Positions 1 to 64,000 of a stretch of 64,000 nt of DNA are shown piece by piece. The stretch lies in the sequence record LC597490.1, one strand, 5' to 3'. The number at the start of each line of letters is the position of its first letter. Within the stretch, counting starts at the first letter, position 1. A program made the position numbers and the translations under genes. The notes beneath the pieces were generated by a model. That model was not told the DNA's origin, did not search any database, and saw only the letters and a program-made list of their open reading frames with translations.

Positions 1-3000
1 CCTCCAGTAATGTTCTTGTAATTACCATCTAGTGTAGCAACACCAGCATACACTTTATTCGATGCGTTTCCATTTGTTACAGTTTGTTTTACACGGAATG
101 TCATGCGATATGTTTTATTCGTATCAATTGGAATAGCATTCTTAGAGAAGATTGTTTTACTCATACCAGTTACTTGAAGTACACTACCTCCGCTTGCACC
201 AACACCACTTACTTGTTGGATACCAGGTTGTCCCGCTAATGACACAGGGTTCTCACCTTCAGACACTGGGGAGTACAACATAATGGCTCTTTCGAAGAAT
301 GGGTCTTGCAGTTCTTTAAATGACAAGTTTGGATTATATCCATCTTCGAAAATGTTGTCTGGTCCAATTTGGATTAATTCTGCTTTAATCTTACCAGTGG
401 TGATTGTAGTTCCATCAAAGACAGTTACACCAGGTCGTAATACATCTGATGGAATGTTCTTATTAGTAGTTTCCCAAGGTGGACGCCATTGCATATTGAT
501 TCTTGCTCCGCCAGTACCTTCGAAGTATTCAATAGCAATTGCATTCCATGTACCAGCTTCGAGAGTAACTGTAGCACTTTTATCAGCAGGATCATATGTC
601 GGTACATCCAATATAACAGTATTATTAAGAGTGATTTTTACACCGTCATCAGCTTGAGCAATGATTGTGTAATTACCTGTTTCTTTCGCAAACAAGTATC
701 CTTGCCAACGAACAGAGAAATTATCTACAGTAGGAGCTACAATTCCTGGTCCACCTGTTCCCCAGTTAAATGAGATTACAGGGTCAATCTTTTGACCTGC
801 GTAGTTTTCAAAGTTTCTTCCTCTATAGTAATGACCAGTCAACCCAACCTCACGAGCTGCTATTGTCATATGCTCCGCAGATATGCTTCCAGCTGCAATT
901 TTATCAGCTGTGATTGCACCAACAGCTATGTCTTCATCCGTATGCAGTTGCCACAATGTAGCTACATTTCCTCTTTGAAGCATTGGACGTGCTACCCAGA
1001 ATCGACCATTCTTAGTTGGATAAAATCTAATTCTCATTTTGGTTGTGTCAGCAGGAGCAGTTCCTTTTAATGTATACCTATTCCAAACGTTGTTCTCTTT
1101 TGGATTTATGTTTGCATACAACTGAGGAAGTCTTTCTTCTCCTTTGTAAAACTCCATTACCATAAATGCAGCATTATCAATCGTTGTAAAATCATCTGTT
1201 GTCGTATATACAGAAGCGATAAATTCTTCACCAGCAGCAGTTGGAACGAATTCAGAATAAGCCGAACGCCATACATTCTCTGCATATCCTGACATATCAA
1301 TCTTTAATGTATTGCTATCATTAAATTTTTTCGTAACATCTACTGACCAGAATTTTTCTTTGTTTTCAATGCCTGTCCAATACTTAGGAGTAAAGAACTT
1401 AAATTCTGTTTCATGAAGCAATTGTTGTGCAGACACATTGATGTTCCCAGCATTTACGATTGCTGCATCTAGATTTAAGATTTTGACTTTCGCCGCATCT
1501 AAGTTACCAGTAGTAATAGAGTCAGCTCGAATTTCAAGCTTCGTACCGTTCTTAATGAACATACCTTTGATGTCGTCATTACCTGTTAATTCTTTATAGG
1601 TATTTGTTGCATCAGTTGGCGGCTTCGTTCCAGTGATCTTAGAGTAGTCAGGACCATTACCAGTAATTTTATCCCATGAGATGCTACCACCTTGCATGTT
1701 AATGTTACCAGTAATCGTTAAGTTACCTGTTGTACTATCTACACCGAAGACTACAGCATTATCAGATGTTCTTAAAATCTCGATACCTTTTGTCGCATTC
1801 AGTGTTGTTTTGTTTTTAGAACTTGTAATCACAACACCATTTGCAGTATCAATCTTCACACCGTTGTAATCTGTAGCAGGTTTAATACTGTTGTCAGCAT
1901 TATCATTAATTGTCTTAGCAGTTGTAGAAAGAAGTTTATCCATACTGTCGTATAGTTCTCTCCATTTTAAATCCCAATCTGCTTTTACAATTGTAAGATT
2001 GTTTGCGTTGGCATTATCCCAAGGACGAGGAGAAAGAGTTTCAAGATATGCTTTTAAAGCTACATACTTTGTCTCTACTGCTTTATAGTCAGCATTCGAA
2101 TCTCCTAGTTTCGCTTGTCTTGCTTGTAAACGAACATGGTAAATTTCACCGACTGCACCAGAATCAATAGCAGTAATTGCAGGGAGAGTAGTTCCAGAAG
2201 GAGCTGCACCTAGAAGGAATGTGAGAGAGTCTTTAATCTCTTTTCTTTCAGAAGGAGTTAAGATGTTGTCTTTAGACATATCAGCAATGTCTGTAACAGT
2301 TTTATTCCATTTATCTTTTACTGCTTGTGCTAATTGAGCTTCTGTTAAACCACCTACGATTTCTAAGAAACCATTTGTGATTTTCATTCCGTCACCACTA
2401 ATTACAACGCTACCTTTAGCAGACTCAGCTTTAAAACCAAAGTCTCCCATTGTAATTGCAGTAGGAAGTGGGCCAGCAAGATTTAAATCGTCTCGTAAAC
2501 CTAAGTTAATTAAGTTTGGATTGTATCCATCCTCGAACGTTGTTGTCTTGCCAACACGGATACGAGCTGCATCAATAATACCTGATGTGATTTTTGTAGC
2601 ATCTAAGTTTCCGATTTGAGCATTAGAGATAGCACCATCTGCAATGATTGCACTACCAGCTTTAATCGTACCAACTTGGATATGGTTTGCATTAATTTCC
2701 TGTGCTTTAATCTTATCACCAGTAATAGTCTCAGCAACAATGTGTTTAGCTAATACAGATTCAGCGGCGATAATACGTCCGTCTACTTCACCATCACCAA
2801 TCTTAGGATTCGTAATAGCTCCATCAGTAATACCTTCGTTGTACACACCTTTCTCATCATAGAGAACGGTTTGCCCATCAGCACCACGAACACGGAAACC
2901 ATATTGCGTTCCATCACCATTCACATCACCGATAGATACACGTTCTTTAGGAACTTGGCTTCTATCGAATACTTGCAATCTATTAGACTTAATCTTTAGT

Positions 3001-5102
3001 AATCCATCTGGTCCCTGAACAGTAACTAAACCTGTGTCAATTTGACCAGCTTTGATTTTGTTTGCCGTTAAACTAACGATCTTTGCATCAGTGATACTAG
3101 CATCAGCAATCTGCACAGAGTCGATAGTACCTTCTTTAATAACAGCACCATCAATCTTACCTAAGTCAGCAGAGATAACACCAGTAGCGATATGGATAGC
3201 TTCGATAACATTCGCTTGGATATGTTTCGCATCTAACTCGCCAATAACAGCTGTATTGATTTTAGCAGAGTCGGCATTCATATTTTCAGCATAGATGTTC
3301 ATTGCCTCAACAACATTAGCTTTCATACGTTCTGCTTCGATATCACCAGCAGTGATTTTCTTCGCATTTAAATTACCGATAGCTGCATCTTTGATGACAG
3401 CCTTATCAATAACCGCACTCTCAGCATACAAGTTAATGGCATTGATTACTGCCGCTTGAATACGTTCTGCTGACAAGTTACCTGTCGTAATATTATCGGC
3501 ATTTAAGTTTTTGATGTTCGCTGCTTGAGCTTCGAAGTTAATCGCTTCAATGATGTTAGCCTTGATACGGTCTGCATCAATATCTCCAGCCTTAATGCTT
3601 GTGGCATTTAATTGGTCAATGATAGCACCATGGATGTATGCATCTCCGATTTCAGCATGGTCTGCCGCTAAGTTAATAGCTTTAATAACACTAGCTGTAA
3701 TGCGGTCAGCATCAATCGTACCTGCCGTAATCTTCTTCGCATTTAATTCACCAATGAATGCTTGGTCAATAACCGCTGTACCAATATAAGCATTGATAGC
3801 ATGGATTACGTTTGCACTTAAAGCATCAACAGATACTACACCTTCAAGGTCAGTGTAGTTAAGAGTAGCTAGTTTTTTAATATCTAACTTCTCACTACTT
3901 GGGTCAGCATTGATAGCTTGTAATAAGCGTTGCCCGTTATATGATTTAATTTTTATATCATCAATGGAATTGTTTTGAATGATGTTTCCAGGAATGGATG
4001 ACGGAGGAATATCTATGTGGGAGACAGGAATTTTAGAACCTTCATACTGCCAAGTTTGACTTGTTGTATTTACAGAAAGTTTACCAAGTTCCATTTCACG
4101 AGTAAGTACATCATTCTCTCGAAGAACAATAGGAGCTTCACTTTTCCATGTACCAGATACTAAGCTATATGGATACCATTTATGTTCGTTTACACTTACA
4201 CCATTATTCTCTACAGTTGTACCAAACATATTGATACCATATAGAACTGCTAATTGATGTGCATACTGGAATAATTTCGTAGCGACATCAGTAGGCTTAG
4301 AGGAATCAATTAAAGAGGTTCCCATTACTTGGATGTGGTAAGTCTTACGGTAAGATAAAATCTTATCCATCTTATCTACGAATTCTGGTAGAAGGAAAGA
4401 AGACAATGTGTTTACACCGAAGCCTCTTAGGTGGAGGATGTCGCCCAGCTTCATTCCAGTTGTTAATGCATCTTCATTCATAGAAGCATGATAGTTAGCT
4501 TCCATTACATCTTCCATGTAAGTAGCATAAACAATAGCTCTCATTCCAAGTTCATGAATAGCATCTAAGATGTCTCGTTGCCTACGTCTTGAAACTTCAT
4601 TATCATAACCCATGTTGTCACAATAAATACCGTTAACACCTTTTTCTCTAAAGGTACGAATACGTTGACGAATTTCACCTATTGTTAAACTAGATGAAGT
4701 TGTGCTGGCATCAATGTATCCATATAGATTTGAAGATGCAGTCAGATTAGAAATAATGGCATCAGGCATATCAGATGGTAAAACAACATGCTTAAACTTT
4801 TGAAGGTATGCTATTTTCTTATCATCTGTTAAACCATTTAGATTTGCATATGTTCCAAGATAGAAGAATACAGATGGTGATTGTAGCACGCCGTACCCAC
4901 CTAATGAATCCATTCTGTCTTTTACTGTTGCATGATTTCCTTGTGGCATCACACCAAGAGTTTTTTCAATGGACATAATCCCATCCTGTAACTCATTGAT
5001 GTCTTCCGCCATAACGTAATCACCATTTGGATCGCCATCATATGTTGCATTTGTTTTAGGTACAAATGAATTTATTTTATTTGGATATTCTTCTGACATC
5101 AT
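1..5102 (-). CDS. Giant tail fibre / receptor-binding protein, 3'-truncated at the window edge (at least 1700 aa): N-terminal anchor, glycoside-hydrolase-like barrel, pentapeptide-period repeats, CBM-like domain, PA14 domain
   Basis: Not in the ORF track because there is no stop before position 1. RBS AAGGAGGTG precedes ATG at 5102 (MMSEEYPNKINSF...). Hand translation gives PA14-like GLTGHYYRGRNF...ISFNWG...DNFSVRWQGYL...ADDGVKI...IEYFEGTGGA at about 440-850, a jelly-roll CBM-like segment at about 950-1430, and LNAKKITAG repeats at about 2560-3900. Confidence 0.9.
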   Translation of the reverse strand, partial: MMSEEYPNKINSFVPKTNATYDGDPNGDYVMAEDINELQDGIMSIEKTLGVMPQGNHATVKDRMDSLGGYGVLQSPSVFFYLGTYANLNGLTDDKKIAYLQKFKHVVLPSDMPDAIISNLTASSNLYGYIDASTTSSSLTIGEIRQRIRTFREKGVNGIYCDNMGYDNEVSRRRQRDILDAIHELGMRAIVYATYMEDVMEANYHASMNEDALTTGMKLGDILHLRGFGVNTLSSFLLPEFVDKMDKILSYRKTYHIQVMGTSLIDSSKPTDVATKLFQYAHQLAVLYGINMFGTTVENNGVSVNEHKWYPYSLVSGTWKSEAPIVLRENDVLTREMELGKLSVNTTSQTWQYEGSKIPVSHIDIPPSSIPGNIIQNNSIDDIKIKSYNGQRLLQAINADPSSEKLDIKKLATLNYTDLEGVVSVDALSANVIHAINAYIGTAVIDQAFIGELNAKKITAGTIDADRITASVIKAINLAADHAEIGDAYIHGAIIDQLNATSIKAGDIDADRIKANIIEAINFEAQAANIKNLNADNITTGNLSAERIQAAVINAINLYAESAVIDKAVIKDAAIGNLNAKKITAGDIEAERMKANVVEAMNIYAENMNADSAKINTAVIGELDAKHIQANVIEAIHIATGVISADLGKIDGAVIKEGTIDSVQIADASITDAKIVSLTANKIKAGQIDTGLVTVQGPDGLLKIKSNRLQVFDRSQVPKERVSIGDVNGDGTQYGFRVRGADGQTVLYDEKGVYNEGITDGAITNPKIGDGEVDGRIIAAESVLAKHIVAETITGDKIKAQEINANHIQVGTIKAGSAIIADGAISNAQIGNLDATKITSGIIDAARIRVGKTTTFEDGYNPNLINLGLRDDLNLAGPLPTAITMGDFGFKAESAKGSVVISGDGMKITNGFLEIVGGLTEAQLAQAVKDKWNKTVTDIADMSKDNILTPSERKEIKDSLTFLLGAAPSGTTLPAITAIDSGAVGEIYHVRLQARQAKLGDSNADYKAVETKYVALKAYLETLSPRPWDNANANNLTIVKADWDLKWRELYDSMDKLLSTTAKTINDNADNSIKPATDYNGVKIDTANGVVITSSKNKTTLNATKGIEILRTSDNAVVFGVDSTTGNLTITGNINMQGGSISWDKITGNGPDYSKITGTKPPTDATNTYKELTGNDDIKGMFIKNGTKLEIRADSITTGNLDAAKVKILNLDAAIVNAGNINVSAQQLLHETEFKFFTPKYWTGIENKEKFWSVDVTKKFNDSNTLKIDMSGYAENVWRSAYSEFVPTAAGEEFIASVYTTTDDFTTIDNAAFMVMEFYKGEERLPQLYANINPKENNVWNRYTLKGTAPADTTKMRIRFYPTKNGRFWVARPMLQRGNVATLWQLHTDEDIAVGAITADKIAAGSISAEHMTIAAREVGLTGHYYRGRNFENYAGQKIDPVISFNWGTGGPGIVAPTVDNFSVRWQGYLFAKETGNYTIIAQADDGVKITLNNTVILDVPTYDPADKSATVTLEAGTWNAIAIEYFEGTGGARINMQWRPPWETTNKNIPSDVLRPGVTVFDGTTITTGKIKAELIQIGPDNIFEDGYNPNLSFKELQDPFFERAIMLYSPVSEGENPVSLAGQPGIQQVSGVGASGGSVLQVTGMSKTIFSKNAIPIDTNKTYRMTFRVKQTVTNGNASNKVYAGVATLDGNYKNITG

Positions 5103-5111
5103 TGCACCTCC

Positions 5112-5297
5112 TTATCGTTTTTTTATAATGCCATGTCTACCATCGAAAGGTTTCCATACTCTTTCATTCTCATCGAAGTATTGCATTTCAAAGTACTCGA
5201 TATCTGCATCTTCAAGATAAGACCAAGAGATATAAGTCTTCTCTTGGTCCTTGTCATAGAACTGGCTAATACCGAGGGGGATTCTTTTGTCGTTCAT
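5112..5297 (-). CDS. Small hypothetical protein (61 aa), possibly a beta-sandwich fragment
   Basis: RBS AGAGGAGG upstream; fills the gap between two structural genes; YISWSY...EYFEMQY resembles FN3 strands. Confidence 0.7.
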   Translation of the reverse strand: MNDKRIPLGISQFYDKDQEKTYISWSYLEDADIEYFEMQYFDENERVWKPFDGRHGIIKKR

Positions 5298-5298
5298 A

Positions 5299-8200
5299 TT
5301 ATTCCTCCTCTATGAATTCTACAATTGGGTAAATACCTGCTGCTTTATGCTTATCAACAATGTTTATGACTTCTTCTTCACTGAAGCGGCCGCCATATTC
5401 TTGTAGTACACTACGTGGTACTTTAATAACGATAACACCTTGTTGACTGTAAGCTTCACCATCCCAAGTACCCATATCCCAATGGCTTAATGAATCTGGT
5501 TGTACTTCTTTAATCTGTTGTCTTGAGATTGTCTCTTTCAAGCCGCCACCTCTTGTACGTGCATCCATTACCACAGTATCTTCTACTTGTGTATGTTCTC
5601 GTACATGGACAATAGATAATAGTAAAGCTCGTGGATTCATTTCCTGAATGTGTTTCCACTCTTCTACACTAAAGCAATGACGTACAGTATTGCTACGGTA
5701 AACACCAAATCCATCATGGTAAGGAAGAACATAAATATAAATATCTTTGTTGAGGAGTTTTACACTTGGAACACGCTCATACACAACGTATTCTTTTTCT
5801 CCTTCTTTCTTCTTAACTGGCATTGTAGATACATGCCCAGGTAGTGGATTAAAGTCTAAGTGGAAGAAGATGCCCAAGTTCTCATCGAAGTATCCTTTAT
5901 ACTCGTAGAAGTTTTCTTCGAACATATAGTTTACGTATACTTCATCCTTAAAGCTGATTGGGTCTTTCAGGTAGATACGTCCATTATCAATATCAACATC
6001 TAATACTTCTAGTACTTCATCTTCCGCACAATAGTAATCTGCAAAAATGAAATCGTATTTGTCTTCGTTGAAAATGATTGCGCCATCTGCATAAGAGATT
6101 CTGTAAGCAGTTGTTGGAAGGAGCTGTCTATCTTCTCCTTGGTACACACGAGGGGTTGGGAACGGAAGCCAATTCGCTTGTGTACTACGCCATACTTTTC
6201 TATCCGTAGTCGTTAGACGAACATCACGTTCTTGTTGGTTAGAGAACTTTCTGCGGAACACTTCTAAGTTGTCGTAAGCATAATCTGCTTTAACTTCTCC
6301 TAGAACAGTGTCTTCAAAAATAATATAACCATATTCATAGTCAATATCAAACCCTTCTTTCCAAAGAATGAACTGACCATCACTATTTTCATCGACATAT
6401 ACTTTTACAGGATATGATTTTTTCCATTTGTTTTTAGAAGCAGTGAATATCTTACGTTGCTTATCGTAGCTTCGTAATAACTCTCCCTTAATTTCGCCTT
6501 CATCAATCACAAGTGGAGAATGAGAAACTTGAATCGTACGGTCATCTAAGTAAATAGCTGTTTCCGCATTCTTCTGTCTCAATCCTTTTTTCATGTGGAA
6601 GACTTGTCGGTCATACTCAGGGATCTTGTAGTGCTGCCATCCAAATACACGAGATTGATATCTTTCATAAGCACTCGTATTCTTATATAGTTCTTTCAAC
6701 TCATTGTATCCTAAGTCCTTTTTAATGAATGAACCATTATGAATACGTAAATACCAGTTATCTCTTGTATCGTTTGAGCGTGGACGCTCTACAAAGATTT
6801 GCCCACCTTCACGAGTAGAAACAGAGTAACGACGTTTTGTTGCACCGACAGTGTAGTAATCTGTTTTAGCTTGGACAACAATCTCTGGGCGATGGTCTAC
6901 GTAATATAAATCTAAGTGAGATACAACTGAGTATCCTTCTTTATCGTAGAAGCTTTTACCAGTATCCTTGTTGTAAACAGAAAGGTTGATGTATTGGTTA
7001 TCAATACTAGAACCATCTCCGCCTAAGAAGATTTCATAATACACTTTGTTTTTGTCAGCCCATTTCGCTCCATCAGGTAATGCTGGTAATAACTCCATTA
7101 AAGAACCTAATGTAATCACGCCATCAGCTTTAGAAACTTTACGCTTATACGTTACAAAGTTTCCTGTTTCTTTAATGAATCGTCCTTGCTTGTTACGAGT
7201 GTAAACGAAAGATCGTACTGTAAATACACAATCAAGTGATGGATAATACTTCGCCACATCTACTTGTTGGAATCCTTCACTCTGTAAGTTCATACTTTCC
7301 TCTTTTGGTTTCTTAGCATAAGCATACAATGTACGTTTACCATTTCCAGGAGGAGTCATGAATACAGAGCCGACAGCATACATTCGTAAGAAGTCTGCAT
7401 ATACTGTACCGAATCCATTACCATCAATAAAGCCAATACGGATTTCAATATTCATTGTAGAAGGAACAGTATAAGTTACTTTCACTTTCGTCCATTCTCT
7501 TGTGCCAATTAAGATAGGACTCTCAGCAAGTAGTTCTCCTTTGTCATTAAAGAATCCTACTTTTGCACCTTTACCAGTGGATAATACATCTTTTGTTTTT
7601 AACCAAGTCTCAAGAGTGTATGTGCCTCCGATTACATTCTCTACCATCTGACTCCAGTAAGCGTGTGCGCCATCTTTAGAGTAAAGAGAGATAGATTTGA
7701 ATCCAGATTGCCCACCATTTACTTGGTGTTCGAATAGTGAATCTGCACCAGCTAGACGTTTTACGCTCCAACCTGGAATTGCATCAACTGTATTTTGTGT
7801 CCATTGCTTTACAACAACACCATTTACAATTGTTCCAGATTCGAAGTCTGGGTTAAACAAAGGAACTTCTTGGTCAGATTGGATTTCCATCTTATAGTTC
7901 CCAGTATGGTATTTAAATGACTCAGGAAGATACTGTTGCATCTTCTCATCAATCGTACCTGCAATCTGTTTCTTAGCGACAACAGAAGTTGCATCCTCAT
8001 CATCTTGACCATCTATATACAGAGGGATTCCATTCTCATCTTTGTACTCTTGGAAGAATAAGTTATCACGGTGATATACATAATCTTGAATCCAAGGACT
8101 AGAGATAACTTTGTTCTCTGCCATCCATAACAATGTATTGATTGCATACTGATGGTCTACATCTTCTTCTAAGAAGAGAGCACGCCAGATAGCACAGTTA

Positions 8201-9786
8201 GAAATGATTACTCGTCCTTTATCTAGGAATGTTCTGTATGCAACAGAAGGAGTATTGTTTTCATAAGAGATAAGATGCTTCCATTCCTCTCCCTCACCAA
8301 CACCAAACTTGATTTTCGCATTAACATTATCATAGCCTAGCTCTTTAATCTTCCCATCTGTTAAATACAGTCGTCTTGCAATCTCAGTAGCAACTGGGTC
8401 TGCGCCAACTTTTTTATAAGCTGTTTCATTAACAGTATCAAATGAGAACGAGAAGAATGAAGTATTCTCTTCCTTACTATTATTGAAAGATAAAACTTGT
8501 GTACCTGCACCGCCATTATCAATCCATAATGTACCGCCATGAGATAGGTAGTTTTGTAGAGACTCATTGTATGGAGAAAGATCGAACTTACCATATCCAG
8601 TTAGAATGATAATGTCATAGTCAGTGTATTTCTCACGAGACATATTTAAATCAACAGACCAGTAACTTGGATTCTCTTTTAATAGAGAAAGTAATGGTGG
8701 ATGTGGATTATACATATCTAAATATGGAGGACGATACTTTTCATCATTAAAGATTTTCCATAATGAACCTTCCACATTCTCTACACCTACGATTGTTTCA
8801 TTGAGATAAGCAATACCGATAGATAAGCTACCAGGATTTTCAGGAGTGAATCGAGTTTTTAAATCACCGTGGATACGGTACTTGAAAGAGTGTCCAGGTC
8901 TTGTTGTGTAGTTAGCCACAACTACTTGGCTAGGAGAGTAAACTTCGAAGCTTTGATTCGATTTTTGTTTTACCGTATAAATCTTTTTAAAGATATCTTG
9001 CTTCCATCCTTGTCCATCTTTTGGATTGGATTGCAATTCTTCAATGACAGTAGCGTCTACTTCTTCAAAGAATGGATGTGCTTGCAAGATTTCAACGTTA
9101 TCAGGTTTCAAAGAACCGTCAGCATTGTATCTTTCATATCGGATTACATACGTATTATCTACAGAGTTTTTAAAGTTCGTGTACACATTAACACGGTAAG
9201 CATTGTCAGGTACACCAGTACCAGATGCTTGAACCCACTCTACTTTGAATCGGCAATCACTAGGAATCGGGTCACCGTTTAAAGTTGTAATAGATAATTT
9301 AGAACCCATGTATAAAACATTCTCTCTTTGCTTCACACTTAGTTCATTGTATGAGAAGGTGCGAGAAGGAGGTGCAGCTAGATATCCCTGAGTGTATGGA
9401 ATAACTGCTGCCCCCTTCCCACTCATAAATCCCTTTAAGCTCATCTTGTAATATAAAGGTTGTGGTGTATCCTGATGATAGCGAGGAATAGTAAACTCAT
9501 CAGTCAATATTACACGATTGCTTGGGAGTTCTGATTTACCTTCATTGTCTTGCAATAAGAACGTATCGTTAGGTATCATCATCTGTTCTGATACCTGATA
9601 CACTTCTTTGTTCTCTGGGATATGTTCAGCAAAGCTTTCGACAAAGATGTTGTTTTCTGCGGAGGAATTCTTTGTCTGCACATACCCTAGATTAGCGCTC
9701 ATTCTAGGAAGAGTTTTACCAATTCTAATGCTATGACCTTTATCTTTACCATCTTTTATGATTCTATCTTTATGTGAGCTAGTCAT
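5299..9786 (-). CDS. Large baseplate/tail-appendage protein (1495 aa) with DUF4159/GATase-like and CBM-like domains
   Basis: YDIIILTGYG...LQNYLSHGGTLWIDNGG (class I glutamine-amidotransferase-like fold, about 8090-8700); NPDFESG...IPGW...YWSQ...YTLETWLKT (CBM4/9-like, about 7370-7870); located in the distal-tail cluster. Confidence 0.75.
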   Translation of the reverse strand: MTSSHKDRIIKDGKDKGHSIRIGKTLPRMSANLGYVQTKNSSAENNIFVESFAEHIPENKEVYQVSEQMMIPNDTFLLQDNEGKSELPSNRVILTDEFTIPRYHQDTPQPLYYKMSLKGFMSGKGAAVIPYTQGYLAAPPSRTFSYNELSVKQRENVLYMGSKLSITTLNGDPIPSDCRFKVEWVQASGTGVPDNAYRVNVYTNFKNSVDNTYVIRYERYNADGSLKPDNVEILQAHPFFEEVDATVIEELQSNPKDGQGWKQDIFKKIYTVKQKSNQSFEVYSPSQVVVANYTTRPGHSFKYRIHGDLKTRFTPENPGSLSIGIAYLNETIVGVENVEGSLWKIFNDEKYRPPYLDMYNPHPPLLSLLKENPSYWSVDLNMSREKYTDYDIIILTGYGKFDLSPYNESLQNYLSHGGTLWIDNGGAGTQVLSFNNSKEENTSFFSFSFDTVNETAYKKVGADPVATEIARRLYLTDGKIKELGYDNVNAKIKFGVGEGEEWKHLISYENNTPSVAYRTFLDKGRVIISNCAIWRALFLEEDVDHQYAINTLLWMAENKVISSPWIQDYVYHRDNLFFQEYKDENGIPLYIDGQDDEDATSVVAKKQIAGTIDEKMQQYLPESFKYHTGNYKMEIQSDQEVPLFNPDFESGTIVNGVVVKQWTQNTVDAIPGWSVKRLAGADSLFEHQVNGGQSGFKSISLYSKDGAHAYWSQMVENVIGGTYTLETWLKTKDVLSTGKGAKVGFFNDKGELLAESPILIGTREWTKVKVTYTVPSTMNIEIRIGFIDGNGFGTVYADFLRMYAVGSVFMTPPGNGKRTLYAYAKKPKEESMNLQSEGFQQVDVAKYYPSLDCVFTVRSFVYTRNKQGRFIKETGNFVTYKRKVSKADGVITLGSLMELLPALPDGAKWADKNKVYYEIFLGGDGSSIDNQYINLSVYNKDTGKSFYDKEGYSVVSHLDLYYVDHRPEIVVQAKTDYYTVGATKRRYSVSTREGGQIFVERPRSNDTRDNWYLRIHNGSFIKKDLGYNELKELYKNTSAYERYQSRVFGWQHYKIPEYDRQVFHMKKGLRQKNAETAIYLDDRTIQVSHSPLVIDEGEIKGELLRSYDKQRKIFTASKNKWKKSYPVKVYVDENSDGQFILWKEGFDIDYEYGYIIFEDTVLGEVKADYAYDNLEVFRRKFSNQQERDVRLTTTDRKVWRSTQANWLPFPTPRVYQGEDRQLLPTTAYRISYADGAIIFNEDKYDFIFADYYCAEDEVLEVLDVDIDNGRIYLKDPISFKDEVYVNYMFEENFYEYKGYFDENLGIFFHLDFNPLPGHVSTMPVKKKEGEKEYVVYERVPSVKLLNKDIYIYVLPYHDGFGVYRSNTVRHCFSVEEWKHIQEMNPRALLLSIVHVREHTQVEDTVVMDARTRGGGLKETISRQQIKEVQPDSLSHWDMGTWDGEAYSQQGVIVIKVPRSVLQEYGGRFSEEEVINIVDKHKAAGIYPIVEFIEEE

Positions 9787-12404
9787 AGTTTACCCCCTTT
9801 TTTCAAAATATATGCCGCTAAGTCCTGTTGTTTTTTCACAAAGACTGCATCATACTTGTGTTCTTCTATCCAAGAGAAGTCATCATAGTCGATGATTCCG
9901 TCACCGTTTACATTTAAAATGTTAAACAATTCAGGTTCAGTAGACAACTCTGTTTCACCAAAGAATGAGATTAATGTATTGACGAATGCACCAATCTTCA
10001 CTTCTTGCTCAATCCATGTTCTTTCTTTCTCAAGCTGACTTGCACGATAAGAGATTGGAATCTTAATGGACTGTCCACGGTTTGTAGTTAAGAAGGTTTC
10101 CAGTGGAACTTTCATTTTGTTCTCACGTTCGATATCTTCTTTTGCTGTTCCGTATTCATCACATAGACTTTCCACACTATCAAATCGTGTCACGATGTGG
10201 TCAACTGTTTCTGATGTAGATAGTACAATATGTTCTTGTACACCAATACCAGTTTCTAAATCAATAATGTTAATCACATCTTCTACGTATTTCTTCCCTA
10301 CATCTTCTGTACGTAAGAATGGAGCGTAGTAATGATATAGATAACGACCAGATTGTTCTTTCATTTTCAAACTAGAGCGTTCATACACTGGAACAATATA
10401 GCCTTTCTCAGCTTTTACATCTAAATCCAAATGAGTGATTGGGTTACCGTATTTATCAAGCGGTTCTACTACAACCAATGCTTGAGAGTAATCAGCTGCA
10501 ATCCCATCTGGAGTTACATGAGTACGGAAGCTTTCTAACTTCTCTACGTTGTTTGTTACATATAAGAATCCTTCGTGTTGCGGAGTAGCAAATGGATTCA
10601 TATCAATCATTGTAAGAAGCTTCTCTTCTTGGAATCGGTTACCTTCTTGTGTGATTGTAATTGGATTTCCGTCAACCTTACCAAAACGAACACGAGCTGT
10701 ATCGTACATATCAATATTGAAATCAACATTATACGTATCTTTTGGTTGATAAGTTACTCGAAGCATTTTACGTTTTAACTTTTTCTTTTCTTCTGGAACA
10801 AGGTTCATGTAAATACGTCTGCCTTGAATATCGTATGGTTCTCCCACTCGAATATTATCCAGTGTTGTAATGAATGGTTTGTGACTCTCTGTTTCAATGT
10901 CATCAAATGCAATCTCAATATAATCACTAAATCCATCGTAGACGAATACTTCTTCATTATATGTTCTGTATTGTCCACTAACTGGGTCGAAGAATGAAAC
11001 CTTACGCATTGGTTCGCCAGTAATCTTTTCAGCTAAGATAGGTGAGCCATATTTCGGTACAGGTGTAATATCAATGAAGTCTTGTCGTTGATTTGAAATC
11101 ATAGCATCAAAGCTAGATCGTAGAATGATTGGAGAACTTGGCACGAATGGTTTATCAGATGTAGAAAGAAGTGTTAGCTCTTTCGTATCTAATACACCTG
11201 AAGTAATGAGCACATCATCTATCTTACCAGAGAATGTTCCTTTACTTCCGCTACCAATAGAGATTGAACTTTTTAGTGCAGGGATTGTTTGTGTCTTTGC
11301 ACCAACAATGCGTTTACCATCTACGAAGATAGTTAATTCATATTGTGACCATGATACAGCAACATGCTTCCATGTGTTTAATGTAAATGCAGATGCCGTA
11401 CTAACATTTTCTGTCCCATATACAAATGTAAACTTTCCAGCTTCATAATACAAATGCATTTTGTCACATTCGAAAACAGTAAATGCTGTAACCACTTTTG
11501 GATTTAGAAACGTAGAGAATGTTCCCTCTAAAGGCTCGATGTTATTTTTAGATGGGAATGTAATCTTACTCCCTGCTCTCGTATTAGGCTTGTCTAACGT
11601 AGGAATAAATGATGTTTCTCTATCTGCCTCTAATTGTAGGTTTCTCATTTCAAATGGAGTACCTGCATTTTTAAATGTAATCTTTACTACTTGATTATCT
11701 GTACTTGTTGTAAGAACATACGAAAACTTAGTATCCACTAAACTAGATGGATTTAAAGTTGCTGGCGTTGCCCCTTCAACTGTAATTGCAGAACTTCCTT
11801 TTGAATTAAACGATAGTACATAGTTACCTTTCTTAGCGATAGTGACAGAGATATTATAGAACTCTCCATCTCCAGATGAACGTAAGTAAGGCGCATTGCC
11901 CTGTCCTTTTCCTAACATATGAGACGCTGATACATTGTAATTTAACATGTCAGGAAGTAGTCCAATTACTTCTAAATTTGTACAAGTTGTTCCAACGTCG
12001 CCTAGCAATCCTACTTTACCATTTGAGATGTAAGGATATTCAATATGGAATACTTTCCTTTCATCTAAGAAAACAGCAAACGTTGTGTTCTGCATAACGA
12101 TACGTACTTTATATTCTTTGTTTGTAAATACAGGAAGTTCCATCATACCTAATGATGTTCTTTCATTTTGTAAGATGATATCAAAGTGAGCATATCCTTG
12201 ATTCTCACTATTGAAGAAGCGTACTTCCATATAATAGTTTGGTTCATATATTCGAGGGCTAACACCAAATTCTTTTCCTGTGTATAAAAATGTAGCATTA
12301 ACTTCTATATCTTTCCATTCTTGTTCACCACACACATAGTAACCTGGTGATGTAAATACAAGTCCTTCAGCCTTTTGTTCTGTTTGACCAATTGGATAAT
12401 TCAT
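9783..12404 (-). CDS. Multi-domain adsorption protein (873 aa): ConA/LamG lectin-like domains, LysM-like domain, C-terminal dockerin/EF-hand-like loop
   Basis: WKHVAVSWSQYELTIFVDGK...FSGKIDDVLI (LamG); DSVESLCDEYGTAKEDIERENK...GQSIKIP (LysM-like); LNVNGDGIIDYDD (Ca-binding loop). Confidence 0.75.
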   Translation of the reverse strand: MNYPIGQTEQKAEGLVFTSPGYYVCGEQEWKDIEVNATFLYTGKEFGVSPRIYEPNYYMEVRFFNSENQGYAHFDIILQNERTSLGMMELPVFTNKEYKVRIVMQNTTFAVFLDERKVFHIEYPYISNGKVGLLGDVGTTCTNLEVIGLLPDMLNYNVSASHMLGKGQGNAPYLRSSGDGEFYNISVTIAKKGNYVLSFNSKGSSAITVEGATPATLNPSSLVDTKFSYVLTTSTDNQVVKITFKNAGTPFEMRNLQLEADRETSFIPTLDKPNTRAGSKITFPSKNNIEPLEGTFSTFLNPKVVTAFTVFECDKMHLYYEAGKFTFVYGTENVSTASAFTLNTWKHVAVSWSQYELTIFVDGKRIVGAKTQTIPALKSSISIGSGSKGTFSGKIDDVLITSGVLDTKELTLLSTSDKPFVPSSPIILRSSFDAMISNQRQDFIDITPVPKYGSPILAEKITGEPMRKVSFFDPVSGQYRTYNEEVFVYDGFSDYIEIAFDDIETESHKPFITTLDNIRVGEPYDIQGRRIYMNLVPEEKKKLKRKMLRVTYQPKDTYNVDFNIDMYDTARVRFGKVDGNPITITQEGNRFQEEKLLTMIDMNPFATPQHEGFLYVTNNVEKLESFRTHVTPDGIAADYSQALVVVEPLDKYGNPITHLDLDVKAEKGYIVPVYERSSLKMKEQSGRYLYHYYAPFLRTEDVGKKYVEDVINIIDLETGIGVQEHIVLSTSETVDHIVTRFDSVESLCDEYGTAKEDIERENKMKVPLETFLTTNRGQSIKIPISYRASQLEKERTWIEQEVKIGAFVNTLISFFGETELSTEPELFNILNVNGDGIIDYDDFSWIEEHKYDAVFVKKQQDLAAYILKKGGKL

Positions 12405-12428
12405 TCGTACACATCCTTTCCTTATTTT

Positions 12429-12457
12429 GTTGTAACCTGTTAAAAACCCTTTGACAA
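12429..12457 (-). promoter_or_regulatory. Possible weak sigmaA-type promoter (TTGTCA-N17-TACAAC)
   Basis: Lies directly after a terminator in one of the few non-coding gaps, with canonical spacing, but the -10 lacks the conserved final T. Confidence 0.3.
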
Positions 12458-12460
12458 TAG

Positions 12461-12482
12461 AAAAAGAGAGGTTTCCCTCTCT
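12461..12482 (-). terminator. Intrinsic terminator
   Basis: AGAGAGG-GAAA-CCTCTCT then TTTT on the minus strand, just after the stop of 12498-15743. Confidence 0.85.
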
Positions 12483-12497
12483 ATCGTAAAACTTTTA

Positions 12498-15400
12498 TTA
12501 AACTTGCTTAAATTGTTTCTTAAATAATGTTTTCTTACTTGTAATCAAGAAGCCACTATTTAAGATATAGTTTGTTGCTTCGGGTTCTAATTGGACTGCG
12601 CCATCGAACTTACCTTGTGTGTAAGCAACCTGTCTTGCTTGAGGAATCTCATCTTCGCCATAGACAGTTGTGATTGGCTCACTGTACAGGAAGTGTTCTT
12701 TCTGACCAAGGTAGTAGTATCCATTCTTGATAGTTGGGAACCAGTTATCTTTTGGAACTCTATCCTTGAGTGAACCTTTTAAGAAGTACTTACCATCTAC
12801 TTTGTCCACCCATGTCTGAACCCAGAGATCATTATCCTCTACAACAAACTGAAGGTCTTCTACGCCTCGTGCTCCATCCCAAGTTGTTGGTGATGGTAAT
12901 TCCATTGAGAAGTCTTTCCCTGGACTACAGATACCTGTAAAGTGCTTCACTTCAGGAGAACGCCATACTTTATCAACGCCACCTTCTTCTTTATAGGTTG
13001 TATCCATATGAATTGTAACACTCTCAGGAACTTCGCATTCATATGTTACATAATATTCATCTCCAGCTTTTGGTTCGATACCGCCAGCAGGTGACCAATC
13101 TATATAGTTACCATTACGTTTGAAGTCTCCGATTTTAGCAATGTCATTGTATTCATTGTACTGAATCATGCCGTCTTTGCTTTCAACACGTTTAATATTA
13201 CTTACTCGTGCATTACCTAGTACATCTTTACCATTACCAACCGCACCACGAACTCGAAGTTCTTTTGTGATAGTAGCTTTACGATAAGTAATATCCATAA
13301 CCTTTAATTGAATAGTATCCTCTGCAAGTGGAGTCTCATCTTTCTTCTTCACACTTCCAGCAATAATTTCAACTACATAAGGATTGCCAATTATTTTCGC
13401 TTTTGGATGAATGATAGGTAATGTAATTGGAGCAGGTACAATGATTTTCTTTCCGACAACAAGCTGCGTTGCTTCGTCTGCCTCATTCTCTTTTAGTAAG
13501 TCTTCGATGTAGATAGAGAATTTGTCAGCGATTGTTTTCCAAGTATCTCCTGCTTTTACAACATAGAAGAATGTTACAGCATCTTGTGTGTCAGGAATAA
13601 GATACGTACGTTTAAATTCTTTACGTACATCATTCGGGTTTACGACCCCGCTGAATATCTTTTCTTCTGAAACCCAATCCACATCTTCTTCTTGTGGAGG
13701 TCGGTTAACAATAACAACCAACGTATCACTTTCCTTGTTTGCATTACCTGTCTCATAAGCATTGTGAGAACTCTTTTCTGTATAAGCTTGTGTAGTTCCT
13801 TTAAACGATAATCCAATAACAGGGTTCTTCGTCTTATTTGGAATCTTTACAAACTGTCCTTCGACTAGCATTCCATTTGCTTCATATAAAAGACCAGGGT
13901 TTAATGCAATCAGTTCATCTTCAAGTACACCAAACTTCATAGCGATATATCTTGTTCTATCACCCTTAACAGTGAAGTGCATTTCATCGGGCCATCCTGA
14001 AGTTACATAGTAACGATATTGTTTGCCCTTCGTTAAGTTAGGAGTAAATGTCGGAGCCATTACAATCTCTTCTGTTTCTCCATACACCATAGAACCTCCA
14101 CCATATTGATAGTGAAGAGGAACACCAAGAGCACCTGGTTTCGTTTGACGAAGTACTTCACTATACACTTTATCTTTTGGATTACGTGATAGGTTTGTTC
14201 TATCAAACTTCTTCGATTCACTTTCCCAGTATAAGAGTAAATCTGTTGGACGTTTTACTTCATCTAGTAAGTGGTATTCAAAGTCTGTTGGTAAGCTAAC
14301 GCCTGGCAATGCTGGTGTGTACTTTGGATAGTTAAATTGAATTGTATTCATATCTAACACCATTTCCTTACCAGTGTTATTATTGTGTACAGCAGAAGTT
14401 TGTTGCGTATTCTTCACAATATCTTCTTTGTATTCCATCCAAGAACGGAAGTTAACGAAGTCTACAACAGGAGTCGATTTATCAATACGTCTTCGTAATT
14501 CAATACGTAGGAAGAAATCTTGATCCGTTGGCTTCTTCATTCCTTTATGTGTTCTACTATATGGTTCGAATCTGTCATAAGGAGCATCCATATTCTTTGT
14601 GTAATCAATGAAGTTATAGAAGATACTTGTATCCGTATTCTCTGGCGGACGATAAGATTGGTCCTCCCATACATCCCACTTCAAATTACGAACTAAGCCT
14701 TTCTTCGTTCCAGTTACACTACCATTAGATGGAGCAATATAAGGAGAATCAATATAGCCATATGTTCTTCCTGGCTTCAATCGAATACGTCCTACATTGT
14801 TTTTATATGGACAAGATACTTTACTATACACTACATTGTCAGTAGATGAACTAGAGCGAACCCATAATGTTGTTCCTTCTGGCTCATCAGCTTTGTAGTG
14901 AATACTTGTCACTTCTTTAAATGTTAATGTCTTATCTTGAGCAAGACGTTTTAAATCAATAACAGCTGTCCATTGTCCATTCTTCGAACGTTCCGATGCG
15001 TTACCACCGATTACTTGTAACCAGAATACAGATGGAGATGTTAAGTCATCACTTGATGCCATCCATATTTTAATACGAACGTAATCACACCCCTTATAAT
15101 CAGGAGATGTAGCAGTTAATAATGTCTGTCCATTCGATGCGGGTTTTTCTGTGAAAGTAAGGGGAGCATAAGTATTCCAAGCCCCTCCTTTTACTTTCGC
15201 TTGCATTTCCATACGAATATGAGAAGTTTGTGCTCGTACACCTTTAAAGTCGAATCTTTCACCTGTATGTGTATCAGGGAGGGAGATTGTAACGATATGC
15301 ATTCCGTATTGGATATTAGGAATCACATACGTAGCTGACAAGTTTGGACTTCCTTGTGTAGAGAATGTATATGTTTGTACAGGTTGTTTACCAGCTTCTG

Positions 15401-15743
15401 TTTCAGATTCAACTTTCACTGTAACTTCCTTCGCACTTGTTAAAGCTGCTGCATACACAATTTCTAGTTTGCTACCTGTAGCTTGGAATTGAACGGCTGC
15501 GCCAGCTTGTGTTGTTGACCAAGTTGTTTTACCAGAGTCAATTGTCCATGTCCCTTTTTGAATTAGAAATTCTGGGGCTAATGGCTTGTATAAAGCTTTT
15601 GGTAAATCTACTTGAGCTGATACTTGCGTTGTTCCAACTAAAGCTTCTTTTGTATAGATAGCGTGTGTTTCATAAGAACCTGAGAAGGCTCTGATTCGAC
15701 CATACCAAGATGTACCATAAAAGTTAACACCATACTGTGCCAT
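12498..15743 (-). CDS. Baseplate/tail protein (1081 aa) with two LysM domains
   Basis: HFTVKGDRTRYIAMKFGV...LIALNP...GQFVKIP and YVVKAGDTWKTIADKFSI...LLKEN...LVVGKKIIVP; N-terminal YG-x-x-x-YG repeats. Confidence 0.8.
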   Translation of the reverse strand: MAQYGVNFYGTSWYGRIRAFSGSYETHAIYTKEALVGTTQVSAQVDLPKALYKPLAPEFLIQKGTWTIDSGKTTWSTTQAGAAVQFQATGSKLEIVYAAALTSAKEVTVKVESETEAGKQPVQTYTFSTQGSPNLSATYVIPNIQYGMHIVTISLPDTHTGERFDFKGVRAQTSHIRMEMQAKVKGGAWNTYAPLTFTEKPASNGQTLLTATSPDYKGCDYVRIKIWMASSDDLTSPSVFWLQVIGGNASERSKNGQWTAVIDLKRLAQDKTLTFKEVTSIHYKADEPEGTTLWVRSSSSTDNVVYSKVSCPYKNNVGRIRLKPGRTYGYIDSPYIAPSNGSVTGTKKGLVRNLKWDVWEDQSYRPPENTDTSIFYNFIDYTKNMDAPYDRFEPYSRTHKGMKKPTDQDFFLRIELRRRIDKSTPVVDFVNFRSWMEYKEDIVKNTQQTSAVHNNNTGKEMVLDMNTIQFNYPKYTPALPGVSLPTDFEYHLLDEVKRPTDLLLYWESESKKFDRTNLSRNPKDKVYSEVLRQTKPGALGVPLHYQYGGGSMVYGETEEIVMAPTFTPNLTKGKQYRYYVTSGWPDEMHFTVKGDRTRYIAMKFGVLEDELIALNPGLLYEANGMLVEGQFVKIPNKTKNPVIGLSFKGTTQAYTEKSSHNAYETGNANKESDTLVVIVNRPPQEEDVDWVSEEKIFSGVVNPNDVRKEFKRTYLIPDTQDAVTFFYVVKAGDTWKTIADKFSIYIEDLLKENEADEATQLVVGKKIIVPAPITLPIIHPKAKIIGNPYVVEIIAGSVKKKDETPLAEDTIQLKVMDITYRKATITKELRVRGAVGNGKDVLGNARVSNIKRVESKDGMIQYNEYNDIAKIGDFKRNGNYIDWSPAGGIEPKAGDEYYVTYECEVPESVTIHMDTTYKEEGGVDKVWRSPEVKHFTGICSPGKDFSMELPSPTTWDGARGVEDLQFVVEDNDLWVQTWVDKVDGKYFLKGSLKDRVPKDNWFPTIKNGYYYLGQKEHFLYSEPITTVYGEDEIPQARQVAYTQGKFDGAVQLEPEATNYILNSGFLITSKKTLFKKQFKQV

Positions 15744-15754
15744 AGTCTCCCTCC

Positions 15755-17953
15755 TTAATCTTTATATTGTACGACGAGTTGTGCAAAGTTGTTCATATAA
15801 CAGAATCCTCCGCCCCAAGCATCATATATACAAATACCTTGTGCTTGCCAGTTTACAATCCTTTGAACATACTCTACAGGTATTGGAATAGTTTTCGTTT
15901 GACCAACTTCAAGTGCAGTATCCCAAGATGGAATATAAGAACTCCAGTTGTTTCCTGACCATCCTACTCTATCTCCTACGTAACCACCAAAGTCTCTTGT
16001 ATGGTTATGAGTATAGAATTGAAGTAATCGTCCTTGATGAGCTGGTGCAGTACCACCTTCAATACGTTTCACACGGAAGTAAGCATTGATGATTTTTTTA
16101 CCAGCTAAGTTACTACGGATATCATTCTCACGGAAGTAATACATACTAGCCCAGTGACCACTTGCACCGCCACCATAATAACCACGAGTATGATTGTATC
16201 CTTCTTGTGGTCTCCATCTATGAGTCGTCCAGTTGTAAGCATGGCAGTGATGACTATCATACGTTATCGTCTGGATTGGTTTATCCTTTGTTCTAAATGG
16301 AGTTTCTGTCCACGGGCCACATCCTTTACGGTTACATGCTCTTACCCATGTTGTATATGTTGTTTCAGGTTGGAAGCCATCAATCCAAGCAGCAGTTCCT
16401 CCACCATTATTCATTTCAGCAGGATGCATTGTATGTTTGTAAATATAATACTCTGCTCTAGGAGTTGGGTCCCATCTCATTGTTGTATACCATTGTTCTG
16501 TTCCTTCGAATCGAACATTCTTAACAGGGCCAGGTGGTTGTAATGGGTCAAAGGTAATCGGACCAACCTCTTTCCAATTACTTTCTAGTCCACTAATATC
16601 AATTGCTTTGACACGATACCATATCTTACGTTCCTCAACTTGAAGAACATGAGTAGTACTCGTATTCTTACCTTGATAATAAGTACTCCAGTATCCATTG
16701 TCATGATTACTATTGTGCATAGGAACGGCAACAGTCTGAAGTTCATAGCGGTCTAATCCCATAGGAAGCTTTTGAGATGTAGTGAATGTGTAGGACTTGC
16801 GAAGTCGTCTAGATTTATTACCATAGAAATCAACTGTACGGATTTCCAATGAGATCGTTTGATTCATTAAATTTAACTTGCCGTTTTCGATAGCAAAGTC
16901 TAATGGAATAAATATATTGTTGTCTCTCTCAACTGCTTCTCGTCTGAAGATAAGAGAAGATTTATATCGTTCATTCGGACCATAGATGAAATCAACAACA
17001 TAACACCAGATGTCTGGGCTATTATCTAAACCTAAATTCCATAGAACACTTGCAACAGGTCTTGGACTTGCCGACCAAGATAGCTCAACCGTATTATCTT
17101 CTATTCCATCATGTAGATATCGCAAGTAATCTATTTGATACATATCAGCATTTGGGAAGAACGGGTCAATCTTTTTAACTGGAAGTGGAGGGATATTAGA
17201 AAGCATTTCTAGATACGTAGAAATATGTTCTAAATCTGAAATACCTAGTGAGTCACTAACTTGGTCAATAACAGCAAGCTTAGGAGTATTTGATGCTACC
17301 CAACCTTGTGTGTAACCATGTTCAGCTTCACCAATATTTCGACCATCTAATTTCTCAGTCGGGTCAGTTGGTCTAATCTCTTTTGTTGGAGTATATTGAA
17401 TGCCTTGTAATTCACCAAAGCGTTTTAATAACTCTTGGAGATTTGTGAAGTCCTCTTTACTTGGAGCAACTCTACCTGTGAATAAATCATTAATGATAGC
17501 AATGAATCCATTCTTATATTGAGGAAACCCATTTGCAAAACGAGTGAGGTTTTGTTTCAGTGTTTTAAAATAAGTATCACGAGTTACCTTGTCACCTATC
17601 TTATCTAGTACAGCTAATTGAAGTTCTTCTCCTGGTACATATGAACTGTATTCAAAGCTTTGAACAGCAGAAGTATCACTCGCAGTAGAATCTGAATATG
17701 TTGTCACCGTCCACTGGTATCTTTTCTTATCAGTGAAAGTGAAGTTAATATCAGAACAAGGGACGATAGTTCGTCCCGTGTTTTCATTGTGAGTGTAAAG
17801 GAGTTTACCTAAACTTCCGCTTAGTTCTTCATAGATTCGAATAATTGCTCTTGTCTGTACATGAGGAGGTGTCCAAGCAAAACGTAAAGAAGGAGCAATG
17901 TTTGGACTCATTAAACTTCCATATGCAGGACTCAATCCTTCTGGTCTATTCAT
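15755..17953 (-). CDS. FN3-domain tail/baseplate fibre protein (732 aa)
   Basis: PPGPVKNVRF...MRWDPTP...GFQPETTYTTWVRACNRKGCGPW (FN3), a second FN3-like unit, and an aromatic-rich C-terminal beta domain. Confidence 0.75.
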   Translation of the reverse strand: MNRPEGLSPAYGSLMSPNIAPSLRFAWTPPHVQTRAIIRIYEELSGSLGKLLYTHNENTGRTIVPCSDINFTFTDKKRYQWTVTTYSDSTASDTSAVQSFEYSSYVPGEELQLAVLDKIGDKVTRDTYFKTLKQNLTRFANGFPQYKNGFIAIINDLFTGRVAPSKEDFTNLQELLKRFGELQGIQYTPTKEIRPTDPTEKLDGRNIGEAEHGYTQGWVASNTPKLAVIDQVSDSLGISDLEHISTYLEMLSNIPPLPVKKIDPFFPNADMYQIDYLRYLHDGIEDNTVELSWSASPRPVASVLWNLGLDNSPDIWCYVVDFIYGPNERYKSSLIFRREAVERDNNIFIPLDFAIENGKLNLMNQTISLEIRTVDFYGNKSRRLRKSYTFTTSQKLPMGLDRYELQTVAVPMHNSNHDNGYWSTYYQGKNTSTTHVLQVEERKIWYRVKAIDISGLESNWKEVGPITFDPLQPPGPVKNVRFEGTEQWYTTMRWDPTPRAEYYIYKHTMHPAEMNNGGGTAAWIDGFQPETTYTTWVRACNRKGCGPWTETPFRTKDKPIQTITYDSHHCHAYNWTTHRWRPQEGYNHTRGYYGGGASGHWASMYYFRENDIRSNLAGKKIINAYFRVKRIEGGTAPAHQGRLLQFYTHNHTRDFGGYVGDRVGWSGNNWSSYIPSWDTALEVGQTKTIPIPVEYVQRIVNWQAQGICIYDAWGGGFCYMNNFAQLVVQYKD

Positions 17954-17965
17954 TTAAACTCCTCC

Positions 17966-18979
17966 TTACTTATCAAATATACCTGGATGGGCTGGCATGA
18001 TGTGTAGGTAATCCAAGTCTAATGTTACATCAGCACTTGTAGGTAACTTAGCGATTTCAAACTCAACGATTTGGTTCGGGCCATTACCTTCTACTGTCAT
18101 GATTGGATACATGCTCTTCCATTGTCCTGAAGTAAATACATCAGCTCTGATAGTATCTTTGTTTGTTTTACCACCGATAGTAACAGATACTTCAATTAAA
18201 CTTTCAGGAACTGGATTGTCTACACGACCACGAACGCAGATAGCATAGTCTCCATACTGCAAGCTTGGAGCTTTTACTTTCCACACTGATGTTTTTACTT
18301 TGCCAGTTACTCGTCGTGCTTTGTTCGTAGCTGTTTTATAGTCAGTAATAACTGTACCGCCAGTTGCATCTTCTGCAAGCCATGTACGGTCAAACATACT
18401 GTTTAGTTTTCCAGAGAATAACGTATTTCCTTTTACTTCACCGCCAGTAGACATAGATAGTTTATCAATGATAGACTTCTCGATGCTTGTGGCATTCTCA
18501 GAACTTAGACGAATATCTGCACCAGTTAAACCAGTAGCAGTTAAGTCGATGTTCTTTTTAGCAAGTAAGCCTTGTACTTCTTGTGATAAGTTGATTTTAG
18601 AAGCTCCGCCAACTTGACCTAAATGTTTATGTTCCTCAATTGTATTTCCTGTGTCAGGTTTCCAGTTCGGACCACCATAACGCTTGTCATAGTTTTTGTT
18701 TTCCAACGTATCAATACGACCATCGACTGTTCCTTGGTCAACCCCATCTTTATCAATGTGAGGATTAATACCAAGGATACGTTCGATTGCCATAACCGCA
18801 TCAGCTAATGCGTTGACATGTTCTGCCATGTTATAATCTTTTAAGTTCTCATACCCACTAATGTTTGGGTTAAAGCCAGGATTTGCTTTGTCACGGCTAT
18901 CAAACTTATCTGGATAATGAGACATATTCAAGTCAGTAAACTTTTTATTACCGACAGCATTTGCTTCACTACGAGCCAT
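17966..18979 (-). CDS. Short tail fibre/appendage protein (337 aa) sharing its N-terminal anchor with the giant fibre
   Basis: YPDKFDS...DYNMAEHVNALADAVMAIERILGINP...TVDGRIDTLE matches YPNKINS...DYVMAEDINELQDGIMSIEKTLGVMP...TVKDRMDSLG of the ORF starting at 5102. Confidence 0.75.
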   Translation of the reverse strand: MARSEANAVGNKKFTDLNMSHYPDKFDSRDKANPGFNPNISGYENLKDYNMAEHVNALADAVMAIERILGINPHIDKDGVDQGTVDGRIDTLENKNYDKRYGGPNWKPDTGNTIEEHKHLGQVGGASKINLSQEVQGLLAKKNIDLTATGLTGADIRLSSENATSIEKSIIDKLSMSTGGEVKGNTLFSGKLNSMFDRTWLAEDATGGTVITDYKTATNKARRVTGKVKTSVWKVKAPSLQYGDYAICVRGRVDNPVPESLIEVSVTIGGKTNKDTIRADVFTSGQWKSMYPIMTVEGNGPNQIVEFEIAKLPTSADVTLDLDYLHIMPAHPGIFDK

Positions 18980-18991
18980 TTATCTCACTCC

Positions 18992-19246
18992 TTATTTACA
19001 TTGTTTATAGAAGCCGTCTAATTCGCCAAGCTTTTCAAGAGCACGCTCTAATGCGAATTTCTCACCAAGTTCTTTATTGAAATCTTTTGGGTCTACACAT
19101 GCAGACGTTCCTACGATTTCAAAACCATTCGTTAACTTAATTAAACAGACAGTTGTTTTTGTTCCCATCTTTTGATACTCGCAAGTCACAACCCAAGCCT
19201 TTGCTAAATCCTGTTTATACTGTGTAAATTCTTCAACGTATTTCAT
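18992..19246 (-). CDS. N4 Gp49/Sf6 gp66-family protein (Phage_gp49_66-like); candidate cyclic-nucleotide sponge
   Basis: TTVCLIKLTNGFEIVGTSACVDPKDFNKELGEKFA matches the family signature T-x-C-x-L-x-L-x-NGF-x-V-x-G-x-SACV-x-P-x-x-F. Confidence 0.75.
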   Translation of the reverse strand: MKYVEEFTQYKQDLAKAWVVTCEYQKMGTKTTVCLIKLTNGFEIVGTSACVDPKDFNKELGEKFALERALEKLGELDGFYKQCK

Positions 19247-20856
19247 TACATATCACCCTTCTTTGGTAGTTTTAAAGTAAGTGTTCCTTCTGGAAGAATC
19301 TTAATACCTAAATCTATTAAGCTACCTTCCATCCATGAACCCTCCGTATCAATCTGATAGAAGAAGTCCCCGAATCCTAGTTCAAGGTTTCCATCAGGAG
19401 TTGCATACAAGTTTTGCAAATCTGTGTCAATCAGTGGAGTGTTTGTTGTGAAGTCTTCTTGTGTAGTAAAGATTGTGCTCTGCACTTTATCTGTTATGTC
19501 TTTCCACTTCACTTCGATCTCGTTTACAACAGGAGTCTTATTAGATACTGTCGTAGATAATTCAGCATGTAATTTTAAGAATCCATCCGTAGGAGTTGTC
19601 AGTACAGTATTACCTGTAATGATTTCTAAGCTAGGGTCATTTGGATTATCAAATGCATACTGTGATTGATTCAACTTGAAGTCGATAGATGTCGTGTAGT
19701 AATACTGAAGGAATGCTCTTACGATGTAGTTGAGCTTAATCAACTCTGTTGAGGTAATGGTATATCTGTACGACTCTGGTTTAAACTCTTCATTTGGAAT
19801 CAAACCTTTTGCCGTGATTTTATAGCGGAAGTTGATCTCAGGGTCAATGCGGACTGAATCTTCTTCACGACCCCTTACGCCAAGGTAGGCATCAAAGTTA
19901 CGTAAGTTAGATTCTCTTTTCGGAGCTGTGATTTTTAAATCGTCGCCATCACCAACACCACTTTGGAAGTCATCTTCTTTCCATCCCTCTAATGAAGGAT
20001 TCCATACATGAGGTAGGAACTGGAAGCCTAATCTCTTCTCTTCAAGACTTCTCCAGTAAGCTTCATCCCAAGCCATGTTGTCCCATGTTGCACCAAGTAA
20101 GTTATTTAATGTATGAACATACTCTCTCATTTTAGGAGTAGGTCGTCCATGTTCATCAAACAATGTTCCTTGGAATGCTTTCTCATGAAACTCATTAACT
20201 GTGACATCTTCTGATTCAATACCAAGGTCACGACTAATTGCATTCTCTAAACCAGTCTTAGAACTGTTACCTGGCTTACGGAATACATCTAGTATACGTT
20301 CTTTCAGTTGTGCATTTCGCTCACCGAATAGTCGTTGTAATCCTAGAAGGAATGCGAACTCATCAAATGTATTCCACACATGATGTAATAAAATTGTTTC
20401 GTGCATTGTTCCATCAATTAAGATGTAATCATATGGCTTATTAATGTTTGCATCCATCAAGTACTTTGCAGCTCTTACATATAAATAGCCTTCTTCTCTG
20501 TCGATGATTGCACAATGTTCGTATTCATCTTCAACATAGAAATCTCTTACACTATCATACATAAGAATAGGATATGCAATGTCATTGCTATATCCAAAGA
20601 CTTCTCTGAATGGTCTCATGTCAGCCACAACTGGAAGTGTAATAGGAATACGGTACGTAACATCTACCTGTCCTAAGTTAGCAGTTCCGATGAATTGGTT
20701 TTGAATTGTTTGTTCTAAGTATTCTTGAACATCGTCAAACTCTAAACCAAATGTATCTAAGAACTGTGCTCCAATTGAGTCTGGGTCTTTCGCCATTTTC
20801 ATCCATTGAGGAAGAAGCGCTTGCAGTCTTTTTGTATTTTGACTGAGCATTCTCAT
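19246..20856 (-). CDS. Baseplate wedge protein (536 aa), P2 gpI/T4 gp7-like position
   Basis: LLPQWMKM...FLDTFG...WNTFDEFAFLLGLQRLFGERNAQLKERILDVF; follows the baseplate-J-like gene. Confidence 0.65.
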   Translation of the reverse strand: MRMLSQNTKRLQALLPQWMKMAKDPDSIGAQFLDTFGLEFDDVQEYLEQTIQNQFIGTANLGQVDVTYRIPITLPVVADMRPFREVFGYSNDIAYPILMYDSVRDFYVEDEYEHCAIIDREEGYLYVRAAKYLMDANINKPYDYILIDGTMHETILLHHVWNTFDEFAFLLGLQRLFGERNAQLKERILDVFRKPGNSSKTGLENAISRDLGIESEDVTVNEFHEKAFQGTLFDEHGRPTPKMREYVHTLNNLLGATWDNMAWDEAYWRSLEEKRLGFQFLPHVWNPSLEGWKEDDFQSGVGDGDDLKITAPKRESNLRNFDAYLGVRGREEDSVRIDPEINFRYKITAKGLIPNEEFKPESYRYTITSTELIKLNYIVRAFLQYYYTTSIDFKLNQSQYAFDNPNDPSLEIITGNTVLTTPTDGFLKLHAELSTTVSNKTPVVNEIEVKWKDITDKVQSTIFTTQEDFTTNTPLIDTDLQNLYATPDGNLELGFGDFFYQIDTEGSWMEGSLIDLGIKILPEGTLTLKLPKKGDM

Positions 20857-20868
20857 GATATTCCTCCT

Positions 20869-21669
20869 TTATTCAACATTGATATTTTGCAAGTACAGTC
20901 GCTCATCCCATCTAGCTGAGATATTACCAACGAAACGTGGCATATCTTTTACTGTAATGCTTTGTAGGATAACATCACTAATCTTAGGAGACGTTGCTTT
21001 TAATGTTCTTAACATGTCAGCATACAAGAATGTTTCTCCTGGTTGCAATTTACCCATATATGATTTGGCATCTTGAATGAGATGCGCCTTAATTACTTCT
21101 TTTTCTTCAGTCGAAGCACTGCTTCTATACATGACTCTAACCTTAATAGATACAGGAATCAAGAGTGGTGTTGCGATTTCTGCATAAACACCAGCAGCTT
21201 TTATCTTATCCACTTTCTCTTCTACTTGTGAGAGGATTTCATTAATACGTTCTAAGTCATCTGTAATGATGTGGATTGTGAATGAACCGCCACCATGAGT
21301 GTACTCTTTGAACTTCACATCAATAACGCCATCTACTTCAAGAGCAGCTAGACGTACAGCTGTTTTATTTGCACCAGCGATAACGAAAACCTGTTTTGTA
21401 ATACGTGCTCTGTAGTCATCATCTGACTCATCTTCTTTACGAGTACAGCTTAACAATTCACCGATTAAGTCTAAGTATTGATTTGTTGCAGTCGAGATAA
21501 AAGCTGATAGCTTCAGGTTTAAGATTTCATGATATACATCACCGAAGCGCTCACTTAGAATTTCCATTAATGTACGAGCAACTGCTCCAGGATTTACTTC
21601 ATTGATACCTGTCTTTTCTTCTAAGCGCTTTAACAAGTCTTTTAGAATATCTTCATATAGTTTATTCAT
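20869..21669 (-). CDS. Baseplate J-like protein (short, 266 aa)
   Basis: PGAVARTLME...STATNQYLDLIG...RKEDESDDDYRARI...LEVDGVIDV is the Baseplate_J pattern. Confidence 0.85.
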   Translation of the reverse strand: MNKLYEDILKDLLKRLEEKTGINEVNPGAVARTLMEILSERFGDVYHEILNLKLSAFISTATNQYLDLIGELLSCTRKEDESDDDYRARITKQVFVIAGANKTAVRLAALEVDGVIDVKFKEYTHGGGSFTIHIITDDLERINEILSQVEEKVDKIKAAGVYAEIATPLLIPVSIKVRVMYRSSASTEEKEVIKAHLIQDAKSYMGKLQPGETFLYADMLRTLKATSPKISDVILQSITVKDMPRFVGNISARWDERLYLQNINVE

Positions 21670-22169
21670 TAGCTTTCATCCTTTTGATAGATATTTGAAA
21701 CGCCTGTTGTTAAATCGAATACCAGAGGAATATAGAATCGAACAGCATTGCCATCATAAATACGAATAAAGAAAACGATTTCGCTTTCACTTACAGGAAT
21801 AGGTTTGATATCTATGTTGCCTTCACTATATAAGTTTGCATATGTCAGGCTTCGTAGAATTGTAGCTACTCCACGTTCTGCTGTTTCTCTCGTATTTGGT
21901 TCTCCAATTAAGTCAGAAAGGTCTGCACCGATATTTGCATGATGATACCAATCTGGATTCTCTGTTTGAATACGATTCTTGATAATCGTTTGTTCAACTT
22001 CATAACCTAGTCCAAGAGAGAGATCGTAGATGAACACTCCATCATCTTGTTTATCAGTTGTGATAGAACCATCTGGTTGTCTATATAGAAGATTTCCTTC
22101 TTCATCTGTTTTCGGAACGCTTCTAATTAAGTCTCCATCTTCTGAGAATGCGAGGTCATATCGAATCAT
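21669..22169 (-). CDS. Baseplate sheath-initiator (gp25/gpW-like)
   Basis: IKNRIQTENPDW...IGADLSDLIGEPN; immediately upstream of the J-like gene. Confidence 0.75.
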   Translation of the reverse strand: MIRYDLAFSEDGDLIRSVPKTDEEGNLLYRQPDGSITTDKQDDGVFIYDLSLGLGYEVEQTIIKNRIQTENPDWYHHANIGADLSDLIGEPNTRETAERGVATILRSLTYANLYSEGNIDIKPIPVSESEIVFFIRIYDGNAVRFYIPLVFDLTTGVSNIYQKDES

Positions 22170-22639
22170 TTTCTGTCACCTCTTTGTGTTAGATTGTAAT
22201 CTTGCATAAGTTGTTTTGCCTTTGGAGAATAATGCTGTAATGATTCTTTTGAAAGGAAAGATGGACTATCTGGATTTACATACTGTCCATTCCATTGAAG
22301 CCCAAGTGGGTTTGTTCTTACGTTTGTGGATTTACTGAAGATGTTTACATTGTCACCGTAGAGGTAGAGACTGTTTGTATTGGGGTCAAGTCGAATGCCG
22401 ACATTACCATTACCAAATAAGTCTACTGAGCCATCATCATTCATTTTAAAAATAGCATCTGTTAGTGGATGTTTCATTGCTACTTCTTTACGTTGAATTC
22501 TACGTTGTTGTCTATCTATCTCTGTATAATCTAGGACATCAGGACGAACACGATATGAATCAACTTTTTCTTTCCAAGGAGCTGGACGGTATTCTATTTC
22601 ACCGCCACCTAAATCAAATTCAAATGGATTATCTGCCAT
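22166..22639 (-). CDS. Probable spike beta-helix protein
   Basis: IFKMNDDGSVDLFGNGNVGIRLDPNTNSLYLYGDNVNIFS beta-strand repeats; lies between the OB-fold spike gene and the gp25-like gene. Confidence 0.5.
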   Translation of the reverse strand: MADNPFEFDLGGGEIEYRPAPWKEKVDSYRVRPDVLDYTEIDRQQRRIQRKEVAMKHPLTDAIFKMNDDGSVDLFGNGNVGIRLDPNTNSLYLYGDNVNIFSKSTNVRTNPLGLQWNGQYVNPDSPSFLSKESLQHYSPKAKQLMQDYNLTQRGDRK

Positions 22640-22651
22640 GCTATCACTCCT

Positions 22652-23005
22652 TTACATATACCATAGATTTGGTGGGATATCTCTTGTCTGTGAGCTATCG
22701 TATAGTTTGTCATTGCTATCTTTATGAACAACTGAGATATAAGGACGGTCTACTTTTCCACCACGGAAAGCAATGCTTACACGGTTACCAATCTCAACAC
22801 TCTCACGGAATATACCATCACCATCTTGAGGAAGAGGAACGTTTCTAGATTCACGCCAGTTATGACCTTGATGGTCTTTCCACATTACATCAACTGTTTG
22901 CTCAATATAACTTACACCTACGACATAACCGATGATATCTTGGCGAATGTTTTGCACCATAGGTTGAAGCATCTTTTTAATCTGTTGTTGTACTGGGTTA
23001 TTCAT
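22652..23005 (-). CDS. Central-spike OB-fold protein (gpV/gp5-N-like)
   Basis: IGYVVGV...TVDV...VPLP...VEIGNRVSIAFRGGKVDRPYI. Confidence 0.65.
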   Translation of the reverse strand: MNNPVQQQIKKMLQPMVQNIRQDIIGYVVGVSYIEQTVDVMWKDHQGHNWRESRNVPLPQDGDGIFRESVEIGNRVSIAFRGGKVDRPYISVVHKDSNDKLYDSSQTRDIPPNLWYM

Positions 23006-23009
23006 TTAC

Positions 23010-24311
23010 TCACCTCCATGAATTTGGTCCGACATATACATCAAAACCTGGATACGATTGATAGTCTGCTTCAAATAAATCAACATGGATAAATCCATTA
23101 CCAGGCTTTACATTTTGGAAGCCCAACATAGAAATAATATCTGCTAATCTATAAGTCTCTTCTTTGTTATATCCTGTTTGAATTTTTACCGCAAGACCTA
23201 TTCCATAAAATGTATTGGCTTTTGGAGTAAAAGATTGTAATATGGAAAGTTTATTTTTCACGAGGAGGTTTTTTGTTTTAAATTCTTGATGAATTAAGTC
23301 GAGTGCTTTTAGCATCAAAGGGTGTACAAGTAATGTACATCCTACGTGACCAGACTCATATCGAGAACTTGGAAGTCTCACTAATCGTTTCTCATTTAAG
23401 AAGTCTCTTCTATATAATGCATACATTTCTTTACGAGGATATTCTCTTGAGATTTCAATTGTTCTCTCATGAATTTTAGGGACTGGAAGGATTAATGAAA
23501 CTTGTCCAACTACTGGAGCTACCTTTACTTCTTTTGCATCAGCAAAGAATTGTAATGAAGCAAACTGAGCTGTCTTCTTTTCTTCTGGTTTAGCTGGTGT
23601 TGTAGAAGCTCCAGATGCTTTAGGTGGAGCGAAACGTCTTGCACATACATATCTAGCTCCATACCAATTTGTATTCAAACTACGAAGCCCTAGACCGCCC
23701 CATTCACCTTTACCAGATGCCATATCAATGAACTTGTCTCCACCCATTGAGATAGCACAGTGAACTACGTTAAATGAACCAACACCAGGAACATTAACTC
23801 TATGCCCACTACCGTCTGTAGATTTAAAGAAGATACAATCACCAGGTAGTAATTGCTCTCTAGGGATAATCAATTGTCCTGCTTGGTTTGCAATCTGCTC
23901 TCCAGTGTAACCACCTATGTTGGGGCCACCTGCTAATTCAATTGCTTGCCTTGTTAGTGTGGAACAGTCACCAGAGTTCTTATTGATTATGTCACGTACT
24001 GCCTGTGAATAAGGAGCACTCTTATGTTCATTCATTAGTTTCTGAGCCATAGCTGCAATATTCTCTCCGTTGAATCCTGATCCACCTTGAAATTGGAAGT
24101 TACCATCAGGAGTAGCAGCAGGGACGTCAGTACTAACGCCTGGGTCCCCACCATCTGTATACTCTGCTTCTTCCTCTTCTTTACGCTTCTTGTTTATTTC
24201 TTGAGCATATTCCTCAATCCATTTGAGACGTTCTTCAGCATTCTGTTTCATCGCCTCTAACTTCTTGGAATAATTATCTTCCCTTTGTTCGAACTTTTGA
24301 TTTCTAGCCAT
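23010..24311 (-). CDS. Virion wall hydrolase: NlpC/P60 peptidase plus degenerate peptidase-M15-like domain
   Basis: GDCSTLT (C116), LLPGDCIFF, VHCAISMGGDKFID (H184); C-terminal LGFQNVKPGNGFIHVDL. Confidence 0.85.
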   Translation of the reverse strand: MARNQKFEQREDNYSKKLEAMKQNAEERLKWIEEYAQEINKKRKEEEEAEYTDGGDPGVSTDVPAATPDGNFQFQGGSGFNGENIAAMAQKLMNEHKSAPYSQAVRDIINKNSGDCSTLTRQAIELAGGPNIGGYTGEQIANQAGQLIIPREQLLPGDCIFFKSTDGSGHRVNVPGVGSFNVVHCAISMGGDKFIDMASGKGEWGGLGLRSLNTNWYGARYVCARRFAPPKASGASTTPAKPEEKKTAQFASLQFFADAKEVKVAPVVGQVSLILPVPKIHERTIEISREYPRKEMYALYRRDFLNEKRLVRLPSSRYESGHVGCTLLVHPLMLKALDLIHQEFKTKNLLVKNKLSILQSFTPKANTFYGIGLAVKIQTGYNKEETYRLADIISMLGFQNVKPGNGFIHVDLFEADYQSYPGFDVYVGPNSWR

Positions 24312-24323
24312 TTAACTCACTCC

Positions 24324-25598
24324 TTACGGCCCACTTCCTGGTCCTTTGTACGGTGGATAACCAGCGTAGTCTCCCCAACTACCAGGAGGACCGATATCAA
24401 TATGAACGAATCCACCACCAGGTTGTACAGCCCTGAATCCTAAATTGTAAGCCATGTCAGCAATCTGATATGCTCTTGCCCTGCTTCTTCCTTCAACACC
24501 AATATCAATTGCCATTCCACATCCATGGAAGTCATTATCACCAGGTCGATAAGCAGAGTTTACTAGCATCTTTCCGTTGGTTAATAGGTTTTGTGATTTC
24601 ATAGTATTGTAGAGTAATTCAACAAATGGAATAAACTCAGGAGCTTCCATCATTGTACATCCACTTAAATTACTTACAAAGCGACTAGCATCTAAACGTT
24701 GATGCCCTGTATAACCTTTACGAGCAGCTAATATCTTTGCTCTGTAATCACTACGACTTTGAGCAGGTGGAGCATTTACTTTACCATTACTAATAGTTGC
24801 ACCTTGTACACCACCAGGGAAGTTAGTAGCGTAATTACCGCCACCGCCTCCACCACCTTGCGCTTTCTCTGGAAGACTGTATAGGAATGGGTCTGTGATT
24901 TTATAACCAAGACCCTCCATGATTTCTTTAATACCTTTTGGATAAGAAGAACCATAACCACTGTTACTATATCCTACGTAGAACCAAGCGAGTTGATAAA
25001 GCTCTACCTTCTTCATATCTTCTGGACCGAATCGGAATTTAGCAGGATTCTTTTGCCATGGCAACCAATAGGTATTACGTTTACCAATTAACTCTTCTAC
25101 CCCACACTCGATTTGATACTTTGTATCCTTCTGTAACTTACCAGTATCGAATCCATACTCTGATGCTTTAACCTGCATTAACCCATAATAACCAGCACTA
25201 GAACGAGTAGTAGGTTCCCCAGCAGATTCCTGAATCATAATAGCTTTAACGAATACTGGATTGACTCCGCCCTTTTCTTTACATACCTGAACGATTAAGT
25301 CATTCCATTTATCTGTTCCAGCTACACGACCTCTCATACCCGTTTGACCATGGGCACTTTTCTCAGGTCCTTTCCAGTCTGCAACTGTTGGCATTGTTCC
25401 AGTGAAACTACCACCACCGCCTTCGGTAGTAGTAGTCTCTCCTCCTTCACCAGAACCTTTCTTCTTTTTCTTATTCGCTTCAATTTCTTTCGCATACTCT
25501 TCAATCCACTTGAGACGTTCCTCGGCGTTAACCTTCATCGCCTCAAGCTTGGCGGTATACTTATCTTCACGATTGGTTTGTTTATCGCCCCTTGCCAT
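24324..25598 (-). CDS. Virion wall hydrolase: lytic transglycosylase (SLT) plus peptidase M15
   Basis: VKAIMIQESAG (E124)...GYYGLMQV; VNSAYRP...FHGCGMAIDI...GFVHIDI (Zn ligands H, D, H). Confidence 0.9.
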   Translation of the reverse strand: MARGDKQTNREDKYTAKLEAMKVNAEERLKWIEEYAKEIEANKKKKKGSGEGGETTTTEGGGGSFTGTMPTVADWKGPEKSAHGQTGMRGRVAGTDKWNDLIVQVCKEKGGVNPVFVKAIMIQESAGEPTTRSSAGYYGLMQVKASEYGFDTGKLQKDTKYQIECGVEELIGKRNTYWLPWQKNPAKFRFGPEDMKKVELYQLAWFYVGYSNSGYGSSYPKGIKEIMEGLGYKITDPFLYSLPEKAQGGGGGGGNYATNFPGGVQGATISNGKVNAPPAQSRSDYRAKILAARKGYTGHQRLDASRFVSNLSGCTMMEAPEFIPFVELLYNTMKSQNLLTNGKMLVNSAYRPGDNDFHGCGMAIDIGVEGRSRARAYQIADMAYNLGFRAVQPGGGFVHIDIGPPGSWGDYAGYPPYKGPGSGP

Positions 25599-25612
25599 TC
25601 ATCCTCACCTCT

Positions 25613-28600
25613 TTATTGCGTTTTATCTGCACCGTAATTATCAAGGTCTTGGTAGCTTGTTGTGAACTTACGGTCATCTGCATCTGTGTCAGCCATGAAG
25701 TTCATGAAGCCACCGACTGCTGCGAAGAATCCATCACCAGAACCATCGAAGCCTAGACCTTGCAAGAAGTTGTCCATTGAACCTTGTTTCGTATCACCGA
25801 CAACCATACCTTTGTGACCGTTAATACCAGCTGTAAACTCTTTACCTTGGTGCATTAATGGCATCATCAGTACAGCTTGGTTCGTAGTCTTACTTCGTCT
25901 CCACTTCTCGAATAAACTTTCAACTAACCATCCAGCAGTTAAACTGAATATCCATCCAAGTGGTGTTCCTTTCGAAGCAAATGTTCCAACGCCTTTAATG
26001 AACTTAGAACTTGATTTCATATCTTTCATTGCACCAGGTAATTTAGAAGCAGTTAGAAGTGAACGGGCCGCTAATTTCTTAGTGCCTTTCATAATCTTAC
26101 CATCCTTACCAGGTACTCCTCCAGATTTTAACCATTCCTGCGCCTTTTTGGAAACATTATCTGCGGCGGTTTTTACACGTTCCCAAGCCTGAGCCTCATT
26201 CTTACCTTCTTTACCTTTTGCTTTATAGTAAGAATCCAGTGCCTTCTTCAGTTCATTTGTTTCAGGAGTATCAGGAAGTGTATCCACAAGGTTCTTCATA
26301 CTCTTCTCGACTATCCATCCACCAGCTGCTTTACCTTTGGTCATGAGCGTTCGACCTGTTGCACTATTAGCGAACTTACGAGTTGCCGCATTACCAGCAC
26401 GTAATCCCATAACAGTTGCTCCAGCTAACATTCCGACAGATGCCCACCAGTTAGAATGAGCCAACATTGCTTTGTCATCAATAACAACAACAGCATCAGG
26501 AGTAACACTTGAAATGAATCCAGTCTCATGAGAGAAGTGATGAACAACAGCTTCAACTCCGATGTTACCGTTCATATCAGAAACAGAGTCTGACATATAA
26601 ATCATGTCATGTGGTTTCAGTGTTGGCGTTCCAATGATTGTGATACGTCCTTTATACATATCCTTCATGTAATCACGTACTGTACTTGCAGAGTAGTAAA
26701 GAGCTTGCTTCTCTGTAGTAAACATATCCCAACCTGGAATTGTACGAGAGATTAATGGAAGGTCAACAACTGCTGTACGTTGCATTGAGAAGTCAATGTC
26801 GTAGTCTGCATAAACTGGAGGTGTTGGTTTCCCGCCGTAGTTACCAACAACAATTGTATACATACCATCAGAAGATGCTTTGATTTGGTTAGATATAATA
26901 TCCATTCCATCGTCAATATAATGAAGCTGACAATAAGGACGTCTATATTCTGTATCAAGCGTACGATCCCATGACTTCGTTTTCTCATTATAAGCATACG
27001 TACTGTCGTAACGATATGCCATGTTCCAATAAGGTTTTCCGAAGAACAAGGTAGAACGAGTTTCGAATGGATGTACTGCCGCAATATAATCTGGGAAACA
27101 GTAAGAAATGTTTGTAGCTACATCCCAAATTGTTTGATTATATAGAGGCATTAAGATATTGTCCTCGTCACCGCCTTGGAATTTAAGAATGAACCCATCC
27201 CACTTCATAGGAATACGAGTACCATCTTCATAAATCCATTGGCTAAATGTTTGCAGTCCATTTGCAGAGTAAATGTTTTGAGCAGCTTCTCCATAGTTTT
27301 CATTGAAGAACTTGAAGTTTGCATCTGGTGTTCTATCACCTGGACGACCAAAGTGAGCTACCCCTAATGGATTGTCACGGAAGAATCTGTTTTCGCTGGC
27401 TACGTTGATTACGTCTTTTGCCCATGAACCTTTAGATGTTAAGAGCTTACAGATAATGTCTCGTGGTTCTTGAGCATTAAATAGTTTCGCTGTTTTATCA
27501 TCAGGGTCACCAGAGATAACACTTGTTAATTCCAGCCCGTCACCTTGAGCAACGAGTGTAATAACATCGTTTGTATCCATCTCTGTAATCTTACCGTTGA
27601 ATACAGTTGGTAATCTTCGTACAGATGAACCATAACCCATTCGTAAATGGATACGAGCACCAACTTCTAACATCATACTGTTTAATAAGTCTGAGCGAGA
27701 ATCTAAGATTGCATCACTTGGATTATCCAGTACTAAATTATCCCAGAAGCTATATGCAAAGCTGTCGTACATTTCACTTGTTGGTCGTGCCGTTAAGTTA
27801 CTGTATACGTTTGTCATGGAGATAACAGCTGTGTCAGCTACTTGTTTTCTACTTCTATGAACATCAATAGATTGGATTGCGTTGAATCCGTAGAAGTTAT
27901 CCCATAAACGATATGAACCCATCCAACGTCCTTCATCAATAATGAAGAATTGGAACGTAGGGAATGCTCGACATAAGCGACCTCTCATATCATAAGACAG
28001 CATATTGTGAGCCATTTGAGAGAATGCTTCTTCAGGAGATTGCTTGAATAATAGACGGTTGTATTCTTCATCTTTGATGTCTTCTACTTTTTGTTGGTCT
28101 TCATAGTTCTTCGTTTCTTGAGACTTACCATCTCCGAACCAATTGTCCCATAAAGAACCATCTCCACCGAATGTTTTACTCCATCCTAAAGCTAGAAGGT
28201 CAGTTGCCCATTTACCAATCAACATGTTTGTATTACCGCCAGTTGGAATCTTAACTTGGTCTAGGTAACCTTTTAATTTTCCATCCTTATGCATCTTCAT
28301 GTATGACTCATAAATTTTCTTAACTTCACTAGTAGACTTTTTCTTAATCTCACTGAGTAATGCCTTCGCCTTTTCCTTACCAAGAACATCTTCCAGAATC
28401 TTAGAATCCTCTAAGTCCTTGATTAATGCATCCTTATCACTTGTTGCAACGTTAACAGTATGAGAAGACTTACCATCAACTAACTTCATAATGTCAGGGT
28501 CTACAACTTGTCGTGGAGAACGGTAACGGTTCTTATCTTCATTGTATAAAGACTTCCACACACTCATGATAGAAGGGAATGCACCTTCCTTAATACTATC

Positions 28601-31600
28601 TTTCTTCAGCTCACCAATATAGAAAGCGGATAACATGTAATCCCAAGCACGATATTCAAATTCTTTCTCTTTTGAATCTCTAGCTTTTACATAGAATTTA
28701 TAAATGTCTTCTACGATTACTTTCAATTGGTACTTCCAATCCCATAGGAATCGTTGTGCATCATCTACACTAGTTGCGAAGTTTGGAATATCCACTTTAC
28801 CAAGACCACCGAATGTACCGTTTACATAAGGTTTACTCATAGAGTCGAAACCATTCCACTTACTTTGATGATGGAAGAATGCTTTTAGATAGTTAGCAAT
28901 ACGAGCACGAGTTGTTGGCATAAACTCTTTGTAATACATACCGTTTGTTTTATCTTGTCCCATTAATGCAATCAGGTTGTCGGTAGGTTTCTTACCTTCA
29001 CGATATTGCGTATACAATTTAAGATGGTCTTCTGGGTCAGCATACGTAAGTTTTGTATGTCCACCAGTAGCCTTATTCTTATCGTTATATACATTGTTGT
29101 TTTTAACCCAGCGTGCATCAATTAATGCATACAATTCCTTGTAGAAATCAACTGGTTTTGGAACAACATTCTGTCTCCATTTTGTAAAGTCCGCTTCTGA
29201 TTCACCATAACCCCATGTCTTCCACTTATCTAAAGGAGGAGGCGTGTCGATATTCTTCTTATCTTTCAACCAAGTAGCAACTTCAGCATTTGGTTTCCCA
29301 GTACCTTTTGCACCACCAGTAGAGTCAGTCGCATTCTCAGCAGCCTTTTCAGAGTTCGCGCCCTTATTATCTTCAGCCCAGTTAAAGACATATGGAACAT
29401 AAGGAGTCTTTTTCTCAAGCGCTTCGATAACATGCATGTTCTCTTTATCTACATCCATTGGGTCAGTAGAAGTAATACTAGAAGACATGTGTACACCAGA
29501 GGAGTCACTGAACTTCATCTCTTTACGTTGTTCTAACTGCTTCTTAATTTCTCCACGGAACGTCCATTTTGTAGAAGCATAGAAGTCAGGGTCAACGTAG
29601 ATACCGCCTGGTTTGTTTTTGTACTCCTTAATACCAGCTCCAGTTTTCTCAATGACATCATTAAGCTCTTTGTAAGTTGGTAATTCTAAGTCAGGATATA
29701 CTTCCATTTGGTCCATCTTGTACTCAATGATTGCATCTTGTAATTTGTAATCTACAGTAGATGAATGCAATTGGTCACGGTCTGTACCATTGACTGCGCT
29801 CATACCTTTTAGTTCTTCTTGACGACGTTGTGTTTTATTGAAAGCAACTAATACCATCTCACCTTGGAATCGACCAGGGAATCCAGGGACAGTATTTACG
29901 TTAAGTGTTTCAATCATTACACTTCTAACACCGAATAGTTTCAATAATTGATTCTCTATTCCTAAGAATCCAGAAGAGATACCTACACGATAATGACGAG
30001 CGAACTCATCAATCTTATCTACTAAGTTACGTAGCTTTAATACGCCATCTTCTGTTAACTCAAGGTCTAGTTTTACGGCAACATCTTGAGAACCAAGGAA
30101 CTGCATCGTAGGTGATTCACCAGTACGAGTTTGAGCAGAACTGAATATGTTTTCGTACATAACTTGCATAGAAGTAACTAACATGTCCTTCTCAGGAATT
30201 GTGTAATCAATCATGGATAGTTTAGATTCTGTTACATATACAATATCACTTAACTTGTTGTAACGATCAATCTCAGTCATTGCCATTTGTTCAGCACGGC
30301 GACCTCTTTCAACGATTCCTTTTAATGCACCTAAAGAAGTTTCTGTTACATAGAAATAACCAACGGCTTCTTTTTCAGACTTAGGTTTTACCCATAAGTT
30401 TCTATGCTTCTTCAGTTCTTCACCATTTGGAATTGACCATAAAAAGATTTTGAATGTATCCTTCTTACGGAAGTAGCCTGGAAGTTCTGAACCTTCTTCT
30501 GGGTCTACTGGTAATTTACCACGCATAATGTCATGGACTTCACTATCATGAGGAGCGAAGAATTCCGTATCATCAAATACAGCTCTTGCACTTCTATTGT
30601 TATACATATCTTGGAACACTGGATGTCCTTCCACTAAGTCATCAGGGTCTTTGATATCGCCATTCTTTTTATGACGTTGGTACTTATCATATTGCTCAAG
30701 AAGGAGTGAAGCTTTCTTACCATCGGCAATAACTTTACCTAGCTCACTTTTCTTTGCATCAATTTCCATTCTCATAACATTGATTGGCTTCATTTCACGA
30801 AGAGCAATGATTGCTTCTGCTCGTTGTTCCAATTCAGCTTCATCAGCATGAGAGAAGGAAATCTTATTTGTTAATTGTCCAGAGATAGGCTCTAGGAAAG
30901 TATGAGCTTCGTTAGCTGGTTTTGTTAAGCTACGTTGGTAGTACCATCTCATTAATGGATAGTTGATTGCGTCATGCAAACTAACTTCTTGAGGCATGTA
31001 GGCTTCAGAGTTAAACTTCGCTAATGTTAAGTTAGCCATGATAGAGTGAGGGAATCCTGGGACTGTCTCTACTGATAAGTTCATTAATGCTACATCATGA
31101 ATATCTAAAGTTGTATTAATGTATACATTATCAATAGGAAGGAAAGGCATCTTTTGGAACTGAGCAATCAGCTGGCGTAAACCATCCATTGTATATTCCA
31201 TACCTTCTGGAGTCTTCCACGGTGTACCATTAATCGCTTCTAAGTCGTGGAAATATAATTGTAGATTAATGGATGTACTTGCATATCCAGTTTTCGTTAA
31301 GATACTTCCTTTTGTACGAAGTGTTTTAATACGTTCAGTGTGAGAAGTTCTATTTACTTGGATACCAAGTGGAGGAACTGTAAGCAATACATCACCAATA
31401 CGAACACGATGTTGGTTTTGGAGGTCGCCCATTTTCTCGATTCTATCATCTAATGGTTCTAAGAAATCAATTGAGTTATCAAACACATCATCATATTTAA
31501 TTTTAACTTCCGATAAGTCTGATTTCTCTTCATTGTTCTTATTGCTTTCTTTGAAGTAGTCGTCTAGTTTTTCACCGACTGTTCCACTATCAGGCATGTC

Positions 31601-32575
31601 TTTTAGTAGTCCAAGGTCTTTGTACCATTTCATAACATCAAAGCGAATATAACCTTCATCATTTACGAACTTCTCATATGGCATACCAAGTGGAGCAGGT
31701 GCATATAAAGCAGAAGGTTTCGCAAGTAAGCTTTTATTCATGTTGATTGCGCTAGGTATTTTGTCACCCTTTAATACATCAGATTTATTTGCATGTGTTT
31801 TGTAAACAACAGCAACATAACGACCATACACATCTTTACGTGGTTCATGGTTTTCGATTCTATCTACATCGACAACAACGGCTCCAGAGCCACTCAACAT
31901 GTTATTCATATAGTCTCTTGCTTCTTCACCGATCTTGAAGGCTTGTTCTTTTGTTACTTTATAACGAGACATGTACCCAGCATTACGAGTTGTACCCGAT
32001 GCTTCACCATGGTCTTCTGTCTCAGGTGCTTGTACACCTACATAACGAATGTTTATACGTTCGCCTTTTTTAACATGCAGTCCAATCCATTTACCAGTAT
32101 CATATACAACCCCAGAGATTGTATCACCATCTTTTACTTTTACATCTTCTAATACAATGATACCTTCTGATACTGGTGTTTCTTCTGGAGGAGCTGCGAA
32201 TGCACGAGCCATTAATCTTGGAGCAAAAGCAGGTTCAGGTTTTTTATCTTCTCCTATTTGCCCTCTTTCATGGAATGGAGAATTGGATTCAACAGGAAGC
32301 TTTCTTACTACATGAGCATGTAACTCTATATTAGAAATTTTTCCTCCAAGCTTTCTTGTGAAACCATGACTTCCTTCAGTTTTATTGAAGGTAACGGAGA
32401 TAGGATATGCTTTATTTTTTTCAGCTACTGTTGTTAAGTATTCTGACAATCTGTTTCCAATAGAAACTTCATTATATCTAAAACGAACTCGTTCTCCATC
32501 TACATCCAGAGTAAGAAGCCAGAATGACTCTGGCTTCTCTTTCTGAACAGATAGGAGTCTCATTTCATACAACAT
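25613..32575 (-). CDS. Giant baseplate hub protein (2320 aa) with an N-terminal thermonuclease domain, tube-like domains, a degenerate lysozyme-like domain, a hub domain and hydrophobic C-terminal helices
   Basis: DGDT (D149)...RYVGVQAPE...DVYGRYVAVVY (SNase fold); AIQSIDVHRSRKQVADTAVISMTN...GARIHLRMGYG...VFNGKITEM...LVAQGDG (gp27/gpD-like hub); position upstream of the spike and wedge genes. Confidence 0.8.
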   Translation of the reverse strand: MLYEMRLLSVQKEKPESFWLLTLDVDGERVRFRYNEVSIGNRLSEYLTTVAEKNKAYPISVTFNKTEGSHGFTRKLGGKISNIELHAHVVRKLPVESNSPFHERGQIGEDKKPEPAFAPRLMARAFAAPPEETPVSEGIIVLEDVKVKDGDTISGVVYDTGKWIGLHVKKGERINIRYVGVQAPETEDHGEASGTTRNAGYMSRYKVTKEQAFKIGEEARDYMNNMLSGSGAVVVDVDRIENHEPRKDVYGRYVAVVYKTHANKSDVLKGDKIPSAINMNKSLLAKPSALYAPAPLGMPYEKFVNDEGYIRFDVMKWYKDLGLLKDMPDSGTVGEKLDDYFKESNKNNEEKSDLSEVKIKYDDVFDNSIDFLEPLDDRIEKMGDLQNQHRVRIGDVLLTVPPLGIQVNRTSHTERIKTLRTKGSILTKTGYASTSINLQLYFHDLEAINGTPWKTPEGMEYTMDGLRQLIAQFQKMPFLPIDNVYINTTLDIHDVALMNLSVETVPGFPHSIMANLTLAKFNSEAYMPQEVSLHDAINYPLMRWYYQRSLTKPANEAHTFLEPISGQLTNKISFSHADEAELEQRAEAIIALREMKPINVMRMEIDAKKSELGKVIADGKKASLLLEQYDKYQRHKKNGDIKDPDDLVEGHPVFQDMYNNRSARAVFDDTEFFAPHDSEVHDIMRGKLPVDPEEGSELPGYFRKKDTFKIFLWSIPNGEELKKHRNLWVKPKSEKEAVGYFYVTETSLGALKGIVERGRRAEQMAMTEIDRYNKLSDIVYVTESKLSMIDYTIPEKDMLVTSMQVMYENIFSSAQTRTGESPTMQFLGSQDVAVKLDLELTEDGVLKLRNLVDKIDEFARHYRVGISSGFLGIENQLLKLFGVRSVMIETLNVNTVPGFPGRFQGEMVLVAFNKTQRRQEELKGMSAVNGTDRDQLHSSTVDYKLQDAIIEYKMDQMEVYPDLELPTYKELNDVIEKTGAGIKEYKNKPGGIYVDPDFYASTKWTFRGEIKKQLEQRKEMKFSDSSGVHMSSSITSTDPMDVDKENMHVIEALEKKTPYVPYVFNWAEDNKGANSEKAAENATDSTGGAKGTGKPNAEVATWLKDKKNIDTPPPLDKWKTWGYGESEADFTKWRQNVVPKPVDFYKELYALIDARWVKNNNVYNDKNKATGGHTKLTYADPEDHLKLYTQYREGKKPTDNLIALMGQDKTNGMYYKEFMPTTRARIANYLKAFFHHQSKWNGFDSMSKPYVNGTFGGLGKVDIPNFATSVDDAQRFLWDWKYQLKVIVEDIYKFYVKARDSKEKEFEYRAWDYMLSAFYIGELKKDSIKEGAFPSIMSVWKSLYNEDKNRYRSPRQVVDPDIMKLVDGKSSHTVNVATSDKDALIKDLEDSKILEDVLGKEKAKALLSEIKKKSTSEVKKIYESYMKMHKDGKLKGYLDQVKIPTGGNTNMLIGKWATDLLALGWSKTFGGDGSLWDNWFGDGKSQETKNYEDQQKVEDIKDEEYNRLLFKQSPEEAFSQMAHNMLSYDMRGRLCRAFPTFQFFIIDEGRWMGSYRLWDNFYGFNAIQSIDVHRSRKQVADTAVISMTNVYSNLTARPTSEMYDSFAYSFWDNLVLDNPSDAILDSRSDLLNSMMLEVGARIHLRMGYGSSVRRLPTVFNGKITEMDTNDVITLVAQGDGLELTSVISGDPDDKTAKLFNAQEPRDIICKLLTSKGSWAKDVINVASENRFFRDNPLGVAHFGRPGDRTPDANFKFFNENYGEAAQNIYSANGLQTFSQWIYEDGTRIPMKWDGFILKFQGGDEDNILMPLYNQTIWDVATNISYCFPDYIAAVHPFETRSTLFFGKPYWNMAYRYDSTYAYNEKTKSWDRTLDTEYRRPYCQLHYIDDGMDIISNQIKASSDGMYTIVVGNYGGKPTPPVYADYDIDFSMQRTAVVDLPLISRTIPGWDMFTTEKQALYYSASTVRDYMKDMYKGRITIIGTPTLKPHDMIYMSDSVSDMNGNIGVEAVVHHFSHETGFISSVTPDAVVVIDDKAMLAHSNWWASVGMLAGATVMGLRAGNAATRKFANSATGRTLMTKGKAAGGWIVEKSMKNLVDTLPDTPETNELKKALDSYYKAKGKEGKNEAQAWERVKTAADNVSKKAQEWLKSGGVPGKDGKIMKGTKKLAARSLLTASKLPGAMKDMKSSSKFIKGVGTFASKGTPLGWIFSLTAGWLVESLFEKWRRSKTTNQAVLMMPLMHQGKEFTAGINGHKGMVVGDTKQGSMDNFLQGLGFDGSGDGFFAAVGGFMNFMADTDADDRKFTTSYQDLDNYGADKTQ

Positions 32576-32591
32576 ATGAAAACCTCCTTTA

Positions 32592-35500
32592 TTAATACGT
32601 AAACCCTTTACCCATTACATTTGCAAATTGTGTTTGCATCCACTCATTGTCTAGCTTCTGAGTATTGTCATTTACGTTCATGTTCATGTTAAGTTGAGCG
32701 CTCGTTTGACGAGATAACTCTTCATGAACGAGTTTCGAAATATCTTGTTGAGACATTCCTTTTGCATCCTTCGCTCGAATCGAAATGTTGATGTTTTCAT
32801 TTGGTGTTACACGAGCAGTCGGGCCAGAAGATACTTGTACAGGAGGTGGCGGTGGTGGCGCCATATCAGTCTGCTCTTGGAATGCTTCTGGTGTTGGACC
32901 ACTTCTCATTAAAGCTGAAGCTGCCCACATTGCACCAAATCCAATTGCTCCTCCTATCATACCTGGTCCCATCTTATGTGCTAAACCAGACATCTTTTCA
33001 CTTACTGCTTCCGTTGCTCGAACAATACCTTTGTCTGCACCAACCATTTCTGTAAGAGTATTCTTACTTAGATGCGGTGTTTCAGTTATCGTATCAGCGA
33101 GAGAATCTTTTAATGCTCTATCTCTAAACGAGAATCGCTCAGAAATAAGGTTTTCGAAGTTCTCTACACCTTCATCATATATCTTTTTGAACTGAGGATT
33201 GTTTGCGGCGATGTTGTCTAAGTGAGGAGTTGGAACAGATTCATACTTACCACCAGCTACAATGTTAGAAACAATATCTGTATCTTTCGTACCACCAGAT
33301 TGCATACCCTTCAGATGAGGATTCTCAGTGAACGTGTTGCCAGACAATGAATACAGGTCTTGTAATTGGTCTAAGTGTGTATCCAAGCCATAATGGTTCA
33401 TACTTTCATTTGGGTTGCTTGTCTTGAAGATACCCAGTATGTCATTGGCTTTTCGAATCTTCTCTACACCAACAGAGTCAGGTCGGATAACCCCTTCTTT
33501 TAACATCTCAATTGCTTGGTAATGAGTTTGCATACGTTTTTCTACTTCACCCATTACGGCTTCAGCACCGTGATGCTCCATTACTTTAGCGGCATATTGA
33601 GACTCATCGTTTGTTAGCTGTTTACCCCAGCTCTTAACAATCTCTTCTGTTAAAGCACCAACACTAATTTTCTTAGAAGAAATGGAGTCCTGTGAAATCT
33701 TACTACTAAACTCCTCTAGGATATTCATAGCTTGGTAGGCTTCGTCTTGTGAGATTAAGCCTTTTTTAGCAAGAGCCTCATAAGTTGGATTCGTTAAAGT
33801 CTGCATACGTTGACGTAAGTTATCGAGTACCCCGATGTCAGCTTTACCAGTACGAGCTAGTAAACTTTCCATCTCATTTAGTCTAGTTGTTTTTGGACCC
33901 CAACCAGCTAACTCTCCATAATCTTGTGACCTTTGTATTTCTCGTTGCAGTTGCTCACCGACAGTTAGCTTCTCTGCATTGTAGTGCTTTAACTCATCTG
34001 CTGCCATTTCGACACCAGCTTGTTCATACAATGGAATACTTCCTTGTTGAACTTGTTGCATCTCTTTATGCACAGCACGAATGTCATCAACAGTATGTGT
34101 CTTACTTGCTTTATAGTGGTTAAATACAGCATTACCATTATCACCATCATGATCGGCTTTGAATACTTTTGCAGTACCAGCGCCAACATACATAGTGTTT
34201 GCTTCAATCGTATCATCCACAAGGTAACGAAGAACTCCGTTTGTTTGTTTATTGATAGTTGGATAACGGTTTGTAAATCCATATAAACCATTTGTTTTCG
34301 CAATTTCAAGTGCTTCTTCGCCCATACGTTCAGATTTAAACTGTTTCGCTAAAGATTCAAGACGAACTTTCTCGTCTCCTTTTGCTTTACCAGCTTGTGT
34401 CATACGCTCATTGTATTCTGTAAGAACAGCTTCATGACGTTTTGGAGCTAATGACTGAACGATATCGCCTTCTGCACCTGCAATCATACGACGCATTTGT
34501 TTCGGACCAATTAAGGCATCACCTTCAGCTAGTCCTTTCTCATGCATGTTAACCCCTTCAATATGGAAACGACCAGACATATCCATCTTCGCAGAGTACT
34601 TATCTAGAAGTGTTCCGCCATGAGAACCTGTCACCATATAGTTTAGGTATGACTTGTATGCATCTACTGATTTTTCAACAGCTTCCTTATTCTCTATTGT
34701 AGGAGCAGCTTGATATGCTTTAATGTTTCTCCAGATACCAAGGGAACGCTTGTCTACTTCATTCGCCATCTCCAGTGCTTCTGGGCCAGTACCGATTTGC
34801 ATTGTACCAGGAGACATCAAACGAACATACTTGTCTTTAAACTGATGTTCACTATTGCTTGGTAATTCAAGTAAGAATGTGCCGCCGTTTTTCTTCATGA
34901 GACTTCCGACAGTTTCTTCTACACCTTCACCAAGTCCCTCAATCTGTAACTGTAGGCTTCTTGGGTCAGCAAGTGTCATTGCATAGTTTCCAAGTTTACC
35001 TTTCGTCATCTCAGGGTCAGTAGCAACATTGAATTGTGGGTCACGGAATGCATGTTGAGAAATCTCTAAGTGACCATCCTTCATAACAGCTGTGTGCGTA
35101 CCATCTGGGTCTAAGTCCGTCATGATGTTTCCACCTGTACGGATAACAATGTCACCTTCTTGTACAACACCATTCTTTTGAAGAGTTGTATTTTGGTGGT
35201 CATTGATTGCTCGTAAGATACCAGAAGTTTCTTCAGCTAATGTCATTTCCTTACTGCTGTTTTGGATAGCAGAACGAGATGAGATTTGTTGACGAACAAA
35301 CTTACCAATCGTATGGTCTTTACGCCCTAAGATTTGGTCTGTACGATTTAGAATCGCTTCTTGTTCTTTATATGTCCAACGAACCAATCCCTCTTTGCCT
35401 GTCTCAGATACACCCATTTGGTCTTGCCATTTATGGAGGTCAGCTACTCGAAGTGTTAAGTTAACATTCTTTTCCTGACGATTTATTGGAGCTGTATAAT

Positions 35501-38500
35501 TAATAACGCCAGCTTTAGCCGCAAGTTCTTCTAACATTTGAGATGATTGTTTTACGAAGTCATACTCTTGTTGTGCTCCATATACAGGACCAGCGATTCG
35601 TCCATGTTCTGAATTCAATACGAGCTTACCAACAGTTAAGTTGCTTCCTTGTACAGGTTCAAGCTTCATAGCGATATCGCCATCAGGTATTTGGAAGATA
35701 CGTTGTGTCATATCTTTAATATCTGATACGTACTTTTTAACAGCTTCATTTTTAAAGTCCATTTCAGAGTTCGTGATTAGTCGGTTGGCTTCATCTACAG
35801 CTAATCGGACTTGACCTTCAATCTCTGTACCATGCATACCTTTACTGATATCACTTACAGTTACGATTGCTTTTGCATCACCTACACCAAGTGCTTCAAA
35901 GATATCTCTATCGAAGAAGTTTGTTGTAATACGATGGTTGGCATCCGTTAAGAACTTACGTCCATTTTCTGTTTTCTCAATCATTTGAGTTTGCAGTTTA
36001 CGAGTCTCTGGGTCATAACCTACGACATGGAATCCATCGCCCCATGCTTTTTCAGTTTGATATTGTGTATTCTGACCGATACTTACCTGACCAACTGTTA
36101 ATTTGCCATGGTCAGCTTTGCCTGGATTGTTAACACGACCACCAAGAATTGTTTCCAATTCAGTAGCGTTCTTCATAACATCTCCTTCAAGTCTCCACCC
36201 ACCATTGTCAGTTCGGACTGCACGGAATCCATCCTTCGCTAAATCATTGTTCTCAGCTTGTTTAAAGAAGTTTGCAATGTCACTGTGTAATTCAAATCCA
36301 CGTTGCAGGGTAAAGTTCTTCTCACGCTTCGTATCAAACACACTTTGTAATGACTTGTCGATGATAGACATACCCTCGAATGTAGTTAGATTCTTTTCGA
36401 ATCCTTGACCATATTTACGAACTAGGTCGGCATATGCATCAGGACTACTCTTTCTAAACTCATCCATACGATCTTTAATATCCATATCAGTTAATTCAAC
36501 AGCTTGAACGTTTAGTCCAGTTAATTCTTTCTGCTGAATAACAGAACCATCAGGCATACGAAGTGGAGCACTCAAAGCTTCAGATGCAGTTGTTGTAGCA
36601 GAAGTTTGAATCATACGCTCAATCTCAGCGCTAGTATATCCTTTCGCTTGTAGTCGGCTACGAATTTCTCTTTCTTCTAATGGAATATAGTTACGAGTTT
36701 TATTCATTTGCTCACGGGCTAAAATATTATAATGACCAAATGCCTGATAAGCTTGTGATGTTTCTCGTGTACCATAGATACCATTCAGTACTTGCTCACC
36801 ACTTACGTTACCAGCATTTAAATACATATTCTTTTCTCTAGATGCGAACTCTTGAATCGTACTATGGAATGCACGTTGTTCTCTCATTCCTAAATTCTCG
36901 AAGAAGGAAGTATATGATTGAGCAGACTTGTCTTTGATTTGTTGGTATTTGTTTTTTACGCCTAGTTCTTTTTCAAAACCATAGCGTTGGTCATACCATG
37001 AATACCATTCTTCAGCCCATCCACTTACATCAATCTTACTTCTAGCTGCACGTTGAGCTATCTGAGAACGCTTAGAATCATGCTTAGTAAGTTCTTTTGC
37101 ATTTGTGTATGGATTATTATGTGAGAACTTTTCTGTCGCTTCACGGGCTTGTCTACGTAGTCTAGAGTGAGCCTCTTGTTCGTTGCCTTTACGGATTAGC
37201 TCTTTTGTAGAACTAGAACGACGGACAGCACCATCTACTAATTGTTCTAATGGTGTACCAAGTATATCCTTACCATTCATTCTCATTGCTTTTAAATAAC
37301 CTGTCTTAGTAGAACCAGGCATTGTTACGTTCATGTTTTCATCCAATAATGGAATTGGAACAGAAGCAACTTTCGCATGTTCAATGATTTGGTTCGGCTG
37401 AAGACCCATTACTTCTTTCATTACAGTTTCCTGCATAACAGCAAGCATGTATGTCTTCTTGTGACCATCGTAGATTAATTGTGTAGCCATGCCATCTCCA
37501 GAGTAGGAGTTGATTAATTGTTTTACTACATCTTCAGCTTTCATCGTTTGAACGCCACGAGCAGTGTTACCACCACTGATTTGCATTAAACCATTTAAAG
37601 CTTCGTCATGTGTTTGTAATGCCTTTTGAAATTTCGCATCACTTAAATCAAGTGTCTTACCTTGAGACTTATGAGAAGCTCGCCCACTATCAATCCCTCG
37701 TCCGATAATATCTTCTAAGATAGCTGGGTTTTGGTATGCTTCCACTAAAGGTTTACGGATAGAACTTACATCTTTGATGTCTAAGTTGTGGTTAGCATAA
37801 GAAGAGTTATGAGAATACTCAGCTCTCATCATACGAGCCATACTTTCAATAACCATGTAAGGACTTTCCCCGTGTTGTAATTCACTAACCTGACGTAGTA
37901 ATTGAGATTTCTCAGATGATGTTAAGCCAGAAGCACCTGGTCTACGAACATGATTCACAACATCCTTCAAACGTTTCTTCACAATACCAATATCTACGCC
38001 ACCATTCTTACTGATGTTCTCTTTAATATCTAATCCCTTTGTAATGTAAGAACGGATATTACGAGCTGCGGTTGCATCAGTAGAAAGATCAATACGATGA
38101 GTTGTTTCACCAGGTAATTGTAATTCTAAGAATCCTTTACCATTTGGCATTCTCACTCGTGTTTCACCGCTACCATATCTCTCATCTAATTGTTTAGCGA
38201 TATTACTTAAAGCAACGTTCTGACTGAATGGTGTAAATCCATTTGAACCTGGAAGGTTTGCATCGAGTCTTGCCATTGCAGTTTGCCATACCTTCTTCTC
38301 TTGTGTTAAACGTTTCTCCATAACAAGAAGGTCACGATATTGAGAGTTTGGTAAACCAGTAGGTGTTCCGCCAACAGTACGTTGAACATTAGGATGGTTC
38401 TGTACATAATCAGCAATATCTGATTTACGGATTTCACCACGTTTGATTTTCTCTCTCCCCTCATTTAATGCATCAAGGGCAGCGTACATACGCTCAAGCA

Positions 38501-40139
38501 TCCAACGTCCTCCACCAGATTCAGTTGTAGAGAACATCTTATCGTAAGTACGTCTTGCACGGTCTAATCCATATGCAGTTCTATTACCCGCATTAGGGTT
38601 TGCTAATTGAGGAACTTCTTCAGAAGGTTTAAATACTTGGTGGAATACACTTTGAAGGTCAGTCTCACTGTCTCGTGAAATGAAGTGGAATAAATCTGTC
38701 TCTAAGTTACGAAGTAAGATACCACTTTGTTTATTATCAGAGTTCTTTAATTTACCGCTGAATGTTTTTACAACCTCATACTCTGATTCTTTAGAGATTG
38801 GGTTTACGTTTCCTTTATAAGCAGGAACCAATTGTTTCTTTTCTGGGTCCCATCGGAATACACCATCATTTGCTCCGCTTTCATATCCTGGCAAACCTGT
38901 CATTGAGAATACTTTATCTCCAGCCTTAATGGAATTACTATTCCAAGTACCATTCATACGATTACCTGCATCAGCATTTACGATGCCTTCTACATTCAAC
39001 TTATCTAAGAATACTTTATTGGCAACATCTACAGTTAAGTCTGTATCCTGTAAAGCCATGTGAGTTGCTTGTGCGATTTCACCAGTCATGCCGTAAAAGT
39101 TAGCTAGTGTTTGGTTTCGTAAACCATGCTTAGAACTTAGGTCAGCAAATAAAGAATTGGCAATAGATAATGTATCGAATGAGTCTGCTTTCTGAATATC
39201 AGAAGCTAAACGAGTTAAAGCCATTCTAGTCTTTCTATCATGCTTAGGTATGCTAGGAACTAGCTGGTCTTTAATATAATCACGCATGAAAGGAATATCA
39301 TATGTGTTAATATTTTGCCCACCTAGTTTTAATTCTTTTCCATTACGTAATGTTTTTAAGAATTCTCTAGCTACTACATGAGGTTCTGTACCATGCTTCA
39401 CAACATTCTCAAATCCACGTTTTGCTGCTTTAATTTGGTCATGTGTAAATAAGGTACCTTTCATAGCTTTTTGATCTTTATTCTGTTTTAAGATAGTAGT
39501 CATATCACCATCTTTACGGAAGTATCCATTACCAAATGCATCATCTGCTCCGTATAAGATTAAGTCATTCACGGTACGTCTTTCATCATCCGTTAAGTTG
39601 ATACCTGTAATATGAATCCCCTTTAATTTCTCAAAGATATCCATTACATGCTTTTGTTCTTTCTCACCTGGTTTTACTAATAAAGAAAGAGCCTTATCTG
39701 TTTTGCTGAATTGAAGTTTACCTGCGGCATCTCTTTCTACTTTTGTTTGACGGAAACCAAACTCTAAAGGTGAGTACCATTCTCCGCCATGAGTACCAAT
39801 ATTCTCAATATCGAAGAACGTGAAGATATCTCCAGCCTTCATATTTTGAATCGTTTGGATGGATTTTTGAGCATGGGATTTCGTGCTTGTACTTGGGATA
39901 TGGATAGACTTAAACATATTCATTTGAGAATCAGCAGCGTTTGTTAATATCTTACCGTTGTAAGTAGCCGCTTTGAATAACTCATCAGCACCTGTTGTTC
40001 TTGGCTTCTTTTCTCGTTGAGACATTTGAGCCACAATGTACGATGCTTCAGGGTTTGTATTTTGTTTAATATAAGTACCATGAAGGGGGTCGTATTTAAA
40101 CTGACCCCCATTTTTAATTCCCCCTTTATTTTCTTCCAT
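32592..40139 (-). CDS. Putative virion-associated single-chain two-barrel RNA polymerase fused to an N-terminal DEDDh 3'-5' exonuclease (2515 aa), encoded in the tape-measure position
   Basis: Beta-prime-like NRYPT (R1958) and ADHDGD (D1996/D1998/D2000; nt 34140-34157). Beta-like TFEG (E1255), GRK-x7-R (K1395/R1403) and SKGMHG (M1435). Exonuclease motifs FDIE (D110/E112), GQNINTYD (D281) and HMALQD (H360/D365). Confidence 0.85.
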   Translation of the reverse strand: MEENKGGIKNGGQFKYDPLHGTYIKQNTNPEASYIVAQMSQREKKPRTTGADELFKAATYNGKILTNAADSQMNMFKSIHIPSTSTKSHAQKSIQTIQNMKAGDIFTFFDIENIGTHGGEWYSPLEFGFRQTKVERDAAGKLQFSKTDKALSLLVKPGEKEQKHVMDIFEKLKGIHITGINLTDDERRTVNDLILYGADDAFGNGYFRKDGDMTTILKQNKDQKAMKGTLFTHDQIKAAKRGFENVVKHGTEPHVVAREFLKTLRNGKELKLGGQNINTYDIPFMRDYIKDQLVPSIPKHDRKTRMALTRLASDIQKADSFDTLSIANSLFADLSSKHGLRNQTLANFYGMTGEIAQATHMALQDTDLTVDVANKVFLDKLNVEGIVNADAGNRMNGTWNSNSIKAGDKVFSMTGLPGYESGANDGVFRWDPEKKQLVPAYKGNVNPISKESEYEVVKTFSGKLKNSDNKQSGILLRNLETDLFHFISRDSETDLQSVFHQVFKPSEEVPQLANPNAGNRTAYGLDRARRTYDKMFSTTESGGGRWMLERMYAALDALNEGREKIKRGEIRKSDIADYVQNHPNVQRTVGGTPTGLPNSQYRDLLVMEKRLTQEKKVWQTAMARLDANLPGSNGFTPFSQNVALSNIAKQLDERYGSGETRVRMPNGKGFLELQLPGETTHRIDLSTDATAARNIRSYITKGLDIKENISKNGGVDIGIVKKRLKDVVNHVRRPGASGLTSSEKSQLLRQVSELQHGESPYMVIESMARMMRAEYSHNSSYANHNLDIKDVSSIRKPLVEAYQNPAILEDIIGRGIDSGRASHKSQGKTLDLSDAKFQKALQTHDEALNGLMQISGGNTARGVQTMKAEDVVKQLINSYSGDGMATQLIYDGHKKTYMLAVMQETVMKEVMGLQPNQIIEHAKVASVPIPLLDENMNVTMPGSTKTGYLKAMRMNGKDILGTPLEQLVDGAVRRSSSTKELIRKGNEQEAHSRLRRQAREATEKFSHNNPYTNAKELTKHDSKRSQIAQRAARSKIDVSGWAEEWYSWYDQRYGFEKELGVKNKYQQIKDKSAQSYTSFFENLGMREQRAFHSTIQEFASREKNMYLNAGNVSGEQVLNGIYGTRETSQAYQAFGHYNILAREQMNKTRNYIPLEEREIRSRLQAKGYTSAEIERMIQTSATTTASEALSAPLRMPDGSVIQQKELTGLNVQAVELTDMDIKDRMDEFRKSSPDAYADLVRKYGQGFEKNLTTFEGMSIIDKSLQSVFDTKREKNFTLQRGFELHSDIANFFKQAENNDLAKDGFRAVRTDNGGWRLEGDVMKNATELETILGGRVNNPGKADHGKLTVGQVSIGQNTQYQTEKAWGDGFHVVGYDPETRKLQTQMIEKTENGRKFLTDANHRITTNFFDRDIFEALGVGDAKAIVTVSDISKGMHGTEIEGQVRLAVDEANRLITNSEMDFKNEAVKKYVSDIKDMTQRIFQIPDGDIAMKLEPVQGSNLTVGKLVLNSEHGRIAGPVYGAQQEYDFVKQSSQMLEELAAKAGVINYTAPINRQEKNVNLTLRVADLHKWQDQMGVSETGKEGLVRWTYKEQEAILNRTDQILGRKDHTIGKFVRQQISSRSAIQNSSKEMTLAEETSGILRAINDHQNTTLQKNGVVQEGDIVIRTGGNIMTDLDPDGTHTAVMKDGHLEISQHAFRDPQFNVATDPEMTKGKLGNYAMTLADPRSLQLQIEGLGEGVEETVGSLMKKNGGTFLLELPSNSEHQFKDKYVRLMSPGTMQIGTGPEALEMANEVDKRSLGIWRNIKAYQAAPTIENKEAVEKSVDAYKSYLNYMVTGSHGGTLLDKYSAKMDMSGRFHIEGVNMHEKGLAEGDALIGPKQMRRMIAGAEGDIVQSLAPKRHEAVLTEYNERMTQAGKAKGDEKVRLESLAKQFKSERMGEEALEIAKTNGLYGFTNRYPTINKQTNGVLRYLVDDTIEANTMYVGAGTAKVFKADHDGDNGNAVFNHYKASKTHTVDDIRAVHKEMQQVQQGSIPLYEQAGVEMAADELKHYNAEKLTVGEQLQREIQRSQDYGELAGWGPKTTRLNEMESLLARTGKADIGVLDNLRQRMQTLTNPTYEALAKKGLISQDEAYQAMNILEEFSSKISQDSISSKKISVGALTEEIVKSWGKQLTNDESQYAAKVMEHHGAEAVMGEVEKRMQTHYQAIEMLKEGVIRPDSVGVEKIRKANDILGIFKTSNPNESMNHYGLDTHLDQLQDLYSLSGNTFTENPHLKGMQSGGTKDTDIVSNIVAGGKYESVPTPHLDNIAANNPQFKKIYDEGVENFENLISERFSFRDRALKDSLADTITETPHLSKNTLTEMVGADKGIVRATEAVSEKMSGLAHKMGPGMIGGAIGFGAMWAASALMRSGPTPEAFQEQTDMAPPPPPPVQVSSGPTARVTPNENINISIRAKDAKGMSQQDISKLVHEELSRQTSAQLNMNMNVNDNTQKLDNEWMQTQFANVMGKGFTY

Positions 40140-40151
40140 CCCAATTCCTCC

Positions 40152-43100
40152 TTAGCTAAATACTTTTGTCCAGTTCGTGTTTAGTTCCTGGATAATTTCT
40201 GCGCTTCTATCTTTCATCATGTCGAAACCGACATTAATCATATTCTCATCTTTAGATGGTGAACGTTGAACGGTTACCTGTACATCATCAAGACCTGCTC
40301 CTCGAAGGATTTTTTCGATACGAGATGAGTTGATAAGGTCACCCATTAAACGTGGTTGCATGTCGATTGCATCTACTCCAGAAGCATCTGCTCTCGTTTC
40401 ATCACTACCCCAGAATCCAAACTCTGTAAGTTCCATACCTTCATTGCGAACAACCTTTAACTTAATGTCATTCAATGCGGTATCTGCACGCCAACCTTCC
40501 CAGTTTTCACTAGGTAAGTAATGTGTCTTGAAATAAGATTCATTACTCTCTACTTCATCCATCTTCATTCCCCACTTAGCTTGGAAGAAGCGACGTTCAT
40601 TTTCAGGAACAAGTCGAAGGATTTCCTCCCTTTCATCAGGAGCAGCCTTCATGAATTCTGCAAAGTACTCTCTATCCTTTTTCGGTAGAGAACGGAAGAT
40701 TTTTGTCATGTCACCATTTGGGTCAGCCCCGAATAATGTTGACTCATATTCCGCTTTATATTGAAGAGCTAGTAATGTATGTGGCCCGATGTCCACACTA
40801 CTTCTATCCTCACCAATTGTTTTCAGATTCTCACGGATACGTTTTAACTGGAACTCCGTAAGCTCATCATCACCATAACCCATTTTTTTCTGCATTGCCA
40901 ATTGTTTTTTGTAAAGTTCTAGAGTTTTACGAGACTGTTTATTTTTCTTACCACGCTTGCTGTTTTCGTCTAGAAGTTCTTTTAAATCTACACCTTCTGT
41001 ACGTTTCGCTTCTTCCGCAGCCTTCTCATATAAACCTTTAAACTTCATGTATTTCAAACGGTCAAAGTACTCGTTAACTTCCCTTTCCTTCTTACGTCTT
41101 TCTGGTAACCAAACTTCACTATTGCCAGGAGTATGCTCACTTAGTACTCGTAGAGCCGCAGCCCCACCACCTACTAATGCACCAATCCATTTACCGTAGT
41201 ACTTACCTTTACCTCGTCCAGCTAACCAACCAATACCATAACCTTGAGCAGATGCGATTAATGGATTACGAGAAGCCATTGTTTCAATCATAGGTTGTAA
41301 CCATCCAGAGATAGGTTCTTCCCATGGTCTCCATGCTTTACCATATACTTCAGTACGTTTGTATTGCTCTAATGGAGAACGAACTTGTAAGAACTTATCA
41401 GCGATAGGTCCGATGATTGGTAAGCTTGGTAATAAGTCATGGCTTAGAAACTCCCACGTTTTACCGACAGTAATTTGATCGTTACTGAATAAAGCTTGTG
41501 TAGCAGTCGCACTACCATCATCTTTCACACTTACGTTGTTCTCTCCGCCGAATCCCATGAAACCACCGAAGGAGCGATTCGCTAACATGTAGTTGACGTT
41601 CTGACCTTTTTGAGTCATGTAGAATGGCATACCTTCTTCACTGTTACCAGCGTATACAACAGCACGCATTGTATTCATCATGTCATCACGGACACGGAAT
41701 AGTGGGTCGGCATCTAATCCTACTCGAATCTTCGCACCTTCATAAACGAACTGACGCAATAAAGCCTGAGCTTCTTCATCATCTTTCTTGATAGACACAC
41801 CAGCTAGTTTAATAGGGTTGTTCGGGAATTCTTCTGTTAAGAATGTATTCTGGTCAAGAATCTTCGTAACAGTTACATCTTGCATATCAATGTCAGCATT
41901 TGTGAATCGTTTATCAAAGAATTGGTATTTCTTTTTACGCTCACGGACTTGCGTCATTACTTCTTGGTACTCATCTTTCATATCATCTGTTAAACGACCA
42001 TCTTGGTTCATTTGAGAAACAACACGTTTCCACATACGATATTGGTCAGAGTAAGGAGCAACGTCAGCTAAGATACGGAATCTATCGAATGCACCGTATT
42101 TGCTTCCATCTTCTTGAGAGAACTCATCTGGATGTAGTTTGTATAATCTTTCATACGCTTCACCAGGAAGTCTCATTTCCCCTTTACTTACTTTTACATA
42201 AGGGTCACCATATTTAAATGGTAAGAAGTATTCAGCACCAGGCATCCAGTCTGGCATTTCATTTCTAATTGGATTGTAGTAATTTTTATTCGGGTCACGA
42301 GGAATGTAACGACGGAAAATCTCGGAGAATCCGCCACCAACCATATCAGCTCCACCTAGTTCCATATCCCAGAAACTACGTGCCATACTATCCATACGAG
42401 AACTTGGCTCAAGTGTTAAACCACGTCCACCCTCTTGGAATCCAGATAATGCTTTTGTACCGAAACCGTAGATACCAAGAACCTCAGATGCAGAGTAGAA
42501 CATATCACGAGCTATACCAGATGGATTGCCAATCTCACCGATATCAGCTAAGTCTGCTAATGCTTCAGGGTCACGTAAGCTTTCTAATTGAGTTAATGGT
42601 CTCATCTTAGATTGGTTAACAGCTGCTTGACCTCTCATGGTGATACGCTGGTTTATTGCAGTTAAGGCTGCACTAGAGTAATCTCCAGCTCCAACCATTC
42701 GTTCAGTACCTTCGATAGCAACGCCACCTTCAGCACTTGCTCCACCACCAAGACCAATCGCACCACCGCCACCAGAACCATAACCTTCTTCATATCCACC
42801 ATCACCAGAAGGCATGTCTTCATATACTTGAAGTCCACCAGCTGGCATTAATTGAATACTAGCACCTTCACTATAAGCATCGAATCGTCTACTAGATGCA
42901 GCGATTACTTCATCTTGATATCGTTCATGCTGTTCTTGTAAGTCTGCTCTGACAGTACGAGGAGAAATGATTCGTCCAATTGTATTATCAGCAAGAGGAC
43001 CAACAATAGGGAAGTCGGAAAGGATTGTTCCACCTTTGATTGGATACGGTCTGTCATCTTCGTGTTTCTTTTCTAGATAACTATGACCATTTAACATGTA

Positions 43101-46100
43101 TGTTAATGGAGCTAAAGGATTCGATAATGTAGGAATCCAAGTGTTTGCCCAATAATCATTTGCACTACCATAAAGAGTATCAGTGTATTCATAATCACTC
43201 TTTGCTTTACGATACCAGTTTGGTTCCCATCTCTCGATCTTTCCACCAGCCCAAGGTGTATTAGAACCTAGACCCCAGTAACGACCTTTACGTACTGCAT
43301 CTTCACCTGACTCATAATACTTGTTTACTTCTTCTTCTGAACGGAAATCAGAGAATGCACCAAGTGTTAAGAAGTCGAATGCTTTTAAGAATGGCAATTC
43401 ACCTAGTTGTCCTGCACCTGCAAATGGAGCAGTTAACTCTTTACCAATACGGTTAATACCAAGTGTTTCTTTCACGCCAGCTAAATCACCATGCATATTT
43501 ACATACGTATCAGCTAGGCTATCACTTACTGTATCTCCAGTCATATCATCTAGGTATTGTAATTCTTTATAACCTATATAAGGAAGTAAAATACGTTTCC
43601 CTAATTGGTTAACGAGAATACTTTGCATACTACCTTTGTCTTTTTGGGCAAGACCTAATCCTACTTTAGCTAACGCATTATCCATACGTTCAATACCATA
43701 GTAGAAGAATGTTGTAGCAGTTGTTACATCACCAAGGTTATTACGCCCAGCGAATGGTTGCTTTAATACTTCTTTTGTACTATTCAGGAATGCAGATACG
43801 GAACTAGAACCATCTTCAACTAATTGTTCGTAGTTTTCTTTTGCCCAGCCAATACCTTTTGCATCACGCATGATACCATAACCTGTTGTAGGTCCGAAGT
43901 AGTTCGGTGGTCTCATACCTGGTCCAGTACTTGTTAGTGGATTGAAGTCTTTAATACTCTCATGAATAGCTTGACCAAATACACTGTCTTCACCTTTCAT
44001 TAATCCAGCAAATTCTTCTAATGCATCGTCACCATAGGTATTACGGTTACGGTATACATCCTTCCACCATGTACGCATTTTAGAAAGGACTTCCATATTA
44101 CGTACTTCAGATAATGCATTCTTATCTAAGTCCCCTTCTAGGATTGCATTACGAACCAGACGACTCGTACCTTCTGTTGTCATATTAACTTGGTGAATCG
44201 AGTGTTGTTGGATTAAACGTTTTGCATCATCTAATATACCAACTAATTCTGTTTCACCTGTTTCTAATGCAGAAGCAAACTCAGGAAGGATTGCACCATT
44301 ATCACTAGAGATACGTTGGTTCTTTAAGAAACCTTGAGGAGAACGACTGAACTTTGTCCACATCTCATCTAGTTGTTCTGCTAGTGCTGTATTACCTTTT
44401 GAGATTTTACCATCGAACTCTGGAGAACCAATGGCTTGTCGTAAACGTCCTACTGCTCCCATGATTTCTTCTGTTGTATTTAATTTCGTTAAATCAATAT
44501 CAACATTCCCATACGCTTTCTTTACATGTGGATTTAAGAAATCAACTGTTGTACTAGAGAAGTTGGTAGTCTTTTCATTAAATGAACTGTAGATATTCTT
44601 ATAGATACCTTCTACTTCATCTAAATCTTTGTACTGACCTTTCATCATTTGACGAACTTGGTTAATCTCCCAGTCAGGGTCTTTAAACTTCGTGAACATA
44701 CTCTTAATACGTGAGAAGCTAGACTCTGTTTCTTGTAATCCAAATCCAAAGAAGTTTTTAACTGGCCCGATATCATCATAGTTTCGTACATGTAAATTCG
44801 CCATACTAGCTGGCATACGGCTGAATACACCGAATCGTCTATCAGCTAAGTAAACACCTTCATCTACTTTACTCATATCATTCATACGGTATACATTACC
44901 ACCAACGAAGATATGGTCGTCTGCTAATGTACCAGCAGCTGCATCTCTATTATGTGCCGCAGGATGTTGTACTGTTCTTGCTCCTTGTAAGAATGGGTCA
45001 ATATCCCCACGCTTTAATACATAACTTTTAGGAGCTTCACGAATTGTTTTCACACTTGAATAGTGAGCAAGGTCTAATGGGTTAAATCGTAGATATGGGA
45101 GTTGCACATTATCTTTTACAATATCAAGGAAATTGAAACCGCCCTCAATACTGTTACGCATATCAACAACATTACCTGACTTATCTACGAATAAGCCTGG
45201 GTCTACATGTAGGTCTCCTAGCTCTTTATCGGACTTCATATGAATACGGAAGTTGTTGGCTAGGTTCTTAGGAGACATCTTACTAGCTTTTTCTAATGGA
45301 ACTAAGAAGTCAGCACTATCTTGGTCAATCAAACCTCTGTTTAATGTTTCTTTTAATGTCAGTGGCTTTAAACCTCGGCGTTGTGCAGCCTCCATCCACT
45401 TACCATTCTTATCAATGGAGTGGTCGTCTTTAAATGCTTTCACACGGATATCACGATACTCTTTATAATTTTTCTTCGCAATTTCCTTTACATTCTTATC
45501 CTTCTTAACAGTGACCATCGTTTGGTAAACGGTCTCCGCTGTCTTCTTACGTTCTAATTCATCAACGAAGTCTAATGCATTACCAATGTTGTTCTTCTTT
45601 GCATTCTCTCTTGAATGCATCTTTAATAGTTCGTCTACCTTTTTAAGTGACGGTGCTTCGAAGAATAAGTCATCACGTTTTTGACGAAGGACATTCTCAA
45701 GTCCACCTTCCTTCATTCTTTCAGGAAGAACAGAACTTAATCGTTTCATTGTCTCTTCAAATTGAGTAGCACGTACAAAGTCCTTACGTTCCTTTTGAAG
45801 ACCTTTCATCATAGACAGATATTCATTTTGAATCTTTGTTGGTCTTCCACCAAGAGGAGTTCGTGCCATACGCATTCTCTCTTCTTGCAAGTCTTTAAAT
45901 GTACGAGTGAAACGATTATCGAATCTATCTTTGTTTCTCATATGGAACAGAGGATTCTTTTGATCTAATGCATGGTCTAATGATTTTAAGTACGAACCAA
46001 CTTCACTCATTGCATTTCCAACAGGAGTATTGCGGGCTGACATTTTAGCAGCTTGAATAGCGGCTCCTCTCATAGCCATACTAGATTCATGTGTAACTAC

Positions 46101-46229
46101 CTTTATTCCTTTACCGATTGCTCGTCTGTATTTATAACCTAGTGCAGCACCGCCTACTATACCTGCAAGCTCTAAAGGACTGGAACCTTCTTGCTCTGGT
46201 AAGGGCTGGCGTCCAGTTTGTTCTGCCAT
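40152..46229 (-). CDS. Tape-measure-like / ejection protein (2025 aa) with hydrophobic segments and a degenerate thermonuclease-fold domain
   Basis: Directly follows the chaperone pair; helical composition; Gly/Ala hydrophobic stretches (LAGIVGGAALGY; GYGIGWLAG...WIGALVGGGAAAL); VTKILDQNTF...IKLAGVS...MRAVVY...NVNYMLAN resembles SNase without its catalytic residues. Confidence 0.65.
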   Translation of the reverse strand: MAEQTGRQPLPEQEGSSPLELAGIVGGAALGYKYRRAIGKGIKVVTHESSMAMRGAAIQAAKMSARNTPVGNAMSEVGSYLKSLDHALDQKNPLFHMRNKDRFDNRFTRTFKDLQEERMRMARTPLGGRPTKIQNEYLSMMKGLQKERKDFVRATQFEETMKRLSSVLPERMKEGGLENVLRQKRDDLFFEAPSLKKVDELLKMHSRENAKKNNIGNALDFVDELERKKTAETVYQTMVTVKKDKNVKEIAKKNYKEYRDIRVKAFKDDHSIDKNGKWMEAAQRRGLKPLTLKETLNRGLIDQDSADFLVPLEKASKMSPKNLANNFRIHMKSDKELGDLHVDPGLFVDKSGNVVDMRNSIEGGFNFLDIVKDNVQLPYLRFNPLDLAHYSSVKTIREAPKSYVLKRGDIDPFLQGARTVQHPAAHNRDAAAGTLADDHIFVGGNVYRMNDMSKVDEGVYLADRRFGVFSRMPASMANLHVRNYDDIGPVKNFFGFGLQETESSFSRIKSMFTKFKDPDWEINQVRQMMKGQYKDLDEVEGIYKNIYSSFNEKTTNFSSTTVDFLNPHVKKAYGNVDIDLTKLNTTEEIMGAVGRLRQAIGSPEFDGKISKGNTALAEQLDEMWTKFSRSPQGFLKNQRISSDNGAILPEFASALETGETELVGILDDAKRLIQQHSIHQVNMTTEGTSRLVRNAILEGDLDKNALSEVRNMEVLSKMRTWWKDVYRNRNTYGDDALEEFAGLMKGEDSVFGQAIHESIKDFNPLTSTGPGMRPPNYFGPTTGYGIMRDAKGIGWAKENYEQLVEDGSSSVSAFLNSTKEVLKQPFAGRNNLGDVTTATTFFYYGIERMDNALAKVGLGLAQKDKGSMQSILVNQLGKRILLPYIGYKELQYLDDMTGDTVSDSLADTYVNMHGDLAGVKETLGINRIGKELTAPFAGAGQLGELPFLKAFDFLTLGAFSDFRSEEEVNKYYESGEDAVRKGRYWGLGSNTPWAGGKIERWEPNWYRKAKSDYEYTDTLYGSANDYWANTWIPTLSNPLAPLTYMLNGHSYLEKKHEDDRPYPIKGGTILSDFPIVGPLADNTIGRIISPRTVRADLQEQHERYQDEVIAASSRRFDAYSEGASIQLMPAGGLQVYEDMPSGDGGYEEGYGSGGGGAIGLGGGASAEGGVAIEGTERMVGAGDYSSAALTAINQRITMRGQAAVNQSKMRPLTQLESLRDPEALADLADIGEIGNPSGIARDMFYSASEVLGIYGFGTKALSGFQEGGRGLTLEPSSRMDSMARSFWDMELGGADMVGGGFSEIFRRYIPRDPNKNYYNPIRNEMPDWMPGAEYFLPFKYGDPYVKVSKGEMRLPGEAYERLYKLHPDEFSQEDGSKYGAFDRFRILADVAPYSDQYRMWKRVVSQMNQDGRLTDDMKDEYQEVMTQVRERKKKYQFFDKRFTNADIDMQDVTVTKILDQNTFLTEEFPNNPIKLAGVSIKKDDEEAQALLRQFVYEGAKIRVGLDADPLFRVRDDMMNTMRAVVYAGNSEEGMPFYMTQKGQNVNYMLANRSFGGFMGFGGENNVSVKDDGSATATQALFSNDQITVGKTWEFLSHDLLPSLPIIGPIADKFLQVRSPLEQYKRTEVYGKAWRPWEEPISGWLQPMIETMASRNPLIASAQGYGIGWLAGRGKGKYYGKWIGALVGGGAAALRVLSEHTPGNSEVWLPERRKKEREVNEYFDRLKYMKFKGLYEKAAEEAKRTEGVDLKELLDENSKRGKKNKQSRKTLELYKKQLAMQKKMGYGDDELTEFQLKRIRENLKTIGEDRSSVDIGPHTLLALQYKAEYESTLFGADPNGDMTKIFRSLPKKDREYFAEFMKAAPDEREEILRLVPENERRFFQAKWGMKMDEVESNESYFKTHYLPSENWEGWRADTALNDIKLKVVRNEGMELTEFGFWGSDETRADASGVDAIDMQPRLMGDLINSSRIEKILRGAGLDDVQVTVQRSPSKDENMINVGFDMMKDRSAEIIQELNTNWTKVFS

Positions 46230-46244
46230 TTAATTCACTCCTTT

Positions 46245-46775
46245 CTAGAATGGATGGTGATGTTGTTGCTCTGTATCTTCTTCTAGTTTAACTCCACGAA
46301 GAACTTCAAGTGTCCATTTTGCACGAGAGTAATACCACATTGTTTTTTCTAAACCCCAATTATCAATTTCTTCTAGTGTAAATTCAGGGAAACAGAACTT
46401 GATGATACAAGATACTTGGTTTTCGAAGTTACGCATCTCTACATCGAATTGTCTTTCCAAGTCTTTCATTAGTGTATTGTCTTTACCGAATCCTGCTTTC
46501 TTCAGGATTTCCTGACCGACAACGTTTGGAACCCCAGCTGGTAATAAATCTATGTCTTCCACTACTGGGTCTAGTAAACATAGCTTACAGATTTCATCAT
46601 ACTTATCTGTTTCGAATTCTAATGGGGCAATCTTTTCTCTAAATTCTTTACGAGATAATGGTCGCCATACATATGCATCATCTTCAAATTCTGTTACATA
46701 TACCTCTCGATATTCCTTTACCCATTCATCTCTAATACGTAAGTACTCTGATACTTCCTTTGATTGCATCTTCAT
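46245..46775 (-). CDS. Tail assembly chaperone, long (GT-like) form; the start may be the ATG at 46769
   Basis: EVYVTEFEDDAYVWRPLSRKEF is paralogous to the upstream chaperone; extra C-terminal FCFPEFTLEEIDNW...WYYSRAKW segment; sits directly before the giant tail genes. Confidence 0.75.
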   Translation of the reverse strand: MKMQSKEVSEYLRIRDEWVKEYREVYVTEFEDDAYVWRPLSRKEFREKIAPLEFETDKYDEICKLCLLDPVVEDIDLLPAGVPNVVGQEILKKAGFGKDNTLMKDLERQFDVEMRNFENQVSCIIKFCFPEFTLEEIDNWGLEKTMWYYSRAKWTLEVLRGVKLEEDTEQQHHHPF

Positions 46776-46787
46776 GTCCTCCCAAAT

Positions 46788-46814
46788 AAAAAAGAGAGGG
46801 GATATCCCCCTCTC
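46788..46814 (-). terminator. Intrinsic terminator between the two chaperone genes
   Basis: GAGAGGGG-GATAT-CCCCTCTC then TTTTTT. Confidence 0.85.
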
Positions 46815-46829
46815 CCCTTATTATATTTC

Positions 46830-47312
46830 TTATAGACGAATAGCGCCTGTTTTTGCAGTGAAACCAGATTTCTCTAAGATTGTGTCAGCTAATACAGTTG
46901 GGATACCAGCTTTACCAGCACGTAACTGTGCGAAGCCGTAACCTACTGGATATAAGATTGCTGTATCACAAATCTTTTCTTCACGGTAGTACTGGTCTGC
47001 ACCTTGCATGTTCATTACTGATTTGTACTCAGTACGACGTAGTGGGCGCCAGATAAATACTTGGTCGTCAAACTCAACAAGATAAACTTCTTCGTTGAAT
47101 GCTGATTTCCATTCTTCAACTTGGTGCTCTGTTGGGCCACCTGGGAATAACAACTTGTTACCATGCTCATCGACCATTAAGTCTTCTTCAAAGTTTTCTT
47201 CAGCAGCTTCGTTAACTTCTGGAGCTGGACCAGCTGTTACTACTTCTTCTTTCTCTTCAACTTCTACCTTTGCATTCTCTAATTCTAATTCTGGATTTTG
47301 TTTGCGTGCCAT
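46830..47312 (-). CDS. Tail assembly chaperone, short (G-like) form
   Basis: EQVEEWKS-like N-region, EVYLVEFDDQVFIWRPLRRTEYK, ICDTAILYP; located between the tube genes and the tape-measure-like genes. Confidence 0.8.
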   Translation of the reverse strand: MARKQNPELELENAKVEVEEKEEVVTAGPAPEVNEAAEENFEEDLMVDEHGNKLLFPGGPTEHQVEEWKSAFNEEVYLVEFDDQVFIWRPLRRTEYKSVMNMQGADQYYREEKICDTAILYPVGYGFAQLRAGKAGIPTVLADTILEKSGFTAKTGAIRL

Positions 47313-47337
47313 CTTGTTTTCCTCCTAATTTATAAAT

Positions 47338-48078
47338 CTATAATGATGCGTTGAAGTCTCTAGCAATAAATGTATAGACTTCTTCAACAGGGCTTCCGTC
47401 CCTCCCGACGATTTGTGAAACACCTGTTAATTGCACACCTGTTAATGTTTGTGCTGTTGATGCTACCTTATTACCATTTGTTTGAGTCATTGGACCATAT
47501 TGAATGACGATGTTGAAACCCATATCGCCTAGTTCTTTTTGTCCACCTTCATTACCACTTACATGGTTTGTGAAGTAACTACTATTTTGTCTGATAGCAC
47601 TAGCTGTTGTGATGGAATTAATGCCTTGTTCTTCCCAAAAGGTTTTTTCGAACTTGTCAGCTACCGCATAGAAGTTTTCTCCTGATGCCGCTTCAACTGC
47701 TTGTTCTAATGTAAGGTTGCTTTTGAAGTTATCATAACTGAAGACTGCTCCATTATCTGGAGAAGTAAGAGGGGCTTGTAATCTTTCAAGTGCTGATTGC
47801 AGATAGAATGATTCTTTAAAGTTGATGGAGAACTGACCTTGAATTTGACGAGACCCTCGTGCTACCTTATCCCATGTATAAGAAGCGTATCCAAAGATCG
47901 GCGCTACGTTTTCCTGCATTGAAAATTGTAACCCTGTAATCTCATCCAACCAAATATCATTAAAGTAAATTCTTACATCTGCACCAGTAAAATATTGTTC
48001 ATTGAATCTCTTATACTCAACAGTCTGTCCTGGAGAGTTATATGAATATCCAAAAACACGAGGTGTAGTGTTTCCCAT
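47338..48078 (-). CDS. Tail-tube paralogue 3 (probable tube initiator); start revised to ATG 48078
   Basis: FTGADVRIYF...ITGLQFS...PIFGY...ARGSRQIQGQF...TFIARD; RBS AGGAGGT precedes 48078 rather than 48102. Confidence 0.75.
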   Translation of the reverse strand: MGNTTPRVFGYSYNSPGQTVEYKRFNEQYFTGADVRIYFNDIWLDEITGLQFSMQENVAPIFGYASYTWDKVARGSRQIQGQFSINFKESFYLQSALERLQAPLTSPDNGAVFSYDNFKSNLTLEQAVEAASGENFYAVADKFEKTFWEEQGINSITTASAIRQNSSYFTNHVSGNEGGQKELGDMGFNIVIQYGPMTQTNGNKVASTAQTLTGVQLTGVSQIVGRDGSPVEEVYTFIARDFNASL

Positions 48079-48106
48079 TTTATACCTCCTTTTCCTTATC
48101 AACGTT

Positions 48107-48136
48107 ATCGTAACGATTCGTTTCGTTAAAAGTCAA
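48107..48136 (-). promoter_or_regulatory. Possible sigmaA-type promoter (TTGACT-N18-TACGAT) overlapped by short inverted repeats
   Basis: Seen in the non-coding gap; ATCGT-A-ACGAT at 48107-48117 and CGTTA-TCG-TAACG at 48103-48115. Confidence 0.45.
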
Positions 48137-48143
48137 GAGTTTC

Positions 48144-48716
48144 TTAATACTCTGTGTACACATCATCAATGCCCTCTGGGTCCATTAAATCAATGTCCAT
48201 TGCAATGTACTGCATTGTATTCTCAGTAATCATATCTTCGATAGACATTGTTTGTCCTTCTGTAAGTATGTGGACTCCATAGATATTGAGAGTAGAAGCA
48301 TTGCCATACTCATTCATAAAGTTGATGTTTATATCAAAAGGAGGAAGCTCATCTGTCTTCATATTCTTTTTCATTAAACTAATTTCTTCAGAAGTGAAGT
48401 CAAAGTCTGTACGACTACCAGTGTAAGGTGTATCTCGTGGAGTTGCACCATTCTCATAGCTTCGCATTACATTCTTTAGTACGTGTCTATCAAACACTGT
48501 AAAGATAAGCGTGCCAGCAATTGTACGTTGACCTCTTACAACACCTTTAGGATTGATACGACCTAATGCATAGACAGGTGATGTAGGACGATAGATACTA
48601 TACGTTACAGTTTGTAGTTCACCGAATACAATGGGCTTCCCATTTAATGGAGTGATTGTAGCTAGGATATCAGCACCACCAAATGATGTATACGTTCTAT
48701 TATTATATTTTGTCAT
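48144..48716 (-). CDS. Tail-tube paralogue 2
   Basis: YTSFGGADI...GELQTVTYS...PVYALG...RGQRTIAGTLIFTVFDR...DELPPFDININFMNEYG; close to tube 1. Confidence 0.85.
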   Translation of the reverse strand: MTKYNNRTYTSFGGADILATITPLNGKPIVFGELQTVTYSIYRPTSPVYALGRINPKGVVRGQRTIAGTLIFTVFDRHVLKNVMRSYENGATPRDTPYTGSRTDFDFTSEEISLMKKNMKTDELPPFDININFMNEYGNASTLNIYGVHILTEGQTMSIEDMITENTMQYIAMDIDLMDPEGIDDVYTEY

Positions 48717-48732
48717 ACTGTTTCCTCCCTAT

Positions 48733-48757
48733 AAAAAAAGAGGGCGCTATGCCCTCT
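48733..48757 (-). terminator. Intrinsic terminator after the major tube gene
   Basis: AGAGGGC-ATAGC-GCCCTCT then TTTTTT. Confidence 0.85.
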
Positions 48758-48767
48758 CCTCTTGAGT

Positions 48768-49343
48768 TTATCGAATGTCGTCGTAAACGTCAGGTACCAT
48801 GTCTTCGATGTCACGAGCAACGAAAGTACAAGCCTTTTCAGTTGTAATGTCATCAATAGACATTCCCATACCTTCATTTAGAATCTCTACTCCGTAGATT
48901 GTCATCTTAGAAGAGTTACCATATTCGTTCATGAAGTTGATTGTAATATCGAATGGTGGAATTTCATCTGTGTACTTCGGACGAACTTTTTCTTTCCAAC
49001 GACCAGGGATGTCTTGAATAGTTAAGTTGTATTCATGAACTGGAGTTGGGTTTTGTTGTTCAGCAGATGAGTTCATTGCGTGACGGAATACGCCAGGCTC
49101 TGCTTTTAATTGGTGTAACGCATCACGGTCAAACACTGTGAATACGATAGAACCAGCAATACCACGTTTACCACGAGAGAATGAACGTGGGTTAGGATCA
49201 CCCATAGTGTATACAGGTACCTTTTCACGAGTTACAGAGTAAGTGATAGCTTGAAGCTCCCCTACTACTCGACCATTGAAAGTAGCCATGATGTCAGCGC
49301 CACCGAAAGTTGTATACGTTCTTGTATATGTGCTTGCAGACAT
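48768..49343 (-). CDS. Major tail tube protein
   Basis: Immediately after the sheath gene; GELQAITYSVTREKVPVYTMG...SRGKRGIAGSIVF; codon choice like the capsid gene. Confidence 0.85.
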   Translation of the reverse strand: MSASTYTRTYTTFGGADIMATFNGRVVGELQAITYSVTREKVPVYTMGDPNPRSFSRGKRGIAGSIVFTVFDRDALHQLKAEPGVFRHAMNSSAEQQNPTPVHEYNLTIQDIPGRWKEKVRPKYTDEIPPFDITINFMNEYGNSSKMTIYGVEILNEGMGMSIDDITTEKACTFVARDIEDMVPDVYDDIR

Positions 49344-49370
49344 TTGTATTGCCCCCTTTTATTTGTTTGG

Positions 49371-49395
49371 AATAACAAGCCCCCACAAGGAGGGC
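49371..49395 (-). terminator. Possible weak terminator or stability hairpin between sheath and tube
   Basis: GCCCTC-CTTGT-GGGGGC then TTGTTATT. Confidence 0.5.
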
Positions 49396-49401
49396 AAGCT
49401 A

Positions 49402-50982
49402 TTAGAAGTTAGGACGTAAAGATACGTTAACTTGGATTTTACGCATTTCGAATGCTGGGATGATTTCTAAAGTCACGATGCATTCTGATAAAGAGTTACC
49501 ACGACGTACAACGCTGAAGCGGTAGTCACGGATAGCACCCTCAGTCTTCATCGCTTCTAATCCACCTTTAATCGTTGCATTTAAAGAGTTGAAACGTGGG
49601 AAGTCATTTGGTTCACCAATGAATGGTTCGCAAACTGTTCGCACTAACTCAGTAGCTGCTTGAGTAATACGTAGAGTAGAAAGACGAGAATAATCAGAAG
49701 TACGTTTTACGCCATCTACGAAGTAGTCTGGAGCAGTAGTGATACCGTCTGTACAAACAACTTGGTTGTTACGTAAGCGGAATGTTACATACTTTTGACC
49801 AGTTAATAGATTTAATTGGCGAAGAGATAAGTTGTAGTGGATAGAAGCAACACCAGGAACACGTTTGTTCGTTGGAGCAGATTCTGCACGAAGCGTAGAA
49901 GTTAATGCTGCGTAAGATACAACAGAACTCATGTAGTGAAGAGAAGACTTACCAGGAAGGTTGAAACCGAACTCTGGACAAGCTACTACAGAAACATAAC
50001 CAGAATACTCGTTGTCTAACTTAGCTAATTTATCAACGTGACGTTTTACGTTAGCTAATGAGTTATCTACAGGAGCAGATGTCCCAATGTAAGTTAGAAC
50101 AGCATTGTGAGTTAATGTCTGTACTTCAGCGTAGTCTGCTAAAAGCTGTGCAAAGTTACCTACGTGGATAGTACCAGTGTCATGTTTCTCACGACGAGAA
50201 GTGCCAGGCTTGATTCCAAGAGGAGCAGTTGTTTCAGCTTTAAGTGTGATTGGCTTATCAGAAACGATAGTTAACACACCGTCTACTAGAACAACATCAA
50301 GTTTCGCTGTACCTGCTGGAGTAGCAGCTGCTAAAGCAGATTTCACATCAGCAAGGAAGTCCTCGATTTTTTTGTTTTGACCATCGTAAGTTACTCCTGC
50401 TAATACAGCTGTACGACTAGCACCGCCGCCTTCAGAGAATACGATTTTGTCAGACTTGTCTAATTCGATTTTGATCGGAGCAGATAATACAGCATCAGCA
50501 TGAAGCATTTCAGCATAGTGTACGATACCAGGTACGTTCGGGAAGTTTTCAATTCCTTCGATATCTGGAAGGTCCTCTACTTTAATGTCAGCTACTTCGC
50601 TATCCACGAATACACCATGTAATACAACGTGGTCTACTGTGAAGTCTGCTAAGATACCAAACAATGCATCTTGTAAATAAGCGAATTGTTCTTTTGAGTC
50701 TTTTCCTTTTACAGCCATTAAATAAGTACGACGGTTACCAGCATCAAATGCTGCTTTCCAAGCTGCTGCAATTGGGTTAACCTCGCCGTTCATTACGAAT
50801 GTACCGAAGCCAAATGTTACTAAGTCGCTAGATTGACGAATTAATACAGGTTGACCTGGAGCATCAGCAACTAAAGATGGTGCTAAGATTAAAAGACTTT
50901 GTGTGCTTGTATCCTCAGGAAGGATTAAACCACCGTCTGCGATATTAACCTCAATACCAGGTAGGTTTGTAAAGTTAGCCAT
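49402..50982 (-). CDS. Major contractile tail sheath protein; start revised to ATG 50982
   Basis: MANFTNLPGIEVNIADGG; C-terminal YSRLSTLRI...FIGEPN...IRDYRF...PAFEMRKIQVNV; RBS AAAGGAGG before 50982. Confidence 0.9.
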   Translation of the reverse strand: MANFTNLPGIEVNIADGGLILPEDTSTQSLLILAPSLVADAPGQPVLIRQSSDLVTFGFGTFVMNGEVNPIAAAWKAAFDAGNRRTYLMAVKGKDSKEQFAYLQDALFGILADFTVDHVVLHGVFVDSEVADIKVEDLPDIEGIENFPNVPGIVHYAEMLHADAVLSAPIKIELDKSDKIVFSEGGGASRTAVLAGVTYDGQNKKIEDFLADVKSALAAATPAGTAKLDVVLVDGVLTIVSDKPITLKAETTAPLGIKPGTSRREKHDTGTIHVGNFAQLLADYAEVQTLTHNAVLTYIGTSAPVDNSLANVKRHVDKLAKLDNEYSGYVSVVACPEFGFNLPGKSSLHYMSSVVSYAALTSTLRAESAPTNKRVPGVASIHYNLSLRQLNLLTGQKYVTFRLRNNQVVCTDGITTAPDYFVDGVKRTSDYSRLSTLRITQAATELVRTVCEPFIGEPNDFPRFNSLNATIKGGLEAMKTEGAIRDYRFSVVRRGNSLSECIVTLEIIPAFEMRKIQVNVSLRPNF

Positions 50983-50983
50983 C

Positions 50984-51640
50984 TTAATTTCCTCCTTTAT
51001 TTCTTGATGGAATCTCAATATGAATTTCATCTTGAGTATATGAGTCATCTGCTAGATTCATTTTTGAACGAACCGTTGCAGTAACTTTTTCGATAATACC
51101 GCTATTCATTTCAGTTAGTTCCTCTAAACGTAGTAGATAGGTAATTTCTCGTCCTACCATCGTATCTCTGTAGAACCCAGAATCCATGTCTTTACATTCT
51201 TTAAAGATAATATCTTCTACACCCTGCTCCATTAGGAAGCCTTGGTAAGTAGACATTAACGCTCGGAAGTTCTTTGCAAGAGCATCAGCTTTGCCGTTAG
51301 ACTCTTCCCATATAAAAAACTTCATTACACAATCCATGATTTGTCCCTTAATCGTAATTGTTTCCATAGCTTGTGTCTGGGGGTTCTCGACAACAAACTG
51401 CTCACGAATACGAGGTTTAATCTCGATTGTCTTTTCTCCAAATGTACCAGGCTTGAGAACATCAATCTTGTAAGTAATAACAGGAGTGGTAATGTTTTTA
51501 GGGTCTGTACCAGAAGGCCAAGCTTCCGTGAACGTACCCCAATCATCTCCCCAAACTGCTGGAAGTAAGTTGTGCAGGAGTGTGGTGAACCCATCTGCAT
51601 CCAAACATCCTTTAGCTTGCAATCGTGGTGTTCTTTGCAT
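50984..51640 (-). CDS. Tail terminator / neck protein
   Basis: Position between the closure/sheath-like gene and the sheath; PVITYK...GQIMDCVMKFFIWEESNGKADALAKNFRALM pattern. Confidence 0.6.
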   Translation of the reverse strand: MQRTPRLQAKGCLDADGFTTLLHNLLPAVWGDDWGTFTEAWPSGTDPKNITTPVITYKIDVLKPGTFGEKTIEIKPRIREQFVVENPQTQAMETITIKGQIMDCVMKFFIWEESNGKADALAKNFRALMSTYQGFLMEQGVEDIIFKECKDMDSGFYRDTMVGREITYLLRLEELTEMNSGIIEKVTATVRSKMNLADDSYTQDEIHIEIPSRNKGGN

Positions 51641-53091
51641 TAGCTATTCCCCCTTGCTATATAGACTGTTGTATTGGACTGTACTCTTTCGATCTCACCA
51701 TAGAACTGGAACACCAAATCTATGACAGCAAGAGTATCTGATTCTTTGTAAGAGATAGAAGATTCATAGCTCCGAACCCATTGGTTCTTTACATACTCAT
51801 CTAGTATTTCTTTTAAGAATTGTTCAAGTTGTTGTTTCTGTCTGCGTAACATAGGGTCGCCAATGAACTGGCTTGTCTTTATTTGGAGTTCGTAATGAAG
51901 ATACTGGATAGTACGAATGATATGAGGCTTATTCGAGGTTTCCTTTGTAGAAGAAAAAATAGTAGCGTAGAAAGGAACGTACCCCTTTCGAATAGAAGGT
52001 ACAATACAGATATAACCATTAGACGATAACGATGCAACATATTTCTGCGATAATTCGTAATTTAATCCTAAAATTCCTTCTAATTTCTTATTTGTAGGAA
52101 TAATGTTGTGTTTTATCGTTCCAAGTAATGCTCCATAGGCAGATGCCATAGAAATCATCGGGCCATCTATTTCGAAGTAACCTTCACCTACAACTACCTG
52201 CACATGAGGATACTTACCTTTCTCTACACTCATAAGAGCATCTTTCTTATCTGCAACAGATTCATTCGTTACAGTTGTAATTGGTTCAGTACCAACAACG
52301 ATTGTGCAACCCACATCACTGACTACAGATTTCTCTTGAGCAAAGTCTTCTAGCTTCTGAATGAAACTAAAGTCATCTTCCATATACCATCCTGCTAGAA
52401 CCATCGTATTGAAGTTGAGCATACCTAGATATGGATGAACACTATCATCTTCAAACAAGTTATTGATGAATGAGTCCGTTAATAACTGCTTATCATTAGC
52501 TTGCCAGTCTTTATCCCATCTGTTTTCACACATCCATGCATCTGATACACCATTGTTTAATTGGATTAATACAGGTAATGGTAGTGAGAAAGAAAGTTTT
52601 GCATCTGATAGAGCATGAGCCATAACTCCTGTTAAGCCAAATGTAGCATCATTGTTAATAGCTTGTACTAACTCTTGTACATTTGGGAAACGAGAGAAAT
52701 CATATTCACGGCGACGTCCATCTACAGCTACCTCATCTATTAAGAGATGTGTTTCATATAGCATGATACGGATGTCATTGCCGTACTCTCCGCCACAGAT
52801 TGCATATAGGTTAAACATAGGTTCACCTGTTACAGGGTGTTTAACGACTGTCTCAGCGTGCTCTCCGTTGATACGGTATAAAATGATGTCAGGAACTTTA
52901 GCAGCCGCACAAGCTGTGTATGCATCGTATAAGGGGCTATCACCTAAGAACTCTTTTGCATCATCTTCAGAGTACAATAGGAATGGAGTTCCAACTGGCC
53001 CACCTTGAGATGGTCCGACTAATAGTACAGTAGCGAATGGGTCATATTGTTTTTCTTCTGCATAAGCAAAATACTTTTTAGAGTTATGCAT
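51640..53091 (-). CDS. Divergent second tail-sheath paralogue (483 aa)
   Basis: VLLVGPSQGGPVGTPFLL...LYDAY...ILYRING...GGEYGNDIRI; C-terminal IRTIQY...FIGDP...FYGEIERV. Confidence 0.75.
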   Translation of the reverse strand: MHNSKKYFAYAEEKQYDPFATVLLVGPSQGGPVGTPFLLYSEDDAKEFLGDSPLYDAYTACAAAKVPDIILYRINGEHAETVVKHPVTGEPMFNLYAICGGEYGNDIRIMLYETHLLIDEVAVDGRRREYDFSRFPNVQELVQAINNDATFGLTGVMAHALSDAKLSFSLPLPVLIQLNNGVSDAWMCENRWDKDWQANDKQLLTDSFINNLFEDDSVHPYLGMLNFNTMVLAGWYMEDDFSFIQKLEDFAQEKSVVSDVGCTIVVGTEPITTVTNESVADKKDALMSVEKGKYPHVQVVVGEGYFEIDGPMISMASAYGALLGTIKHNIIPTNKKLEGILGLNYELSQKYVASLSSNGYICIVPSIRKGYVPFYATIFSSTKETSNKPHIIRTIQYLHYELQIKTSQFIGDPMLRRQKQQLEQFLKEILDEYVKNQWVRSYESSISYKESDTLAVIDLVFQFYGEIERVQSNTTVYIARGNS

Positions 53092-53099
53092 ACAATCAC

Positions 53100-53624
53100 C
53101 TACTTTCTATATAAGAGTTCATACCCTATTTCAAATGGTCTCTCTACAATACGGATACCACGAATCTCTTTTTGAATTGGTTGGTCATGGACATAAACCT
53201 TCTTGTAGATAAGTTCATCACGTTCAAAGTGATATGGAGAGATATGAGATACCTCAAATAAATCTCCTCCGTTATAGATAGGAAGCCCCTGCGGAGTCCA
53301 ATCTACTTCTAGGATTAAGTCTCCTTGTTTCACTTGTGTTGTTCTATCCATGTAATAGAAACGACCTGGTACCATCATTTCACCAAAGTTTCCTGCTTGC
53401 CCAAGTAATGCCAATGTCTCAGGTACACTTGTATCTGTGTTTCTTGCTAGATGCTTTTCGATAATAGGAACACTACCCAAACCAAAACAGCTTGGGCAGT
53501 CCCTTTGTGCTTCTTGTCTCTTTTCATCCCAGCAAGAACATTTGGTCATATTACTTGCACGAATCAGCAAACAGTTTCGTCCATACTTTTCTAAAATACC
53601 TCGAAACTTTTGATACAGATTCAT
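53100..53624 (-). CDS. Head-closure protein with a Cys cluster (CxC...CxxC)
   Basis: KCSCWD...DCPSCFGLG; follows the adaptor gene. Confidence 0.65.
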   Translation of the reverse strand: MNLYQKFRGILEKYGRNCLLIRASNMTKCSCWDEKRQEAQRDCPSCFGLGSVPIIEKHLARNTDTSVPETLALLGQAGNFGEMMVPGRFYYMDRTTQVKQGDLILEVDWTPQGLPIYNGGDLFEVSHISPYHFERDELIYKKVYVHDQPIQKEIRGIRIVERPFEIGYELLYRK

Positions 53625-53636
53625 ACAGCAACCTCC

Positions 53637-55160
53637 TTAGTTCATTTGCTTTAATGTTACACGATCTATGAATGGTGGGAATGGGTTTCCTACGCCGCCT
53701 CGTTGAACACTTGTAGGTTTTGCATATCCACGATTGAAGTGACCATGCATCCAATCTAACCATGGTTTCATAGCATTCTGGAAGTATCTCATAAGAGACA
53801 TTACATCGGAGACAGAAGATTTGTCCTCTACCTGTAAATCGCCTAACTTAATTGCTTCTTTTCCACCAGCACCCATACGGACACAAGTATCAAGTAGCAA
53901 CCCATAAGCAACTTTACATCTTACGTATTGTCCTACCTCATAAGGGAACTTACCATCTTTATATAGAGTCGCATCAAAAGCTTTAGACTTAGAAGCAATT
54001 TGATATGCTTCCTTACTTGCTTCATGAATACGTTTTGCTAACTCAATATCAGACATGTCACCTATTAAATGACCAACATCTAACCTTACGATATCAATAG
54101 ATACATAGAAAGGATTCATAGGTGTATAAAAAGTAATACTATGTGTAATCCCCAGAGCCAAACCAGCTTCAGATGCAATCTTACTACGAAGGATAATCGT
54201 ATAGATTTTATTCTCTTCTAGTTTCTCTGGTAGTACTACCTTGATTACTCTTCCTTCTTCTACAGAAATAACTACACCTTCAACAGCTTTACTTGGAGCA
54301 TATGTTGTATAGAGTTCCATTGGGGAGTACTCGTTTTTACCTTCTGCTTCGACCATATACACAGATGTCGCATCTACTGTTGATTCATCTAGTTTCTCTG
54401 AGAAGGAAATGAATACCTCTTTCTCTTTCATATCTAAGCTATTGTTTTTCGGGAAGCTGTCAATCATTCGCAAACCTTGTTCTGTTACAGGAGGTTTCGT
54501 TTCTTCAGTCTTCTTTTCAACAACAAATGTTGCTGATACCCACTTACTCTCAATATCCTTCTGTTTAGACTTAATATGAGCCGTGTACGTTCCTTCCTTA
54601 AAGGTGATAGGAATCTCTAAGGACTGTTGGGTTACAGCGTAGCTAGGCTCGCCTACAGGCCATATAACAGGCGCATCAGGAGCTGTGTTTCCTTCTGTAA
54701 TAAACAGATGATAAACAACCTGCTCAGTAGGAATAAATGTGATAGGTGGTAACCAAGAGAATTTAACTGTAGGAGCTTTGACTGTAGCTACGAATGATTG
54801 TGGCTCCGATACAGATGCCTCACCTTTTGTAGAGAATGAATATACTTTATTCACTCCGATGATATCTCCTAGTACAGTTTTAACACCGTTTGATTCTCCT
54901 ATAATCATAAGTTCATATTGAGCTAGTGGTTCTAATGGTGCAGTAGGAGAAACAATCAGTTCCTTATTCGTACGAACGTATTCATACGTACAAGCAACTT
55001 TAGCTCCGTTTACTTTTGTTAAGTATACTGTTCCTTCATTTAATGAACTTACATTCATGTCTGCTTGGAAACGTACACGTACTTTTGTATCTACTGCAAC
55101 GTTTTGTTCTTTGTTAGCAGGATAAACATATGTTACTAAAAATGGATTTGCAGCCATCAT
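53637..55160 (-). CDS. Head-tail adaptor fused to Ig-like (Big_5-like) and FN3-like domains
   Basis: VTYVYPANKEQNVAVDTKVRVRF...LN..TVYL and MIDSFPKNN...ISFSEKLDESTV (two Ig-like units); C-terminal helical adaptor-like region with KLGDLQVE. Confidence 0.65.
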   Translation of the reverse strand: MMAANPFLVTYVYPANKEQNVAVDTKVRVRFQADMNVSSLNEGTVYLTKVNGAKVACTYEYVRTNKELIVSPTAPLEPLAQYELMIIGESNGVKTVLGDIIGVNKVYSFSTKGEASVSEPQSFVATVKAPTVKFSWLPPITFIPTEQVVYHLFITEGNTAPDAPVIWPVGEPSYAVTQQSLEIPITFKEGTYTAHIKSKQKDIESKWVSATFVVEKKTEETKPPVTEQGLRMIDSFPKNNSLDMKEKEVFISFSEKLDESTVDATSVYMVEAEGKNEYSPMELYTTYAPSKAVEGVVISVEEGRVIKVVLPEKLEENKIYTIILRSKIASEAGLALGITHSITFYTPMNPFYVSIDIVRLDVGHLIGDMSDIELAKRIHEASKEAYQIASKSKAFDATLYKDGKFPYEVGQYVRCKVAYGLLLDTCVRMGAGGKEAIKLGDLQVEDKSSVSDVMSLMRYFQNAMKPWLDWMHGHFNRGYAKPTSVQRGGVGNPFPPFIDRVTLKQMN

Positions 55161-55170
55161 ATCACCTCAC

Positions 55171-55193
55171 AAAAAAGGGCGGTGTTACCCGCC
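55171..55193 (-). terminator. Intrinsic terminator
   Basis: GGCGG-GTAACA-CCGCC-C then TTTTTT. Confidence 0.8.
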
Positions 55194-55202
55194 ACTTATT
55201 TA

Positions 55203-56048
55203 TTATTCTGTTGGTTCTGCTGGTTTAGCAGCAACAGTTGCAGATGTTTTATCAGAGTTCACGTATTCACGAACAGCGATAACGTCTACTACTTCGCTTT
55301 TAACTAAAGCACGAGTTGTAATAGAGTAAGTTCCAGTAGAGTTAGCTTCACCTAGTTTAGTAGAACCAACATAAGCTTCTACTTTAACACCGTTAGTAGC
55401 TGTACCTTTAATTACTGTATCTCCTTCAGTTAATGCATCTACTTTAGGAGCAGTTGGTTTCGCAACGTCTTTCAGTAAACCAGATTTAACACCAGTTTGG
55501 TTTTGAGCTTCGGCTAAAGTGTAATTAGCTGTTTTACCAGTTGCATCTGTAACTGAGTCAGCACCTTTAGCAATGAAGTTAGAGTATCCAGTTGGTTTTG
55601 TTACTGTAACGTAGTAGATACCAGCATCAACAGCGTCAAATTTGAAATCACCTTTAGAATCAGTAACAACATCTTTAACTTTTTCGCCAGTAGATTTAAA
55701 TAATGATACTGTAACACCAGCTAAACCTAAATCAGTACCTGAATCAAATCGACCATTACGGTTAACATCTGACCATACGTTACCAGATAATGTAGCAGGT
55801 GTTGGTGGTTTAGGAGGGTTTACATCTTCCTCAACGAACTCATTGAATAGTTCTACATCATCAGGTAAAACCAATAATAGATTTTGTCGTACTAAAGAAT
55901 CAATACCTTTAAAATCCATATCTTCATGGATGTTATATAGTTTTAAGTGTCGGTCTGAACCTTGGTGGAAAGTAACACCTGTTAACTCGTCTGTAAAACC
56001 GTGTCCTCGATAAGAAGGACTCACGGCAACTCTTATACGTTTTGGCAT
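55203..56048 (-). CDS. Probable capsid-surface protein with an SdrD B-like domain and a bacterial Ig domain
   Basis: LSGNVWSDVNRNGRFD...GLAGVTVSL...TDSKGDFKF...GIYYVTVTKPTGY (SdrD_B/CnaB-like); KPTAPKVD...VIKGTA (Ig). Confidence 0.8.
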   Translation of the reverse strand: MPKRIRVAVSPSYRGHGFTDELTGVTFHQGSDRHLKLYNIHEDMDFKGIDSLVRQNLLLVLPDDVELFNEFVEEDVNPPKPPTPATLSGNVWSDVNRNGRFDSGTDLGLAGVTVSLFKSTGEKVKDVVTDSKGDFKFDAVDAGIYYVTVTKPTGYSNFIAKGADSVTDATGKTANYTLAEAQNQTGVKSGLLKDVAKPTAPKVDALTEGDTVIKGTATNGVKVEAYVGSTKLGEANSTGTYSITTRALVKSEVVDVIAVREYVNSDKTSATVAAKPAEPTE

Positions 56049-56069
56049 ATTGCACGCTCCTTTTATTTA

Positions 56070-56444
56070 TTATCCAATGATCCCAGTTCCATCAAACTTA
56101 AATGTAGCTACAGATGGCTGGCTAGTATGAACGATTGTTTCTTTATTATGATAGGTTACCTTTGCAACTCCATTATAATAAGATGTATTAGATGCTCTTA
56201 AATACAATGATTCACCTTCATTTAAGAAATAAGTTTCATCTTTAATTTGCAGATAAGCTCTTTCATCAATTAACAATTGAGAGGTACCAATTAAAACACT
56301 ATCATTTTGATGTGGCTGGATACGTACATATGAGCCACCTTCTCTTCCAGTAGCAATAGGTTGTTGAAAGACTACTGAACTACCAGCTGTACGTGTTCTT
56401 TCTTCGTATCTAACATCCATCATGAACATGTCACTTCCTATCAT
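56070..56444 (-). CDS. Hypothetical protein, paralogue of 56487-56855 (true start probably 56429 or 56423)
   Basis: Shared YEE, GGxYVxI and LNEGExLY motifs; RBS-like AGGAAGTG lies inside the annotated 5' end. Confidence 0.7.
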   Translation of the reverse strand: MIGSDMFMMDVRYEERTRTAGSSVVFQQPIATGREGGSYVRIQPHQNDSVLIGTSQLLIDERAYLQIKDETYFLNEGESLYLRASNTSYYNGVAKVTYHNKETIVHTSQPSVATFKFDGTGIIG

Positions 56445-56446
56445 AT

Positions 56447-56476
56447 AAATAAGACCCCTACATTCCGTAGAGGTCT
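56447..56476 (-). terminator. Intrinsic terminator
   Basis: AGACCTCTAC-GGAAT-GTAGGGGTCT then TATTT. Confidence 0.7.
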
Positions 56477-56486
56477 CTAGGTGTTC

Positions 56487-56855
56487 TTACTGTTGATTCA
56501 ATTGAATTGTACCAGTAAGGTTAATTGGAGGTTGCTGAGATTGAGATACAGGTGGTGCATTTAAGTAAAGAACAGTGTAAAAGCTAGAAGAGTATCTACC
56601 AGTAGACTGGTTGTAATACTTTAAACCATATAGCTGTTCACCTTCATTCAACCAAATAGGTGCATTACCAGAGAAAGCTGCTACGTTTTTTGAGTACACA
56701 TACTCATTAGATTGCTGGTAGTTATCAAACCAATCTTTTGTTCCGATTGGTGATTCACCATCATCTGTGCTGATATATACATATCCTCCACCAGGAACTC
56801 CTTTAGCAATGAGCTTTGGAGTTTCCTCATAACACATCACTCTTTCCATTCTCAT
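56487..56855 (-). CDS. Hypothetical protein downstream of the major capsid gene
   Basis: RBS AGGAGG 8 nt before ATG 56855; paralogous to the next gene. Confidence 0.7.
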   Translation of the reverse strand: MRMERVMCYEETPKLIAKGVPGGGYVYISTDDGESPIGTKDWFDNYQQSNEYVYSKNVAAFSGNAPIWLNEGEQLYGLKYYNQSTGRYSSSFYTVLYLNAPPVSQSQQPPINLTGTIQLNQQ

Positions 56856-56879
56856 CAAACATTCCTCCTAATAATTTAT

Positions 56880-56907
56880 ATTGAAGAGAAAGCCCGAAGG
56901 CTCTCTC
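56880..56907 (-). terminator. Hairpin/terminator after the major capsid gene
   Basis: GAGAGAGCC-TTCG-GGCTTTCTC (cUUCGg tetraloop) with a weak U-tract. Confidence 0.7.
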
Positions 56908-56921
56908 AAACAATTAAGCTA

Positions 56922-58058
56922 TTAGATTTCGTCGTGTTGTTTTGCGAATGAACCTTTCATGTCAGCAGGAAGAGGCATTTTCTCGAACTCACGAGTTGGA
57001 GCTGGGTAAGTCTTAGCAAAGCGAATGTTACGAGCTACTGCTAATCCTAAACCACCGTTTAAGATACCTACGCCATAGCGCTCTTTTACTTTTAACGTGT
57101 AGATGTCACGTAATGGATCGTCGAATTGCTCAGTTGAGATTTCGTCCTTCACAAGCATTACACCAACGTTGTTACGGTCTACTAAGTAGAAGTCAAACGT
57201 TTTGTTAGCTTGGTCGAATGGTACGAATGGAGAGAAGATAACGTTTAATCCTAAAGCATTTGAAGTGTTGAATGATTTAGGGTCAAAGCTTGAAGTACCT
57301 TGTCCGAATGCTGCGATAGAAGAACCTTCTAGAGCTGCGTTTTTAGCGAATAATGACCAGCATAATGGATGCATTACGATGTCAGTTGGAGTATGACCAG
57401 CAGCCATAATAGATACAGCCATGTCGATAATATCTTCAGCAGCTAATGTACCGTTACGTTCGCCGTCAAATCCACGTCCTGTTGGATAACCATCTTGGTA
57501 ACCTACGATAACGTCTGGACCTGATGGATTTGCTGGGTCTTTACCCATGATAGGTCCGTACATTTTAGCATCGAATACTACGTGACCATGTTTAGAGAAC
57601 TCTTCGAAGATTACCTCTTCTTTTTTACGAGCCATTGCACGACCAGCAGCTTGTAAGTGTAAACCGATTACATCCCATTGAGAGTCAGCAACCATTTCGT
57701 CCGTGATTTGTACTTTAAGACCGTACTTTTTAACACGAACATCTACGTTTGTGATGCCCTCTTTAGTTAAGTTTAGAGTTTGCTCTCTGTATTCTTGACC
57801 TTCTCCGACTTCGAAAGCACGGATAGCGCCGAAGTGAATGAACTCCATGCTACGACCTTCGTTAAGTTGTACTTTTTGGAAGAACTGAGAAGCTAAGTAC
57901 ATAGGTTCAGCAGCTTCTGCTACTACTTGTGATACTACTTTTGGAATTAAGATATTTGCATCAGCAGTTGTTAATGCCTCTGTTACAGATACGAAACTTT
58001 CTTCAGTGCGACGACCTTCAAAAGTCACCATCTTAGCAAATTTTTCTTCTAGTTTCAT
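56922..58058 (-). CDS. Major capsid protein (HK97-like fold)
   Basis: LIPKVVSQVVAEAAEP...AFEVGEGQEY...KKYGLKVQITDEMVADSQWDVI...AMARKKEE; position after the protease and decoration genes. Confidence 0.92.
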   Translation of the reverse strand: MKLEEKFAKMVTFEGRRTEESFVSVTEALTTADANILIPKVVSQVVAEAAEPMYLASQFFQKVQLNEGRSMEFIHFGAIRAFEVGEGQEYREQTLNLTKEGITNVDVRVKKYGLKVQITDEMVADSQWDVIGLHLQAAGRAMARKKEEVIFEEFSKHGHVVFDAKMYGPIMGKDPANPSGPDVIVGYQDGYPTGRGFDGERNGTLAAEDIIDMAVSIMAAGHTPTDIVMHPLCWSLFAKNAALEGSSIAAFGQGTSSFDPKSFNTSNALGLNVIFSPFVPFDQANKTFDFYLVDRNNVGVMLVKDEISTEQFDDPLRDIYTLKVKERYGVGILNGGLGLAVARNIRFAKTYPAPTREFEKMPLPADMKGSFAKQHDEI

Positions 58059-58099
58059 TACTTGTTTCCTCCTTCAAATCCCTTTTTAAATTTGATTTT

Positions 58100-58124
58100 A
58101 AATAAGGGAGGGGGCTAACCCCTC
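58100..58124 (-). terminator. Terminator-like hairpin between the decoration and capsid genes
   Basis: GGAGGG-TTAGCC-CCCTCC then CTTATTT. Confidence 0.55.
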
Positions 58125-58140
58125 CAGTTTGTTGTTAGGG

Positions 58141-59370
58141 TTAGCGTTGTAATAAGATACGAACTGCACCGACAGAACCAGCGTAATCCCACTCAGTTGG
58201 AACACCAGCGATTGGGTCTACTACTAAGTCAGCGTCGATTGTTAATTCAGCAGCAGCTAAGTTTGGTTCTAGGTAAGCAACAACAGTGTTGTTCTTGATG
58301 TCAACATGTACATCTTCAGAAGCAAGAGCTTTTCCGCCTAATTTAACTACGATACTATTAAGTTCAGCTTTATCGAATTTGTGACGAAGCTTGATGAATA
58401 CTGCTAAGTTACGAACATCTTTAGCTGTTGCAACTGTTTTACCAGCGATTGTTACGCCGTCAGTAGCATGGATGTGTTCGATGTGACCATCGTTGTTTGA
58501 AGTTTTATCAAAGATGTCGTCAAGCTTAATGTCAGCTACACGTTGTTTAGCAGCGAAGTAACCGTCAGTTAAGAATGGGATACCTTTATTGATTGTTGGG
58601 TTTAATAATTTTTCGAAGTCATTCTTCCAACCATGTAGTTGGTGAGGAGCACCGAATGGGTAAGCAGCGGCAGAACCGTCTGGGTTAAAGCCTGGAGATG
58701 GAACAGTAGAAAGACCTTTTAGGTAAGCTTCAAGCTCAGGAATTTCCATATCCATGTAGTATTGTAGGAAGCCAGCTGGTGGTAATTCACGTTCAGCAGC
58801 TAATACTTGACCGATGATTTCAAATGGAGAAGCATCTGGTTTAGAAGCGTCTAACTTAACGAAGTTACCGTCTTTACCAACTTTTACGAAGTCGCCTGGT
58901 TGTAAAGCATCAGCTTTAGCAGAGTAAGCAGCACCGTATTTCATTGCAGATGCAAATTGTGAAGCTGTGTCAATTGTTTCATGTTCGAATAATGGTACTT
59001 CGATGTAGTTACGAGTTAATACTGTAGGTTGCATTCCTGTGAAGCGATCACGGTAGCGTTTGTATTGGTTGTTTTGAATAACACCAATTGCTTTACGAGA
59101 ACCTTCTGTAGCTTGTTTAAGAGCTGTGCGGTAACGACCATGTTCTGTGTCATACTCAGCAGGAGCTGCTTCTACGATTTTACCTTTTGCTAAAACTACT
59201 TCTTGGTTTCCTTCAGGACCGAATGGGTAAACGAATTTCACCTTACTGTTTTCTTCTTTAGAAACAATCCATTCTTCAGCTGGTGCGTTTCCTTCAGAAA
59301 CTACTAAGTTCGTATGTGATTTACCACCGAACGTGTAACCATTTACTTGAGAGTTTGGAAATAATGCCAT
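58141..59370 (-). CDS. Capsid decoration / cement protein (409 aa)
   Basis: Lies between the protease and the MCP; VVLAKGKIV...AIGVI...LQPGDFVKVGKDGNFVKL...IIGQV beta-tulip-like pattern; highly expressed codon choice. Confidence 0.7.
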   Translation of the reverse strand: MALFPNSQVNGYTFGGKSHTNLVVSEGNAPAEEWIVSKEENSKVKFVYPFGPEGNQEVVLAKGKIVEAAPAEYDTEHGRYRTALKQATEGSRKAIGVIQNNQYKRYRDRFTGMQPTVLTRNYIEVPLFEHETIDTASQFASAMKYGAAYSAKADALQPGDFVKVGKDGNFVKLDASKPDASPFEIIGQVLAAERELPPAGFLQYYMDMEIPELEAYLKGLSTVPSPGFNPDGSAAAYPFGAPHQLHGWKNDFEKLLNPTINKGIPFLTDGYFAAKQRVADIKLDDIFDKTSNNDGHIEHIHATDGVTIAGKTVATAKDVRNLAVFIKLRHKFDKAELNSIVVKLGGKALASEDVHVDIKNNTVVAYLEPNLAAAELTIDADLVVDPIAGVPTEWDYAGSVGAVRILLQR

Positions 59371-59391
59371 TTCTAGTTATCCTCCTTTGGA

Positions 59392-60036
59392 TTACTTTTT
59401 CATTTTTTGGATATTGCCACCGAATAAAGTTTTTAGTGCATTCTCAGGAGTAATACCTTCTGCAACTTGTTTCGCACCTGGGTCATTAGGATCAGCGCTA
59501 GAGCCTGGGTTCTGAACACCTTCTACTACTCTAGTAGCGGCTGGTGTAACTACATTAGTAGGAACTACTACAGATTCTTTTGCTAAGTCAGCTAATGTGT
59601 CTTTTAAAGATTCCATTGTACGACCTTTATATGAGTCGATAGCTTCTTCACGAGATGATTCTTTTCCTAATAAGACACGCATGTCTACTACACGTTCAAC
59701 TACTTGTGTATGTAGCTCTTGTCCTAAGGATTCTTGTTGAGCCGTTAACTCTTCTTTAGCAGCGTTAGCTTCAGTAAGAGCTTCTTCAGCTTGAGTCTTA
59801 GCTTCTTCTAACTGAGTTTTCTCAGCTTCTAAAGTAGACTTCTCTTCTACTAGAGTAGCTTTCTCTGTTTCTAGAGTAGCGTTAGCTTCTTCTAGAGCAG
59901 TTACTTTTTCAGTAGCTTCTGTTACTGATGCTTCTAGTTCAGTTACTTTATTTTCTAATTCTTGTTTTTGCGTGTTAGCTTCAGCAAGGTTAGTATTTAA
60001 TTCTTCAACCTTGGCTTTTAATTCTTCAATTGTCAT
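59392..60036 (-). CDS. Nested in-frame scaffolding protein (214 aa)
   Basis: GGGAGGAG 8 nt upstream of in-frame ATG 60036 (MTIEELKAKVEEL...), exactly where the coiled coil starts. Confidence 0.8.
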   Translation of the reverse strand: MTIEELKAKVEELNTNLAEANTQKQELENKVTELEASVTEATEKVTALEEANATLETEKATLVEEKSTLEAEKTQLEEAKTQAEEALTEANAAKEELTAQQESLGQELHTQVVERVVDMRVLLGKESSREEAIDSYKGRTMESLKDTLADLAKESVVVPTNVVTPAATRVVEGVQNPGSSADPNDPGAKQVAEGITPENALKTLFGGNIQKMKK

Positions 60037-60813
60037 GCCCTTAACTCCTCCCGTTTTTTCAATGATAAGGCCTTTTTCTTTTGCTTCCGCTTCAGAAACT
60101 TGCCAAGACTCTTGAGGTCTTGATAGGTCGATAAGCTGACGTTCGCTTCCCATAAATGCTTCTGCTGTTGAGATAGTTTGACCTGCCTCAATAATCATTG
60201 CATCTTGGTCTGCTGGGACGTTAACCCAAGATAACTCATCGAAGTAGACGTTTCCGACAATCCACTCAGTTGTAATACCATCATGAACTTCGCCTTTCCA
60301 GTGACCACAGAAACCTTCATTGATAATGTCTGTACCACAAACGCTACAAGTACAAGCATCGGTAGAAGCACCGATAGATACTGTTAGTAAGCGTCCGCCT
60401 AAGATATCATCAATTGCTTTTTCATGCGTAATCTTTGGAGTAACGATTAAGCCTGGGCGACCTGATGCAGTAAACTCACTGAATACTGCGCTTTGTACAC
60501 GACCAGTAACTTCTGTCTCATGGTCATGGTTGAAGATAACAGGTTTCGCATATGGCTTTGTCCAAGAGTAAAGACCACTCTTTAACTCTTCATGACCACG
60601 AAGCTTTTCAGCAGGGTAACGAGTGTAGTTTCGAGTAGAACCAGCGTGGATTGCTTCAATACGTGGAAGTAAGTAGCGCATACCATTTTCGGAAGTAGAC
60701 TCTTGAAGAGCTGTACGATTACCATTTAGGATATTGGCTTTAATAGTTGTAGACTCTGATAACTTAGCAGGGTCAACGTCTAAGCCTTTCCATTTGATAA
60801 TATTCAATATCAT
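59392..60813 (-). CDS. Prohead protease with a C-terminal scaffold coiled coil (start may be TTG 60807)
   Basis: AIHAGSTRN...YP...PVIFNHD...GRV...TVSIGA...CSVCG...C.H...FDELSWVNVPAD; heptad-rich Glu/Ala/Lys tail. Confidence 0.9.
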   Translation of the reverse strand: MILNIIKWKGLDVDPAKLSESTTIKANILNGNRTALQESTSENGMRYLLPRIEAIHAGSTRNYTRYPAEKLRGHEELKSGLYSWTKPYAKPVIFNHDHETEVTGRVQSAVFSEFTASGRPGLIVTPKITHEKAIDDILGGRLLTVSIGASTDACTCSVCGTDIINEGFCGHWKGEVHDGITTEWIVGNVYFDELSWVNVPADQDAMIIEAGQTISTAEAFMGSERQLIDLSRPQESWQVSEAEAKEKGLIIEKTGGVKGMTIEELKAKVEELNTNLAEANTQKQELENKVTELEASVTEATEKVTALEEANATLETEKATLVEEKSTLEAEKTQLEEAKTQAEEALTEANAAKEELTAQQESLGQELHTQVVERVVDMRVLLGKESSREEAIDSYKGRTMESLKDTLADLAKESVVVPTNVVTPAATRVVEGVQNPGSSADPNDPGAKQVAEGITPENALKTLFGGNIQKMKK

Positions 60814-60828
60814 CCACCTCCTGACTCA

Positions 60829-62877
60829 TTAAAGTACTCCGACCAAGCATTCACAGTTTGGGTGATGTGGTGGAATCTGATGAAGGACATCGTGTAAACT
60901 TCCTTCTAATGAAATCTTTGTTTGCTTACATTTATTACAATCACTTTGTGAGAAGATTACTGCATCTTTCACACCTGTCTCTTTTAAAGAAACTGCAATG
61001 CCAAAGTTGTAAGCACGATACCATTCAGTTTTAACGATGGTTTTGATACGATAACGATTTGCATAGAAAGCGCCTATAAGTGAGGAAATTTGTTCAGCAC
61101 CATAATCTTCTTCGAAGTGTCGGTCTAACATCTTAGACAAGTCATCTACGAATCTAGTCATGGACTTTTCAAATTGAGGATTTAGCATGGAAGCCATCTG
61201 TAACTGGAGATTAGCTGAGGAAGAAGACGCTTTATACGCAAGACCTTTTGAGATTGCACGTTCCATGTGGAGACGATGTTTTCTATTAAAGAGTGTTTTA
61301 GCTTGGTTGAGAACAAAACCTTCGATTTGATCTTTGGTTTTCTTTGCTTCTACCATTGCCAACACATCATCTTGTATGGAAATATAAATGGCTTCCATCT
61401 CTTCCTGATAGTTAGTAATGTCTAACTCAGGATTAAAAGTAACCATTTGTGCATTCTCCGTCAATAGGTTTTTATCATTTTCTTCATTTTCTTGTAAATT
61501 TTCCTTCTTTGCCTTGCCTGGAGAGTCCTGTTTTCCATGTTGATTCTCTGGTTGGTCTTTATTATCACCTGCATTTGCGGCTGCATCATTAGCTGTTGCA
61601 ACGGCAAACATGTTAGCATTTAATCGAGATTCATCGGCAACTGGGTCTAATCCCATCATCACACGCATTTCCTCGTGCGTAATAACGTTTTGAGAGAACA
61701 ACTGAACAATATGATTCTCTTTCTTCGTTTTCGCATCTAATTCAATTTCATGGAATGTAAATAAAATTTCATCATCTACATTCAGAACTGGGTCATAACC
61801 GCCCTCAAATAATAATTCATTTATAATTTCATACTGAATTACTTCAGCCATTATACGTTGGAACTCTTTTACTCCATCATTTAAATCAGCGGACATGTTA
61901 TCTGAAGTTGCTTTATTCGCTGTGTCACCAATGCCCATTACTGAATCAGATACACCTAGACCAGAAAATACACGTTGTCTATAGTACTTCAAGTATGGAG
62001 ATGCATCTAAAGCATTACCTTGTGAACCTAGTACACTAATGTTGTGTCTCTCTGGTACTACGATACCGCCGTCCATCGGCATGGAATTAATTTCCTCACG
62101 GATGTTTTCAATCTCTGTATCATCAGCTTCCCAACCTGGTTTATCTAAACCTACTTGATAGATATATAGAGGGAATAAGTTACGGTGAACTAAACGAGCT
62201 ACGTTCTCTTCAATTTGACGAAGCATCTTAACATCGTCTAATACGTTGAAGATAAGAGGAACACCATATGCACGTCCTGTTGGTTTATTATATGCAAAGT
62301 GAATCACATCTTCTGGCTTGAATGTAATACCGTCTCCACCAGTAGTAGATTGTTCATAACCTACAATCTTACCTTGCTCATCACGAGATACTTTAATTGT
62401 TGTTGGAGGTAAAATGAAATAACCAGCTACAGGTTGTTTAGCCGTATAACCTACAGCCTTCACACCAGTTGCTCCGCCCATTGAACCTTTTTGTCTTGCC
62501 TTAACTACGTAAGCATTACCAAATAAAATTAAGTCGTAACCGATTTGATTGAATAAACGCTCTAACGGTTGTTGTGTTGCTTCTTCCATTAGCTTTAAAC
62601 GAGTCCATACATATTCACTAGCTGCTTCATTCTTACCAGAGATATCCCATCCTTGTTTAAACATTAAACTATTATATTTGTTTATAGCACGTTTAATATA
62701 AGAATCGGTTTGGTAAGCACGAAAGATTTCTTCTAAATCGACTGGGTTATCTTCAAAGTCAGAACCACCAGCACCTTTAATAGCTTGACCTACTTTTTTT
62801 ACTGCGACCTTTTTGGGGTCACGAGGAGTCGCCTCCTTTGTTTTAAAGAAACGACTCATTGTTGACCACAACTTCAT
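60829..62877 (-). CDS. Portal protein fused to a C-terminal MuF-like head-morphogenesis domain
   Basis: Portal: LILFGNAYVVKAR...FKPEDVIHF...GRAYGVPLI. After a low-complexity linker: IKTIVKTEWYRAYNFG...C..C...IPPHHPNCEC. Confidence 0.88.
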   Translation of the reverse strand: MKLWSTMSRFFKTKEATPRDPKKVAVKKVGQAIKGAGGSDFEDNPVDLEEIFRAYQTDSYIKRAINKYNSLMFKQGWDISGKNEAASEYVWTRLKLMEEATQQPLERLFNQIGYDLILFGNAYVVKARQKGSMGGATGVKAVGYTAKQPVAGYFILPPTTIKVSRDEQGKIVGYEQSTTGGDGITFKPEDVIHFAYNKPTGRAYGVPLIFNVLDDVKMLRQIEENVARLVHRNLFPLYIYQVGLDKPGWEADDTEIENIREEINSMPMDGGIVVPERHNISVLGSQGNALDASPYLKYYRQRVFSGLGVSDSVMGIGDTANKATSDNMSADLNDGVKEFQRIMAEVIQYEIINELLFEGGYDPVLNVDDEILFTFHEIELDAKTKKENHIVQLFSQNVITHEEMRVMMGLDPVADESRLNANMFAVATANDAAANAGDNKDQPENQHGKQDSPGKAKKENLQENEENDKNLLTENAQMVTFNPELDITNYQEEMEAIYISIQDDVLAMVEAKKTKDQIEGFVLNQAKTLFNRKHRLHMERAISKGLAYKASSSSANLQLQMASMLNPQFEKSMTRFVDDLSKMLDRHFEEDYGAEQISSLIGAFYANRYRIKTIVKTEWYRAYNFGIAVSLKETGVKDAVIFSQSDCNKCKQTKISLEGSLHDVLHQIPPHHPNCECLVGVL

Positions 62878-62895
62878 AGATGTTTACCTCCCTTC

Positions 62896-63771
62896 TTAGA
62901 TAATTACACGGATTTCTTTTTCTTGAGATGATAGTTGTACATATACTGCACCTGTTGAACTTGGAGGTAATACCTTTTCTTCTGAGTATCCACCGAAGTA
63001 AGATAAGAAGCTACCGCCTACTACATACGTACGTTGATGACGGACTAACTTATCTTCATCATCTTCGATTAACCATACTTCATCACGATGCCATTGCTTA
63101 CCATGTGTATGACCTCTTACGTACAAGTCTGCTAATGGTACAACCTTGTTTAGTTTTTCTGCACTATTTGCTTTAGCACCAGTTGTAGAACCACCGCCTA
63201 CACCATGATGGAAAGCTACTTTGTAAATGATCTCTCCTACTTTTAATCGGAAGTATCCTTGATATCCGAAATACGGAACTCCTAAACGGTCCGCTAAAAT
63301 CTGCATAGGATTCATACCAATCATGTGAGCTACACGTTGCTCATGATTACCTGGCCCCATTCCCAGGATTTTACCTGCTTCAGCAAGTGGACTTAACATT
63401 TCATATAGTGTTTCTAATTGCTCAGGAATGTTTTTATCTTCTTCGAACATTGCCATACCAACTGATGTTTTGGTAGCAATCTCTGCTAAGTCACCGTTAA
63501 GGATTGTTACACAGTTAGGAATCTCCATAATTAAATCTAAGAACTCCTGGAAGTGTACGATGTTTGCTTGTCGGTTTCCTAGATGCACATCTGTAATAGG
63601 AATAATCACCAATCCATCTTTTTCAAATAATTCCCCCACGAACTCATAAGATAAAATACGTTTTCCATCTTCTCGCTTATTACGTTGGATGCGATAGAAT
63701 TTTTCGATTGGAGATTCTTCTCCTAATTGACTTCGTAATGCTTCTGCTCTACTTTTGTAGTCCTCCATCAT
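62896..63771 (-). CDS. Calcineurin-like metallophosphoesterase
   Basis: TDVHLG, NGDLAE, GNHE, FHHG and GHTH: all five motifs present. Confidence 0.9.
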   Translation of the reverse strand: MMEDYKSRAEALRSQLGEESPIEKFYRIQRNKREDGKRILSYEFVGELFEKDGLVIIPITDVHLGNRQANIVHFQEFLDLIMEIPNCVTILNGDLAEIATKTSVGMAMFEEDKNIPEQLETLYEMLSPLAEAGKILGMGPGNHEQRVAHMIGMNPMQILADRLGVPYFGYQGYFRLKVGEIIYKVAFHHGVGGGSTTGAKANSAEKLNKVVPLADLYVRGHTHGKQWHRDEVWLIEDDEDKLVRHQRTYVVGGSFLSYFGGYSEEKVLPPSSTGAVYVQLSSQEKEIRVII

Positions 63772-64000
63772 TATTCCCCTCTCTTCTCAGTAGCTGATGC
63801 AACCGCATCAATCCATTCATCTCTATGGTCTTCTTTTACAGGATTCTGTTCCAATGCTCCTGACATGTTCTCAACGATAGTATATAGGCGACGCACACTT
63901 TCTTTATCCGTCACAGCTCGCATATGTCTATGTCGATAATTAGCTTCATAATCCGTCATCTTAAAATAATCCATGGACTGTTGTTGATAAGCTTCCTCCA
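63771..64000 (-). CDS. Hypothetical protein; the frame stays open to the window edge, so the start is at 63974 or beyond 64000
   Basis: In-frame EEAYQQQS precedes the Met at 63974 with no stop; its stop overlaps the next gene's start. Confidence 0.55.
   Translation of the reverse strand, partial: EEAYQQQSMDYFKMTDYEANYRHRHMRAVTDKESVRRLYTIVENMSGALEQNPVKEDHRDEWIDAVASATEKRGE

Follow-up and report, generated by a model that had tools for sequence, protein, structure and literature searches.

Predicted DEDDh exonuclease and two-barrel RNA polymerase modules in a giant tail-module protein of Bacillus phage vB_BceM_WH1

Analysis of a 64,000-nucleotide window of record LC597490.1, from the jumbo Bacillus phage vB_BceM_WH1, strongly supports the conclusion that gp095 (32592..40139, minus strand), an uninterrupted open reading frame of 2515 amino acids, is a giant tail-module protein that joins a DEDDh exonuclease, a single-chain two-barrel RNA polymerase (RNAP) and a conserved C-terminal tail in one chain. 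Coordinates are those of the window, and all the features described lie on its minus strand. The protein is 100% identical to 'virion structural protein_gp095' of LC597490.1, and its sole annotation is the depositor's label, 'virion structural protein'. The exonuclease comes first in the chain and the RNAP, at residues ~1380-2030, occupies the C-terminal half. We regard the identity of these three modules as very probable.

Exonuclease, polymerase and C-terminal modules

The predicted DnaQ-like DEDDh 3'-5' exonuclease domain was delimited by profile matches, a structural model and conservation at residues ~95-400 (38940..39857). The sequence-only reading of this DNA had placed an intact DEDDh exonuclease at the gp095 N-terminus, at 39040-39830; all the motifs do fall within that interval, with exactly the residue numbers it gave, but the domain is larger. 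ExoI is FDIE (residues 109-112, with D110 and E112; 39804..39815) on strand beta1 of the model, ExoII is GQNINTYDIPF (residues 274-284, with N276 and D281; 39288..39320) at the N-terminus of helix alphaB, and ExoIII is HMALQD (residues 360-365, with H360 and D365; 39045..39062), whose H-x4-D spacing, as opposed to Y-x3-D, defines the DEDDh subtype. Far from being lost in most homologues, the five catalytic residues persist across 102-104 of the 104 distant relatives, among which identity falls as low as 15%. The ExoI D and E are found in all 102 aligned giant family members, D281 in 103/103, N276 in 101/104, and the ExoIII H and D each in 104/104 relatives. Only 31 of the 2508 positions of the family alignment are at least 90% conserved, and 11 of these 31 fall in the exonuclease domain. 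Strong purifying selection on the active site of the family is strongly supported by this pattern of conservation.

Profile searches and modelling also bear out the exonuclease assignment, at levels far above chance. PHROG 192, 'DNA polymerase exonuclease subunit' (phrog_192), matches residues 244-428 (E 1.1e-10), and a 22-member family profile searched against 177,635 PDB sequences reaches solved DEDDh exonucleases at E 4e-9, the PolC exonuclease at 1e-3 and TREX2 at 3e-3. In a library of 1.84 billion sequences, the family profile reaches bona fide DnaQ/PolC-type proteins, named so by NCBIfam. The AlphaFold2 model of residues 85-450, built from an alignment of only 5 sequences, has a mean pLDDT of 70.6, lower in the ExoIII region, and shows the topology beta1-beta2-beta3-[insert]-beta4-alphaB-beta5-alphaC, with ExoIII opening the last core helix. 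The insert, family-specific and of ~85 residues, lies between ExoI and ExoII (beta3/beta4) and contains a conserved motif with L193 and Y196. The best Foldseek matches of the model are RNase T (E 3.9e-4) and E. coli Exonuclease I (2e-3), with a probability of 1.0 each, so that with moderate confidence the domain is predicted to adopt the canonical RNase H-like DEDD fold.

DnaQ/epsilon, the PolC exonuclease, TREX1/2, RNase T and Exonuclease I have in common with gp095 the D-x-E, N-x3-(F/Y)-D, 'DTL' and H-x4-D motifs and the RNase H-like fold. The identity to the structural matches is only 12-16%, and these DEDDh relatives act in replicases or as stand-alone enzymes, whereas the gp095 domain sits inside a 2515-residue tail protein. 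All the families closest in sequence are DNA exonucleases, which favours DNA over RNA as the substrate; at 10-16% identity, homology cannot tell a DNA from an RNA substrate. RNase T, the best structural match, acts on both DNA and RNA.

The putative RNAP of the earlier reading is strongly supported by profile matches, the NRxPT and DxDGD motifs and two near-invariant basic residues in the beta-like barrel. The putative beta'-like double-psi beta-barrel region (residues ~1832-2027; 34059..34646) contains SAKMDMSGRF, the beta'-type motif NRYPT (residues 1957-1961; 34257-34271) and DHDGD, the DxDGD metal triad (residues 1996-2000; 34140-34154). An alignment to E. coli RpoC matches all three in the same order, and R1958, P1960, D1996, D1998 and D2000 are kept in 102/102 family members. 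On this side, the family profile matches phiKZ gp55 in the PDB at E 9e-5, RPA1/RPB1 at 1e-4 to 1e-3 and bacterial beta' at 2e-3 to 2e-2.

The evidence for the beta-like barrel is weaker than that for the beta' barrel. The putative beta-like double-psi beta-barrel region (residues ~1383-1479; 35703..35993) carries the basic pair K1395/R1403, which the E. coli alignment pairs with beta K1065 and K1073, respectively. Of 101 members, 96 have K and 3 have R at position 1395, and all 101 have K or R at position 1403; bacterial RNAP beta chains in the PDB are matched by the family profile at E 0.01-0.03. Beta-type subunits have a fourth invariant Asp, the equivalent of Rpb2 D837 (PMC2919709); the 250 residues that precede K1395 contain no position at which Asp reaches 90% conservation. 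Modelling of residues 1500-2330 with AlphaFold2, from 5 sequences only, gave a pLDDT of 56, a pTM of 0.34 and meaningless Foldseek matches. Taken together, the motifs and profiles strongly support a single-chain two-barrel RNAP that is predicted to synthesise RNA.

The conserved C-terminal tail (residues ~2385-2515; 32595..32987) consists of a Gly-rich hydrophobic segment, a proline run and a terminal block with the invariant D2491. Within the family, it and the RNAP active-site block share the highest conservation of any stretch, and in distant members tblastn detects the tail alone. It matches the C-terminus of gp146 of phage 0305phi8-36 (HMM E 1.4e-3; BLASTP E 0.003) and an ORF of Moorella phage MTATph1. 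These similarities strongly support a C-terminal tail common to gp095 and to tape-measure-position proteins that lack the RNAP.

Tail-module context and family distribution

Within the tail module, the gp095 gene occupies the tape-measure position. The tape-measure block starts with gp097 and gp098 (46245..47312), annotated in GenBank (LC597490.1) as two tail chaperonin genes and arranged as ORF143/144 of 0305phi8-36 (PMC2147016). Upstream of gp095 lies gp096 (40152..46229), a giant virion protein of 2025 amino acids and the orthologue of 0305phi8-36 gp145 (BLASTP E 1.8e-114). Immediately downstream lies the baseplate hub gp094 (25613..32575; 2320 amino acids), the orthologue of gp147, which matches ORF147 'baseplate hub protein' (tblastn E 8e-48; BLASTP 2.5e-53) and phrog_20474 (E 6e-217). 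The WH1 gene order of sheath, tube, two chaperonins, gp096, gp095, hub gp094, lysin and baseplate is repeated in eight related loci; a further locus, L003, is too short to display it.

Because its flanking genes are orthologous to gp145 and gp147, gp095 is taken as the positional orthologue of 0305phi8-36 gp146. Either of the two giants gp096 and gp095 could set the tail length. The earlier name 'putative virion RNAP' holds as regards the polymerase and is too narrow as regards the protein, which is not merely a virion RNAP and is the tape-measure-position giant of the tail module. The KLEB27-3 orthologue gp034 is labelled 'structural protein'. Given the depositor's label and the orthologues, it is likely that gp095 is located in the virion or tail and is ejected.

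The fusion, whose conservation the sequence-only reading had marked for survey, is shared by nearly all of the family. We found 104 distant relatives of 1950-2660 amino acids, and 100 of them have all four modules; every RNAP-bearing member (100/100) keeps an intact exonuclease. The shared layout across more than 100 uncharacterised phage lineages suggests an injected toolkit that would handle the incoming genome.

The exonuclease is also present where the RNAP is missing. Like gp095, 0305phi8-36 gp146 (2537 amino acids) has the same flanking orthologues, a homologous C-terminal tail and an intact DEDDh domain; unlike gp095, it has no RNAP module, and its exonuclease lies mid-chain (~1200-1720) with larger inserts. 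GenBank (EF583821) names it 'hypothetical tape measure protein' and notes its detection as a virion protein by mass spectrometry; neither record EF583821 nor the cited literature on 0305phi8-36 mentions its exonuclease. Together with gp146, 9 further gp146-type relatives, ranging down to 34% identity to it, keep DIETTG, GQNVAxAD and HxAxxD and have no DxDGD. The homologue of Moorella phage MTATph1 has the exonuclease (E 5e-21) and the C-terminal tail and no RNAP. The gp095-type and gp146-type exonuclease domains could have been acquired independently, since their positions in the chain differ and their similarity is no stronger than that to cellular DnaQ.

Comparison with phage RNA polymerases

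The closest precedent of gp095 is the tape-measure-fused RNAP of Thermus phage P23-45, which is without the exonuclease. P23-45 gp96 is a giant tail protein at the tape-measure position with a single-chain two-barrel RNAP and a DxDGD motif (Chaban et al. 2024, PMC10770324). Its proposed function, after ejection, is transcription of the earliest genes during DNA entry; the same paper makes no mention of an exonuclease (PMC10770324). P23-45 is a siphovirus, and its 5002-residue gp96 begins with the RNAP, followed by transmembrane and metallopeptidase domains, whereas gp095 belongs to a myovirus. The hydropathy of gp095 shows no strong transmembrane segment, and no peptidase family match was found in it. 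WH1 also differs from P23-45 in that no second, non-virion two-barrel RNAP was found in the part of the genome scanned (~95%; record positions 50,001-62,000 lie outside the scan). Membership of gp095 in the gp96 family was considered and rejected, as the gp96 chain is absent from the 60 best PDB profile matches of the gp095 family and the domain order differs. By analogy, gp095 may work like gp96 while standing outside its family.

YonO of prophage SPbeta resembles gp095 in having both barrels in one polypeptide, in coming from a Bacillus phage and in showing no obvious trigger loop, but it is of ~100 kDa, has no exonuclease and is no virion or tail protein. YonO does not cleave transcripts intrinsically (Forrest et al. 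2017, PMC5467207). Phage 0305phi8-36 encodes its YonO-like RNAP apart from gp146, in orf99 (Hardies et al. 2007, PMC2147016). When 50,697 phage records were searched by tblastn with the gp095 polymerase core for similarity to YonO/orf99, only WH1, Edson and KLEB27-3 were returned at E<=1, three members of the gp095 family, and the classification of gp095 as a YonO-like RNAP was rejected.

The crAss-like phage phi14:2 provides a further comparison. Its gp66 is likewise a giant, virion-packaged, single-chain two-barrel RNAP encoded between two giant virion protein genes (Drobysheva et al.), and it differs from gp095 in belonging to a podovirus-like phage, in its head/cargo association, in its DFDxD motif and in having no exonuclease domain. 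In vitro, gp66 transcribes single-stranded or denatured DNA and not double-stranded DNA (bioRxiv 10.1101/2020.03.07.982082).

Functional analogues of an exonuclease working beside a polymerase are found in other systems, such as the DEDDh exonuclease nsp14 beside the coronavirus RNA polymerase nsp12, and the exonuclease subunit DP1 beside DP2 in the two-barrel archaeal PolD. The polymerase fold of nsp12 is unrelated, as is the Mre11-like exonuclease of DP1; in both cases the activities reside in separate subunits, neither of which is a virion tail protein.

Possible roles of the exonuclease

The reading that we favour, with a probability of roughly 0.4, is that the exonuclease processes the 3' ends of entering phage DNA. 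According to this reading, the tail would contain few copies of gp095, which, as other tape-measure or ejection proteins do, would exit the virion together with the DNA or before it; its RNAP would then produce the earliest phage transcripts. The host RNAP, steered by the phage's own sigma factors, would take over at later stages; this hand-over is proposed because WH1 encodes two sigma factors and a second two-barrel RNAP was not found in the scanned part of the genome. The exonuclease would work locally and stoichiometrically on the 3' ends of the DNA; by resecting one strand it would make single-stranded DNA available for use by a polymerase that prefers such a template, for annealing or repair of the genome ends, or for both. 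The idea of a single-stranded template is based on the preference of the comparable virion RNAP gp66.

Some observations count against a role at DNA ends. At a terminus, a 3'-5' exonuclease removes the template strand of the genes that point inward from the end, so that the exposed template can serve only genes transcribed toward the terminus. Also, no terminal repeat was found in the WH1 record, which looks arbitrarily opened. Moreover, the retention of the exonuclease in all the RNAP-bearing members is also what a functional coupling to transcription predicts.

A stricter form of the DNA-end reading, which we hold to be unlikely, makes transcription dependent on the exonuclease: the N-terminal domain would resect the entering genome end and so provide the single-stranded template for the fused RNAP. 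The exonuclease would then be expected nearest the leading end of the packaged DNA, the polymerase may, like crAss gp66, fail to open duplex DNA, and the infection programme would start without a sigma factor, promoter melting or a host protein. For relatives that lack the RNAP, 0305phi8-36 among them, resection would contribute to annealing of the ends or to recombination. If true, transcription would be started in a novel way, and 'tape measure' proteins with enzymatic activity would form a new class.

The main rival to processing of DNA ends is proofreading or rescue of transcripts, the first role suggested by the sequence-only reading, in which the exonuclease would trim misincorporated or backtracked 3' ends of nascent RNA, somewhat as the coronavirus exonuclease does; nsp14, which accompanies an RNA polymerase, counts in its favour. 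The gp095 RNAP is presumed to lack the intrinsic, trigger-loop-dependent cleavage that cellular RNAPs perform, the top structural match is RNase T, and the unbroken association of polymerase and exonuclease in the family fits this explanation. YonO, itself a single-chain two-barrel phage RNAP, is error-prone and has no hydrolytic proofreading (PMC5467207), which speaks for this explanation. Against it, the exonuclease lies ~1450 residues away from the active site of the polymerase, the nearest sequence families degrade DNA, and no two-barrel RNAP is known to use a separate exonuclease. The positional orthologues without an RNAP keep an intact DEDDh site, which indicates that the exonuclease is not just a proofreader for the fused RNAP and shifts the balance from transcript proofreading towards a role on DNA ends. 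We do not think that the domain is a dedicated proofreader of its polymerase, and the broader explanation is a possible but rather doubtful one. That the two-barrel module might instead be a DNA polymerase or primer-extending enzyme, proofread by the DEDDh domain as in archaeal PolD, is very improbable. Replicases are typically built with an epsilon-like exonuclease joined to the polymerase, and PolD demonstrates that two-barrel enzymes can polymerise DNA, but the significant profile matches of the polymerase region are all RNA polymerases, with PolD absent from the 60 best in the PDB, and the phage has its own DnaE-type polymerase, primase and helicase. The Arg of NRxPT, whose beta' equivalent contacts the 2'-OH of the NTP ribose, is also invariant.

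It is just as hard to believe that the exonuclease fold has lost catalysis and serves as a structural or nucleic-acid-binding module, for instance by retaining the DNA end inside the tail. Dead domains normally lose their catalytic residues, and here the five metal-binding and general-base residues persist in nearly all relatives and in the gp146-type branch. Another explanation, an unlikely one, detaches the exonuclease from transcription and has it attack host nucleic acids or counter defences at the start of infection, with 3' ends of host DNA or RNA, or nucleic-acid components of defence systems, as candidate targets. The context showed no matching defence system or inhibitor, and tape measure proteins occupy the tail lumen in only few copies per virion, which is more in keeping with one local substrate than with degradation in bulk. 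The presence of the exonuclease both with and without the RNAP agrees with such an attack, as does a nuclease domain in the neighbouring hub gp094 (SNase / EcnA-like, E 5e-7), which, alongside that of gp095, suggests that virion-borne nucleases recur in the WH1 tail module.

Exonuclease domain of gp095

The gene encoding gp095 (window 32592..40139, minus strand, 2515 codons) belongs to Bacillus phage vB_BceM_WH1 (LC597490.1, 229.8 kb, host B. cereus), as identified by tblastn. A crAss-like identity had been suggested by the three giant ORFs and was rejected, since the tblastn result places the window in a Bacillus myovirus. In LC597490.1 the protein is deposited solely as 'virion structural protein'. 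Among cultured phages, tblastn revealed close or moderate relatives only in Edson (94% identity) and vB_BauM_KLEB27-3 (27%; host Bacillus australimaris); the IMG/VR search added one related locus, and a scan of genome contigs recovered no relatives. Clustering at 50% identity divides the family into at least 100 clusters, from Bacillus myoviruses and metagenomic relatives, whose members are so far labelled only 'hypothetical' or 'structural', with a functional name in no source.

A sequence-only reading had proposed that a DEDDh exonuclease is fused to a putative virion RNA polymerase (RNAP) in this protein. Its residue numbers proved exact: ExoI (FDIE) occupies residues 109-112 with D110 and E112, ExoII (GQNINTYDIPF) residues 274-284 with D281, and ExoIII (HMALQD) residues 360-365 with H360 and D365, all on the minus strand inside 39040-39830. 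The 'DNA polymerase exonuclease subunit' family PHROG 192 covers residues 244-428 (E 1.1e-10). A profile of the domain, built from five full-length homologues and searched against 1.84 billion representative proteins, gave 136 matches; about 104 of these are giant proteins of 1950-2660 aa with the exonuclease at residues ~70-480, and further matches are ~200-aa proteins named DnaQ, PolC-type or DEDDh exonucleases by NCBIfam. Against the PDB, a 22-member full-length family profile matched solved DEDDh exonucleases (E 4e-9), as well as the PolC exonuclease domain and TREX2. Only this profile succeeded: no usable matches to PDB sequences were obtained with the 5-sequence profile, or by phmmer with single-sequence queries of gp095, its giant neighbours gp096 and gp094, or the isolated domain. 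The domain as sole query gave no matches in a word-indexed search, and NCBIfam applied to gp095 cut into five 500-aa pieces gave only a marginal DEDD match.

The AlphaFold2 model of residues 85-450 (pLDDT 70.6) has the DnaQ topology, with ExoI on the first strand, ExoII starting the helix after strand 4, ExoIII starting the last core helix, and ~85 extra residues inserted after strand 3 and before strand 4. RNase T and E. coli Exonuclease I rank highest among the PDB matches of the model (probability 1.0), and comparison with a viral structure library gave phage DnaQ-like proteins. Conservation was analyzed in 104 family representatives with identity as low as 15%. D110 and E112 are each kept in 102/102 aligned sequences, D281 in 103/103, and H360 and D365 each in 104/104. 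Conservation reaches at least 90% at just 31 of the protein's 2508 positions; the exonuclease contributes 11 of these, among them the Asn of ExoII and the 'DTL' Asp characteristic of epsilon/PolC-type enzymes. An RNase H-like fold is thus modelled for the domain, and its catalytic residues are retained in 102 to 104 of the 104 homologues. These data indicate that the N-terminal domain of gp095 is an intact predicted DEDDh exonuclease under selection to remain active.

Just past the exonuclease, a conserved block at residues ~500-620 (window ~38280-38640) contains D526, R530 and E614 and a motif around DRARRxYxKMFS. It is weakly common to proteins of the type of gp146, the tape-measure-position protein of phage 0305phi8-36 (profile positions 446-608), matches no family or structure, and may be an exonuclease-associated domain.

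Polymerase module and tail context

Single-sequence searches gave no RNAP matches. With the 22-member profile, residues ~1832-2027 matched beta'-type subunits, at E 9e-5 for phiKZ, 1e-4 to 1e-3 for Pol I and Pol II, and 2e-3 to 2e-2 for bacteria, and residues ~1383-1479 matched bacterial beta subunits (E 0.01-0.03). The motifs SAKMDMSGRF, NRYPT and KADHDGD align in order with RVDYSGRSVI, NRAPT and NADFDGD of E. coli RpoC, and in RpoB the aligned counterparts of K1395 and R1403 are K1065 and K1073. R1958, P1960, D1996, D1998 and D2000 are kept in 102/102 family members; K or R occupies position 1395 in 99/101 and position 1403 in 101/101. Eight residues are said to be invariant across all two-barrel RNAPs (PMC2919709), and seven of them were found in the gp095 family, the eighth not being identified there. 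The profile matches and these residues support the proposal of a putative RNAP in the same chain. A model of this region, built from only five sequences, was poor and its Foldseek matches were meaningless. Both sets of active-site residues, exonuclease and RNAP, are strongly constrained in this protein of the tail module.

The gene order of that module is sheath, tube proteins, chaperonins gp098 and gp097, gp096, gp095, gp094, lysin and baseplate genes. Upstream of gp095, gp096 (2025 aa) is the orthologue of 0305phi8-36 gp145 (E 1.8e-114); downstream, gp094 (2320 aa) is that of the baseplate hub gp147 (E 2.5e-53). Therefore gp095 is the positional orthologue of gp146 (2537 aa), which GenBank lists as a 'hypothetical tape measure protein' and as found in virions by mass spectrometry (PMC2147016). 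All related loci of sufficient length share this order of the three giants, including members at 15-17% identity. Gene order and positional orthology together identify gp095 as the giant tail protein in the tape-measure position. The three giants are not paralogous to one another, and Kyte-Doolittle scans of all three revealed no strong transmembrane helix.

The tail chaperone genes gp097 and gp098 (window 46245-47312, minus strand) are two separate genes and not a frameshifted pair, an unusual arrangement described for 0305phi8-36 ORF143/144. In three related phages the gp096 orthologue is split (L002:2893-9986; L006:7623-14776, KLEB27-3 gp031-033; L009:2630-9984): one ORF of ~1350-1436 aa and another of ~550-680 aa are separated by a ~210-aa ORF and non-coding gaps, which looks like an intron or homing-element insertion into a giant tail gene. 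The gp094 ORF (25613..32575, minus strand) encodes an N-terminal domain of staphylococcal-nuclease/calcium-activated nuclease (EcnA-like) type at residues ~145-264 (window 31784-32143; NCBIfam E 5.3e-7; phrog_452 'endonuclease' E 2.6e-5), and its homologue in locus L002 has a faint Pfam SNase match. This is a second predicted virion-borne nuclease within the tail module. The 3' end of gp094 and the lysin gene gp093 are spanned by a composition outlier at 24001-26000 (GC 0.425, GC skew -0.234, versus ~0.38 and about -0.1 in the rest of the window).

Relatives without a polymerase and known systems

The C-terminal ~150 residues of gp146 match those of gp095 (HMM E 1.4e-3; BLASTP E 0.003), and the family exonuclease HMM also matches gp146 (E 9e-8). 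Its DEDDh motifs lie in mid-chain, with ExoI YLDIETTG near 1221, ExoII GQNVADAD near 1439 and ExoIII HLARAD at 1685. gp146 lacks DxDGD, and the polymerase section of the gp095 family profile does not match it; the two-barrel RNAP of 0305phi8-36 is encoded on its own by orf99, within the non-structural arm (PMC2147016). Nine more gp146-type proteins, to 34% identity, keep the three exonuclease motifs and lack the polymerase. In Moorella phage MTATph1 the gene in the tape-measure position has the exonuclease (E 5e-21) at residues 842-1084 of a 1309-aa ORF and is then interrupted by an annotated IS transposase, beyond which a 313-aa ORF bears the conserved C-terminal tail (L013:8860-16216, CDS0027-0031); here too a polymerase module is absent. 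These proteins without RNAP are our most informative result on function. Exonuclease and C-terminal tail are thus the widely shared parts of the tail protein, and the putative RNAP is a module of one large branch, present in 100/104 giants.

RNAPs fused to a tape measure came to light only in 2024, when a single group of Thermus siphoviruses was reported to have this 'previously unsuspected association', and P23-45 gp96 of that group is the closest precedent of gp095; no exonuclease is mentioned for gp96 (PMC10770324), whereas gp095 has a predicted one. The gp095 family, found in myoviruses, is a second, independent lineage of this kind. Relative to the known fusions, the new element is the conserved predicted DEDDh exonuclease, also present in the classic 'tape measure' gp146. 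For 0305phi8-36 and c-st, Iyer et al. 2021 list only separate YonO-like RNAPs. Full-text literature searches found no paper combining two-barrel, DEDD and phage and no mention of the gp146 DEDDh domain, which is undescribed in PMC2147016 and PMC2919709.

Possible roles of the exonuclease

We infer that the tail would contain only a few copies of gp095 and release them along with the DNA, that its RNAP would make the earliest transcripts, and that the host RNAP would take over later, directed by the phage sigma factors gp018 and gp030. In this scheme the exonuclease would act on the 3' ends of the incoming phage DNA, a role to which we assign a probability of about 0.4. It is favoured because the exonuclease persists where no RNAP is fused, because its closest sequence relatives are DNA exonucleases, because a few-copy tail protein fits one local substrate, and because the related virion RNAP crAss gp66 transcribes ssDNA and not dsDNA (bioRxiv 10.1101/2020.03.07.982082). 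This reading is limited by geometry: 3'-5' resection spares the strand with its 5' end at the terminus, which provides a template only for terminus-directed genes. No terminal repeats were found between the two ends of the WH1 record, which appears to have been opened at an arbitrary point.

The main rival, proofreading or rescue of transcripts, is possible and somewhat less probable; it is favoured by the lack of intrinsic cleavage in YonO (PMC5467207) and by the retention of the exonuclease in every RNAP-bearing member. Less probable again, by a small margin, is an attack on nucleic acids of the host or its defences, as a few-copy protein fits a single local substrate better than bulk degradation. 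We consider it very improbable that the two-barrel module, with its matches to beta' and beta subunits, is a PolD-like DNA polymerase, and equally so that an exonuclease with such invariant catalytic residues is a dead domain.

The gp095 family suggests that the tape-measure RNAP also arose in Bacillus myoviruses and metagenomic relatives, with a second predicted enzyme, a proofreading-type DEDDh exonuclease, added to it. Action on the incoming DNA end would explain template supply in vivo for ssDNA-preferring, sigma-less single-chain RNAPs; action on RNA would make it the first external proofreader of any two-barrel RNAP. Either way, these phages, culturable on Bacillus, offer a tractable system for post-ejection roles of tail-lumen proteins, and the exonuclease domain (~350 residues) should be expressible.

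Across ~95% of the WH1 genome (the record outside 50,001-62,000), we detected no second, non-virion two-barrel RNAP and, with the family exonuclease HMM, no second DEDDh gene or separate DnaQ-like gene. Outside the window, DNA polymerase III alpha is annotated as three CDS, gp235-237 (LC597490.1 194353-198551; L011:18353-22551), and the gaps of 400-700 bp among them hint at introns, inteins or mobile insertions. The record's final gene, also outside the window, bears the deposited name 'enterotoxin_gp300' (229026-229796; L016:3126-3896).
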